From NCBI GenBank assembly GCA_039545335.1, contig BCIN01000006.1:1306958-1370957 (forward strand): a stretch of DNA of 64,000 nucleotides, in the 5' to 3' direction. The position numbers and the translations under genes were made by a program. Below the pieces are notes generated by a model. The model was not told where the DNA came from. It did not search any database and saw only the letters and a program-made list of their open reading frames with translations. The stretch is from Kondoa subrosea (Eukaryota). Below, piece after piece: positions 1 to 64,000 of this stretch (within the stretch, counting starts at the first letter, position 1; each line of letters opens with the position of its first letter).

Positions 1-1029
1 CACTGCAGGATCGCGCAAGGATCACTTCATTTTCTGTCATCTCCTGGTATGGCGACGGCTACTAGTAGAGCGCAGAGTTATCGATCGGCCACCAGAGCAC
101 ACTATGGCTGTCAATTATCCTAATTTAATGCTATACACTTTACTAGCTGCTTGCCTCCCTCTGCCCAGATCTCATGATAGACAATCCTTTCGAGCTTGGC
201 GCCAGCTCCTCTTCCCTTCCATAAATCAAGCAAATTACTGAGACACTTCCCGACTCGGAATTATTGCTCAGAATAATTCGACAGGTATTGAGGAAAGCTT
301 ACCCTCCGCGACCACCTCATCCCTAGTTGCCATTGCTCGACAGTGAGAAAGTTTCCATGGTATTTAAGCCCGAAGTGCCACGCCTGAAAGTGCTTGACGC
401 TGCTTGAAAATGAGCACGACGGAAAGTCGCAGAAGTGAAGACTGCCGAGACAGTCTGCTGTCGTTCATGGACATTGGCGGCGGTTACGACTGCTCTGTAC
501 GCGAGGGGAAATGCGCTTGAGGTTCGTGCAGCGGGAGTACTACCTTGCAGAGTGGTTTCGAGGCGGAAAGGGATTTGGCGCAGAGCATAAAACCAGAGCG
601 AAAAGATGCCTCGTGCTCTGCTCATCAAAAGAATGGCAGCAAAGGAGTACAGCAGCTTGCTATCTAAGAAGACTCTATCGCGGTATCAGACTGATCAGAC
701 GCGTAGTGATGTCATTTGAGCCGCGCAAAAGTCGACATTCGGAGCAAAAGGAGCAACACCAAGAAGTAGAGAGCATTTGGCACTAGCTGGTTTCCACCCA
801 GCTATGCCAATCGGCAGACAGGTTGATAAGAGGAAAGCAACTTTGTGCAATGAAAAACGGGCCTGTGAAAGAGCCGGCTGGCGGTGGAACAGCCGGTATA
901 AATCAGAGCGCGATACGTAGGCCTTGACTCTTCGTAGTCATAAGTAGAATGTTCAGGTCGTCAGAAGCACGAATGAGGTCTGCCGAGGATGCACCGCATC
1001 GCCTTCGGGAACAATCATAGCTGGCTATT

Positions 1030-4000
1030 CTAGCTAATTCCAGTCTTGACTATGTGAGCCGTCGCTTGACATTTGCTGGTGAAGTACTTACTTACAACGG
1101 GACCAACGTCAACCTGATCTCGGATACTCACGCCCGATGATATGAAAGCAACGCGCAGTCTGATTCGTAAAGGTGCCTGAGACAACATAAACACCATGAA
1201 CCCGAGTTATTGCAGACATATTTGCTTTACCTCATTCTGACCGGTAATGCGCAGTTGCTGCACAGCGGGAGTGCCGGGGTAAATATCCGTCCTGTCAATG
1301 GAAAGCATTTGCAATTTTTGAGTCTAACACGCTCGCGCTTTGTAAATGGCGGTGCAGGTGCAATATATGAAAGATGATATACCTTCGGGACTGCCGCTTG
1401 GAAATTGATGGCTTGTATGCCTGATTCTTGCTGTGTCGAGAAATTAACCAGGAAATCCATGTTAGTAGGGATTTGGCTGTCCCTGGTGGCAACGAGCGCT
1501 ATTTTAAGACCGTGATCCTCATAGGCCATTGTGGAGTGTGCTTGAGCCGGCGCTGCTGGCGCTGAAGAGCTGACATGTAGAGATTCATTCTGCAATTCTG
1601 CAAATATCCCAGACTTTGCCTGTTTCGGGGTGGAATTTTCATTTGTAGTAGTGCGATCTGGTCCAAATAACTCTTCTAGCAAGCGCTCAGGATCACTCTG
1701 CTGAATTTTGAATGGTCTCTTGCTGTGACCCGAATTCATCTACTCCGGTGCAGTTTCAGTGCCCATTTGAAAAGCTGAAGGACTGCTCACAGCGTCAATC
1801 GATTCCATGGCATATTTCGCTGCACCTATTCCGAGTGCAGTCTTGATTTCTGGTAACGGCATTGCTTCTAGAACACCCTTCGTTATTGCTTCATCAACAA
1901 TAGAGAGAAGCCTTGCGTATTCCACAGCTCTTTGCTGTATTTCTATGTTGGCATTAGTATTGTGCTGATCAATTATAGAAAGCAGTCTTGAGCGTTCCTG
2001 ACTGAATGCAGAACGGGTGGCTAATTTGGCGCTTGCATTGAGTATGAATTGTGAGGTAGTGAATTGAGAGAAGGGTGACAGGAGAATTGATTCAAAGAGC
2101 GTCACAATCATGCTGGGGGTCAAATGAGGTCTGTCGCGAGGCTCATTGTTGGATATATTGTCGATTACCGTGCCGCCATATTCTCCTAGTGTCCAGATTC
2201 CGGCCAAAACGAGTGCCTCTTGCGACAAATCATGACTCAGGGCAGTATAGAGCTGGTGTGCTGCATAATGCTGGAGTTCAGGCGTCTGAGTCACTAGTCG
2301 GACAAAACTGGCCAATACGTCTTCCCGCACGTGGTTGCCGGCCTGCGAAAATATGGTCAGATACATCGAGCAGGACCAAGCTGACTTGCCAATTGCAAAA
2401 CGGTGATAATGGTCTCCATATGCCACCTTTTGCTCTGAGCATACCGTTCCGCTGCTAGACAGATTTGCGTGGTTATGCCCAGCTTGAATTCGGATTCGGC
2501 GCTCCTCAGAAATACCAGAAGCTCATCCAAAATTGCCACAAGGTTATTTTCATTGATTAGAGCGTAGGACAGCGCAAGTGCCCTTTTGCGGATAGAGACG
2601 TCGCCATCGCGAAGACAGTCGAGGATGATGGCTCGATGTCTTTGAACTGCCTGTGTATCGAGGTAGACCACTTTGTTGAGAGTGTGTAAAGCAACGTATC
2701 TTGAAGATGACTCAGTAGGCGGACCCTATACATGAGTCGGTGCATACCGCATATTGTTATCCTTGTTGCACAGAAATTTTCCGAGGATATTGATGGCCAT
2801 TACCCGCAACGCGGTATCGGCTTTAGTTTCGAGGATAGCCAGGACGGATTCGTATAGGATAGCGTTTCCAACATTTTTCGCGCCTTCGGTATTCGTTGCT
2901 ACCTGCATAGAGAAGTGCTGTAATTAGAATGAAAGACAGGATCACGGACGTCTCTCTACCTGAGCCAATAGATCGTGCATGGCCTCTGAAGCTTCCACAT
3001 CCTGTCGACCAAGAATACGCAGTAGTCGTAACAACTTGACTTGTAGAAATGGATCTGTAATACCGCTAACATCATGTTCTGGACTGTATCCTGTTGTCGT
3101 CAAGGCTTTGAGATGTCGAACCAGCAGAGGCACTGCTTTGCGAAACCCGCTAGCTACTTGAGAATCCATACACATTTCAGTCACGAGAGTAATTCCGCAG
3201 AGTAGAGCTCCGTGATTGCGATCAGACAGAAGCGACGTAGCCCGAGATGCAAAATGATCAACCAGGTCGGGAACTTTGCGGATGATACGGGCGGCGCAAA
3301 GCGCGGCCTGGCCTTGACATCAGACGGCAGGTGATGTCACAGGGAGGAGCACACTTACTTTACGGCGAATGTAAACATTACTGGAGCCTAGGAGCTTTTC
3401 TACCTCGTTAGCCAGGTCGCGGGACATCTCTTCGCTTGAAATATTGGCAAATGTACACAGAGCCAAACCAACGATATACATATTAGAATGATTCATGTCG
3501 CTTTGTGGACATTTGAACCGAGAAGTGGTTTCGGATTGGCTTGGACGCACTTTTTGAGAGAATTGGTCACCATTGTCAGCAACTCTGTATTCTCGTCCAA
3601 AAGTAACATTATTCCGAGATATCCCAACTTCTTGTCAGCGAATCTAGGCGATGCAACAAGTTTGAGACTAGGCGATCGTCGAGGAACCATAAGTCTTGGG
3701 TTTGCTGCAGCCGCGCGACAGTGAGCACGAACCATTCAATCTGTCCGAAATGCGCCTTATAACTGTGAGCCCCCAATATGAGCAAAGGTTTCCGGCTATT
3801 GAAGTGAACTAACCCCAACATGAAGATATAAAGCAGTTTCTCAATGCTTGCGTGTCGCGATAGAACGTCCTCCTCTCTAAAGCACTCTCGAATGGCTGCA
3901 CTCTCTCTGTCAATGACAATACGTTCATCCGCCAGAGTCTTGCAACCACGCTGACGACGGCCAATTGATCAAGCTCTACTAGGTCTATACAACATGATAA

Positions 4001-4101
4001 GACACACGATTGCTTTGATGAGCGCTATCGTTAAGACTTAGTTTCGGAGCTTCCGCAGCAAGGGATTCCAATGTACCTTTCAAATTGTAGTAGCCTCGCA
4101 T
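1030..4101 (-). CDS. APL4: AP-1 adaptor complex gamma subunit (gamma-adaptin), multi-exon; 3' end approximate
   Basis: Start [24 protein letters not shown]. Motifs [53 protein letters not shown] and QQRAVEY; C-terminal ear domain (NFQAAVPK...LRIRLRVAF). Confidence 0.93.
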
Positions 4102-4317
4102 GGTATTCCTTGTGGAGCACAGGCGTGCTATAAGCTCGATTCGTGCGCGTACGGAATCTCCCTAACAGATAGGCAGTGGTGGTCCTTACGAAGATAACCT
4201 GGTTTGTTTTACAGTAAGCCTGTAATCAGATGACTCCCATGCCGGCTGCCGTGTACAAAGACTTTCTATGCCAGCAATAGCACCGGAGTACATGGATTCG
4301 TATATGTTCTAAGCAAC

Positions 4318-5473
4318 TTACACCCGAAAGTTCATTTTCAACCCTTTCATCTTCCTTGCCTGCAACTTGCTGAGATCCTGTTGGCCAACGTGTACTTTGC
4401 CAACTTTGTCCCCCATCTCATCGACGTCCCAATTTTTGCTGCGTTTCTGGGCCTGTGCACCGCCATCGCCTTTGCTCTTTCTTTTCAAAGTTCTGTTCGC
4501 GCGCTTCCACTGCTCTGAGCTACCTTCCACTGATCGACGGAGGCTGATATCTAGTGCAGGACCGCTGGGTATCAATGTTACGTAAGGCTGACGACCATTC
4601 GAAGTAGATTTCAATAATTTCGTCATGTACACTCTGACGTGAACTGAAGGTAGAGAGGATGCCAATGGTGCTTGTGTTTCGACAACTGGAGATGTCGAAG
4701 TTCCAGTACCTGCTGCAAATTGCATGGCTGGGGCATGACCGACAGAGATGACGTGCTCGAGTCCTTGCAAATCGATTGCATCGGTCGCTTCGCCACGGTA
4801 CAAGTCGAGCAGAAGGGACTTGAGTTGGATATAAAGAGGGTGCGTAGAAAACAATTCGCCAGAAAAGTGAAATAAGGGTTTCTGGCCTACAGCAGGTTTT
4901 CGAGTCTGACAGCAATAGCATATGTCTTAGACGCTCCGCACTAGATTCCAAGGCAATGATAATCTACCTTGTACTCGTCAATGCTGGTGGCTGAGATTAT
5001 GCCAAGTTCCAGCATATCCAGGATTTGATGGTCGAACATTCGAGCTAGGATCAGATTGTTGGGCCGTTTCTTGCTATTCGAGCCGATAATAGCAAAGGAA
5101 GTATCATTCTTTGTCGACCAGAACTCCAATGTACTAGGATCTTGAAATGGCAGTATACCAGCATTGCTTTTTTTAGTGAAAGAGATCGCATGAGGTTTTT
5201 TGAGGAGAAAGAGCTGCGATAGAGCGATATTGATTGTGCTAGAAGTAGAGCTGGATTTGATGAAGAGCGCCGATTTTACATCTTCAACAACCTGCGAACG
5301 ATAATACTTCAGGTAAGCTATTTCAGAACTAGCAACGCCGGTCTACTTTAGGATTGCGAGCTTCCAGAGCTCGTTTGCCTTGTGCATTTTTGGGTTTGCT
5401 GAAAAGGGATAGGGTGCTGAGCTTCAGCTGATCAATTGCAGATGTACTTGGCTGCTCACCTTGTTCGCAGCAT
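4318..5473 (-). CDS. RPF2: Brix-domain ribosome biogenesis protein Rpf2
   Basis: MLRT|SKPKNAQGKRALEAR start; EFWSTKNDTSFAIIGSNSKKRPNNLILARMFDHQILDMLELG; C-terminus DEMGDKVGKVHVGQQDLSKLQARKMKGLK. Confidence 0.92.
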
Positions 5474-5558
5474 CTTACAAGCGCGCGGATCGATTGTATG
5501 CCTATCGTATGACGGTAAAATGCAAATTATCGTTTTTCGCTATCCAACCACCGCACCG

Positions 5559-7745
5559 ATGTCCGACTGCGAGCCAGCGCAGGGACCAAACGCTGCAGAG
5601 CTGCAATTCGCCTTCGCTGCTGCGGAAGAAGAAGCAAGCAGCGACCAAGCCACTGTATCGGATGCTGTAAGTATCAGCATTTGGGGAACCAACATTGTTG
5701 CCTGAATATAAGAGCCCACAGACAAGGCAGCATACCAAAGAGAAGGGCGAGGAAGACAAAGCCACTGCATCCGGTGTCAAAGGGTCGCACAGCAAGGCAT
5801 CGCAGACGGAGTCTGTGCCGAAGCAGGTTATGCAGCATGTAAAGTCTCAAGTACAAGAGGACCACGGACGCTCTGCCGCTAGCAAGCTCACCCCTGAAAT
5901 GTTGGCTGCATTGCTCAAGAAAATCAAGATGGACGAAGTGATTGCGGGTAAGGATGGCCTGAACCGAAAAAACAAAAAGTGAGTCCTCTGTTTCGCAGCA
6001 TTTCTGATCTATAGCGGCTTACGAAGCATTCGAAGAGACATGGCAGACTTCAAGTTTTGGGACACTCAACCGGTTCCAAAATTAGGCAGTAGTGCGGATA
6101 CCATAAAGTACTTTGGTAATTCCTGGCTTACTCTTCTTCAGCCGGGAACGTACAAGACCAGATGATAGAACCGGACAAACTTCCAAGCGAGATTCGGCAA
6201 ATTCCGTACGAGATGCGCGAACCTTACGAGTGGTGTACTGTAGATTTGGACGATGATAAGCAGGTATCTTTGATAGGTATGCTACACAGAATTGGCATAT
6301 CTGACAGCTTAGGACAGCTTCACGAAGTATACCACTTGCTCACGAAGCATTACGTGGAAGATGACGACGCGTCCTTCCGCTTTGACTATTCGGCTGAATT
6401 CATCCGCTGGTATGTTCGATCCGCACTTAGTACAGGTCAATCATAATCAGTGTGCAAGGGCGCTGAAACCACCAGGTTTTATGAAAGATTGGCATGTAGG
6501 CATTCGCGCAAAATCCTCGAAGAAGCTTGTTGCGTTTATCGCTGGCATTCCGATGGAGCTTCGCGTCAGACGCCTGTAGGCTTTATCTCCAGGAGTCGTG
6601 CCCTCACTGAACACCTACCAGGACCAAAAAATGTAGCGAAATCAATTATCTCTGCGTACACAAAAAGCTTAGAGCCAACCGCCTCGCGCCTCTACTGATT
6701 CAAGAAGTGACGCGACGATGTAACTTGGCTGGAATATTTCAGGCTGTGTATACAGCCGGCGTTTTCTTGCCTACACCGGTCTCTCGTTGCCAGTGAGTGT
6801 TTTCGGACTGTGCGCAATGTCTGACTGTTTCCCATACAGGTATTATCACCGATCACTGAATCCTAAGAAGCTAGTTGCCACTGGTTTCACCTCCTTGCCC
6901 CGACATCAAACCATGGCATCTCTGGTCAAAGCAGCTGCCGTACCTTCAAAAACGTCCCTTGTGGGTTTGCGAGAGATGGCTGATCATGACGTTGAGGAAG
7001 TATGTCATCTGCTGAACAAACAATTGAGCCGTTATGATCTAGCTCCGGTCATGACCATCGGAGAGGTGAGGCACAATTTCATTTCTGGAATGGGTCGAGG
7101 GCAAGCTGTGGGCGGGCGGCGGCATGGTCAGGTTACCTGGTCGTATGTGGTTCAAGTACGTACATGATCACTATTAGAGGGTGTTCGCCTACATCACATA
7201 CACAGGATTCGGCTTCAGGAGCCATCACCGACTTTTTTTCCTTTTACCATCTACCTTCTACAGCTATCAAAGCCAATCAGATTGTCGACGCTGCCTATCT
7301 CTTCTATTATGCCACATTGAATACAAGGCTCGTTTCCGCGCGAGATTCGAAGAATGAACTAGCAATGTCTCAAGAACGGCTCAAGCTATTAATACAAGAT
7401 GCTTTGACAGTGGCAAAGAACGCACGTTTCCGATCATGGCATGCTGGGTTGCCTGCTCAATCCTAAACACAGGCCGAATTCGATGTATTCAACGCATTGA
7501 CTCTAATGGATAATAGCTTATTCCTCCGCGATTTACGATTTGGACCAGGTGACGGTTTTTTGCATTAGTGAGTTGTTGATTTGCATCGATCGCGTGGTTG
7601 AAGTCTTGCGACGGGCAGCTACCTTTACAACTGGATTACACGACCTATTCACGGCGGTGACAAAGCGCAGCAGACACAAGACAGCGAGGAGGATTCGACA
7701 GAAGCCCTTAGCCGCGGCTCAGGAGTTGGCCTAGTAATGCTATAA
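5559..7745 (+). CDS. NMT1: Glycylpeptide N-myristoyltransferase, multi-exon
   Basis: [70 protein letters not shown]; ends in the canonical GVGLVML*. Confidence 0.96.
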
Positions 7746-7929
7746 CTTTGGTCCTTCTCGACGAGATCTATCGATAATGAATTGGGAAGCAGGCACTTGC
7801 TTATCAAGCATTTCTGTAGTGACGCATACGAAGGTTGATTATTAGCGTCCTATCAATGAATTCCGGTACATCATGACATCAAACCATTCCCTTTCTTCCC
7901 TCACAGGGATACGCCGGTCTGATCGTAGC

Positions 7930-8402
7930 CTAACCCATTTTGCCCGCAGGGCTTGAAATAGCGCAAATTCAGTTTTATGCGCACTAAGCAAGAACGCTTC
8001 ACGTACTTGACATTCCTGTATTGCGGGTGCTGATCAGCACCGATCACATCAGCAGGAAGAACTACTCACATGCGCCTCTTCTGACCCATAGGGGTAGTGG
8101 AGTTCACGAAGCTAAGAATGAACATCAGAATAACTCTTGTAACTTTCAAGATCATCGTACCGCCTGGACAATAACATTTCGTGAATGTTCAGCTTCATCG
8201 AATGCTGGTAGCTTGTAACGGACCTGTTGTATTTAATTCTCTTCATGGCCCTGCCTTTTGGTTTCTTCTTCTTTTCCTGCGCTTCAACTTTTGGAGTTTG
8301 CGATTTCACCTTGCCTGCAAATATGACCCTTTATTATGGGCCTGTCGAGCAAGTGTAGAGATACTTGCCTGCTCGAGCAAGCGATCCATGTACCTTTCCC
8401 AT
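7930..8402 (-). CDS. RPS30: 40S ribosomal protein S30 (eS30), 6 exons including 3-nt and 9-nt microexons
   Basis: Spliced reading [66 protein letters not shown]. Confidence 0.93.
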
Positions 8403-8824
8403 ATTTTTCGTGGTGCAAGAGAAAGGAGTAGAGACGAAATTTTGCTGGTTCGGTCTTGTCCGTCAATCTATTTCCTAAACCAATAGTCGAAGTTTGAGGA
8501 CTCTGAGGCTTGTGGCGCGCATTCACTGTCCAGCGCCGAGACTAGCAAGAATCCGAATTGCAACTTCGTCAGTCTAGAGCACCCGGAAACAATTAAAGCG
8601 ATGTTGAGCCGGAGCGCAGGCTTGCGCCAGGGGTACTGGGAGTCCGATGATCTCTCTTGGCTCTGCTGCCTGCTCACAAGCTTACGAGACAACGCACACG
8701 CAAGCTCCGACTTCGCTCAAAGACTTTACTGCCATTACAGGTATCGGAGCTGACAACTGACCTGTTTCGAAGCGTTCCGCCTCCGCTGTCATGACTCATA
8801 CCGACTCCGAGTAGTCCCTCCGAG

Positions 8825-10169
8825 ACGCAAGAGCTGTCGCGTGAAGTAACGACAACTGCATTTTCTTCTGGAAATCAGGCTTTACGCACATCAGCCCAGC
8901 TGTCGAGCAATAAGCCACTTCTGGCTGCCGGATAACTCCTTTCGATACAATCTGGCAGTGCTATTGGTGTGATATGCAGCATTAATCAAAGAGGCGTAAT
9001 ATGTGCACGCCTGATTGCGCTAGCGAGCGACAAAATTAATGGTCAACATTACACAATGCTTCCACTGTGCTGGCGTCAATTGTACACGGATGCCAGTATC
9101 TTACTAGGATTTGAGCTTCTCGCCGATGGTGAAAGTGGTGCAAGGGACGAAGACGACTTTCTCTATGGCATTGGTCAATTGGACTCGGCATTGGTCATTG
9201 CAGGAGCACCGGGCGACCACCGCAAGACTTGCATTTTCAGTCTGATCTGTCGTCTGCAAGCATTAATACCGGCCACAGAGATCAAGTTGTTGCCTGTGCT
9301 GGATATCATTTCGCCGAGTACAAGGACACCCTTACCAGCTTCTTCGGATGTTCCTATCTCTTCGGTTACTCTTATACAGCAACTCACACATCTTTCAAGG
9401 CCATTGCTGATTCCGGGAGGTGTTGCGCACTGGCCAGCGCTTGCAAGGTGGAGGGATCTTTCCTACCTCGCTCGTGCAGCTGGTCCAGGTCGAATGGTAC
9501 CGGTCGAAATTGGTCGCGATTACACAAAGGACGGATGGTCGCAAGAAATGAGGCCTTTCACCGAATTCTTATCTTCTCTTTGCAATGTTTCTGCATCTAG
9601 CAAGCAAGAAGTACTATACCTAGCCCAGCACGATCTTTTTCTGCAATTTCCGCAGCTGATGAAGGATATGCTGATTCCGGACTGCGTCTTCACCATTCGA
9701 CCTCAAAGCGCCGTCTATGTTTCGCCCGCGACCAATACAGGTGTTGCCGTTAATGCATGGCTTGGGCCTAAAGGGACCGTTAGTCCAGCGCATACCGATC
9801 CGTACTATAATGCCTACGGTATTTCTCCCGATATGCGCTGTCCGGCAGTAGAGATCTCATTTTGAAGGAATAGCACAAGTAGTTGGCCGCAAACGGGTCT
9901 GGCTAGCCCCGCCGGAAGTGGACATGCGCAACAAAGCTGCAAACAATGAATCGGGAGATTTATTGAATGCACCAAATGCCAGTGTCTTCGGTAATACTTC
10001 GAACATAGACGTCTTCTCCGACGACACGAGCGTAGATGCTTACGGTATGCGCGAGGCTGGAGCTCAAGAGACGGTCTTGCAGCCTGGGGACCTGCTGCTC
10101 ATGCCACCTTTATGGTGGCATGGTATGCAAAGCCTCGACCCATCTTTTTCGGTTAGTCTGTGGTTTTGA
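8825..10169 (+). pseudogene. Second copy of the JmjC (JMJD5/cupin-8-like) gene with a decayed 5' end; might still give an N-truncated product from the internal ATG at 9056
   Basis: 8999-10169 is the reverse complement of 22572-23742 (K vs Q at 9770/22971). 8825-8998 is diverged homology to 23743-23934, with ACG at the start-codon position (8825) and TGA at 8970 in place of TGG. Confidence 0.75.
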
Positions 10170-10452
10170 GGATAGACTGAGCGCATCGGGTAAACTTTGG
10201 AAGGTGAAGTTTGGAAGGAAATATTTTCGAAGACTGGGGGTCAAAGGATGATACTTCGATGCGGAAACATTGATCACGCGAGATCAGTATTGACATTCAC
10301 ACATTGCACTACTACAAATTCTCGATTACGACCGTGCGAAACCGGAAACACCGTAGTTCGCCATCACCCTATTGTACTGGCTGCGGCAGCAGACATGCGT
10401 GAGCTTTCGAAATATTTGCAACTGCAGATGAGCTGACCATGGTTTTGCCGAA

Positions 10453-10641
10453 TCAAGCAATCACACAGACTGTGCCAATGCCACCCGGAGGTCCTGGAGT
10501 GTTACGAGAGACGACACAGACTGTACCAATACCGCCTGGTGGACCTGGAGTGTTACGAGAGACGACACAGACTGTACCAATACCGCCTGGTGGACCTGGA
10601 GTGTTTCTAGGGTCGACGGTGCAAGTAATAGCGGAAGGCAT
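10453..10641 (-). CDS. Lipopeptide mating pheromone precursor with 3 tandem cores (MPSAITCTVDPR-[NTPGPPGGIGTVCVVSR]x2-NTPGPPGGIGTVCVIA*)
   Basis: 62 aa; terminal CAAX (CVIA) and internal CVVS-R motifs. 17-aa repeats differ at synonymous third positions in this frame. Architecture resembles red-yeast RHA-type precursors. Confidence 0.88.
   Translation of the reverse strand: MPSAITCTVDPRNTPGPPGGIGTVCVVSRNTPGPPGGIGTVCVVSRNTPGPPGGIGTVCVIA
10463..10605. repeat. 51-bp tandem repeat (~2.8 units) encoding the pheromone cores
   Basis: Unit acacagactgt(g/a)ccaat...ggagtgttacgagagacg starts at 10463, 10514 and 10565. Confidence 0.95.
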
Positions 10642-12403
10642 GTTCAGCCGAATTCAAAAGGAATGTGAAGGGGCGGTTAGGTGAAGCGTGAGAATATGTG
10701 GATGAAAGCAAGCAAGAAGGTAGGAATTCCCAAGCCTTATACATTTTCGGACAATAGGCCTTTTGTTGCACAAATCAAAAGGCAAAACCGTGACAGACTT
10801 TGACAAAGGAACATAGAGGGCTTTCGTCAGCTCAAGCCCGCTACAGGCACATATAACTACATATAACGGAGGCTCAAGAGGTCAGGTTGGCGTTATTGAG
10901 AGTGCTACTATTGATAGTTGGGGTGGAACAAGTTCATCTGTAATATTACATCCCTGCCCGGAATGATGGGACGGGAATGGCATGCGGTGTAATGCAGGAC
11001 TATGTCACGAAGGTCACCAGTATGGAAGGTATACCTTTGTGAATTTTCAGCACTGCGAATCAAGCAAGATCATTGGGCTTGGTCTTCAGATATATATTTC
11101 TATGTGTAGGGGGAGGCCGACTACGCGGCGAAGCCCAAACCTGCCCCTAAGTATGCAGATATGCGTAGCCAACAGAATATCAATTGCACAACCGTTTCCC
11201 ACTACAAGATGACTGTTCTGCGACTGAATAGGTCAAGGGACAGTATTACCGGGTGATTCGATAAGCGCCACTTGCTCGTCAGATTTTTGCCTCGTACTGC
11301 AGTAGAAGTAGTGTCTCAAAAGCAGATTGAAAGGGCGCATCATACACCGGCGGCTGTAATGAGCATTGTCAGCACGAACATTATTTCCTCGGACTCGGAC
11401 TCTACGCGTTCTGCGCACTCAGCGCTGCGCGTCCTCCTCGATTGTACGCAACGTAAGCCGCTCTTCGCTGAGCAGGGATTTCCCGAAAGAACAGAGAACG
11501 GATGTGGTAGGAGTTAGCAGCACCTGTTGCCCGCAAGAAATATATCGAGTGCCATAGATGTGAACAGAAGTAGCACACGTCTTCTTCTTGTCCGACCTGT
11601 GCCGGGCCTATTCGCGAAAACAGCAGTTCATAGCTCACAATTGATTAGGTTGAGCTCCTAACAACCCATTAATGATGTGAAACCGAAGAAGTTTTGAGCG
11701 GAAGGCAATGGGAACTCGCTTGAATGGGGACTCTGCTGATATCGATAGTCAAGCAAGACAGTTCTGCTGAATGCCTTCTACTTAATCCGCACCCCGAGTG
11801 ATGGTTTATCAGCAAGGAAGCAGCTGATTGGCATTACGTCCATGTGCCAACAAGTGTGCTCTCACACCATTCTCAAAGCAGGTGGCGAGACACTGTCAAG
11901 AGTCGTACTGTTGGTGCTATGATAGGATTGCTGAGCCTGCAGCAGCAGGACACGTCCGAAGCAATGTAATGAAAAGGCAGAAATGATGCCAGAATATAAG
12001 CGTGGCAAAGGAAACAAGAGTCGATAGGTTTGCAGAGATGACCAAAGATATGATTCAATGGCCCTGGTGGCCTGGACGAAAGGCCAAACTTTGCCAAAGC
12101 GGCAGAAGGCGACATGATTCACGGTGATTGATAGCGAAAGCCTGAGAGGAATACTCCAGCTCCGGCGGATTTGTATCGGATCAATGTTGCCGTTGGTATC
12201 AGCAGTTAGCGACTGCATAGCATCACGAGTCATAGCTCGGATCAAATGCTCGAGTTGATTATTGGCTGAATTAGTAAGCATCGGAAGAAGACGGGTCAGG
12301 TGTCAAGTGGTCTTTCCGAGAAGACACGAGGACATTTTTTCCCTTAAGACCCTAATCTATACAGGTTTGGGAACAAGGCCAGTGGCGCAAATATCGAGCG
12401 GCT

Positions 12404-13270
12404 TTATATTAGGCCTGCAGTCTGTAAATATTGAACAAGTCTTTTGACGGACTCCTCCACCGAGCTTTCAGTCGTATCAAGATAAACTTCCGGGGATGTA
12501 GGAGATTCATATGGAGCCGAAATGCCTGTGAAATCTAGGGTAGGCGACCATAAGCCCATAAAGCAAGGAAAGGACATCAAAGTGACCTTGAATTTCGCCA
12601 GCCCGAGCTTTTTTATACAACCCTTTCGGATCGCGTTTCTCGGCCTCCTCCAAAGAAGCATGGACAAATACCTAAACCAATCATAAGGCATGAATGACTA
12701 TGAATTGATTCAAGTTACTTCGATGAACGCCAGACCAGCACGTTCATGCATATCACGAGCACTTTGTCTATCTGCAGTGTAGGGCGATATGAATGCCGTT
12801 ATGGCAATCGTACAGCTTGACGCAAATAATTTGGCTACCTGTTGAACTTTTGAGCCCTGAAGCCTTCGAGGAACCACATTTAGCTCACCTCACCAATTCG
12901 GCGGATATTCTCAGTGCGATCTTTTTCGCTGAATTTGAGGTCTCTGTTCAGGCCAAGCCGTACATTATCGCCATCCAGTCTAAAGGCCCGTTTGCCCATT
13001 TGCAATAATGCTGCTTCCAACGCGACGCCTATAGTAGATTTTCCAGAAGCTATAATAGCCAAATCAGTAGTGTAGGGTCCGAAAAAGTCATGCAAGTGAC
13101 CCGAAAGACCAGTTAGCCATACGGTTGCACCCTTTTGACCTGTCAACCGAATGCGATCGGAATCGGAGACCGTAGAAGCGCTACAGCAGATGCTTTACTG
13201 GTGCGAATACATGGGTGGCTTAAGCTTACTGCCACGTCAGGTTGTTGATGTCGGAAAGATGCGAAGCCAT
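12404..13270 (-). CDS. MET14: Adenylyl-sulfate (APS) kinase
   Basis: [22 protein letters not shown]-loop; [43 protein letters not shown]. Confidence 0.95.
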
Positions 13271-13426
13271 TGTCGGTTGTCACGGATAGATCAGCGTCGA
13301 AGCAAAATTTGTGAGACTTTGCGTTCATGAATGATAGATCTGCTAGTCTTACTATCACAAAGAACTGTCGAAAGTTTCTGTCGAAAGTCTCTATTACTCT
13401 AATTTCTAAGTTGGCACCGCGCTAGA

Positions 13427-16135
13427 TCAATCCACATCCATGTTCAAAGCTTCCGGCTCCAGAGGGATATGAGGTTCAGCGGTATCCTCCGTTTGCTGTT
13501 GGTCAGGGGTAGCTGTTTTAGATTCGCTTGATGCCGAAGCTGTTGGCGTTGGCTCAGCCGATTTGGGCAGTTGCGGAGCTTTTTGGTTGAAGATGGGAGT
13601 GCAGAAGCTGAGTACCGCGCGCTAAGCACGAATTTCTCAGCATGATCCAACACTCACAATATAATTTCGTCGCGTCTTTTGAGGACTTCAGCACTGGTAA
13701 AGCTAGCTTTGGACGATTTCGCTCGTTCCGCCTGACGTGCACTTTCATCATCTAGCCATTTCTCCACCGTAGCGATTTTCTCGACGACAGATTGCTTATC
13801 CACCTGAGTATGTCTTGTGAGCTTCGAGAACATTTTAAGAGCAAGAACATACATCGGAAATGTGCGTGTACCTGGCCTCGTTGGCCGTGGCTTTGGAATA
13901 GTATTTAGACAGAGTTTCGCGAAGGCGCTTTGCTGCCGCTGGTCTGTCTTGATTTTCTTTGTAGCGGAATGCGGCGGGCCCTCCAACAACCTTAAGCTGA
14001 TCCAGCTTCTCCACATACGCTGATTTGGTGGCATCCTCGCCCTATGTACGGAGTCTTAGATACGGAGATGACCCAACAAAGAAAAACCGACTGACTGCCT
14101 CCGAGTATAACCAATCTTCGGCTTCACTCAACAAGCGCTTCAAAGTTTCCTTTTCGTCTGCTACCATGAACCCAGCATACGCGCCATCCACCTTGTCTCT
14201 TGCGTCGTAGATGTACTCCTCTAAGGCATTTTTCCTGTCCTGGAACATTCACGCCGTCAGAGCGCATTGGAGTCCCCTAAACGAAACAAACCTCAGTTTC
14301 GGCTACCAGTCGGTCGGTGGAGTGCATAGCTCCTTCTTGCTCTCTCAATTGCTCCACCTGCGATGCTTCCAGCGCAGCTTGCCCGGTAATGCACACAAGC
14401 TCTGTTCGCTTGACTGTTTTATTGGTGGTTGAATCGGATGCCTCAACATCCTCAGATGCTAATGTTTCCATCTCTTCGTATAAAGTAGCGCTATCAAAAG
14501 CGAATACACCACTGGGGTTTAGACGTGTCTTGATTTTCACTGTAGCAGGCTGTCCTGCATTCGAAGACTTGACCCCTTTGACAGTGATACTGCCTATCCA
14601 GGAGTCAACATTTCCAGGCAATGAAGCATCACTTGAATAACGGGCTTCCAACTTAAAGACATCATGGCGCTGGAGAGTCAACATCTTTGTTGAGGGTACG
14701 CTGTTGCCTTTTTGGAATAGTCGAAGCTCAGTGTCCGAATCTTCTGGGACTTTTTCCCACACAATGTCAATTGGGTAATGCTGGATGTCGGTAAAGGAAA
14801 ATTCCCTGACACGAAAGACGGGCGAGAGTGTTGCGCAAGCTAATGTAGCGCCTCTTGCAACGGCTTCATCTTGATTCGTAGTGACTGAAGTGGGTCGGCC
14901 AAAAAAGTCTTGAATACGAGTCTTCAGTGCCGGAACTCGAGTTGTACCGCCTATAAGTTCAATAGCGTCTATGTCCTCCTTGACTAAGCCAGACTCTTCG
15001 AGTGCTTGTTGCAAAGGCAGCGTAGTGCGCTCGAGAAAAGGTGCCACCAGCTCTTCCAGCTTTTCCCGAGTTAGAGACGAAGCAGCATCTATATCGTCCA
15101 TAATGCTTTCGACATTTAGAGGAGCAGAGATGTTGGCAGATAAGACTTTCTTCAACTTCTCGACCGCAGTATACAAGCGAAAGATTGCTTTCTTGTTTGA
15201 CATCACATCGATCTTGTATTTGGTCCGGAACTCTTGGGCAAAGTATTCGACCAAGGCGAAATCTAAATCACGGCCGCCAAAGTGTCGATCATATGCCGCA
15301 GCTTTGATAACGACTTGAGCTTTGGAATAAGCGGCTATGGTGACGGAATAATCGGAATGCCCAATGTCCACAAAAGCGACATAACGTGGCCTTTCTGTAC
15401 TTTCCGGAAGATCCGTTTTGGTGATGCCGTATCCAAGTGCAGTTGCGGTTCCGTCATTGATGAGGCGCAGAGCGTTCAGACCAGCAATATCGGCCGCATT
15501 CAGTACAGCTTGACGCTGGATATTGGTATACCAGCCAGGAACGGCGATGACCACATCATTGACGGCTGCTTTGGATTCCGTCTGGGCAATATCGCGTAGC
15601 TTACCCAGATACATAGCATACAGTTGGGTAGCAGTGAATGTATGTTGTTCGCCTAGATAATTTACCTGCGGCAGGACAGCGTCAGTACCTAAATGAAAGC
15701 TCCATTATGTCAAGTACCTCGACACCGACGGTGCCAGCTATATCAACCAGTTGCGCATTGATGAATTTTTGCTCGTAGGTTTGCAGATCCGAATCTTGGA
15801 AGGTGCGACCTATGAGACGCTTGAGAGAACCAATGGTATTCCGATAATTCGAGGTTTCTTGTGTTTTGGCGGATTCACCCATCGTCCGATTACGGGAGCC
15901 AAAAGACACCAAGGATCTGTACTGAATGTTCAACAAAACACTACCGAAGAGGAATAAGACTGACGGTGTTGCTCTGTTCGATGTTTCATTCACGATGATA
16001 TCAATGCCTCTGTTACGTGCCAGGCCAATTTTTGATTGTAGATTACCAATGTCGAGACCAATTACTGATGCTATATACGAGGGCGGCCTAAGCAGAGTGT
16101 ACATTTTGGTAAGGCGAATCTTATTGCTTACTCAT
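13427..16135 (-). CDS. SSE1: Hsp110/Sse1 (Hsp88) family chaperone
   Basis: SVIGLDIGN, RGIDIIVNETSNRATPS, IELIGGTTRVP, DRKNALEEYIYDARDK; ends MDVD*. Confidence 0.95.
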
Positions 16136-18279
16136 GTTTAGCTAGCGAGGCTGTCCGTTTCAAAAAAAGCTGTTGGCAGCAGTGGCACAACGAACGAACC
16201 TTGTTGCGCGGGTTGCGGGTCAAAAGCAAGAAAGGTGATGCAAAAAATTTGCCCCATCATAGCAAAGTAGTACCCATGCAGCCACACCTTTCTTCGTGGC
16301 TCATACTGTTCGTACAGCATGGGTGACTTCCAGATTCCTAGTGAATGCCACTTCCAGCCCGAAAGCATACATATAACAAGTTGCAGTGGCAGATATAGGT
16401 GCCTGCGCAGGTGTGCACGAGCAATCCAAAAGGGCTTTCGCGAACGCGTCTTGGTCAGTCTGGCTCAGTACGGACGCGCCCAGATGCAACAACTCGATCA
16501 GGGTTCGTGCAAGACTCCTGGTCCTCCCCGTCATGATCAATGTCAGGCGTTCCATTTGGCTGCCTCAATGCCTCAACAGGTTATGTCCAAGCTCTGCGAC
16601 TCTAGATATCTTATGCGGAACGATGAAATTCTCAAGTGATCCGAATTTGAAATCGCTGCTGAAATCAATTTTTCGGCAGCTGGGGACGTAGGCGATGCAA
16701 GTTGCAACGTGAGCTTGCTACTTTTTGTTGCTGCGTCCTTTCATAAGTACTAGCACTCTATCTGACTATTTGAGCACTACTGTAGCTCTTGTGGCTGTCT
16801 GCCGTAATCTGCGTAGCGTTGGCCCCCTTATGTAAGCCTTTTCTTTCCAGACGCAACTTGGCGGGGCAGGCTAATATGTCCATAGTCGATCGCAACTAAT
16901 ATTGCTCGAAATCCCGTCTGGGTCCGCCGAAGAGCGAACGACCCGGAGAGTAGTGATGGTACGCGCTGCTGACCATTTCATTGTCAATCGGTCATGTACA
17001 TAAGCAAGTGTGTAGTTCATAATTCTCAGCCCCGTTTATTGAGCCATGCGCAGCGTTGACAGGTCTATCGCAATGTCTATCTGTTTCTCTCAGATAATCC
17101 GGTACATCACCATCCGGCTGTTACTATCGACGCATCACTTCCAAAAGCTCCAGCTCAGAGGAGCTAGCTGTTGCCCAAAGCGCAACCTGGTCATGTCACG
17201 TACTATAATCTTGAAAGGTCTTACAAAAAATGTCATTTAACCTGAACGATCCTGACCCGTGCCTGACAGCCGATTGGATTTTCCATCATCTGCACCCTCA
17301 ACCAGCAGTATTAATACTACTTCGATCGAAGGAAATATGCAGCATCTGGCTTAGATGGATATTTTTGGCGTCGAAAGAGTACGGCAGTAACGAAACTTCA
17401 CAATTGACTAGAGCGACTTTTCAGGGCTCGTTTCGGTACCACCAAGGTGAGTGACCGCGCGGCTTGAGATTGGCGGGCTGTGTACGGAATAACACCCCAT
17501 GCAAGCAGCCGGATCACGCTTTAAGCAAAGTATTCACCATGGAAGCCGATCAACTTGCTATAAGTGGACGGAATCATTGCTCAAAACGGGGATAGCCACG
17601 TTTACGCCGAGAAATCTACTCGAGGAACAGGCAGTTTCGGCAAGCTGTTTGCAGGTAGTACATCAGATAGACCAACTGTAAGATAGACCGACTGTATGCT
17701 TCAGCTAGGAGTGCAAAAGTGCAGCTTTGACTGAGTGGCTTCCTTATGTTGGCCAATTGCTACATTCAAGCTTCCTGATGGTGAGCCGGAACACTTAGGT
17801 AGAGCAGTCAGTGCCATGCTACAAGATCCGCACAAAGGGCTGACCCAGGGGAACATAGTGATCAGGCAAGACGACGGATCGAAAGACTGAGCTGTACAGT
17901 TGGATGCATAGTGCCAACGCGCAACAAGAGAGTGCATGTGTTTCAGCGGTAACACATCGTGAAATTGAATTGCACTGTGAAAGGATTGCACTGTGTTTGG
18001 GTCGACGAACGACAGTGTCGAAGCGCTTGTGCAGACGATATTTGCTATATGAATCAGAACGCTCGACCACTTCGCAATTCTCATTATTGCGGAGGTTTCC
18101 AAACAAACCTGGAAAATATCATAAAGAACCCGGAATTCAGGAGGTCGCGCAGTGTACGTGAGAGTCAAGACTAGTTGATTCCATGATCCCAATTGCTACA
18201 CCGCGGGGACGAATATGTAACGGGGTTCTCTGTATCCGTGCAAGTCAACAGTTGATGAGACAGGCATCGCTCATACACC

Positions 18280-21214
18280 CTATGCTTGTGTCCCTGTCGC
18301 AGGACTCGATATAGCGAGCCTTGGGTTCTCGCAACGGATCCCCATTGCAGTAGAAGCTTTCCTTTGACCGGAGCTCAGTTGTGGCTCGCACTCTGCCGAA
18401 GGTCGCAGCAACTTACAAGCCTTGTCCTTGAACACTCCTGTTGAGTCTTTTGAGTCTTTGGCCGCCTTGCGAGCAAGCAGTTTTCCGATCCATTCTTTGG
18501 CGAAATGTCGAATCTTTCTCTCTTTTTCCATAGATAGGCTGTCGTATTCTGCATCCGCAAACGCAACAGACTTAGTCTCCTTGTCGACTAGCAACATGGT
18601 AAGCTAAAGCAAAACATCAGACCACTGCAGCTTCGTGTGAATGGCCGTACTTCTTGTGCCCGCCGCTTAAACTCGTCTTTGTTCAACTGATCTCTGGCAT
18701 ACTTTGTCATTGCCTTCACGACAAGAGGTGAGAATAACCTCATAGCCTTCTTCTCTTTGGACATGGGCAACTTCTCTTTCTTCGTTCGATTCACGACCTC
18801 ACTCTGTGGTTTTGATCTCTCATGCTCTAAAATTGAATTGGCTGCATTTGTTTTCGAAAGACCTAGCGCCTCTGCTTCGGCTGAGGCCCTGGCGATTATG
18901 TCTTCGAGATCTAATCCTGGTTTGCGGAGCTTTGCAAGATAAGCTTGATGAATTGCTTCAGCTTCCTTCTGGGATGGCGGCGTCCAGGTCGTGGTCCCGG
19001 TACCAATATGATAGTAGTAACGAGCGCCGTGTGCCGTTTCCGCAGATTGCCATCCCTCGTAGATCGAGATTTCGCTCGCAGCTGCAGATCTAGTTGGAGC
19101 CGCAGCAGCATAATTCGCATTCGGAGATGTGTGATAGTCATCCAGCTTTGCCCTTTTGATCGAAAAGACAGGCGACGCTAAAGCATCGGGTCCATGTTTG
19201 CGTCCGTCGCTACCGAGTAAATTCTGTCGAAAGACATTTGAGCACACGAGTAGCACATTACAGAATACATGAGAACCGACCTGCACGTCGCGCGGAATCC
19301 GGTAAGCCAGTCGGAGCTCGCTCCAATCTGCAATAAGTGCTCTAGCTAAGTCCTTCGTTTCGGTCTCGAATGTGCCCTGGATAATGCGCGCAACGATCGA
19401 CTCTACAGATGTGCTTGATATCTTATTACGACTGATCAGCGGCCATTTTTGCATAATTTGAAGCACGGAAGCAACGACTTCGCTTTGATCGTCCATGTAT
19501 TCTTCCAATAACATACCCATCAGACTGAAACCACGCAAACGCATAAGTTGACTATGCACTGTTGTGTCGGTCGTAATGAGCAGCCGTGTAAGTAGCTTGA
19601 GAAGGATGCGCTTTGTTGATGCCGCCTGACGCACGGCTGCAATGACTTTTGGTACTTCTTCCAATTGAATTGGTCGCATAACAGGCTAAAAGATTTGAGA
19701 CACATGCATGCAGATCAGCCAATCTATGACTCACATTGAAGTCATTATCATCAAGGCTCCTGCTTTTCTTGCGCTTATTGCCTCGGAGCTCTAGCAATTC
19801 CACCTCGTCCGTAATTCCCAATGCTATTCAACTCCTTAGCAGAGTGAGCTGTCACTTAATGAGCACTGACCGTCAAGGTACAAATCATCGAGAAAACCAA
19901 TATCGGTCTGAGTTTTGCCACCAATGAAGCCGACACAGTTTGACTCCCCACAAAAGCATTCTTGTGCATCGTGACTTTGTTTGACAGTATGTTAGAGGGA
20001 GCGCGATTTCGGCAATACAATTCGTAGACATACCCATAGCGGTCGACGTTATAGTTGAAGGTCAGTTCTTCACCACGTTGGATCTTCCGCTTGGTGAAGA
20101 TGCCCATGCGAAGTCTTCTGCCCACCACCCATTTCGCAACATAACAATTAGGATTACAAGAATGATTGAGAAAGCGGCCTTTGCCGCCTCGTTTCGTTGC
20201 GTCAATGAACTGCCAGAGTTTTGCTTCAGCGCCATACGTCGCTTGGTAGATTACTCATACTTCATCCTTCTGCAAAGCCATAAAGTAGAAGTGGCGGATG
20301 CCCTCCTCGTAGTACTCAGTCATGCGTTTGACAAAGTTTTTGTGCCCAATGACTTCGCCAATGTACTCGTACACCAAAGTATCGCTGTAATATATTCAAT
20401 GAGTGAATATTTGATGGAAACGACTGATTGTGACCTACGCGGGTAAAGTCATTTCAGACATAATGCCGTAGCCTTTGCGAGGTGTTTGAACAATTCTTAT
20501 GGGTGCGTATTGTTGCTGCTGGAGCCTTACAACAGCGCCATCTCAAGTTCCGCACGCTTGGGAAGAAAGCTGGTACACTTACCGTTGATTCTGACAATGT
20601 GTCTGACAGTTACATTCGTTCTGAGGGCATTCCACTTGAGTCAGCCGATTTATACAGCCGCTGCTGTCGCCGCAAGCAACATTTGGACCATCCATTTCTG
20701 TGATAACTTAAGCCAATCACCAGGAATACCGGAGTCGCAAGCACCACACCTGGCTCATAGATGCAGTCGCATTGGAAGGAATCGTCTTGTTGCTTAGCTA
20801 GGCCAAGAGACTTGTTCTGGTAGGTGTTGAACTGTATTTCAATAAACTCGCTCATTGCCTGAGCAGATCTCTTAGTCATAACTCTGATCTGGGAAGTATA
20901 TAGCACACTTCTGTTCCCGCATCGGGAAGCTCCAGTATTGTTCGAACACCGGCCCACGACTTCATGTCATCTTCGGACGATTGCACTTCCTTTTGCACTT
21001 GATCTATTTTGTTTTGGGCGGTCTTTTGCTCTCTAGCACTATGGTCCTGACTTGTTCGTGGGCGAGTCAGAATGGCACGTTGGGATCTTCTAGGTGCAGG
21101 TGTATTCGCTACTGCCTCATTAGTCTCTAAAACACCAGAAAAGGCATCTTCGGCAGCAGGCGTGCAGACCGGCAAGAGGGTAACACTTTGTGGTACATTA
21201 TAAGCCGCAGACAT
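18280..21214 (-). CDS. SET2: Histone H3K36 methyltransferase (AWS-SET-postSET, WW, SRI), multi-exon
   Basis: [40 protein letters not shown] domain [30 protein letters not shown]-like [14 protein letters not shown]. Confidence 0.93.
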
Positions 21215-21974
21215 GGTCGTTGGTTGACCCTAAATAACAAATATCGTCAATACTCGATGGTTTAGAATGGCGATACGAATCGAACGAACGGACATTCAAA
21301 TAATGATTCGCCCGTACTGTATCTCAGGCCGGCACAGATGTGTAATATCGGATCCAGTTGAAGTTTGGGATCAAATTCCAGATTGGCGCTAAGAGTTGTA
21401 GGGAGGCAGAGTGCAGACGCCTGAATGTTGCGCTGATAGTATCGCACAAGGTGGATCGCTACAGCAGATATTTATTGTTGTTGTTGTCCTGTTCTCAGGC
21501 TGTAAAGCTCGTGATTTGGTCAGGTTCCAGTGGTGGTGGTCAAATGCATCGAAGCGATGTTTATGGATTCGCGAGTTTTCGTAACTCATGAGTACATAAG
21601 GCTGCATAAGGCTCTGGGCCAGAGGGAAAGAATCGTTTCTGATTACCACAGCCTGAGCACTCTAGTAGCGATCAGACAAATGCCACCTACAGCCTGAGCT
21701 ATGTGGTTCTATTATCTGTCTTTTAGAATCATTCTTGTGTCAAGCTCGGATCTAGCCTCTGATAGAGTACGTGGCTGACTTCCGTGACATAGTCCTGCAT
21801 TACACCGCATGCCATTCCCGTCCCATCATTCCGGGCAGGGATGTAATATTACAGATGAACTTGTTCCACCCCAACTATCAATAGTAGCACTCTCAATAAC
21901 GCCAACCTGACCTCTTGAGCCTCCGTTATATGTAGTTATATGTGCCTGTAGCGGGCTTGAGCTGACGAAAGCCC

Positions 21975-22060
21975 TCTATGTTCCTTTGTCAAAGTCTGTC
22001 ACGGTTTTGCCTTTTGATTTGTGCAACAAAAGGCCTATTGTCCGAAAATGTATAAGGCTT
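21975..22060 (+). promoter_or_regulatory. Putative pheromone-gene promoter: HMG-box-like sites and a TATA box (mirrored at ~10732-10817)
   Basis: TTCCTTTGTC at 21981, AACAAAAGG at 22025, CTATTGTCC at 22035, and TATAAG at 22051, 100 bp upstream of the ATG at 22151. Confidence 0.45.
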
Positions 22061-22150
22061 GGGAATTCCTACCTTCTTGCTTGCTTTCATCCACATATTC
22101 TCACGCTTCACCTAACCGCCCCTTCACATTCCTTTTGAATTCGGCTGAAC

Positions 22151-22288
22151 ATGCCTTCCGCTATTACTTGCACCGTCGACCCTAGAAATACTCCAGGTCC
22201 ACCAGGCGGTATTGGTACAGTCTGTGTCGTCTCTCGTAACACTCCAGGACCTCCGGGTGGCATTGGCACAGTCTGTGTGATTGCTTGA
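22151..22288 (+). CDS. Lipopeptide mating pheromone precursor with 2 tandem cores (MPSAITCTVDPRNTPGPPGGIGTVCVVSRNTPGPPGGIGTVCVIA*)
   Basis: 45-aa ORF read directly (below the ORF-track cut-off); terminal CAAX CVIA; paralog of 10453-10641. Confidence 0.88.
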   Translation: MPSAITCTVDPRNTPGPPGGIGTVCVVSRNTPGPPGGIGTVCVIA

Positions 22289-22571
22289 TTCGGCAAAACC
22301 ATGGTCAGCTCATCTGCAGTTGCAAATATTTCGAAAGCTCACGCATGTCTGCTGCCGCAGCCAGTACAATAGGGTGATGGCGAACTACGGTGTTTCCGGT
22401 TTCGCACGGTCGTAATCGAGAATTTGTAGTAGTGCAATGTGTGAATGTCAATACTGATCTCGCGTGATCAATGTTTCCGCATCGAAGTATCATCCTTTGA
22501 CCCCCAGTCTTCGAAAATATTTCCTTCCAAACTTCACCTTCCAAAGTTTACCCGATGCGCTCAGTCTATCC

Positions 22572-23934
22572 TCAAAACCACAGACTAACCGAAAAAGATG
22601 GGTCGAGGCTTTGCATACCATGCCACCATAAAGGTGGCATGAGCAGCAGGTCCCCAGGCTGCAAGACCGTCTCTTGAGCTCCAGCCTCGCGCATACCGTA
22701 AGCATCTACGCTCGTGTCGTCGGAGAAGACGTCTATGTTCGAAGTATTACCGAAGACACTGGCATTTGGTGCATTCAATAAATCTCCCGATTCATTGTTT
22801 GCAGCTTTGTTGCGCATGTCCACTTCCGGCGGGGCTAGCCAGACCCGTTTGCGGCCAACTACTTGTGCTATTCCTTCAAAATGAGATCTCTACTGCCGGA
22901 CAGCGCATATCGGGAGAAATACCGTAGGCATTATAGTACGGATCGGTATGCGCTGGACTAACGGTCCCTTGAGGCCCAAGCCATGCATTAACGGCAACAC
23001 CTGTATTGGTCGCGGGCGAAACATAGACGGCGCTTTGAGGTCGAATGGTGAAGACGCAGTCCGGAATCAGCATATCCTTCATCAGCTGCGGAAATTGCAG
23101 AAAAAGATCGTGCTGGGCTAGGTATAGTACTTCTTGCTTGCTAGATGCAGAAACATTGCAAAGAGAAGATAAGAATTCGGTGAAAGGCCTCATTTCTTGC
23201 GACCATCCGTCCTTTGTGTAATCGCGACCAATTTCGACCGGTACCATTCGACCTGGACCAGCTGCACGAGCGAGGTAGGAAAGATCCCTCCACCTTGCAA
23301 GCGCTGGCCAGTGCGCAACACCTCCCGGAATCAGCAATGGCCTTGAAAGATGTGTGAGTTGCTGTATAAGAGTAACCGAAGAGATAGGAACATCCGAAGA
23401 AGCTGGTAAGGGTGTCCTTGTACTCGGCGAAATGATATCCAGCACAGGCAACAACTTGATCTCTGTGGCCGGTATTAATGCTTGCAGACGACAGATCAGA
23501 CTGAAAATGCAAGTCTTGCGGTGGTCGCCCGGTGCTCCTGCAATGACCAATGCCGAGTCCAATTGACCAATGCCATAGAGAAAGTCGTCTTCGTCCCTTG
23601 CACCACTTTCACCATCGGCGAGAAGCTCAAATCCTAGTAAGATACTGGCATCCGTGTACAATTGACGCCAGCACAGTGGAAGCATTGTGTAATGTTGACC
23701 ATTAATTTTGTCGCTCGCTAGCGCAATCAGGCGTGCACATATGGCTTTGGTTTTGCGGCTTTGACGCAATGCTGCATACCACAGAGACAATACTGCGAGA
23801 CCACATTGAGAGAAGTCAGCCGCTGGTAGTAGACAGCATGAACTTATTGCGTATGCTAGCGATTGAGATGTAGTACTACCTGATTCCGCGGAGAGGAAAG
23901 CAGCCATCGTTGCTTTGTGTGATGACTCTTGCAT
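22572..23934 (-). CDS. JmjC-domain 2-oxoglutarate/Fe(II) oxygenase (JMJD5/KDM8-like, cupin-8); one intron at 22868-22922
   Basis: WPALARW, VPVEIGRDYT, YLAQHDLFLQFPQL, NAWLGPQGTVSPAHTDPYYN (HxD), QVVGRKRVWL, LQPGDLLLMPPLWWHGMQSL (distal His), FSVSLWF*. Confidence 0.9.
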
Positions 23935-24063
23935 TGTGGGGAATGCTCAACAAAACACCGGAGATTGACGGTTTGAGACGAGTCAGTGTCACGGCAGAAA
24001 TCATCCGTTGAACAACAACCGATAGATCAAGATTAGTCTATAGCGTCTGCAAGTAATTTCAAG

Positions 24064-25693
24064 ATGTCGACACAGTCGACTCCTGAAAAGGTGAAAAAAC
24101 GTGAGTTATCTCGAGGAAAAGCTCCTGCCTTTTTAGCAATGGGCTCACGTACATTATGCAGCTCTTCCTTTCGCCTGCAAGTGACTGCCAGTACTTCTGC
24201 ATATGCGAATGGACTCATGATTAGGAGAACAGATCAATTTGCAGCCGGTGCCATCGCGGGCGTGACAGAACTGTTATGTCTATATCCATTAGGTCGGTTT
24301 GTCAAGTGAAAGCAGTTCAATTGGAAACTAATGCTATGCAGATGTTGTGCGTCCAAGTGACTGCAGTAGCTTGCAACATTAAGATGCCTCTGCAGGTCAA
24401 GACAAGAATCCAACTGCAGACTAAGTCTTCTGGGACGAATTACACTGGCATGGTTGATTGTGAGTATATTTGTCTTCTGTTCCGACTCCTGTATGCTGAC
24501 ACAGGGCATTGAGGTTTTCGCCAAATAATTGCTCAGGAAGGGTATGTCTCACGCTGAATTTCCGCCGATTAGCCTTTTGCTTCTTATGCTTCAGGTTTGG
24601 GCGCCTCTATCGCGGTCTTGTGCCGCCTCTCATGCTAGAAGCCCCCAAACGAGCTGTTAAATTCTCCGCTAATGGGTCAAATCTCCAATAATTGCCGATT
24701 TTACACAGCTGATCCCGTTCTTTAGCTTCTGGGGAAATACATATAAAGAAGTATTCAACGCTCCTGCGATGACTCAGAACCTGTCTATCTTGACCGGATG
24801 CTCAGCTGGGGCGACCGAAGCAGTGGTGGTTGTTCCATTTGAGTCTGTCTTTTCGGTGACATCAACATACTATGTGTATCTTACAAAATCCTTTCCAGAC
24901 TTGTCAAGATTCGTTTACAAGACAAGGCTAGTACGTACAAAGGACCCTTGGACGTCGTAACGAGGATAGTGGCTTCAGATGGTCTGCTCGGTTTATACGC
25001 TGGATTGGAATCGACTATGTGGCGGCACATCATGTGGAGTGAGTTTTGTTCACAGTTGCTGTCAGGCCCATGTCCTAATGTTTCTAATCAAGATGGTGGA
25101 TACTTTGGTTGTATTTTCCAGGTCAAGGCAATGTTGCCCAAAGCCACTGTGCGTGTAGTGTCACAGTGAATGTTAGAGGGTCTGATGGATATTTGCGCTG
25201 TGGAAGACTCCTTCTGGCGAATGTCAGTACCTACAGTTTGTGCATACATGAAATTTTTAACGTTACCTTTTGAATAGTAAGTAATAACTTCGTTTCTGGA
25301 AGCGTGGGCGGATTCATTGGTACCGTGAGTCGCTGCCCCTGCGTTCCATCGGCTGCCTTGCTAAAATATACCCAACCTTTTTTTCCCCACGCAGGTATTG
25401 AATACTCCATGTACGAGCCGAGCAAGTCATGACGTCTGACAGCTGACAAGGCTTTAGTCGACGTGATCAAATCGCGCGTGCAGAATTCTCCAAAGGTGGC
25501 CGGACATCCGCCTAAGTACAATTGGACGCTACCATCTTTGCTGATCGTGGCACGCGAAGAGGGATTTGCAGCTCTGTACAAGGGCTTTCTGCCTAAAGTC
25601 CTGAGATTAGCCCCAGGAGGCGGCGTACTGCTATTGGTAGTGGAAGTTGTCGGAGGCTACTTTAGAACGAAACTTGGGGCAGAGTATCTCTAG
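24064..25693 (+). CDS. ODC1: Mitochondrial 2-oxodicarboxylate carrier, many small exons
   Basis: PLPFAYQFAAGAIAGVTELLCLYPLDVVKTRIQLQ; RLYRGLVPPLMLEAPKRAVKF; LYKGFLPKVLRLAPGGGVLLLV. Confidence 0.9.
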
Positions 25694-25724
25694 AATATTA
25701 CTACAATGCCTTGCATAAATGCAG

Positions 25725-26401
25725 CTATTTCTTTTTCCCTTCTTTACGCCGCAGTGTTTCCTTGTTAACGAATACACCCTTGGCCGGCATGTGAGCATTT
25801 CTGTCCGATTGCAAAGAGAACAGCTAACCTTTCCGTTGTACGGCTCTGGTCGTCGATGATGCCGGATGTCGCTGGCGAACTGCGCAACCTTGTCCTTCTC
25901 GATGCCCGTGAGCAGTATCTCATTCGATCCCCTCAGACTACATTCCACGCCTTCAGGTATTTGCATCATAATTGGGTTGGGGAAACCAAGCTTGATGTTC
26001 AAGATGCGTTCGCCATCAAACCCGGCCCTGTAGCCTACCCCCTTGAGCGTGACTGTCGAAGTATGACCAGTATTCACTCCTGTTATAGCATTTGCTATTA
26101 GCGTCCTGTATAGACCCCACTGCTCCCGTTGAGGCTTCGCCGTTGAATTGAAGATATTCACAGCCAATTGAGTCTCGTTGGTCCACCTTAATGTAAGGAA
26201 TTTCGGTACTGTTACTTGAACCTGACCACGAGGACCAGCGATTGAGACGGCATGTGCAGGTGACTCGGCAATTACTGTGCCAGCTGGAACAAATATAGAT
26301 GTGCTGCCAATATGTGATTCGCGATAGGCTTGGACAAATTGCCTGGCCGATAGACGACCTCGCCAGTTTGCAATGGCTTGTTCTGCCTTATATGCTAACA
26401 T
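25725..26401 (-). CDS. MRPL6: Mitochondrial ribosomal protein L6 (uL6m, 'RibL6')
   Basis: SHIGSTSI, WGLYRTLIANAITGV, LKGVGYRA, RRPEPYNGK|GVFVNKETLRRKEGKKK*. Confidence 0.92.
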
Positions 26402-26772
26402 TGCGCAGCAGTGAGATGCTGCTCGGAACTTGAAGCGGTCTGATTAAATGACTTTGGCAGTTTGGAAGGAAGGCCTGTCGGTACCGTACTCGGTAAGGCA
26501 AGTGATACACTAAGGCTAATTCCTGTATTTTGCCTGTGCCCCTTCACCAGCTTCACTCTAAGCCGTGTCAATGCCCTGTTCTGAAAGGGAGTCCTCGAAC
26601 TCGTTCTGTTTGGCACGTAGCCGATGTATAGGTCATTTATCCTCATAACACACGAAGAAGCACAGTGTACGAGGAACAGTATGAATACAAAGAATACATT
26701 GCATTGAACGCCGATGGTGGTCAGCCATTCCAGCGCCTTTGCGTCTAAAATGCAAATAGGATATCGATAATA

Positions 26773-29376
<2,604 letters not shown>

Positions 29377-29852
29377 TGATGGTGGTCACTGGTATTCGAC
29401 TGGGCGAGCCGTACATCAATGAAAATTGACAGTCATAAGAGTGCCATATCAGGCGAAAGGTTCACTCTTAAACAGCGAACTCGACATCCTTCAAGCTTTG
29501 CCATGCAGCGGTTATTGTCTACCGTCAGCCTAAACGTCTATTACACATTGCGTTGTAACTTTGATCTTTCCGCTGCCGTACCAGGTTGAGCCGGATGACA
29601 ATGACCAGTAATCCCGTGTGCCACAATGCCTTCCGAGGTGCCAAGCCGAGAGGCTACAGTATACGGCTACACTACCCATTCCAAGGTTCGCTTATAATTG
29701 AGCAGAAACCAGCGAATTTGCGGCAAATGATGGTTGCCATGCAGATTCAGCTGTAGATGATCTTTAGATGCCTCAGACGGGAAGCTGGTCCGATGAACTA
29801 ACAAAAATTTTAGGCTGCGTCTTTAATCCAAAATTGAAACTCGGAAGCGTTG

Positions 29853-30272
29853 CTAGCCGAAGCGCCGCAATATCGACATGACTTCTACATTCAAATTGAC
29901 TGTGAAATGGTTCACTGAGCCGTCCGCTTCTTCCATACTTCTCTTGAGATAATTAGCATTGATTTCGTTAACGACCGAAAACCGAAGACCAAGATGTCCC
30001 TTGGAAAGGCCACAAAACCCATGCAAGATGCGAAGACACCCCTTAGTAGAATTGAAAACGGGAAACGCAGTCGTTGACAAACAGTATCGTTCGAAATCAG
30101 AAAGTCTGTGATTACCGCGACAGAATCTGTCGTCTTCTCCATAGATTGATACGCTCGGCATCAAGATGCTCGAGGTGCGGCTTCTAGAGGATGCTCGACG
30201 CTCTTTTGATGTCTCCTGGAAAGATAGGAGACACCTGAGCAGAATCGTGAGTAACAGCCTTCGATCGGACAT
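29853..30272 (-). CDS. Hypothetical ORF, no recognisable family
   Basis: 139-aa open frame just downstream of PER1; no motif recognised. Confidence 0.2.
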   Translation of the reverse strand: MSDRRLLLTILLRCLLSFQETSKERRASSRSRTSSILMPSVSIYGEDDRFCRGNHRLSDFERYCLSTTAFPVFNSTKGCLRILHGFCGLSKGHLGLRFSVVNEINANYLKRSMEEADGSVNHFTVNLNVEVMSILRRFG

Positions 30273-30316
30273 TATATCACTATGCTTACGAGAGCTTCCT
30301 TCCTCAGCGCATACTT

Positions 30317-31315
30317 CTATGGCCGTCCCGCCCCCTTATAAATCGCCATAGTCCCTTCGCTCTCGCTCAACAACAACCATACAGCGTCTCTTAAATACAC
30401 TGAGTACCACCACGGAATAATGAAGACGGTGCTTGCATGCCACAAGGCGTGGGCGTCCACTATACGCGCCACTGGTGCGAAGTCGAAAATTTCTAGCGTC
30501 ATGGCTACGGTGAGAGCTGATAAAGTTACGACCGGGCGCCATAAATGTGGTGGCCGGTATCTCTTAGCTGTGTAGATTAGATGCCACGCTGCCCATCCAT
30601 ACCAAAGCAGATTGTGCAGAAGTCCGACGGTGATGTTCAATCGCAGATTATAGGCATAATCGAAGATCCAAAAGGTGAGATACGAGCAATGGCCAATGTA
30701 AATTATGCCTAAGATAGTCAGAAGAATGCCGCTGGCGATCGCGCTATGATAAAGTCGAAGGATGCGAATGATGGCAATGTAGAGCGTTGCCAGCATGGTT
30801 AAGGTGGCTGTGTAGTAATCCATCTTCTCCGTGACATTATTATCGCGGGTATGGAATATTGCAGACGAAATCCAAGCTAGTGCGGCTGTCCTGGGATACA
30901 GCCAGAGCGAAGCCTTTAGTCTGCGCGGCAGTGCTACAGGAAGCTCATGTCGCAATCGCTTGGCCCCCGTAATATGCGCTGCGAGATTGGCCAAAGAAAG
31001 CAGAACCGAGGCTGGCTCTTGCATGCCCAAAAACCTTCTGAATGGCCATTTCCCATGAAATTGGACCATTCGATGAGGTGGCAAGCCTTGCAGAGCGACC
31101 CCAGCCAGAGCAGCATCCGTTAGCTGTTGCTGGCAGCGATATCGACAATCATCCAAGCAGGACCATAAGGTGAGACGTAAGGGCAGTTCCAAGCGGCACT
31201 GATTGGGCGATTCGATACAGCTAGCTACGCAGTTGATGTATGCAGGTGAACGATCACCTATCGAAGCAGCTGCAGCAGCGGCTTGCAGAAGCACCAGCCA
31301 AACAATCATCGACAT
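30317..31315 (-). CDS. PER1: Per1/PGAP3 GPI-remodelling protein
   Basis: Signal peptide then ASIGDRSPAYINCV; WSCLDDCRYRC; QFHGKWPFRRFLGMQEPASVLLSLAN; FHTRD; DAHALWHAST. Confidence 0.94.
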   Translation of the reverse strand: MSMIVWLVLLQAAAAAASIGDRSPAYINCVASCIESPNQCRLELPLRLTLWSCLDDCRYRCQQQLTDAALAGVALQGLPPHRMVQFHGKWPFRRFLGMQEPASVLLSLANLAAHITGAKRLRHELPVALPRRLKASLWLYPRTAALAWISSAIFHTRDNNVTEKMDYYTATLTMLATLYIAIIRILRLYHSAIASGILLTILGIIYIGHCSYLTFWIFDYAYNLRLNITVGLLHNLLWYGWAAWHLIYTAKRYRPPHLWRPVVTLSALTVAMTLEIFDFAPVARIVDAHALWHASTVFIIPWWYSVYLRDAVWLLLSESEGTMAIYKGAGRP

Positions 31316-31357
31316 CGCTGTTGAAAGAAAATTTGAATTATCTGGCTCAAACTCAAC

Positions 31358-32063
31358 ATGCGACGGGTCTCTCGTATATGGCAAAATCGTTGCTACTCTA
31401 CAGCTTCGCATGAAGCTGCTAAGGACAAGCTCTTCGTAAATCAAAGCTATCGTGGCAGCTGGAATCCTGAGCAATACCGACCCCTCGTGCAGGCGAATAG
31501 TGGAACTTGGCGCAAGACGCATTCTTCTATACCTGCAGAGACAATGCTGGAGCTTGTGTTCGGCGCAACTCAGCAGCGCCTTCTTCCGCAATCCGCAAGT
31601 CGGCACAGAGAGTCCTTGATGCAAGTCACCACAGGACTGATACACATCCCGGTTGTTACCTATCCAGGCATATTCATTGTTCGTACGTCCGGATCAAGGC
31701 TACATTTGCGATCAAGTACAATGCTCATTCTGCTTGGTCTTTCCAGAGTCGCGCCAAAGCAACAAGCTAGCAACATTCGCGGAGCAACGACAGCAGAAGC
31801 TTCAAGACTGTCCCTCAGCTATGATAGCCCCTAGCATGGACAGCAGCCCACTAGCTATCAGTATGGACAGTGTCAAAAGAAAGAGAAAAACCAAGGTGGG
31901 CTGCTTGATCACGCGGGCTACGTTCCTTAATCCTGCTGCCAGATGTCAAAACACAAGTAAGCTGATTTACGCTTGGCTTCTCGACTTCGTCAGGCTTATT
32001 GAATCCAGATACAAAAAGCGTCGAAAGGTTCAGAAAGCAATGCGCAGGCGTCAGGGCAAATGA
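31358..32063 (+). CDS. COX24: Mitochondrial ribosomal protein mS38/Cox24-like (DUF1713 C-terminus)
   Basis: N-terminal MRRVSRIWQNRCYST presequence; spliced C-terminus MDSVKRKRKTK|MSKHK|YKKRRKVQKAMRRRQGK* with a 14-nt exon at 31943-31956. Confidence 0.75.
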
Positions 32064-33575
32064 TTTCCTTCAAATGTGTAACATCATATTATGGAATGAT
32101 ACGCTAGCAATGGCTGACATACAATTTACATACAATCTCAACTATTGCAAGCTGTACTGTTTCCCCCTCTGAAGGCCACGTCTGCTTGCCAACTTTCATC
32201 AGTAGAGGGGTGAGACGTACGTGAGACCCATAAAGAGGAGGACGCTTGGAGTCGCGCATTACCGCTTCTAAGTTGGCGACGACTCGGACAATTTTGCGAC
32301 ACATAACCGAACGTTCTTGATATCAATGGTCAATAAATCAGCTTCATCTGGAAGAGCCACAGAAGAAGAGCAGTAGGTAGCATCGGCACGGATTTGTGCC
32401 ATTTGCTGATCTCATCATACGTTCAGTATCAAGGCATCTAGTTACCTGTCATGGCAAGCTGTAGCAGATGATCCAAATCTCGAAGTTTGGGCGATACGCT
32501 GTCCAGCAGGAGTTACTCCTCCTTTCGACGCCATTTGCTACCCACTAATTCCTTCAATCAGATCAAATCTACTCACCTGGAAAAGATCGCTTGGCTGAAC
32601 GACTTCACTGGCGATCTCAAAGCTCGACAGAACACTTACACCATTGAAAGACAACGGGAGCCATCAACAAGTCCTTCCTCAGATTCGCGTGCGGAACTAC
32701 CTCAATTGAAGGTGCTTCTACCATTTGATAGCCAAGCACGTTCTGGTTACCGGATAAGTCAGCCTGCCCTTCACATCCTCCTCCATACCGGCTCACGTCT
32801 AATATAGATGTCGCAACGATCAAGACTCTGCTGGTGAAGCAAGTCGTGGACCTATAGCAGCAGTAGCAGTAATTGGAACTTTGCACACAGCCAGAACAGC
32901 CTTTCTTGCATTGCGCAGAGCTTCATGTACCGCAAAAACCTGTTTTGTCACAGTTTTTGACTGCCTGAACCGGTCCCTCGCTCGGTGAACAACCAATTGG
33001 GCTTTGTTCGTGTCTCACCCCTTGCTCTTCGTATGCACTACCGCTTTGCGAAGGCGTGCATTTGATAGGCAGCCTCTTTATCTCGCATGCCTCATTTCTG
33101 CCGCTTAATATACGCCCGTACTTAGAGTACCTATGTGACGCAAAGGAGTCCAAGAGTTGAATTTCGTGAGGCAGCTGATATCAGCGCGGAGAGGACGAGT
33201 TCAATTGCAAATTCAGCCAACATCAGTCAATAATAGTCAAATCAATTCTCATCTCTTGGAGAATTCGCAAGCCTTCTAAATTTAATAACCACGACAAATT
33301 CGTGAACTCCTGTCCATGTTACGAAGCTCGCCTGTTTGCTGCAATCGGGTAGCACGAGCATTGGAAGATCTGGAGCGCTTCCGATATTAATTTGTTTCGA
33401 CTCTTCCTTCCTACGGGAGCATCCGAACAACATTTGCTTCACTTACAATTCTTGGTAAGAATAAGATCAATGGTGTAGAATACGATTGACAATGAGGAAT
33501 TTATAAAAGCAATACGAGAGCACAGATCTATGCCCATTAAGGTAGCGTATTGTGAGTTTCTCGCATTATGCAGCA

Positions 33576-34868
33576 TCAAATCAGACAAGATTTCAGCCGC
33601 TGGGCTTCCACTCTGCATCGTTGCACTTTAAAGCGGAAAACTGCAACGGCCTGAATGAGTAACGCTTGAGCTGAATATTGGCCGGCAGCTTCGACAGTGA
33701 CTAAATTTGTAATAAGATGCTCCTGTGTTCAATTGATAGTACAGGGCTAGACTCACAGATGAAATGGTCCCGTTTACGCCCCAGACGAACTTTGTCCTCA
33801 AAGTGCGGATACCGCAATACTTCTCGACTCACAGTGTCCAGTCTGGTATTAGCCACAGATGCAGTGGGGACGCCCTTCGAGTCCCTGACAAGCTGAATGA
33901 CGCCAACTGGGAAACACTGGGCAAAAGCGACGCATTGCTCTGGGGGTATTGGCTGAATGATTTCGATGGAAGGGAGCAAGCGATAAGATGCTGTCGCTGC
34001 ATGACCCGGAAATGATCAAGCTCGTCAGAAGCGTGAGTGACCGCTGGCTTACCGACAGGAGACCATTTCGCGTGGTCTTTTCCAGTACCTTTCTGACAAT
34101 GCATTTCGCAAACTATCTCTTGACCAGGGCGCATTTTGGCAAGTAGAATATCGTCATTCACTGCCTTAGGTGTACTTTGAAACCGAACATGCTGGTCGCC
34201 TTTGGGAGCGAACAGAATATCTCGAGAATAGACTGCAGGCTTAGTGAACAGACGATCTGGCTCCGTTTCCTCTTCGCGTGGGTTGCTGAGACGATCACAC
34301 GCCGCAGCCAGCTTGAAAACAACGGTATTTGCGTCATTCGGAACAGCATTAGCTGAATGTAGAAGTAAGCGACAATCAGCAAGTTTTAGCTGACTGTGTG
34401 TCCGGAGCGCTCACATTGTCGCCACTCCACCAGCTCCGGATCACACAAGATTGGTATCAAGCCCAGTCTCTGTGCTAAAACTTCGTCTTGTACCAGCGAT
34501 GTGTTGATCCATATGTATACATGCTCGATCGCGACCGTGGGTATCTGAGATAACACAGTTTTCCTGCTGAGGATGCGGGTGCAACGCAGAAAGTTAACCC
34601 ACCTCTGCAATTAAAATGCGCCGGAGCGCATTGGCAACAGATGCGTCGATGCCAATCAGGTCGAATTCTATATGATCGGGCGAGAGGTGGATGATGCGCG
34701 CGAGAAAGCTGGCTTCAAAATCAGCAATGTCCCATGACTGATCATAAGCCGGCGAGGAGATCTGGGTGCAGAGATCATCGGGGTTGAGAAAGTTTTCCAG
34801 TTTCGAGGAAACAAGCTTACATTGCCAATTTTCTCGCGGCCCAGCGCCACATGAGTCGCAGATTCCAT
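33576..34868 (-). CDS. RPC40: RNA polymerase I/III subunit AC40 (RPAC1)
   Basis: FDLIGIDASVANALRRILIAE|IPTVAIEHVYIWINTSLVQDEVLAQRLGLIP; DILLAKMRPGQEI; GKDHAKWSPV; DTVSREVLRYP. Confidence 0.94.
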
Positions 34869-34999
34869 CAAGTCACCAGTGTAGACGTCTTAGCAAGTAA
34901 GCAACTCTGCTGTATGGCTGACAGGTTGGACGTTCGTGACGAATCCGTGTCGACTGAACCTCGAGTAGAATTTGTGTTCTCTGTCATCTTAAGACAGCC

Positions 35000-37017
35000 A
35001 TGTCCCGGATAATTGTTAAGGGTCTATCCGCCAGTACCGATGAGCAAGTTTTGCGCGATTTCTTTGCCCAGGCCGATGGAACGTCAGACATTACCGATGT
35101 GAAAATTATGCGAACAAAAGATGGTATATCTCGACATATGGGGTTTGTTGGGTTCGAGCAGAAGGACAGTGGTCATCAAGCGCAGCGGCGTCATCACGGG
35201 GCATATCTAGATGGAACCAGAATAAGTATAGCTGCCGCGACCCAGGTATAGTTCTGCTTTCCTACTTCGGCGCCAGTGCTTACATGCCCGCAGCCAGTGC
35301 TTACAGCGAAAGGTCACCATCTCAAGCGAGAAGCGGTCACTTCCAGCTACCTCAGCGTTCCTCCTGCCATATTCGCCAATGTATCGGAAGACGAATCTGA
35401 TGCTGAATATGCAAATAAGCGCAAAAAGCAGAAACTCACCCCGTCTACACACGATACCAGTGTGTCAGCTGCTCAGAGCGCATCTGAATGGTCCGATTCG
35501 TCTTCTATGGGCGCGCGGCTCTTCTTGCGAAACCTGCCTTTCACCATCACCGAAGAAGCCATAGCTGCACATTTTCATAAGATCGATCCGGACTGCAAAG
35601 TTCATCTTCCACGGCGGTCTGTGTCAGAGCAGCCTCGCTCAATTGGCATAGCTTTTGTACAATGCTCTAGTACACAGAAAGCGCAGGAAGCTTTGACACA
35701 TCTGGATAAGTCTTGCCTGCTGGGCAGATTGTTGCATATCATGCATGCTGTCGAGAAAGAGCAATTGCACGGAACCCCCGCAGCTCGACTATCTTTTCCG
35801 ATGAACGCATGGTCGACGACTGGTTCTAATTCGGAACCGCCCGAAAGCAACACAGAGTATGGCTTGCCATTGCTCTTGAATGTGAGTATCTGTTCTGCTT
35901 ACGTCACCGATTGCTGATGGACTTGCTACCGCAGCCGGATACAGTGGGAACCCTTGCAGCACGACGTTTGGGACTCGAGAAAGGGACGTTCATCGACGCC
36001 TCTGCTGCGGACACTTCTGTCCGCCTTGCTGTAGCAGAAACTCAATTACTGGCTGAAACACGCAACTACCTTTTGGCACATGGAATACAGGTGGCAGTCC
36101 TCGGTCGTAAATCGAAGCCTTCCTCCGACACGTTGTTAGTGAAGAACATACCGCCCAACGTAACAGAGGCAACGCTCAAAGCATTGTTCTTGCGCCATGG
36201 TCCCATAGCGCGATTGGTGATGCCACCTTCCGCTGCTGTCGCATTTGTACAAATGCGTGAGACGACAGCAGCTGCATCTGCCGCTCGTTATTTGCCATAC
36301 CAGAAGTTAGCCAACGGTGTCTTGTATGTGGAGAAGGCACCCAGGAACATTTGGTCAAATATCGCTCCTGTTCAAGATAGCAGCGTAATCGATCTAAGCG
36401 TGGATCTGGCGTCTGTCCAGACACCTTCCAGAACCCTGCATGTCCACAACATTTCCTTCTGCACCACGCAAGAAAGTTTTGCCCGCATATGTAACGCCTG
36501 GCCAGGATGCACTTTCGCTCGCATACACACCAAACCTTCACATGTACATTCGGGCAAGTTGTCAGCGGGGTATGGATTTATCGGGTTTAAAACGGTTGAG
36601 CAAGCGCAAGCTGCCATTAGGGGCTTGGCTGGAATAACGGAAGATGATCATACGTGGCGACTCACGTATTCCAGTCAGGAAGAGACAAACTCAAAATTTG
36701 AAGCAGTGAGTTATGGACGATCTGATCAAACTAAATTAGCCATCAAGAATTTGCCTTTTGAAAGCACAAAGCGAGAGATCCGTCAGCTATTCGGGTAAGC
36801 GATATCACTAAGTAGCAAATCCAGCTCACATCGTTATTACAGTGCCTACGGAACGATCAAAAGCATACGATTGCCCTGCGACGGCAAAGGGCGTAGCCGG
36901 GGTTTTGCATTCATTGATTTTGCGACAAGTCGGGACGCATCTTCTGCTTATGAAGCGCTGCAACATACACATTTACTTGGACGCCATCTGATCATTCAAT
37001 ATGAATCGAGTCTATAG
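35000..37017 (+). CDS. MRD1: Multiple-RRM pre-rRNA processing protein Mrd1
   Basis: Five RRMs: SRIIVKGL, RLFLRNLPF, TLLVKNIP, TLHVHNISF and KLAIKNLPFESTKREIRQLF. Also SVRLAVAETQL and HTHLLGRHL. Confidence 0.88.
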
Positions 37018-37063
37018 CACAGCAACATCCATGTAGTCCTGTTTACCATGTGTAATGACGAGT

Positions 37064-38935
37064 CTATGCCTTCGTTTGAGTGATTTCGTGGAACAGCTCG
37101 GCGGTGTGGATTCGACTGCCGAGCCTGGCGCAAAGTAGGAAGCAGCCAGACAATTTGCGATTAAGGCTGTACGTTTCGTTCGGTGGAGGCTTCAAGCGGT
37201 GACGGAGCATAATGGGAATTTGCGCTCGCACGCGGTCGGTAATGGTTTGATCTTTGAAATTATACGTTGTAGTGCGAAAAGGTTCCGCCAAAGCCAGGAG
37301 AGTAGTCACATGTGCAGCTAGCATCAGCTGTCCGCACAAATCAGGCTGTCCAGGCGAAAACCCCTCGATAAGCTGACCTGATTTTCTTCGCCAGTCAGAT
37401 ACCCTATTTCTCTGGAAACATCGAAACATGTCGCTTCGTCTTGGTCGATAGCCGCCTGCAAGAGGCGATGGAACAGATTGACAAAGGCTGTGGGAAAAGC
37501 CTGGCAGGCTCCAAAATCGATCAATTCGACCTGTGGCACAAATATTAGCACATCCACCTGTTAGACACGGGACAACAGACCTGGGACGTGGAACTATTCC
37601 ATAAAAAGTTGCTCCAATTGGGATCCGTTTGCATAAAGCAGAACTGAAATACCTCTTGCAGGCACAAGCGCATAACATTGTGACCAATCTGATCAAGCAT
37701 CAGCTAATGTGATCTGCTACAGAAAGAAATTTTTACCAGATCGCGCTGAGTTTGCGTCAGGCCCCGAACCCGACTCAGCGGTATTCCTTTCATGCGCTCC
37801 GTTGAAAGCACTTGACCTGAGCTCAGATCATCGATGACACGAGGTACTCTAAATGCTTGGTTGCCATGCAGTAGCTGAGCGAAATATTTGGTAGAACGGG
37901 CTTCTCGCGCATAATCACATTCTTCTAGCAACTCTTTCTCCATGACTTTAATTGTATTGTCCAAGTATAAGCCCCGCGGCAGTATGGCAGATGCGGTTAA
38001 CAGGAGCCTCAAATTTCGCAGGTCAGAGGCAATGGATTTTGCGACTCCGGGAAATTGGACTTTCAATACTATATCTGTTCCATCGTTGCGCAGCCGAGCT
38101 GAATGAACTTGACCGATGGACGCCGCCGCCATGGGGACAGCATCGAATGAAGATAATTTTTCTTGCCAATTGCTGCCGAGCGATTGTTGCAACACTTGTG
38201 CGGATTGCCATGCTGGCATATAGTCGGCCGTCCTTTGCAGTTCCGCAAATATAGCCTCAAGTTCAGGAGGCAGCGTTTGGGCATCTTGCAGATCAATTTT
38301 CAGCGGGGATGGTACACTAGAAGATGTTACGGATTTTACCTTGAATACTCAGGAATTGGCCCATCTTCAGTGCAGCACCCCGCATGCGTGATAATTTGCT
38401 GACGAGACGGCGTATGTTGCCCTCAGATAGCAACACAGACGATGTAGCACGCCGAGTGGACTCAGAGGCAGGTACCAATGAGCGACGAAGCGTTTCCGAA
38501 GCCGCACCGAAGGCAATTGAAGATGCGAGCCCTTGACATTGAGCCTATCAGCAACTTGTGCACTACTGGAATCTCGCGAGCTCACCACCATAATGCGCCA
38601 TACGAGCTAATCGAGACGAAGGGACGGCAGAAGCTCTGATCGGCCGTGGAGGGTCAACCAAAGATTCATTATCAGACAACAATTGGATTGCCGGAACATC
38701 GTTCAGCTCCTGCCTTGCTACAGCTGTGACACTGCCGCGACAAATGCCTTTGAGGGATTTGCCAGCTTCACAACGTACGAGAGGCTTTCAGCAAAAGAGA
38801 TGAGCAATGCTGAGACCCACCTTTGTGTTCGCGAGCCTTGACAGGATTGGGCGCATTCTTCCTCAAAAAGGATGACCGCCCGGCCGACGTGCATAAGTTG
38901 ACAAAATCTAGGCAAAGATGGGCAGGGCTGGTCAT
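37064..38935 (-). CDS. COQ8: ABC1/COQ8 atypical kinase; start approximate
   Basis: VPSSRLARMAHYGG, LSRMRGAALKMGQFLSIQ, AAASIGQVH, MQTDPNWSNF, LIDFGA, RHRLKPPPNETYSLNRKLSG. Confidence 0.92.
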
Positions 38936-39082
38936 GATTTCACGGCAACAATATTTTAAACTGCAATCCTTGGATAACCTTAATCCCGTAGAATTCAAAT
39001 CAGCCAAACCCTTGATCTCTCTTTACACAAACGATTACTATTACAAGTGGCACAATCTTGCTCTCAAGTCCCTTCCGAGTCA

Positions 39083-39526
39083 ATGAAAGCCTTCGCAGAT
39101 TGGGCGGAGTTCTCTGAAAGCGCAATCGCTTTGCAATCGCAATCGCAGACACAAAAGGTTCGCCACGGCGTCGCAATAGTCGACAAGGTCTGAGCTGGTT
39201 TCCGATGATCAGCAGATTCGTTTCTGTACGAGGTTCAATCGGGGTCAATTGAGTCTCAAGGTAATGGGTGATGCTGGAGTGCGATAAAGTTTGCAAAACT
39301 CATATTGCGAACTGCACTGATTTCGTGGCTCTAGGTTTTGCTTTTCAAGACACGCCAAAGTCTCTTTCTAAACCGCTTCCATGTGCTTCAACATCACCTG
39401 GCGTTGTCAATGCGAGGGTCGATGATCAATCTCAAGGTCCATTCCCACTCCCATACAGCATCCCTTCAGCCCAATACTGTCACCGCTAAAGCTAACAGAA
39501 ATAGAAGGAAGCATCAACGGAAGTAA
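39083..39526 (+). CDS. Signal recognition particle Alu-domain subunit SRP9/Srp21-like (3 exons)
   Basis: Spliced MKAFADWAEFSESAIALQSQSQTQK|IRFCTRFNRGQLSLKVMGDAG|VLLFKTRQSLFLNRF... follows the SRP9 pattern W.EF...R...LKV.D...L.FKT; basic C-terminus. Confidence 0.65.
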
Positions 39527-39533
39527 GCATAAC

Positions 39534-40242
39534 TCAGTGCTGTGTCCGCCGGAGCTTTACATCCCAATTGTATACTCGAGCGATATTCACTTCAGTCACG
39601 GTTATTTGCTCTCGTAACCAGTCCAAATCGTCTTCTGTGGTCTTCAATGTTTCTTGAGCTGCTACTACTTTGGTTTTAAGCAGCTGTTGAGCAGTAGAGG
39701 CTTCGTAGCACAGCATGACATTAGCCTTCGATGCAATAAGCAGGTTTTCAAGGTCGAATAAGAACTACTTACGCCAAGCCACAAATGCACCATGCTCGTG
39801 TCTGCTAGTGTCGCGCCGGCGTACAGAGTATCACTCAATTCGAAGGTGGATCGCGTTGGTGAGCCCTATAAATCCAATCAGAGCTTGGAGTGTAAAAAAG
39901 GTGCCAACCAACTTTGCGGCGGCCTAAAGTTTCCAGCACCTGAAGTGTGCTGTCGAATTCGATTAATTTCACTGTCGTGTGCATCTTGCGCTGCCCAGCG
40001 TTAGTTTCCATGAAGCGGTACTTGCTGCGAAGCCAATTTCAGTACACATCTTTGTCCATCATGATACGCCCTACGCCAGGAGCTCTTGCAATGACTTCAG
40101 GGCGTCTTCGCTGTTAGGATATTGCGCCAAATAGGCGCCAATATCTTGCAAAAACGGTGCCTTTGGAATCTTGATTCGAGTCAGCGTGCTACTCCGCCTT
40201 GCTCTGAGCAATTTATGGTACCCCTCTTGCGTTGATCTCCAT
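39534..40242 (-). CDS. PAC10: Prefoldin subunit 3
   Basis: NARG|IPKAPF, KYRFME, FELSDTLYA, LWLG|ANVMLCY, DLDWLREQITVTEVNIARVYNWDVK. Confidence 0.92.
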
Positions 40243-40362
40243 GGAACTCGCGCGATAGTCTGATTCAACTGAGTTGGTAGAAAGGGACGGAGACAAGCCT
40301 GAACACAATTAATGCAGAACCTAATAACCTCATTTCAAACCGACGTACATTCGACGATTCGG

Positions 40363-42058
40363 ATGGCGACTTTTTCAGACGAAGCTTATTATTATGATGC
40401 AAGAGAAGGGCAGAGGAGTGATGAGCAGGAGGGTACTAGCTACGTGAGGTCCGGAGGCTTGCAAGGGGGCAAGCATTCACCACGAAAAGGTCAAAAAATT
40501 TGTTGCACACCTCGCAGCATAACGACTTATGTGACCTTGCAGTTGCGTACTTCTTTCCAAAATCCGTGGGCGAATACCACTTTGGAGAAAGGCACCCAAT
40601 GAAGCCGCAGCGTTTGACCCTGACCAATCATTTGGTGATGGGTTATGGTTTGCACAACTTCATGGATGTTTATCAGCCTCAGCCTGCGTCCAAGATGGAT
40701 CTCGAATCATTTCACGATGAGGACTATATCGATTTTCTATCCCGTGTTAGCCCCGAGAACGTCCGCTCGTTCGCTGGGAGTCTGGCGCGCTTCAACATTG
40801 GCGACGACTGTCCGGTTTTCGACTCCATGTATGACTATTGCAGGTCTTATACGGGTGCTTCACTTGCCGCAGCTAATTCCTTGGGAAGTGGATCTATTGA
40901 CATCGCTATCAATTGGACAGGCGGACTACATCACGCCAAACGCTTTGAAGCGTCGGGGTTCTGTTACGTAAATGATATTGTGTTAGCGATTTTGGAATTG
41001 CTCCGGTGCGGCTTTCCGCGTTAAAAAGCCCTGGGCACCATTGCTGACCCGGTAGCAGAGTACACTTACGAGTTCTCTATATTGATATCGATATTCATCA
41101 CGGCGATGGCGTCCAGGAAGCATTTTACAATTCCAACAGAGTCATGACTGTTTCCTTCCATAAATACTCCGAATCCTTCTTCCCCGGTACTGGTCACATG
41201 GACGAAACCGGTTCAGAAGATGGCAAGTACTTCTCGCTCAACATACCTTTGCAAGACGGTATAGATAATGACTCGTATATCGCTCTCTATAAATCTGTCA
41301 TGGAACCGGTCATTCACACTTTTCGCCCCTCCGCGATCGTCCTTCAATGCGGTGCAGACTCTTTAGGCTGTGATCGACTCGGAGCTTTCAACCTATCTAT
41401 ATCTGCTCATGGCGAATGCGTACGTTTCATCAAAGACTTCAATATTCCGCTTCTGGTTCTCGGAGGGGGCGGTTATACTCTCAAGAATGTTGCTCGATGC
41501 TGGACATACGAAACTGCAGTTCTGCTGGACAAACAAAACGATATCTCTAACAACTTGCCTCGTACGGCCTACGACGACTTCTTCGCTCCAGACTACAAGC
41601 TACATCCGCCTCTGACTGGAAGAATAGAGAACATGAACAGCCGCATTGGACTGGACAGAATCAGAGTCGCAGCATTAGAAAAAGTTCGTTTCATGCATGG
41701 AGCTCCCTCTGTTGCACTGCAGGAAATCCCGCCAAGCTTGAGTACCGAAGTAGTATGTCGGATGAAATGACTTTCTAGGAACGGGCGGTGGGATGCCCGG
41801 GGGCTCATTACAGAGCAATGACTCCTTATCATCTGAGCGAGCAGAGTTCATGCAGTTCGTAGTTTCAGCACGATAGAAACCCGCAGCTCCGACCGCGTCT
41901 AAAGTCAGCCCCGCTGAAATGAAGATGAGGACTTCCGTCGCAAGACAAGGCTTGTAAAGATGTTTGACGGTGCTGCGTCCACAACACATCGCGGATCGTC
42001 GTCGGGGCAGGAAGTGGCTGATAAGAAGTTAGAGAGCGTTCACGGAGTTACTGGTTAA
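40363..42058 (+). CDS. HOS2: Class I histone deacetylase (Hos2/Phd1 type); 3' end uncertain beyond ~41760
   Basis: [85 protein letters not shown]. Confidence 0.9.
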
Positions 42059-42394
42059 TTCATAACAGCATAATAAGCATCTCGATCTCGACCGCCCTGC
42101 AGCAATGATTGCCTCTGCCCGCTCAATTTGAAGTGATTTAGACAAGATTCAAGGGAAAATTTAATTGCGGTATGCTCGCTCGTCAGCTGTACTTCATTAC
42201 AAATGTTTGATTGCAGTATCCCCTCATAGGCGTCACTACAGGGATCACAGGTAATCGGTACATCGCATGCGTTTGCTGTTCTTTCAAAGCTGAAATATGT
42301 TGGGAATGCTTCAAGTCATAATCACACGTCCATACACCGTCTTCGACTGAAGAGGCTTCATTCACAAAGGTCCAATTACCGCCATCTCTACTCA

Positions 42395-44693
42395 ATGCTT
42401 CCTCGGTCTGCATTGTCGCCGCCCAGCCAGGAGTCGAAACCTTCTGGTCCGCCGTCGACACACAGGAAGCTGCAAATTACACCGCATCTAGCCAATCTAG
42501 CTACTAGAGACTCGTTTATTCTCGAAAATTGCAGCACCGATGCTGCCGATGGTATGAATCTCTCATCATCAGCGGAATCCACATCAGCAGATCAAACACC
42601 TCCTAATGGCACCTCATACGCAACCTATGCGCCATCAGATCTACACAAGGATCGAGCTCTGCGCCCTCTGCGGAACCATCTGCGGTCATATTCGCACGAT
42701 GCCGTCAGCGAATTGTATCGAGATGTGGAATTATTGGATCACGAACGGCAGAGAAGAACACTACACACTTCCAATCTTCCTTCTAGCACTTCGCAATCTG
42801 AAGAACCTTTCGATCTCACTCGTCACGCCGTCATAGACTCAAGTCCCCGTACACAGCGGCTCAGCTTATTCAAGCTGGATAGCCCCAGTCCGACGGATTG
42901 GCCCGAAGGTGACGCGAACGATTTAGATTCGGAATCTGTTGTTAGCGATATCAGTGAAGACGTTATTGAAGACTCTCATCGTAGAGATATCTTAAGCGGG
43001 GCTCCAATAAGGCAGAACTTGGACATACATGACAAGCAAGAAGCTCAGAATGAAGCTGTGTGCCCGTGGAACATCGCAGCGCCAATGTTACGCAAGAAAT
43101 CTGGCGAAATAGTACGCAGTTCTCTCAAGTATTCACACCAAGAAGGCGATACGCCGTTGCCTTCAACCTCTATCACGCCTTACACTCGCCCGTCAAGAGC
43201 CAAATCCGCCCCAGCAACGCCAATTGGCCCAAAGGCTGTGCACTTTGATAAGCAGCTTGAGCATGTAAAGCTCTTCCTTGCTCAACAAAGGCCAGCTGCT
43301 GTTTCGAGGAACGGTAGTCCCGGAGAAACGACAGAAGAAGAATCCGAAGCTTTTCCATTTCCAGCAATGCTTCCTGCTCCTGACGCCATCGAGCTTCTGC
43401 TGCCCAATTTCCCTCGCATTCCGGATGCTTCGAACCACGGAGACGTCAATCTTCGGTCACTGGTACTTCATCGCCTGACATCCACATTGCGGGGCCGCAT
43501 ATACGTCAGAAATTTGTCCTACCACAAGCATCTGGCGGTTCGTTTTACCCTGGACGATTGGCAAACCGTCTCTGAAACGTCTGCCGAATTTCTGGAGGCC
43601 ATCGAGGAGGGTGGTGCAGATATCTGGGTATTCCAAATCAAGCTGCAGGACATGCTGGCTCGTATCGAGGGCAAGAGAATGTTTCTCGTGATACGGTACA
43701 CTGTGAATGGGCGTGAAATATGGGACAATAACGACGGCAAGAATTACTTGGTGGAATTCAAGAAGACTTCCCACAATACATCGCAGCGGAAGGGCGACCA
43801 TTCGGTAGCAGACGAATACAAAATATCGAACAAGTACAACTGGGCAGTCACAACTGCAGGACAAGCGTCTGAAAGAATGGCAGACCTCAGGAAAGAACTG
43901 GATCGACTGGTTTCAGATGAAGAGGACAAGACGCCGGCATTATTGCCTGGCAATGGGGCTTTCGCCACGCGCTATGACTTTGGCGTCTCGTTGAGGTCCA
44001 AGGCAGTCAAGTATGACCAATCTAGCCCCGCTCTATCGTTTCACAATCGCAATGGCCCTTTTCAACCGAACACGCTCGGTTTACGTGACATACCTTACGC
44101 TGATCACGGGTCACCCAATCCATTGAGTGGGATCGTGCCTCGCGAATCTCTGGCAAACGCGCCGAGCAATTCAGTTCCGAATCAAACATTGCGGAAAGGG
44201 ATACACACGATGCCATCTCTTTCTAGCACATCCGGCCGAGTCGAATCGCCTACGCTAGAGAAGCTCAACGTATCCGAACTGCAAGACTCCTTTCCTGTAC
44301 CCGGCAGTCGAAAATCTTTTCCGGCTCCCCTCCAAATCGTTGATCTGCATACATCAAAAGGCCCCGATTCGCCAGGTCCGGCCACGCCTTTGCACTCTAC
44401 TGCAAGCTTCGCACCTGTGGTTCACGATATACTGCAAGTGAATGATTTAGATCAGGCGGGTCAGCTGCCGCAGACGTACAATGGATTTTTGGAAAGAGTG
44501 AGTATCTTGTCGTTTCGAGAATCCAGCTACAATTTTCTATGTGCAGTACTGTTTTTTCCAACCGGAACTGAATAACCGGGAATCTTTCGGCTTGGCTTCA
44601 GAAGCACCTGCTCTTCCCTCCGACATGGCTCAACTAGCATTGCCGATATCAGTCCCCGACCGCACTGTCTTATCGACGGGAGCTCTTACGTAG
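42395..44693 (+). CDS. CBM21-domain PP1 glycogen-targeting regulatory subunit (Gac1/Gip2-like)
   Basis: 726-aa ORF with RKKSGEIVRSSLK, the RVxF-like KAVHFD, LRGRIYVRNLSYHKHLAVRFTLDDWQT and WDNNDGKNY; short last exon FLER|YCFFQ. Confidence 0.85.
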
Positions 44694-44860
44694 ACTCGTT
44701 CCAACTTGGTCCATGGGATGACGACATTGGGACACAAGGCTCAATTTCTGCAACTGCTACCTACTCGATACATGTCCGAGCATAAGTAGACGTTGTGAAG
44801 CCCGATAGTATGTAATAGTATAACATTTCATCGGTCTAGGTCATAGTTTCATAACCAGAC

Positions 44861-46541
<1,681 letters not shown>

Positions 46542-46845
46542 TGCGCCGTGACACTGCACTTTGTGCTGTATTGATATTGGGAGTGAGGAACTCAGAACAA
46601 TGCAGACTCGAATGGATGGTTGTATGGCAGAAATATATCTCAATATTCACCTGATTTGAAGAACGGTGACCGGGAGAATCCCAGTCTGCATATTTGCGCA
46701 AGCATCATCCTTGCATATTGTTGTAAACGAGGGATTTCTTGCCAGTGCAAACGTGCAAGTACATGTGGCGAAAGCTACAGGCTGCGACCAGGACTTATTT
46801 ACACCAAGCCACGAAGTTTATCAACCGCGATACCAATTTTGGCCT

Positions 46846-48394
46846 TTACGGCGACACAGCTAATTCAAAGTTCAAGTCTGACGACTCATCATTGGTTTCC
46901 GTAAGTTCGTATCTAACAAATTTGAGCAACAGCAGCTCATAGCGGTCGGGGTCACTGACCTCTTGCCCTTGATGGCCCAGATACCCCAATTGATTTGCGC
47001 GATGACCCGGTAATCAAACTAGCAAGTCGAGCAATCAGCCCATACCCAGCATGGTACACTAACGAAGCCATACTTCTGCAACTTCCAACCTTTCGCTCTT
47101 AAACATATTCACTCCAGGACTTATACACCATTCAAATTCTCCGGCAACACCCACCGTTTGATCCAGCGCCAAGACATCGCGTTCTACATCGGATGGACTG
47201 AAGCCCGTGGCGAAGAGACCACATTTGGTCTCAAGAATCTGTTGCAAAGCTGCATGCCAATTCGTTTGACTTTGTGGAACAATGATAGCAGGTATGCTGG
47301 AGTCCACAGATCCTGAACCTTCTGATTGCGTAGGGAAGCCAAATCCTGGAGAAAATGCAAAGAACACATCCCTGGACCCCGAATGTTAGACATGACGACA
47401 TCAAAGTGCAGTAGACTTACTTGTATGGATCAAACGGCAACAGCAGCGAGTGAACGTCTTCGTATTTGGCTTGTATAGACGTAAGGGTTAATGTTTGGCT
47501 CACCACCCTTGTTTTTGAGGGATATTGGAAATAGAGCTCATTATCTTGCTGATCGGGAATGGAAAGGGCTGGCTGTAGAATGACTTCCGGCCCAATGAAG
47601 TAGAGATGGAAGGGGATGTCCGGAAATAAAAAGCTGAGTTGAAGCCAAAGATTTGACGGTAGAGAGGATTCGGCACGGGCGCCAACGATAACCACGCGTA
47701 CTGGCTTCAGAGACGCCATGGGTGCAAAAGGCTTCTTGAGAACCCCGGTGCCCGGATGAAGCGACTGCCGTATGGCCGTGAGAGAGCGAAGACCTTCTCT
47801 TGTAAGACGCTGGTTCCGCGACGTAAGGGGCGAGTTTTCGTGAAGCACACTGGCAATTGTGATTGGATATGTCAATAGCTTGGAAAGGTGCCTGCGGGAT
47901 CTTTCAGAATCGATGGAGTTGAAGCCACGCGTGTAGAAGAGTACATCCCAGTTTGCTAAGGATACAGCCTCTTCGTAAGGCTGCTGGCCTGGCAGATTTT
48001 CAAGCTCTGTCATAGGCCTGCCAGACCTCAAATCATGCTCATCTGCATTCGCTTGCCTAAGCTTTGGCCAAAATTGGGCATGATTTGCAGCATCTTCGGT
48101 CCATTCTTGTGCATCAGAATGAGTAGGCCAACCAGAAAGCGGACAATCATACTGCACAGGCTTCCGGCGCAAAGGAGAAATAGATTGTTCTCGTATTCGA
48201 GCAGCCTTAGCGCGTATGGCAGGCACTGGTGATTGGCTCAAACAATGCAACACGCCATTTGAAGCTACATTGGCTTTCTCATTCACATCGGGCTTGATTT
48301 TTTTGGCCAAGCTGAAAAGAGATCTGGGCTGTTGGCTGTATTTCCTCTTTACTCCTTCTGATACGGTTTGGAGCACGGGATATGATTTATTCAT
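46846..48394 (-). CDS. MSS51: Mss51 (COX1 translational activator, zf-Mss51)
   Basis: YDCPLSGWPTH, LRQANADEHDLRSGR, NWDVLFYTRGF, IVGARAESSLP, FSPGFG, NWGIWAIKGKR. Confidence 0.9.
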
Positions 48395-48516
48395 AGCGGT
48401 TGTCGTCGTGTTCGATGTAACATACGCTAATGTTTTTCTCGAACTTCAGAGAAACGATTCCGTAAGTCGTATTGCGCTTCGGCTCTAAAGACGCACAACC
48501 AATTTTCAATGCCTAG

Positions 48517-50608
48517 TTAGTTAGGGAAATAGCTCATGCACTCCAATTCCCCTTCCAGCCACTTCTTCGATTCGGGGCTTATCTGCATCAGTTTATCAAA
48601 CACCACATTGCGATGCCGCTACAAAGCGAAGAGCCAAAGAGCTATGTCGCATACATCATACAAATCAGGGAAGTGCTCTATACCCGCGCTGAGATCCCAA
48701 TTCCACCTGTATTCAACCTTTGCCTTTTCGAGCTTTCGCGCATCATCAGAGCGGAACAGCTAATACGACGACGAAGACGCAACCGAAGCGCACTGTCCAT
48801 TAAATCACTCACGTGTGCTATGCTGCGCGTGAGCAGACCAAAGCGACTGCAGTAGAAATCTTCGAGTGCAAAAGTCTGCCAAAGTTTATACCAAAATCCG
48901 GCGCCAAATTATTAGAATTGCATACAAGATGCTAGGTGGTACGGTTCGCGTTAGACTCGTCTGATACAGGTACAAGTATAAGCATATACATGTCGAACAA
49001 TACGTTGATATGATCGAGCGATACTTTAAATTTCCTTGAACCTACCTCCGTATAAATGTACTATGAGTTGCACGACTTTCTTCGGCCGGTCGCGCTCTCC
49101 AGAATTGGGAATTCGCGCCATAAGCCCAATCGGGGCATCCTCACCACACCACCACCAGTTTACAGGTTCTCTTTGCCTTTCCCTCACCTCAACTCGCGAG
49201 AAGCGACGCGTTGCTCATAAATGGGGTTGCCTCGTCGTGCCCGAACCTAAAGTTTGATCTACTTCATGGCGAAGCATCATGCCCTGTTCGAACTACTGTC
49301 TGTTCGCGCTGGCACTGACTGGGGCGCAATTGGGGTCCATTCTGTAAGTTCAGAAAAGTTCACTTGAAGTTCAGGCGGAGCAGGTGATTGACGTGTCTAT
49401 TTGAGCAATCTCTTTACATCAATAGGCCGTTGCAGTTACCTTAAACCTCGACGGTTTCATTCAACTGCACCTCTTGAGAAAGTGCAAACAGTTCCGTTTA
49501 TACTTGCCCCAATACATCTCAAAGAGTCTGCTATTATTCATGGTATCGCATGACTGTACTGTGACACCCTATTGTATAACTGGCGCGTAGCAATGGCTGC
49601 AACCTCTTGAGCCGATTCGATCTAATCGCATTAATGTACTGGCTGAGTGAGTACTTCCTTGATCACTCCAACAGCCCTTCGGTGAGGCTAGAAAGACCGG
49701 TGCACAAGATATGAGCGCAGGCGAATGGTATTGAACAGACCTCAATAAGCATCTATCAAGATGATTGAGGCACAATGGGACCACCGATTTTGTTGCGACC
49801 GGCTGATTGCGCACGAGCGCCCCTATGTCCTCTTCAATACTCAACGACAGGTTCATAGTAGCTGAGCGATAATGCATGGTCATGAAAATTTCGTCTCGCC
49901 GTCTGCAGAGACGAGCTAACGATATCGCGGATGCTAGCCACATGTGCAGCAGGATCAGAGCAATATCGTGCGCCTCTATGTCGTGAGCGCGATTACGTTC
50001 CAGGACTTGTTTAGTAGTAATGAGCGCACAATTGTTTCCACAGCCTCCAATTGGGACTCAGTCAAACATGACAGTGGTCTAGCAAGTATGACAATTGTTG
50101 CCATAAGAGGTGATTTATGTCAGTATTGTCGCGCTCACTCACGAAATCGACAGCGGTCTTGTTGTTGTCCTGAACAGAAATTGTGCGAAGCCAAGCGCGA
50201 AAGACATAGTCCAACATTACTGGGTATCAAATTGAATCTGGTATCAGGCGCTGTTCAGGCCGCAAGAGGTTGCAAGCGGCGCGGAAGATCTTCAGTTCGC
50301 CCGGTATGACAGGATTGCGGAACCTTGGGCAATCTATACTCTTGCTTGGAAGGCATTGTATGAAGTACTGATACGAGATACTGTTGGACCGAGGCAGTCG
50401 ACCAGAAGAAATCTATGTGTGCCAAAGCCGGGCAGCTCGCTGACTGGGCAAGATTTAACGGACGGGCTACGAACGAAATTGTAGTTATTCGTAATTGCTC
50501 TTCTTCTGGTAATGCGTTACCTCGCCCAGATTTGTTGCCAAATAAATCATAAGACGAAACGTCCAAGCAGTAGGGCTGAAGTTTCGAAACACCGCCATTC
50601 CTGTTCAT
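48517..50608 (-). CDS. Probable multi-exon gene of unknown function
   Basis: Open exons bounded by GT..AG, e.g. MLDYVFRAWLRTISVQDNNKTAVDF|gtgagt and LFRSDDARKLEKAKVEYRWNWDLSAGIEHFPDLYD|36-nt intron|RHRNVVFDKLMQISPESKKWLEGELECMSYFPN*. No family recognised. Confidence 0.4.
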
Positions 50609-50667
50609 TCAGTCGCTGCCCGTTCAACTTGGACACAGTAAACTAAGGCATCTGTCCGAGAACTAGC

Positions 50668-52673
50668 ATGTGTAAATCAGCTGCACTGGAAGTTTGTCGT
50701 CGAACTGATTTCGGTGCGCCATTTTTTTCAACATTTTTAGGTGGCATACTTGGACTCCTACTCGCAAATCCTGACGAGCAAGCGGCCGCAGAGATATGTG
50801 AGGGTTTGAACCTGCTCCAACATAGAGGCCAAGATGCATGCGGCATAGTTACTTGTGGCAGAGGCGGTCGTTTCTACCAGTGCAAAAGCAACGGCATGGT
50901 TCGAGATGTTCTCGATGATAGGGCTATCAAGTCTTTATCTGGATCAATGGGTATTGGACACGGTACATTCAACTTGACAACTTGCCAAGCTTGTTTGATA
51001 TTTCTCTGATCAGTACGGTATCCAACTGCGGGTTCTAGTGCTCATGCGGAGGCGCAGCCCTTTTATGTCAATTCTCCATATGGAATAGTCTTTGCTCATG
51101 TCTGTCCTCACATTGGTGGCATGACAGCGTCAATTGACAGGCTTGCAGAACGGAAACTTGATCAATACACCCCATCTGAAGACATACTTAGATGAATATG
51201 GACATCGCCACATCAACACAGATTCAGATTCAGAGCTGATGTTGAACATCTTGGCCGACAATCTCCAGAAAACTGGAAAATTTCGCATCGATGAAGACGA
51301 CATTTTCCGGGCCATTAGCGGTATGATGCAGACCTGTGCTGGCGCATACGGCGTTGTAGCAATGGTGGCTGGCTTCGGCATCATTGCCTTCCGCGATCCG
51401 AATGGAATTCGACCCGTAGGTTACGGTAGAAGATTGGCTGCTTCGGTAACTTCCGCATTCATGGACGGTACCAATAGTAGTATCAGGGGGACTTCAAGAG
51501 CTCCATCGGCAGGCGCCGATTACATCATGGCGTCCGAGTCGGTATGCGCAGATGCGTTGGGCTTTACTGAATGGCGCGATGTTGGCCCTGGTGAAGCTGT
51601 GATCATTACTCGCACAGCCATCTCCGTGCGCCAATGCATACCGCCTCGCCTTTTCGCACCCGATCTTTTCGAATTCGTCTATTTTGCTAGGCCAGATTCT
51701 GTGATAGATGGTATCTCAGTCTATCGAGCTCGTATGGCTATGGGAGAGATGCTGGCCAAGGAGGCTGCCCGCCAGTTACAGAATAAAGGACTTACAGTCG
51801 ATGTTGTCATTCCAGTACCCGATACAAGCAGGGTCGCTGCGCTCCAGTGCGCTCAAGATATGAAGATCCCGTACCGAGAAGGCTTTGTCAAGAATCGCTA
51901 TGTGGGACGTACTTTCATCATGCCGGGCCAGCATATGAGACGCAGAAATGTCAGGCGGAAGCTAAATGCAATGGCATTAGAATTCAAGGACAAAACCGTG
52001 ATGCTAGTCGATGGTGAGTTTGTATCAGCGGTGTGTCAGTAGCAATCACCTAACCGGCATTTCTTGTGCAGATTCCATTGTTCGGGGAACGACTTCCAAG
52101 GAGATTGTACAAATGGCAAGGGATGCAGGGGCTAGGAAGGTCATCGTGGCTTCGTGTGCGCCTCCAATCAGGTAAGCTCTTTCACAAACCAAATCCACCC
52201 TTTGATGATTTACTTGAGCCAGATTTTCCAATGTGTATGGTATCGATATGCCTTCGCGACAGGAACTGGTTGCCCATGGCAGAACTGAAGCAGAAGTATG
52301 CCTGCATATTGGTGCCGACCTTGTGGTATATCAAACGCTGCCAGACCTGGTCGCCGCTTGCACTAATCTCAATCCGTCTATTGAACATTTCGACTGCTCT
52401 GTCTTCACAGGCGAATATATAACCGGAGGAGTTGATGCCGATTATCTTGCGCACGTGGAGCAGTTGCGCAACGACAAAGCGAAAGCCAGAGTTGAGTCTG
52501 GCGGCGACACCCTGGGCAACACAAGCGACACTACCGATTACGGTTGCAGTGGGCCTATGAACGGTGCTGACAGTCTGATAGGCTTGGCGCCCAGTCTCGA
52601 GGGATCGCGTAAATCAAGCGAAACAAAGGATCAAATGGGGCTATCTAATGCGCAATTAATAGCGAATTCATAA
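50668..52673 (+). CDS. ADE4: Amidophosphoribosyltransferase
   Basis: M-C|GILGLLL (4-nt first coding exon), [39 protein letters not shown]. Confidence 0.96.
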
Positions 52674-52742
52674 TAGCTTTTCGTGTCAGAATGCTAGCAT
52701 AGTACGAACAGCGTTGTGTGAGACAAGACCGTCCTGCAATGG

Positions 52743-53413
52743 TCACGCGTCGTTGTCTGAGTCCTCCGTTGGTGGTCTTTCCCCTCTCCTGCTCTGCACT
52801 GCGGCAGCCAAATGCTCCATGTTGCTTTCTTGTGCAAGACTACGTTCCTTAGCGAGTCGTAGGCCTAAGGATAGACTGAGAAAGAAAATCAGGCTTTAAT
52901 GTATATAGATTCTTACGTATCATTTGGGCGATTGCAGCTTGCGTTTGAGTCTCCAATTTGACGGTCTTGCTTTCAACTTGGCGCTTCAGATCCCAATTTG
53001 GCTTGCGCGGTTGAATGCTGAGCAAATCCTGCCCTAAGCGATGAGAAACCTTGTCCAAAATGTATCGTAGCCAGCAGGCTTTTCGAGGCTCACCAGATCT
53101 GCCGCACGTTTGATAGTATCTGTTGCTATGATGCTACTATATAGCCCATGAACTTGCTTCTCGACTGTCCCCATTTCATCATGCGAGTTGTGCGCTCTTG
53201 CTTGGCCTGTAGCGACATCGAAATTGCGATGTCCAATCTGTGCACTGTAACTTGTGGGCCTATTGCTGAGGAATGGCGAAAGGGCTCTTACCTGTTCTGG
53301 CCAGGCTCAAAGTCTATGGGTTCTGCGCTGTCTGTCTTGGAATCTCGCTGACGTCGGAGCTCTCTGAGTTTTGTTTTCCTTGCTGCTGCAGTGTCTTCCA
53401 GAAGGGTAGCCAT
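52743..53413 (-). CDS. CWF18: Cwf18/CCDC12 pre-mRNA splicing factor
   Basis: MATLLEDTAAARKTKLRELR..., HRNFD, DLLSIQPRKPNWDLKR, TQAAIAQMIR. Confidence 0.85.
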
Positions 53414-53563
53414 CGTTGACGAGTATCAAGATATCAAGCAATATAATGTTTGCAAATGTTTTCAAGTTCAACTGTTTTTGTCTTTTCGCATACCACGAGT
53501 ATACCACGATTGCTTTGATCCAGGCGACTGGCGCTGACTGGCGCCATCCATCGGCCGCTGAGA

Positions 53564-54565
53564 ATGACAGCACCCATATCAGTAGCAGTAGTGAACAAGA
53601 ATGGCTATGTCTGGGATCCTCACGGTAAGAGAGTACACAATAGGGACGGATATGGACTGACAAGCTAGATGTCCGCCGGCTGCGTGAGATGCATCACGTT
53701 TGCGGTCTTCTACTTGGGACCTTGCCTCAAGTCGCACAGCAAAATGTGTTTCTCGGACTGCCCCTTTTGCTGTTGCCAGAGGAGTGTTCTGTGATGGCCG
53801 AAAACGGTGTGTTGTCTCAGTCGTAGTATCATCGAAGTATGTTTACGTCGTGCTCATAGGTGTCATACAGATGATTGAGGACCTATCAGCGCACAGGAAT
53901 GCCTCAGTAGAAGAGCAACGCCAATGGCGTACCGATCGACTCTTCAACATCAGCGAACAGCACTTGCAGTCGGCTTTGCATGTTAGTAGACAGAACAAAC
54001 TAAACGTCAGCCTCCTCCAACATAAGAAAATCCCAACTGGCAGAACGGAAGCGTCAGAGAAGGCGGCGGATGAACCCATTGCGGACTGGTATAAGCGGGC
54101 CGCAATTTTTAACGTGAAGATAGCGGGCGCTTCATCTCACTTGCCGTGGTATAGGCCGTCCCGCTGCAACGCAGTACAAAATTCCTCAGCTTGTGAAGGA
54201 CGCCAATTGGCATCAGTCAAGACGGCTGAGCACCAGGTTTTTGTGGATCTTTGGACCAAGAAATTTTATCTTGGTGACGGTCTTAAATTTGGGGGCGAAA
54301 TGCTCGTATATCCTGGTCCGTATTTGTACCAAATTCTGGCGAGGTGGACTTGATCGCTGCTGTAATCGTAGGTGACCCTCTCCGCTTCCACTCACACTTT
54401 TCCACGACTGTGCTTGTGACTGCGCTCACCTACGTCTCCCCACTCTCACTTGTCGCAAGCGGTCGTTTGGCCACAGGCGTGAAAAAGGCTCACCTTCTCT
54501 GCTGTGTTGTCGATGACACTGGAGTAATCTCGTATCTGTCGCTGGAATGGGCTGGAATGGGCTAG
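53564..54565 (+). CDS. SEN34: tRNA splicing endonuclease subunit Sen34
   Basis: HHVCGLLLGTLPQVAQQNVFLGLPLLLLPEE; GLKFGGEMLVYPG|DPLRFHSHF; GRLATGVKKAHLLC; YLSLEWAGMG*. Confidence 0.93.
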
Positions 54566-54681
54566 AAAATGAATAGCACGACGTATAAAAATTGAATGTT
54601 CGAAAGAAACAAATAGATACAAGTAAGCATTGGTCACACGCTCGTCACGGAGTCCGTGAACACTGCTCGAGAGCCCTGCAC

Positions 54682-56705
54682 TTACATCTGCGAAACATTG
54701 GTCATCTGGCGATAGTGTTTGAGTTGGAAGGATAAGATACTTAGACAACTAACCTTCTTGCGCTTCTTTGCCGGCTCCTTATCGCCTGTGTTTGCGGAAG
54801 TCGATTCCTCCACTAATTTGGCGGCTGCTTTGGCTCTGCGACGCACTAAGAAATTGCTCGGAAGGGCCTGTCAATAGCTAGACACACGCTTTTTTCTCCG
54901 CCTTTCGCAACTTGCGAGCAGACTCTGCATCTTCAGTCGGAACGACGTGCTCCGCCGTCGCCACATCATTCGCGCTTTCTTCATTGGCTTGGACCGAAGA
55001 ATCCATAACTCCTGCTTTTCTCTTTTTGCTCGCCTGCTCTGATTGGTTCAAAGCATCAACCGTTCCTGACGCTTGACTGGGTTGCTGTGATTCTGTAAGC
55101 AGCCCAGTGCTTGCGGACTTTGAAGAAAATCAGAACACAGAGTGCACTGCGACAGCATACGCGTACTGTTGCAGGACCGACTTGCTCCGAATAGTCGACG
55201 TAGGTCTTATTCCAGGATTCCGGCGTCTTGCCAGGAAGAGGTTTACCGTGCTTGTCAAGTGTTCCTGCAGCTACCATCTTCTTCTTCTCCTGTGCGCGTG
55301 GACCTAGACCCCATTTCCGTGGATAGATATCTATAGATTGTTGAGCTAAACAGTGCTTTAGGGCTTCATGCATACCTCGGTCCATGATACATCTTTTGAT
55401 GGTAGCCACTACTCCGTGATCACAAGTAGCGAGATCTACAGTTGTCATCTGAGGAATATGTCAACCCGTAACCAGAATGACAGGGTCAGAAGAGCCTACC
55501 TGAGCGATGCCCACGGCAATAGCTTCGCCTTTGGTGGTCATCAAAACAATCTCTTCGTAAAGCTCGATGCCCTCCTCTAGGACAGGCTTTAGTCTTGGGG
55601 CTCTTAATAAAATTAGCATCCGTACCGTATCTGAGCAACCCTGGAATCATTAGTCTTGCCCCATAAGTGATGGCATTGACTGCTGAATCCTGTTTATGAG
55701 CAACATCCATCAATGGGCTTCTTCTCGTCGTGGCTACGACCCTGACACCGCACCTTAACAACAACTCTCTTGTAACCGATTAGTAAGGATTCCAACGGGC
55801 GGATTACTCTTCGCAAGTACGATTCTTGTATGAACGATGAGCAAAACATCCAGAATAAGAGTGGAACAGAAGCGAGACGCACCATCCCTGCTAGTATCGT
55901 ATAGCCATTGTGCATCCAGTACATCATGCATTGTAACAATGTCATCATTTTCGCTCAGCGCACCCGAGCGGACTCTTCGCAGCTCTTGCATATGCCCGCC
56001 CACCCCTAATAAGAGTCCAAGATGTACGCATAGTGTTCTGATGTAGGTACCAGCCTCGCAGGATACCCAGAAGACTGCCAGATGCCGGGAGTTATCGAAT
56101 TCGATGAGTTTTGATTCGTAAATGGTACGGACACGGAGTTGCCTCTTAACTGCTGAGATGAGAGGTGGTCGTTGAAAGAGCGCGCCAGTCAGCGTCTCGA
56201 GCGCTCGAGCCAACATAGCTTCATTGGGCAGAGAATCGTGCAGCCGCAAAACGCAAACGTATTCCTTCCCGGCGCTTTGTTGAGATTTCACCAAGCGAGT
56301 TGCACGATCCACGCAGACTGTCAGACATCCTGTTACTTTTGGATCGAGCGTCCCAGAGTGGCCGGTTTTTTCACATTTGAGGATTCGGCGGATCCAAGCG
56401 ACAACTTCATGTGATGATGGGTTAGAAGGCTTGTCCAGGTTGATGACGCCAGTTCTACGAGTCGTCTGTGTTAGCACTGCAAAAGCCACCCGCAAAAGGA
56501 CCGACTTGACATAGGAGGCTAGATCGCGCTTCATTGGAGAAGCGCCAGCAGGTATGGGCGTGTAGTGAGCAGATCTGATGAGTAGCTTGTCATAATTCTT
56601 TAGCAGCAAAGGCCAAGTAGAAGTATCAAGCTTTGGTGTAAAAGACGCAGACTTGAGGATGTAATCGCTTTGGTCGGCTTCAGTCTGCTGGCTTGTCTCG
56701 TGCAT
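54682..56705 (-). CDS. CBF5: H/ACA snoRNP pseudouridine synthase (dyskerin); ends approximate
   Basis: [69 protein letters not shown]. Confidence 0.96.
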
Positions 56706-56763
56706 TAGATAGGAAGTCGCCGGATCTCTGCTCTCTTGTCTCATGCCTTGCCCGAAATGGTCT

Positions 56764-56790
56764 GAGAGAGAGAGAGAGAGGAAGAGAGAG
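56764..56790. repeat. (GA)n microsatellite upstream of CBF5
   Basis: gagagagagagagagaggaagagagag. Confidence 0.8.
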
Positions 56791-57850
56791 AAAATTTCTT
56801 CGTCGCCCTAATAGAGAAGCCAACAGATGCCTTGCCCGCTCTTCTTCACCTGTGTCCCTACGCCTGTACCACCATCTGTCGGGCGCGCCCCCAGGACTAT
56901 GGGTAACACCCGCAAGGCCTGCCCGTGTCAAGAGTTATCCGTGATTCTCAGCCTAACTAAATCATTTAGAGAGCGCCTCATTGCAGATTGCTCTGGTGAA
57001 TCTTATCAAACGTGGTTGTCTTCATCTGGAGCTTCACAGGAATTTTCGGTATATGGGTCAGCAACTGCAGTTGTCAGATAATGCTGTACCGTTTCTCCTC
57101 TTCTTTATCTCTTCTCGATTACTCTTACCTGGTCACAAATGTTGAGACTACACTGGATTGCATGCGCACGCGAAAGTGGAATAACATGGCGGAAAAAAGT
57201 TATGGAAAGCGTGGGCGAGGGCGTGTCCATCGCTTCTGAGCTTTTTGCTGAGTGGATACTTTACCAATGACCTGGCGAAGAGAGAAGGGATGCATGGTCT
57301 GCGGCGAATATGTTGCCAGAGACCATTACACTGTTCCTTCTTGGCCAATTGGATGTCTATAGGCCTGAGAGGCGCTGCCGGTCTGAGTATAGATTGTGCT
57401 ATGCCATGAATGCATGTTCGCTAGTTTTCATGTCGTGAGCTCTTCGAAGCTTCGGCGTAACAACTCGGATCATCCATATGGCATGTGCAGTCAAGTGTCT
57501 CACACAAAAGCTGTCGAATGCAGTAGAGGCAAGATCTCGCAAGAAACATTAGACAAGGTAAGTGCATATATCCAGGGACAGATTGAGGTAGAAACCGGAA
57601 AATGCGCATAGCCCTTCAAGCACGCAAGGACTCGGATTTCTTTTGCTCAACTCGTGCACGCTCCACCGCACGCGGCGAGTATCGCTTGTACAGGGCTGAT
57701 AGAAAGCAGATTCGACCACAGCTTGTCTAGCAAAGAGAATGGAAATAATGCTCTTCAAACGAGATATCGATAGCATGCAGAAGACGCCTACCCTACCTAC
57801 TTAGTGAGTGAGACATGCCGCCAAAAGCATCAACCATATTATACCTTCCA

Positions 57851-58528
57851 TCACTCCGCCTCCGAAACGGCTTCGTCCTAAAACGGAGAACTTTAACCTT
57901 TACAAGAGCTTAAAGCAAAATGACTCACCTCATCAACGTTGAAGAATTTGAGTTGATAGGTGTTTTTGTCAGAGGCGACAACGCGTAACCATTCTCGCAT
58001 GGAGTCTGAAAAAACTGTTATTCCTGGCTATGACAGAGAAGAATGTTCAGCTTACTTTTCTTCAAGTATTTCTTGGTCAAATACTTCAGATATCTCTTAG
58101 ACACCGGTACAGTAGAAGAGACAGCTAGTTTGCCGGTACCTATAAACATTAATCAACATTAATCAGATTGCAGAAAATTAAAGAAGCTTGATAGCAGGTT
58201 CTCACTCTCTCTCGACAGTTTGATCTTATCACCAAGCTGTCCTGATCTGCCATCGACTTTAATTCGGTCCTGCATGACTAGAAAATCAAAGTGAGAAAAA
58301 TCGATTCAGGAAAGTTATCCAAGTACACTTTTCAAAGGCCGCAGCATCAAAGATCTTATCGTTGGCGGGAATAGAGTAGTCAATGTAAAAGGTGTTGGCG
58401 CCAGCCGAAGACCCTTTGGCGGATTTGGCCGATTTCTTGGGAGTCTGCAATACAGAGGTCTACTGAGTTACAGCAAAACATGTATCCGTCAGGAATAGGC
58501 GCACAGCTACTACGATCGAAGAAGACAT
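57851..58528 (-). CDS. RPL22: 60S ribosomal protein L22 (eL22), multi-exon
   Basis: [77 protein letters not shown]. Confidence 0.93.
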
Positions 58529-58876
58529 CTTTTTTCCTTTCTTGGGAATGGCAGTCAAGAATGAACCAAACTTTTTCTTGCACCTATGATCAGCGGTTCG
58601 GCGGTGCCAAATTTTTGTTGGGCACCATATTACAAGGCACATCCCCTGCTTGCACCCTCTGTGTCTAGTCTTGAATGATGAAACGACACTACTGAAAGCG
58701 CACCTTACTGGCGTCGTGCACCAATTCGGTCATAAGCTCAAAGCTGGACAAACATTTGGATCAATATTATCAGTATTCGGATCTCTAATAGCTTCAGAAC
58801 AGCAGAGGCATCATGATGTGGGCTTATTGCAGATCTCAATTGTCTTGTTGAAGTAAAGTGCTCTATCAGTGGTAAA

Positions 58877-59845
58877 ATGGCGCGCCTGAAAATTCTCGGG
58901 GGGATCGAATCCTACCATTCTAATTTCTTGCCATCACTGTTTCGTGCGACTGGACAACTGCATATTCGAACATTGGCTCGGGCTGCAGAATATCAAGACC
59001 GCGATGTGTCGAAACCAGTCCCGGCAGCCGTGTTCGCGCAATATGCGCATTACAAATGTACCGCACCAGAGCACGAGACCATGTCGTCCTGTCTGAAGTG
59101 GGCAAGTTCTACGAAGTATCACTATTATTTTGAAGCACGAGTCTGTCTAACTCTTTATTCACGGACATATGGGCAGACGCCCAAGCATCTGGCCGAGAGA
59201 CTCAATCTGTCTTTAATCGAAGCTAAGGGCGAAAAACAGCAGGTTGAATGCGGTTTTCCTACTGGTCAGCTTGTTCGCCAGATGAAGTTGCTTGTTGGTC
59301 AGAAGAAGGAGAAGGTCGCTTTGTACGAATCTTACCAAAGTAGTCCGATGGAATCTGCAAGCCTTGAACGTCGCCTACATCGCATTTTCGCACCCGGTAC
59401 CCTCGGAATTCACTTCGCAGGACCCATTAACAACAAGTGCCTGGTGCTAATCACCGAGATCAAAGAGAACTCCGATGAGATGCCGTCGGTTCTCTACGAC
59501 GATGTCTGGATAGCCGACTTGCACAAGATCGTTCGCACACTATGTCGGAATAGGTTTAGCTGGAGCTCAAGCACCCAGCGGGAATGTTTATGCTGTCACC
59601 AATCTGGAAAGTTCACGTCGTCCTTATATGCTACAAGGAAGGCCCAAGAAGTCGTCTTCGATGTCAGCGGACATCCAGAGGGTCTGCTAGGGTGCGATGC
59701 TCGCAAATTGCTCAGAACTTGCCGTTATAAATGTCCAGCTCGCCTGCTTCTTTGCACCGAAGACAACTTACTCAACGGCATGCTTCAGCCGTTCCTTGAT
59801 GACTGTGAAAACGCGACAAGCCACCACCATCCACGGCGAGACTAG
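58877..59845 (+). pseudogene. Degenerate, truncated MutS domain I(-II) gene, MSH1-like
   Basis: Main frame: PAAVFAQYAHYK...TYGQTPKHLAERLNL...CGFPTGQLVRQMKLLV...KVALYE...RRLHRIFAPGTL. The motif DHVVLSEVGKFYE lies in a shifted frame (59077-59115). No ATPase domain before COQ2. Confidence 0.6.
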
Positions 59846-60106
59846 CGAAGTCCACACGCAGATACAGTCTCTGTTATTAGTATAGTTGTTTCCCTATGTG
59901 CAGCGTGCAGCGTTCGGTGCCAACATGATACGTTGCCCTTGCGGTCTAAAATGCGGTCGCTTCCGTTCTCCCCGCATTTTCGAGCTCATTAAACGGAAAG
60001 CGTTTTCTTCCAAGTAACCAAGTTTTTCGGCCGCGGTCCGTTCCCGCTGCCTCGCTTCCGTTCCTACGTGGCATCTCTATTGAATAGTCTTAATTCTAAG
60101 AATTGT

Positions 60107-61323
60107 TTACAAAGAATTGTTGAAATAGTAATCCATCAGCAGCCCTAGCCAAATTAATCCCCCCACCTCCCTGTTGCTGCAAAACCGGTGCCAGCAACTG
60201 GTTGTCGATGCCAGTTGCACGGTCGACAATTGCCAGGCTAAATGTATTGCGCTTCCAGCTACGCTAACGAGCCAGAACGCCAGGCCGGCTCCGTTAGCGG
60301 AACCAGCAAGTCCCAGGCCAGCCAAGAACAGGGAACCAAAACAAGCGAGGATGGGCTTGGTTTGATGTTTGAACAGGAGAGCTGTAGATTTCACTCCTAC
60401 TGCAATATCATCATCCTTGTCCTGATGCGCGTAGATGGTATCGTAAAAGATTGTCCAAGCGACGGAACCAAAGTACAACGGTAGGTATATCAGAGGATCA
60501 AGAGCGCCGACGATAGCCATCGGACCGAGGAGAGCACCCCAGTTGAACGCAAATCCTGTAGAGTGTAAGTAACAGATTTAGCTGAGACTGCTCTCCGGTA
60601 CTGCCAAAGAACACACCAAGAATTGCTTGAGGCCAATAAGTTATGCGTTTCATGAGAGGATACATTACGACCAACAAAAGAGAGGCAGATCCTAGTATGA
60701 TACTATTGACTCCATAAATATCCATTGTCTCGAGCAATGTCTCGAAGAAATGTCCAACAAAAGGCCTGACCTTTGATAATTTAGTTGCGTTAGTATACCG
60801 AGGCCAACAGAGAGCTGCAATGCCAAAAAGGATACCGCGCGAAATGGCGTGATCTTGCCAGCTGCGATGGGTCTCATCTTTGTACGATCTGCCAGACAAG
60901 GAGTCAGCAGGTTGAAGCGTACTGATCATATACTACTCGCCAACTCGACTGTCGATCTTGCGATCCCACAAATCGTTAATAGTACAACCAGCTCCGCGCA
61001 TTACAACTGCGCCGCTTCCGAAAAGGAACAAATACCAGGCCAGGCCGCTCGGACTGACAGCGTTTGATGTGGAAGCCATTGTCAACGACCAGGCTTGCGA
61101 CTAGCTCGATAAGCGCGTGCTTGCTGCAAAGCTTGACAGAAGACTGACCGCACGGCCAATATAGCAACCACGTGCCTATAGGTTTGTCCAAGCGAGCCAA
61201 TTGGACATAGGAATTGTTGCGGAAAGCAGAGATTTGGCGCGCCGTAAAGAGAGAGCGCCGATGAAACCGGTCGAGGCCATAAGTCGCTTGACGTTGACAG
61301 GACGCGGTGCGCAGAATCCACAT
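60107..61323 (-). CDS. COQ2: 4-hydroxybenzoate polyprenyltransferase
   Basis: [59 protein letters not shown]. Confidence 0.95.
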
Positions 61324-61466
61324 ATTGGTCGTTGTTAGGCAAATCTTTGATGTTTCGTATATAGAATCATTCCCTGAAACCTACGGTTCTCTTGACCCTT
61401 ACCAACGATTCGCTCCTGTCAAGCACTGGACGCGCAAGCACGCATTCTAGTCTCGCATAGCTAGCC

Positions 61467-64000
61467 ATGGCCTCCACGTCGCCTCTGGCATTATTGGCTG
61501 CATACACAAAAGGTGTCCGAGCTTGGTTTCCCGACAGTCAGCACGCGTGGGTTGGAGCAGAGCTCAAGACTACCGAAGTCAGTAGCACTAAACAGCCCGC
61601 ACCTGGATTGAAAGTGGTGATCAACAGATTACTGAGAGTGCTGTGAAATTGGTTTTTGAAGATGCTAAAGGCAAAGTGGGTCTGACTGCACAGACATATG
61701 GGCTCGTCTGATAGTCCAGTAGCTTCACGTCTACCAAAGCCAATTGGCAGAAGTACACGAAAGCACGGATCCAAGTCTTTCAGGTTTACCACCGCTTCGA
61801 AACCCTCCTTTGCTGGAACAGACCGAAGACCTCACAAATCTGAGTCATCTCAACGAACCAAGCGGTGCTTCGATACCTTTTCATTGCAATGATTTCTGCT
61901 GATCAGGATCGCTGCAGTTTTACATTCCATTGGATTGCGTTACCAATCGCAGCAGATCTACACTTACAGTGGCATTGTCCTGGTTGCTGTCAACCCTTTC
62001 ACTTCTGTCCCTTTGTACACCAATGATTATGTGAAAATGTACACCGGCAAGCGGAAAGGTGAGCTGGATCCGCATCTTTTCGCCATTGCGGAAGATGCAT
62101 ATCGCTGCATGATCCGTGATTCAAAGAATCAGACTGTCATTGTGAGCGGCGAGAGTGGTGCCGGCAAAACGGTATCAGCGAAGTACATCATGCGCTATTT
62201 TGCCTCTGTCGATCAGCCAAATGTTTCAGATACAAGCGGCGCTCAACACAAAGCAGATTCCGAAATGTCTGCAGTAGAACGTCAGATTCTGGCCACAAAC
62301 CCGATCATGGAAGCTTTCGGAAATGCCAAAACTACTCGCAATGACAATTCATCGCGTTTTGGCAAGTACATCGAGGTAAGTCTGCCTAGTTCTTTTTATG
62401 AAAACATCCAATACTTTATCAGATCCTTTTCGACAAATCAGCTACAATCATTGGCGCCCGCATACGGACGTACTTGCTGGAGCGTTCACGATTAGTGTAC
62501 CAGGCTGAAACAGAGCGGAATTACCACATCTTCTACCAGTTGCTGGTTGGGGCGTCGCCTTCAGATCGCAGCTCCTTTGGCCTTGCAGAGGCGAAAGCTT
62601 TCAAGTTTCTCAATCAGGGCGGGTCTTCTGCGTACAGCATTCCTGGCGTTGATGATGCTGAAGAGTTCCGTACTACTCAGACTGCACTAGGGGTTGTTGG
62701 GATCACGTCTCAGCGACAATGGCAGATATTTGCTTTACTGGCCGCATTATTACATCTGGGCAACATTGAAATTGGCCAGAACCGCACCGAAGCCCTTCTC
62801 GATGATAACGATCTCAGCATGTCAATGGCAACCAAGCTACTAGGAATACAAAACCTTGATTTTAAAAAGTGGCTAATCAAGAAGCAGATCGTGACACGAA
62901 GCGAAAAGATCACAACATCCCTGAGCGCAAGTCAAGCAAGCACAGTGAGGGATTCGGTAGCCAAATATATTTACTGCATGCTCTTCGACTGGTTGGTCGG
63001 CGTCATCAACGACAGCCTCGCCGCATCCATTGATGAACAGGCAACCTTCATAGGTGTCCTTGATATCTATGGTTTCGAGCATTTCAAGGTGTGTATTATC
63101 GCTCTGCATCGGAAACCAATCTTGTTTGAACCCGAGCTCGAATTAGACCAATTCCTTCGAGCAGTTTTGCATCAACTACGCAAATGAAAAATTACAGCAA
63201 GAATTTACTGCGCATGTCTTCAAATTAGAACAAGAAGAATATGTATCAGAGAAGATAACATGGACCTTCATCGATTTCAGTGACAATCAGCCGTGTATCG
63301 ACATGATTGAAGGGAAATTAGGTGTGCTTGCTCTCTTGGATGAAGAATCGCGCCTACCGTCCGGTTCGGATGACTCCTTCGCTCAAAAGCTTTATAGTCA
63401 ATTATTGAAGCCGGGATCCAAGTTTTTCAAAAAGCCACGATTTGGCAAGACTGCTTTTACAATCAATCACTATGCTCTTGAAGTGACCTATGAAACCGAA
63501 GGTTTCTTAGAGAAGAACAGAGACACCGTTCCGGATGAGCATATCGCCTTGCTGGTAGCAACAACTAATTCCTTTTTGAAAGAGGTCATCGATCGTTCGC
63601 TGAACAAAGCCACTGAGAAGTTTGCTACGGGCATGGAGGATATCTCCGGCTTGTCTAACAACAAGCGGTCATCATCAATCGTGCCTGGTCTTCGGAAGAC
63701 CGGCATGGCGACAAGCAGCAGAAAACCTACATTGGGCTCAATCTTCAAGTCGAGCTTGGGAAACCTCATGGAAACCGTTGACTCTACGAATGCTCATTAC
63801 ATCAGATGTATTAAACCGAACGAAAACAAAACAGCCTGGGGATTCGAACCTCATATGGTTCTTAGTCAACTGCGGGCCTGCGGTGTCCTGGAGACAATCC
63901 GAATCAGTTGCGCTGGTTATCCGACTCGCTGGACATTTGATGAATTTGCAGAGCGGTCAGCATATTCTGTGCCTGCGCAATGAATTTCTTTGTTCAATGC
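61467..64000 (+). CDS. MYO2: Class V myosin, N-terminal motor part (runs past the window end)
   Basis: [82 protein letters not shown]. Confidence 0.95.

Follow-up and report, generated by a model that had tools for sequence, protein, structure and literature searches.

Pheromone amplicons are described in the mating-type locus (MAT) of Cryptococcus, where each allele is reported to carry three pheromone genes in near-identical repeats of 0.5-5 kb, frequently in inverted orientation on either side of some unrelated genes (PMC526376; PMC11844451). The amplicons are said to be kept by intra-allelic conversion, one of them extends into the 3' part of the neighbouring gene IKS1, and MYO2 is given as linked to the pheromone/receptor (P/R) genes (PMC526376). 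In the Sporidiobolales, RHA genes encode tandem-repeat CAAX precursors and occur in several copies, with conserved inverted repeats flanking rearranged modules (PMC3236058; bioRxiv 10.1101/2025.09.11.675505); the architecture of these red-yeast precursors is set out in PMC3236058, and the bioRxiv study lists the red-yeast P/R gene set. Inverted duplications of up to ~1.9 kb also arise from staggered breaks at inversion breakpoints, where the copies are on average 88% identical and decaying (Ranz et al. 2007, PMC1885836). In the literature we found no measurement of pheromone-amplicon inversion in culture; published studies infer it from strain comparisons.

Here, we describe an inverted repeat in a 64,000-nucleotide stretch of contig BCIN01000006.1 of Kondoa subrosea ("the window"), which is part of the P/R mating locus of this Pucciniomycotina fungus. 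The locus is a further case of the pheromone amplicons known from Cryptococcus and red yeasts, not a new switching system.

The inverted repeat and its genes

The inverted repeat is real. The initial annotation had placed its arms, as reverse complements, at 8999-11009 and 21783-23742, and had proposed a self-comparison for exact identity; self-BLAST and pairwise alignment gave 99.9% identity apart from one 51-bp unit and extended the inner ends to 11016 and 21776 (Table 1). All of the differences listed in that annotation were recovered: one 51-bp tandem unit, corresponding to three pheromone cores on the left and two on the right; A9770 versus G22971, a Lys/Gln difference; and G10603 versus the complementary base at 22189, a silent change in Asn. 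The last two are the only internal substitutions between the arms, and the mismatches at 11010 and 11012, both within the final 7 bp of the inner edge, fall just outside the bounds first given. Non-coding DNA is unchanged (intron 0/48, 3' interval 0/283, pheromone promoter 0/368; in sum 0/699), as had been noted for the promoter. The Lys/Gln site is variable among 120 homologues (A 28, G 18, K 16, Q 10, R 8, E 7, other 6, no motif 27); we therefore read no difference in function into it.

Each arm carries JMJD5-like sequence and a CAAX pheromone gene with tandem cores. The pheromone repeat unit is 17 aa long (a 13-aa core plus a VVSR spacer) and holds the same core in the left gene, the right gene and a third gene on scaffold C4, which encodes 79 aa with four cores and a CVIA end; nine core copies in three genes thus specify one peptide. 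No other pheromone peptide was found; the initial annotation had seen no opposite-type allele. The precursor layout, tandem mature peptides each followed by a CAAX-like spacer, is of the red-yeast type, and several genes for the same peptide lie in near-identical repeats of 0.5-5 kb, some of them inverted. The pheromone had no Pfam family or Atlas match, and a word comparison of its promoter with DNA upstream of STE3 gave only a mild excess of [AT]CAAA[AG] (5 in 375 bp).

The identification of the spacer genes as MET14, SSE1 and SET2 was confirmed by Pfam domains and, for the latter two, PDB matches; SET2 is transcribed divergently from the right pheromone gene. Beyond the right arm, a STE20-type kinase gene follows within 4 kb, and the window contains the conserved P/R linkage of STE20, MITCARR, RIBL6, RPAC1, MRD1 and ABC1 types.

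Table 1. Features of the inverted repeat and its surroundings (window coordinates)
Feature	Position	Strand	Basis and remarks
Outer remnant, decayed, of the original duplication; once the 5' end of a JMJD5-like gene	8751..8991	+	Flank alignment, frame translations
Left JMJD5/KDM8-like JmjC copy	8999..10169	+	Cupin_8/JmjC domain; first in-frame ATG 9056; intron ~9820-9867
Left arm of inverted repeat	8999..11016	.	2018 bp; self-BLAST and pairwise alignment; depth ~2x outer, ~3x inner
Predicted pheromone precursor, left	10453..10641	-	62 aa: 12-aa leader, three 13-aa cores ending in Cys, C-terminal CVIA (CAAX)
Pheromone promoter region, left	10642..11016	-	Same in both arms over 10642-11009
Spacer, housekeeping genes only	11017..21775	.	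10,759 bp; its two ends share no homology
Adenylylsulphate kinase (MET14 type), exon segments	12407..13194	-	PF01583
Hsp110 SSE1, main exon segments	14280..16131	-	PF00012; PDB best match SSE1, E 8e-135
6.6-kb block (SET2, pheromone, 3' JmjC) duplicated at G000:C4:24314-31027	16704..23326	+	~2x depth; separate diverged contigs
SET2 H3K36 methyltransferase	17704..21229	-	SET, WW domains; PDB H3K36 methyltransferases
Right arm of inverted repeat	21776..23742	.	1967 bp; self-BLAST and pairwise alignment
Predicted pheromone precursor, right	22151..22288	+	45 aa with two cores identical to those on the left, CVIA end
Intact JMJD5/KDM8-like gene	22572..23934	-	~435 aa, one intron, H-x-D...H metal ligands; 5' end outside arm
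Mitochondrial carrier, ribosomal L6, PH-PBD-kinase (STE20 type) genes	24843..29385	.	Pfam; red-yeast P/R markers
RPAC1-type polymerase subunit, multi-RRM (MRD1 type), ABC1 genes	33832..38348	.	Further P/R-linked markers
Class V myosin (MYO2 type)	61893..64000	+	IQ and DIL domains just past window end

Decayed flanks and a third copy

Homology continues past the outer arm ends in a decayed form. Positions 8751..8991 and 23991-23759 match at 150 of 221 columns (68%) over ~240 bp, with an alignment score of 82 versus at most 44 in 200 shuffles; the JC distance is 0.42 for these flanks versus 0.001 for the arms, a ~400-fold difference, and identity steps abruptly from 68% to 100% at 8999. Between the inner flanks, between the spacer halves and farther out than ~8750, no homology was found. 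The left remnant has lost its start codon and has an in-frame stop just before 8936; the right gene has start codons at 23934/23907, and alignments of homologues continue at least 60 nt past the arm end in 3/120 cases on the left versus 42/120 on the right. Of the JmjC genes that the initial annotation had assigned to both arms, the right copy is intact, but the left one is 5'-decayed and probably a pseudogene or an N-truncated form. Because the outer flanks are still 68% alike for ~240 bp, we infer that the duplication is old and that the arms were later re-homogenised, and the step at 8999 points to conversion between them.

Beside its four-core pheromone gene, the copy on scaffold C4 has a SET2 with a frameshift and a JmjC gene that is truncated. 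In successive tracts it diverges from the window by 10.4%, 2.2%, 0/697, 8.9%, 1.2% and 1.5%, the longest identical run being 697 bp versus at most 313 bp in 5000 permutations. Read evidence was taken from Logan contigs of two runs (X1 and X2), which represent one sample, possibly the source of the assembly; a read-derived contig across the 697-bp tract, at ~2x depth, has 0 differences in X1 and one in X2. Over 1545 columns of a three-way comparison, 30 sites are C4-only, 1 is right-only and 2, at the edge, are left-only. On sequence grounds, the divergence pattern of the C4 copy is a signature of patchy conversion. Neither this third copy nor the decayed homology past the outer arm ends had been visible to the initial annotation.

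STE3 lies 21 kb from the third pheromone copy on C4. The end of scaffold C6 and the start of C4 match over 3496 bp apart from 2 N, within a repeat, and it is on this overlap that the putative STE3 linkage of the window's two pheromone copies rests. P/R marker genes are present on both scaffolds, and a centromere-like retroelement cluster, ~46 kb past the right arm, seems to be the element around which the P/R locus spans ~125 kb; a divergent HD1/HD2-like pair is found on scaffold C11. The genome has three STE3-family genes besides the linked one, including a second on C4, 1.4 Mb away, with no repeat-type CAAX gene within 60 kb. Both C4 receptors score higher against a2-type receptors than against that of S. 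johnsonii, and in a tree of a 100-residue exon (45 rows) support was too weak to assign A1 or A2; exon alignment searches had given 0 and 4 matches and a subsequent representative search 150, of which 20 were looked up by name; the tree left out unnamed matches below rank 38 and matches covering fewer than 80 residues. A STE12 family search had no match, but neither did its control, so that no absence is shown. Comparison of 80 metagenome JmjC loci with 29 marker segments from the window and C4 revealed no synteny, only a 32% kinase match in 2 loci, and no repeat-type CAAX gene was found in the 80 loci.

Origin of the repeat and orientation of the spacer

Most probably, the repeat is an old inverted duplication that gene conversion has held near-identical, that is, a P/R pheromone amplicon. 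The evidence for homogenisation is drawn from comparison within one genome (68% flanks versus 99.9% arms, and the mosaic C4 copy), and it favours both the likeness to the inverted, homogenised pheromone genes of Cryptococcus MAT and the notion of a converting palindrome put forward in the initial annotation. Copying from the right-hand site to the left would have taken in the entire JMJD5-like gene together with the pheromone gene and its promoter, perhaps through inversion by staggered breaks or a comparable repair process. The copies would then have diverged, but intrachromosomal conversion between the arms keeps 2 kb near-identical, as the step at 8999 shows, and the 5' end of the left JMJD5 copy, lying outside conversion, has decayed. 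A second duplication may have brought SET2, the pheromone gene and the 3' JmjC part to C4 near STE3, where the patchy divergence suggests that conversion is less frequent. Core numbers of 2, 3 and 4 could have arisen by slippage in the 51-bp array or by unequal conversion there, and the likely benefit, going by the literature, would be a higher pheromone dose and pheromone-gene repair where there is no allelic recombination. One long recent conversion explains the left/right pattern as well as repeated conversions do; were a conversion event to involve a crossover, the spacer would be inverted, with neutral effect.

If the arms were alike through youth alone, after a recent single duplication, 99.9% identity with only 2 internal substitutions would be expected, but had such a duplication ended at 8999, no 68% homology would extend for ~240 bp outward over the JmjC start region, and the C4 copy has tracts of several ages. 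The flank alignment contradicts this history unless the remnant goes back to a different, older duplication that happened to lie there, and we consider it very unlikely. An assembly artefact, in which one true copy had been placed twice or collapse had inflated the identity, might be suspected in a short-read scaffold assembly with N runs nearby and one ambiguous base in the pheromone gene on C4. Contig depth in the two runs, which by the tool's own caution is not strictly a copy number, is however 143/56 for unique DNA, 283/118 for the outer arm and 403/146 for the inner arm, about 2x and 3x instead of the single-copy depth that the initial annotation had named as a sign of misassembly. Separate contigs run from the arm into the left and right outer flanks (loose end at 8999) and across both inner junctions into the spacer ends, and site 10603 splits ~1:2 in X1, matching the prediction for three copies. 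With these depths and all junctions present, an artefact is extremely unlikely. Short-read contigs do not phase across the 2-kb arm, and a 3x contig over 9490-10515 has none of the assembly's C4 differences and no 9770 difference; these sites thus rest on the assembly, as Logan contigs drop variants.

Mating-type switching of the flip/flop kind seen in Ogataea and Komagataella, or another programmed switch, would agree with an inverted repeat inside a mating locus, a nearby centromere-like cluster and three additional STE3-family genes, yet we give it almost no credence: one peptide comes from all three pheromone genes, both arms adjoin housekeeping genes, the spacer has no STE3 or homeodomain gene and hence no two opposite determinants between the repeats, the HD pair is on C11, and the second C4 STE3 is remote, without a repeat-type CAAX gene within 60 kb, and scores like the linked receptor. 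True switching had already been called unsupported. The spacer holds housekeeping genes and the HD pair lies on a different scaffold, so that no mating determinant is altered by a flip; and since the pheromone genes sit at the inner arm end with identical promoters and the same core, a crossover moves each copy with its spacer side and leaves gene content unchanged, so the proposed swap of 2-core and 3-core alleles has little meaning. Occasional flipping, which the initial annotation had raised, is plausible. That crossovers turn the 10.8-kb spacer over in the course of evolution, as a neutral polymorphism compatible with conversion, is a possibility to which we assign somewhat less than an even chance; strains of one mating type would then differ in orientation, like those with the Saccharomyces chromosome XIV flip/flop (FF) region. 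The 2-kb near-identical inverted arms bear signs of inter-arm recombination, inversion breakpoints fall at inverted pheromone genes when Cryptococcus strains sharing a P/R type are compared (PMC6561019), and FF re-inverts via homogenised 4-kb arms (PMC9731477), but there is no direct evidence of a second orientation here, and the three-way sites are explained without a flip. Moreover, FF was unchanged in ~53,800 mitoses as well as 950 meioses; flipping within a culture is therefore unlikely even if strains differ. Improbable, too, is a P/R locus straddling the centromere in which three amplicons yield orientation isomers at appreciable frequency, left with right arm flipping the 10.8-kb spacer and left arm with the C4 copy flipping a ~100-kb pericentric segment with STE20, MYO2 and the centromere-like cluster. 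If true, this would be a basidiomycete flip/flop that reshuffles the mating supergene inside a single clone, possibly altering the dose of pheromone or the linkage of the receptor.

Comparison with known systems

New in this locus are the old duplication with re-homogenised arms between 68% flanks, the loss of the left JMJD5 start and the third copy with a broken SET2 on C4. The sharp step at the tract edge, together with a third copy whose tracts differ in age, provides a one-genome record of conversion, and the preservation of pheromone genes in the manner of Y palindromes is extended to another Pucciniomycotina lineage.

Like flip/flop switching systems, the locus has an inverted repeat at a mating locus; those systems, however, require a silencing end and a pair of opposite MAT loci. 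No opposite determinants were found here, and both arms adjoin housekeeping genes, the nearest centromere-like cluster being ~46 kb away. With the Saccharomyces FF region (Salzberg et al. 2022, PMC9731477) it shares a gene-bearing homogenised inverted repeat, sex-related genes around unrelated genes and proximity to a centromere or, here, a centromere-like cluster, although both orientations are documented across strains there and a single genome is described here. As at the breakpoints of Ranz et al. 2007, unique gene sequence is duplicated in inverted form at both segment ends and one copy is decaying, but the greater part of the arm stays at 99.9%, unlike those decaying duplicates at 88%. 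The red yeasts have the P/R gene set in common with this locus (STE20, KAP95, RIBL6, RPAC1, RIBL18AE, APO, MITCARR1, ABC1 and MRD1), whereas the Kondoa peptide has a Pro/Gly-rich core without a family match, the arms are larger and include a JMJD5 gene, and the locus seemingly occupies ~125 kb around a centromere-like retroelement cluster. Cryptococcus, in another subphylum, offers the closest parallel in its inverted near-identical repeats, capture of neighbouring genes (here JmjC and SET2) and linkage of STE20 and MYO2; it differs from the present locus, which has tandem multi-core precursors, an HD pair on another scaffold and, in its decayed flank, a within-genome record of the age of the duplication.

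Architecture and read support of the inverted repeat

Repeat search, self-BLAST and pairwise alignment delimited one pair of inverted arms, left and right, separated by a spacer of 10,759 bp; no other long inverted repeat occurs in the 64-kb window. Self-BLAST and pairwise alignment confirmed the inverted repeat with matching non-coding DNA that the initial annotation had described, the arms showing no mismatch over 48 bp of intron, 283 bp of 3' interval and 368 bp of pheromone promoter. The differences it had listed, namely one 51-bp unit, a Lys/Gln exchange at 9770/22971 and a silent change (10603/22189), were all recovered, to which two mismatches within the innermost 7 bp of the arm have to be added.

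Each arm contains JmjC sequence and a pheromone gene, as first proposed, the two being convergent: the JmjC protein is JMJD5/KDM8-like, and the short genes, differing in core number, encode CAAX pheromone precursors with a 12-aa leader, 13-aa Pro/Gly-rich cores each ending in Cys, VVSR separators and a terminal CVIA. The precursors would be expected to be cleaved after the Arg and prenylated at the Cys. The tandem CAAX layout is common to these genes and the RHA precursors of red yeasts (PMC3236058). The last core of every copy differs from the internal cores, and the leader includes a degenerate Cys-x-x-x-x-Arg unit. The proposed spacer content (MET14, SSE1 and SET2) was matched by APS kinase, SSE1 and SET2; MET14, NMT1, KAP95 and MYO2 are labels given to the Pfam families found. 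Two spacer stretches of ~1.4 kb each (11017-12400 and 16200-17700) were Pfam-free in the segments scanned and may either lack coding sequence or contain genes with short exons.

Coordinates of the repeat arms, pheromone genes and other loci (window positions unless a scaffold is named)
Feature	Location	Size or type	Remark
Ribosomal protein S30 gene	8115-8330	small, intron-containing	directly outside left arm; missed by long-ORF lists
Left arm	8999-11016		
Pheromone gene, left arm	10453-10641	62 aa	three cores
Right arm	21776-23742		
Pheromone gene, right arm	22151-22288	45 aa	two cores
MutS-family gene fragment	59014-59546		89% alike to fuller gene at C4:58748-59282
C4 pheromone gene	C4:29751-29990	79 aa	four cores
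STE3-family gene	C4:1439329-1440384		outside P/R region
STE3-family gene	C1:2745580-2746218	largely intronless	outside P/R region
STE3-family gene	C1:2428923-2429234		outside P/R region
Homeodomain and KN-homeobox genes	C11:48000-57999, positions 4130-6664 of that segment		divergently transcribed

Logan contigs from two read sets (X1 and X2), which represent one sample and possibly the assembly's own source, were compared over 4000-21775. Contig depth, which is not a strict copy number, was 143 and 56 for unique DNA in the two runs and rose to 283 and 118 over 8999-9519 and to 403 and 146 in the inner arm, a pattern consistent with an outer arm present twice and an inner arm present three times rather than with the single-copy arm of a misassembly. 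A single contig joins the left flank to the arm, the right flank is carried by a loose end at 8999, one contig leads into the spacer at the inner end of the left arm, and 11016 is connected to 21775 by a joint that changes strand, spacer orientation being unreadable from such contigs. At site 10603, X1 had A at depth 311/438, in contigs that drop variants.

Age of the arms and a third copy

Homology continues past the outer ends, where 8751-8991 and 23991-23759 match in 150/221 aligned columns (score 82, with none of 200 shuffles above 44), and no homology was found between the inner flanks. On the right, the JmjC N-terminus is encoded in the flank, where ATGs occur at 23934 and 23907; in the left JmjC the matching ATG is lost, an in-frame stop is present and the first ATG lies at 9056. 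Homologue alignments extend at least 60 nt past the arm end in 42/120 cases on the right and 3/120 on the left. The outer-flank homology and the N-terminus evidence therefore imply that the duplication once spanned the whole JmjC gene. Left/right identity rises abruptly at ~9000, from ~60-74% per 50-bp bin to 100%, and with JC distances of 0.42 in the diverged outer edge and 0.001 in the 2-kb arm, the arms are old and were later reset to near-identity. Staggered breaks of the kind described by Ranz et al. (PMC1885836) may have produced them.

A third copy, C4:24314-31027 on scaffold C4, duplicates window positions 16704-23326, comprising SET2 (one coding exon of which carries a 1-bp insertion, present in the reads too), the promoter, the pheromone gene and a JmjC truncated to its 3' part. 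The third core of its pheromone gene has its own distinct set of synonymous codons. Divergence from the window is 10.4%, 2.2%, 0%, 8.9%, 1.2% and 1.5% in successive tracts, and one identical run reaches 697 bp against a longest of 313 in 5000 permutations. Judged from sequence, the step at the arm edge and this tract mosaic are what gene conversion would leave, in line with the converting pheromone palindrome originally suggested; the left/right pattern fits one long conversion as well as many. By in-frame protein search, these three were the only pheromone genes among 5 candidates scored, apart from one weak match with stops, and among short ORFs with a CAAX end, scanned across the window and ~270 kb of other genomic DNA, there was no further repeat-type precursor.

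Setting in the mating locus

The genome comprises 18.9 Mb in 27 scaffolds (window, G000:C6:1306958-1370957), and its best named receptor homologues come from Mixia, Atractiella and Rhodosporidiobolus, which places the organism among Pucciniomycotina basidiomycetes. To the right of the repeat lie a mitochondrial carrier, ribosomal L6, a PH-PBD kinase (STE20 type), RPAC1, a multi-RRM gene, ABC1 and myosin V, and the start of C4 carries L18A, importin beta, the pheromone receptor gene STE3 (50.7-51.8 kb) and ApoO; together these match the pheromone/receptor (P/R) gene set reported for Rhodotorula (bioRxiv 10.1101/2025.09.11.675505). Two N aside, C6 ends in the 3496 bp with which C4 begins, and from this overlap, which sits in a repeat, the scaffolds are likely to adjoin and the locus to span ~125 kb.

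At the C6/C4 junction is a cluster of copia/LTR fragments (end of C6, ~3-23 kb past the window; C4:1-4713), with relatives at one clustered site each on C1, C2, C3 and C10 and at the starts of C13 and C14, a distribution that suggests a centromere-like pattern. P/R genes stand on both sides of the cluster, and the mating locus may straddle a centromere; a P/R locus linked to the centromere is already known from Microbotryum (PMC6581054). The copia-rich cluster is bracketed by a second inverted repeat, whose arms both contain NCA2 sequence (C6:1374253-1378942 versus C4:1-4713; at least 4.7 kb, 99.3% alike in the assembly sequence), and the pheromone repeat may be partly owed to a general tendency of this genome. 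The MutS fragment is another partial duplicate inside the P/R locus. The HD1/HD2-like pair on C11 is a likely homeodomain mating locus, on a separate scaffold. Three more STE3-family genes lie outside the P/R region, with no pheromone gene in the adjoining DNA examined.

Inversion, switching and known systems

When inverted arms undergo homologous crossover with each other, the spacer between them is turned around. The initial annotation held that this could swap the two-core and three-core alleles, which would mean little: most of the arm lies outside the pheromone gene, so that a given copy would as a rule stay with the spacer side next to it, and because the promoters do not differ, every copy encodes one and the same peptide and the intact start of JmjC is kept in the right flank, a flip would alter no gene content. 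Among three-way sites, counted without site 10603 (N in C4), 1545 columns held 30 C4-only, 1 right-only (9770) and 2 left-only (edge) differences and no trace of a past flip. The literature searched, which covered few subscription papers, described no case of a pheromone repeat inverting in culture. Rare neutral flipping among strains is a tentative reading, somewhat short of probable. Mating-type switching is extremely improbable: the flip/flop system requires a silenced end as well as two opposite MAT loci (PMC10013875, PMC8709784), and such a pair of loci was looked for and not found, in agreement with the earlier view that true switching lacked support. A second STE3 on C4 may invite a homothallic reading, but no supporting pheromone accompanies it; the gene lies 1.4 Mb away among unrelated genes, and both it and the linked STE3 score higher against receptors of R. 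lusitaniae, reported as A2 only (PMC3236058), and an 'a2'-named protein than against the S. johnsonii receptor.

The repeat is very probably a real, old, conversion-maintained pheromone amplicon in the P/R locus, of a kind already known. In the Cryptococcus MAT locus, pheromone genes lie in near-identical repeats, many of them inverted, which are maintained by conversion within the allele (Fraser et al. 2004, PMC526376). Salzberg et al. describe homogenised repeats that re-invert over evolutionary time, with no event in ~53,800 mitoses (PMC9731477), and inversion loops with repair by conversion have been discussed (PMC11844451; journal version PMC12510652). Strains of one P/R type have inversion breakpoints at inverted pheromone genes (PMC6561019), and in S. 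salmonicolor and R. toruloides the A1 pheromone genes lie in conserved inverted repeats (Coelho et al. 2011, PMC3236058).

Follow-up and report, generated by a model that had tools for sequence, protein, structure and literature searches.

A multi-core gene and its inverted-repeat copy probably encode a rhodotorucine A-type mating pheromone precursor near a P/R-like region of a basidiomycete

Pheromone precursor genes of multi-core design have been known since 1989. In Akada's account of that year, the spacer of the RHA genes is said to end in Lys. The RHA1-3 genes of R. toruloides and the RHA.A1 genes of Sporidiobolales encode tandem peptides ending in Cys, with CAAX-like spacers between them and a true CAAX motif before the stop codon; they are present in several copies per haploid genome, lie in inverted repeats and are linked to STE20, RibL6 and RNAPOL/RPAC1, and their differences between species are synonymous only (PMC3068285, PMC3236058, 10.1101/2025.09.11.675505; these and the other papers given here by identifier are cited for what the accessible part of their text states). 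The locus described here resembles the RHA genes in each of these respects. It differs from them in the basic residue of the spacer, which is Arg, and in its leader of 12 residues, which also ends in Arg. Its genes contain two or three cores, and that of a relative four, whereas four to five are cited for Sporidiobolales in the accessible text of PMC4675872. Also in contrast to the RHA genes, it belongs to an organism that falls outside the Microbotryomycetes in a tree of CBF5 proteins, and STE3 is not adjacent to it. The peptide itself appears to be unrelated to the RHA products as far as this can be checked.

Other described systems share parts of this design. The a1 pheromone genes of Microbotryum have identical peptide repeats within and between loci, occupy multiple loci and are under strong purifying selection, and synthetic peptides are active (PMC4675872). 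The likeness is one of design, and the activity of synthetic peptides is a result on Microbotryum. Puccinia MFA1 precursors are 61-76 aa long, bear repeats and are predicted to yield several mature peptides (PMC10977897). The rust repeats are, however, described there as not all identical and as differing in conservation from one repeat to another, whereas all cores are identical in the present genes. HPP1 of Trichoderma reesei likewise has several CAAX-type motifs in one small precursor, and a rhodotorucine-like maturation has been proposed for it (PMC3068285), but it comes from an ascomycete (Hypocreales), its motif is CPAX and it stands outside a P/R-locus context. Finally, MFalpha and MFa of Cryptococcus, Mfa of Ustilago and MFA1/2 of Phaffia have in common with the present genes a small precursor, a C-terminal CAAX motif and multiple copies in inverted repeats and, in the case of Cryptococcus and Phaffia, a nearby STE20 gene (PMC5103461, PMC3236058); in contrast, they hold a single core per gene.

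The gene that we describe lies in a 64-kb stretch of DNA (64,000 nucleotides, the whole of which is called the window hereafter). We propose that this gene and at least one other, situated in or next to a pheromone/receptor (P/R) mating-type region, encode the precursor of a farnesylated mating pheromone of the multi-core (rhodotorucine A) type, and we put the probability of this reading at about 85%. The gene, which we call copy A, occupies 10453..10641 on the minus strand and encodes 62 aa. A first-pass annotation of the sequence had described a minus-strand ORF of that length with three cores and their CAAX tails, and its coordinates and translation were reproduced exactly. The product consists of an Arg-terminated 12-residue leader, MPSAITCTVDPR, followed by three copies of the 13-residue core NTPGPPGGIGTVC with the tails VVS-R, VVS-R and VIA-stop. 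The core, we presume, loosely resembles the MFalpha peptide of Cryptococcus (PGG...C-VIA). An in-frame stop codon is located four codons 5' of the ATG, and Tandem Repeats Finder reports at 10463-10605 a repeat with a period of 51 nt, 93% matches and 2.8 copies. The first two units have the same DNA sequence, from which unit 3 departs at 12 of its 51 positions. Six of these differences fall within the 13 codons of the core, and all six are silent and at third codon positions (P about 5e-4); another, GTC/GTG in the first codon after Cys, is silent as well, which gives the seven silent third-position changes counted earlier (six in the core and one in the tail). The remaining five convert the tail from VVS-R to VIA-stop.

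Relatives of this gene were found by scanning metagenome contigs with a degenerate pattern for GPPGGIGTVC. The scan returned two contigs (L001 and L002), each with matches spaced 51 nt apart. L002 contains a complete ORF of 79 aa at 823-1062, with the leader MPSAATRTVDPR and four cores that are the same 13-residue peptide as in the window, and with the tails CTVS-R, CTVS-R, CVVS-R and CVIA-stop. The L001 contig ends within the gene, so that its last three units are complete and a fourth is present in part. In a blastn comparison of L002 with the window, DNA identity is about 80-83% over 820-1058 of L002, which is essentially the ORF, and the flanks are without similarity. The two leaders are identical at 10 of 12 residues, and the ATG and the CVIA-stop are also kept. 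All 12 complete units available for comparison (five from the window, four from L002 and three from L001) encode one and the same core peptide through eight distinct DNA sequences; 12 of the 39 core positions vary, and their distribution over first, second and third codon positions is 0/0/12 (P about 3e-9). The predicted mature peptide is thus under purifying selection across species.

These data also bear on whether the repeat might belong, as an exon or a fragment, to some larger collagen-like protein rich in Pro and Gly, or might be a minisatellite that does not code. Its PGPPGG composition and its 51-nt tandem structure are what such readings would lean on, and the term "collagen-like" that had been applied to it is apt for the composition; as a statement about function it has no meaning here. 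Against a larger protein or a minisatellite stand the stop codon four codons before the ATG, the stop immediately after CVIA and the restriction of between-species similarity to the ORF, and Gly-X-Y periodicity is limited to one hexapeptide. A non-coding repeat is excluded because all 12 variable core sites are third positions. We therefore regard this whole group of explanations as extremely improbable.

Two further properties are common to the genes of the pheromone precursor reading. CVIA-stop ends both genes of the window (copy A and a copy B, described below) as well as L001 and L002, the ORFs being 62, 45 and 79 aa long and that of L001 partial; the number of tandem cores is three in copy A, two in copy B and four in L002, with VVS-R or TVS-R as spacers. 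The X residue of the CAAX motif is Ala where the motif is terminal and Ser where it is internal, in 12 of 12 units. Ala or Ser at this position directs the protein to farnesyltransferase and not to geranylgeranyltransferase, so that CVIA, CVVS and CTVS are CAAX boxes of the farnesyltransferase type. Moreover, Arg stands before each core in both species, the first core included (DPR|N, VVSR|N).

The choice of the coding strand deserves attention, as the plus strand carries an antisense ORF of 81 aa at 10439..10684 whose third codon positions coincide, base for base, with those of the sense frame. The silent changes had been taken in the first-pass annotation as a sign of selection on the minus-strand peptide and not on the antisense product. 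They do show coding constraint, but silent sites cannot tell the strands apart because the third positions of both frames coincide; five of the six core changes of copy A are silent in the antisense frame as well, and the remaining one exchanges Ile and Met. One may accordingly imagine that the antisense ORF is the one that truly codes and that the CAAX pattern is a by-product on the opposite strand. In the window as in L002 this frame is open, and its repeat peptide is nearly invariant, with two versions (Ile/Met) among the 12 units, as the coinciding third positions would have it. The codon for the spacer Arg, however, is CGT, CGC or AGA; in the sense frame the change from CGT or CGC to AGA leaves Arg as it is, but in the antisense frame it replaces Leu-Arg by Phe-Leu. 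The window and L002 furthermore have in common the sense start codon, the leader and the CVIA-stop, and the antisense product is without recognisable feature. At the level of the sequence, the sense strand is settled by the CGN/AGA codons for Arg together with the CAAX-stop, and we consider an antisense gene to be very improbable indeed.

Upstream elements on the sense strand also speak against the antisense reading. A putative promoter of copy A (10735..10809, minus strand) would comprise a TATAAGG at 10735-10741, about 95-100 nt 5' of the ATG, and two HMG-box-type sites (CT3-4GT / ACA3-4G) that start at 10760 and 10803. In copy B, TATAAGG is located at 22051-22057 and the HMG-box-type sites start at 21984 and 22026. 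L002 shows the same arrangement: its TATA box is located about 100 nt 5' of the ATG, and further upstream the CT3-4GT / ACA3-4G sites form a cluster. In the window gene, two HMG-type sites lie within 45 nt, at least two being present in 1.2% of the 150-nt segments of the 64 kb; L002 has four within 86 nt, and none of the 150-nt segments of the 64 kb has three or more. We take these sites to resemble the binding sites of HMG-box pheromone-response factors. Together with the TATA box, they are no more than suggestive of mating-induced transcription.

A second copy of the gene, absent from the earlier annotation, was found in this analysis. Copy B (22151..22288, plus strand) encodes 45 aa, with the same leader as copy A and two cores; it differs from copy A by one synonymous AAC/AAT change and by the lack of one 51-nt unit. 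The two copies are part of an inverted repeat. Arm A (8992..11019, about 2.0 kb) contains a 5'-truncated Cupin_8/JmjC copy and pheromone gene A with about 375 nt upstream of it, and arm B (21773..23749) contains pheromone gene B and a longer Cupin_8/JmjC copy. In the register 8999-11016, the arms are identical except for four mismatches and the 51-nt indel. They are separated by a segment of 10.75 kb (11020..21772) with an APS kinase gene, a gene of the HSP70 family and a SET2-like gene. The Cupin_8/JmjC copies (8936-10166, plus strand; 22575-23946, minus strand), co-duplicated with the pheromone gene, differ by a single base (9770/22971). The copy at 8.9-10.2 kb has its 5' end cut by the repeat edge, its first Met being residue 41 of the ORF, and that at 22.6-23.9 kb extends further at the N-terminus and has its Met early. 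Because it is the Cupin_8/JmjC copy at 9-11 kb that is cut at its N-terminus, the arm at 22-24 kb was probably the source of the duplication and the one at 9-11 kb its product.

Logan contigs from two DNA runs break at 8999 and at about 11009, which are the edges of the repeat, and the loose contig end at 8999 corresponds to the flank of arm B. A search of sequencing runs gave these two DNA runs and no RNA run. Both were made from a single sample; the window itself may derive from it, so that they are not independent. In both, contigs match the window from 9473 on, and the sequence before this point is absent from the window; this junction is a hint that the repeat, with the pheromone gene included, has a third, partial copy elsewhere in the genome. 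Word depth, which is not to be read as copy number, rises over the repeat in the runs. Just outside the inverted repeat and upstream of the gene for ribosomal protein S30 (8115-8330, minus strand), a 36-aa ORF at 8682-8792 (minus strand) ends in CVVS-stop. It is one of 15 small ORFs of the window with a loose CAAX ending, and chance may account for it.

Pheromone genes in inverted repeats are described for S. salmonicolor, R. toruloides and C. neoformans; in the first two, the MAT A1 pheromone genes are placed in conserved inverted repeats, whose identity is attributed, probably, to gene conversion (PMC3236058). Gene conversion between the arms would likewise hold both pheromone copies of the window identical. 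Recombination between the arms could, in addition, invert the 10.75-kb segment.

The surroundings of the two copies were compared with the P/R mating-type region of Rhodotorula. Pfam matches identify a mitochondrial carrier (24843-25166, plus strand; counterpart of MITCARR1), ribosomal protein L6 (25634-26443, minus; RIBL6), a STE20-type PAK kinase with PH, PBD/CRIB and kinase domains (27530..29385, minus), the mating-pathway member of this set, which was confirmed as a PAK kinase, without useful taxonomic information, by a search of the ESM Atlas with its ORF, Per1 (30.3-31.7 kb, minus), an Rpb3/AC40-type subunit of RNA polymerase (33832-34410, minus; RPAC1), an RRM protein (35252-36795, plus; the RRM gene of the P/R locus), an ABC1 kinase (37067-38348, minus; ABC1) and, in a six-frame read, a prefoldin (39564-39755, minus; PREFOLDIN3). 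The core genes of the Rhodotorula P/R locus are given as STE3, RHA, STE20, RIBL6, RPAC1 and RRM, with MITCARR1, ABC1 and PREFOLDIN3 in the extended flank, and RHA genes in several inverted copies are described as recurrent; the seven families listed above for the 24.8-39.8 kb interval besides Per1 are all found in or beside this locus according to the same accessible text (10.1101/2025.09.11.675505).

The relative shows a comparable linkage. In L001, a STE20 homolog starts about 0.55 kb (from the translation) downstream of the pheromone gene and has the same orientation; the beginning of the PH domain, at 3-143 of L001, is 57% identical over 47 residues to 29083-29223 of the window. Since the genes of the window match the Rhodotorula P/R list and STE20 is linked in L001, the neighbourhood is of P/R type in both organisms. 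The proposal of a Pucciniomycotina-style multi-core CAAX precursor, made before from the letters alone, has thus gained from the second copy in an inverted repeat, from an ortholog with four cores, from core substitutions that are synonymous only and from a P/R-like neighbourhood that includes STE20.

Some further observations concern the same regions. The segment 623-1038 of L001 is 98.8% identical to 873-1288 of L002 over 416 nt, the pheromone gene included, and the contigs then diverge, L001 running into STE20 and L002 into a Got1/Sft2-like gene; the relative therefore has at least two copies of the pheromone gene, or two strains were sampled. At the far end of the window are a weak match to ribosomal protein L22e (58289-58459, minus strand) and a myosin motor gene (61893-64000, plus strand). 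Both are families that we take to be linked to the Cryptococcus mating-type locus.

Linkage to an STE3 receptor gene, whose absence the first-pass annotation had named as part of a refutation, was not found: Pfam scans of the 64-kb window for STE3 (PF02076) gave zero matches in the parts scanned. These scans covered 88 of 88 stop-to-stop ORFs of at least 110 aa, 40 ORFs shorter than 110 aa in 23.9-25.4 and 31.5-33.9 kb (within a set of 42) and 126 such short ORFs in eight other gaps (within a set of 137). Six-frame reads, with X at stops, covered 31.6-33.9, 38.3-40.5, 10.9-13.0, 48.4-51.2, 16.1-17.8 and 0-1.3 kb; the interiors of assigned genes and the gaps at 5.8-6.8, 13.2-14.3 and 21.1-21.8 kb lie outside the full six-frame reads. 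The gap at 31.7-33.8 kb is where red-yeast synteny would place STE3, and nothing in Pfam matched 31700-33300, a stretch of about 1.6 kb that separates Per1 from the RPAC1-type gene, in any of the six frames. A hydropathy scan for a 7-TM gene, a method too crude to weigh on either side, showed no convincing cluster.

The lack of an STE3 match in the parts scanned is what favours the view that the gene is real and selected but that its product is something other than a mating-type-specific pheromone, such as a prenylated autocrine or other signal in a homothallic or asexual lineage, or the product of a pheromone gene left behind after the receptor gene moved. In red yeasts, STE3 is normally found beside RibL6/RNAPOL, and one species has a relocated STE3.A1, as far as the accessible text of PMC3236058 goes. 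On the other hand, the repeat-bearing mfa1 genes of cereal rusts and the STE3.2-3 allele are 10 kb to 0.5 Mb apart (PMC10977897). Because of these distances, a pheromone gene far from its receptor is normal in Pucciniomycotina, and STE3 missing within 64 kb is weak evidence. Purifying selection across species and the kept linkage to STE20 also fit a working mating signal, and we hold a product that is not a mating-type-specific pheromone to be quite unlikely. A related scenario, to which we allow a small but real chance, is that the lineage kept the ancestral Pucciniomycotina P/R neighbourhood and that the receptor was lost or moved, the peptide, which is the same in both species and under very strong purifying selection, having become a signal untied to a linked receptor allele. 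It may then serve, for example, in homothallic self-signalling or as a pheromone common to species without a pre-mating barrier, and the inverted repeat would act as a switchable inversion of the 10.75-kb segment.

We then return to the preferred reading, a mating pheromone precursor of rhodotorucine A type, and to the way in which such a precursor would mature. The C-terminal CVIA would be farnesylated on its Cys and would then lose its last three residues. A cut after the Arg that precedes each core (DPR|N, VVSR|N), a monobasic cleavage, would free the units, and trimming of the basic residue would leave the next CVVS at the C-terminus, where it becomes a CAAX box in its turn and is processed in the same way. 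A single 62-aa precursor would thus be the source of three copies of one lipopeptide of 13 residues, NTPGPPGGIGTVC(S-farnesyl), whose C-terminus may or may not bear a methyl ester. Rhodotorucine A has a free carboxyl. After its export, the peptide would act on cells of the opposite mating type through a receptor of the Ste3 type. For rhodotorucine A, a processing that starts at the C-terminus and bares each internal CAAX in turn has been proposed (PMC3068285).

The origin of the window was addressed with two of its proteins. For the CBF5 ORF, the named best matches among the 120 listed are all from Basidiomycota, at 72-76% identity; for Per1, the best named match is at about 43%. A CBF5 tree was built without outgroup from 32 rows chosen from the 120 listed matches, and its branch to the window is inflated because a stop-to-stop read was used as the window row. 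In this tree, the window pairs with the protein of one relative (99/100), outside the Microbotryomycetes clade (99/98) and outside the Agaricomycotina clade (100/98). The closest CBF5 relative (P0003) is at 84% identity and a Per1 relative (P0121) at 49%; if the two are on one contig, Per1 and CBF5 are linked there too. The only conclusion that we draw from these protein comparisons is that the window appears to belong to a basidiomycete without a close named relative, with a P/R neighbourhood like that of Pucciniomycotina yeasts.

Other origins were tried and set aside. Trichosporonales have one pheromone precursor gene per MAT allele, as far as the accessible text states, and there are two here. 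In Cystofilobasidiales, Phaffia has two different single-core MFA genes, each located by an STE3 gene (PMC5103461). For both orders, the position of the window outside the Agaricomycotina clade of the CBF5 tree is a further argument. An ascomycete h-type pheromone was rejected on the CBF5 matches, whose best named entries among the 120 listed are all basidiomycete.

A protein search with the 62-aa ORF returned 87 candidates, none at E <= 10, and no proven pheromone was similar. The 13-residue core and 7-residue pieces of core and tail gave no match in the searchable text of papers, a body of text that is without figures and PDF supplements; in the first-pass annotation, too, the sequence was not recognised as a described pheromone. 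The precursor design itself, being of rhodotorucine A type, was already known.

Gene callers routinely miss pheromone genes. The present analysis gives a basidiomycete lineage without a close named relative a likely mating pheromone and a position for its P/R region. It reveals no new principle or new kind of system; its value is that of a sound and useful annotation in a lineage that is unstudied. Synthesis of so short a peptide is feasible, which makes the prediction directly testable. The occurrence of the multi-core design outside Microbotryomycetes, with the same companions (STE20, RibL6, RPAC1, ABC1 and prefoldin), supports an old origin of both in early-diverging basidiomycetes. For the organism itself, the locus is a starting point for asking whether, and how, it mates.
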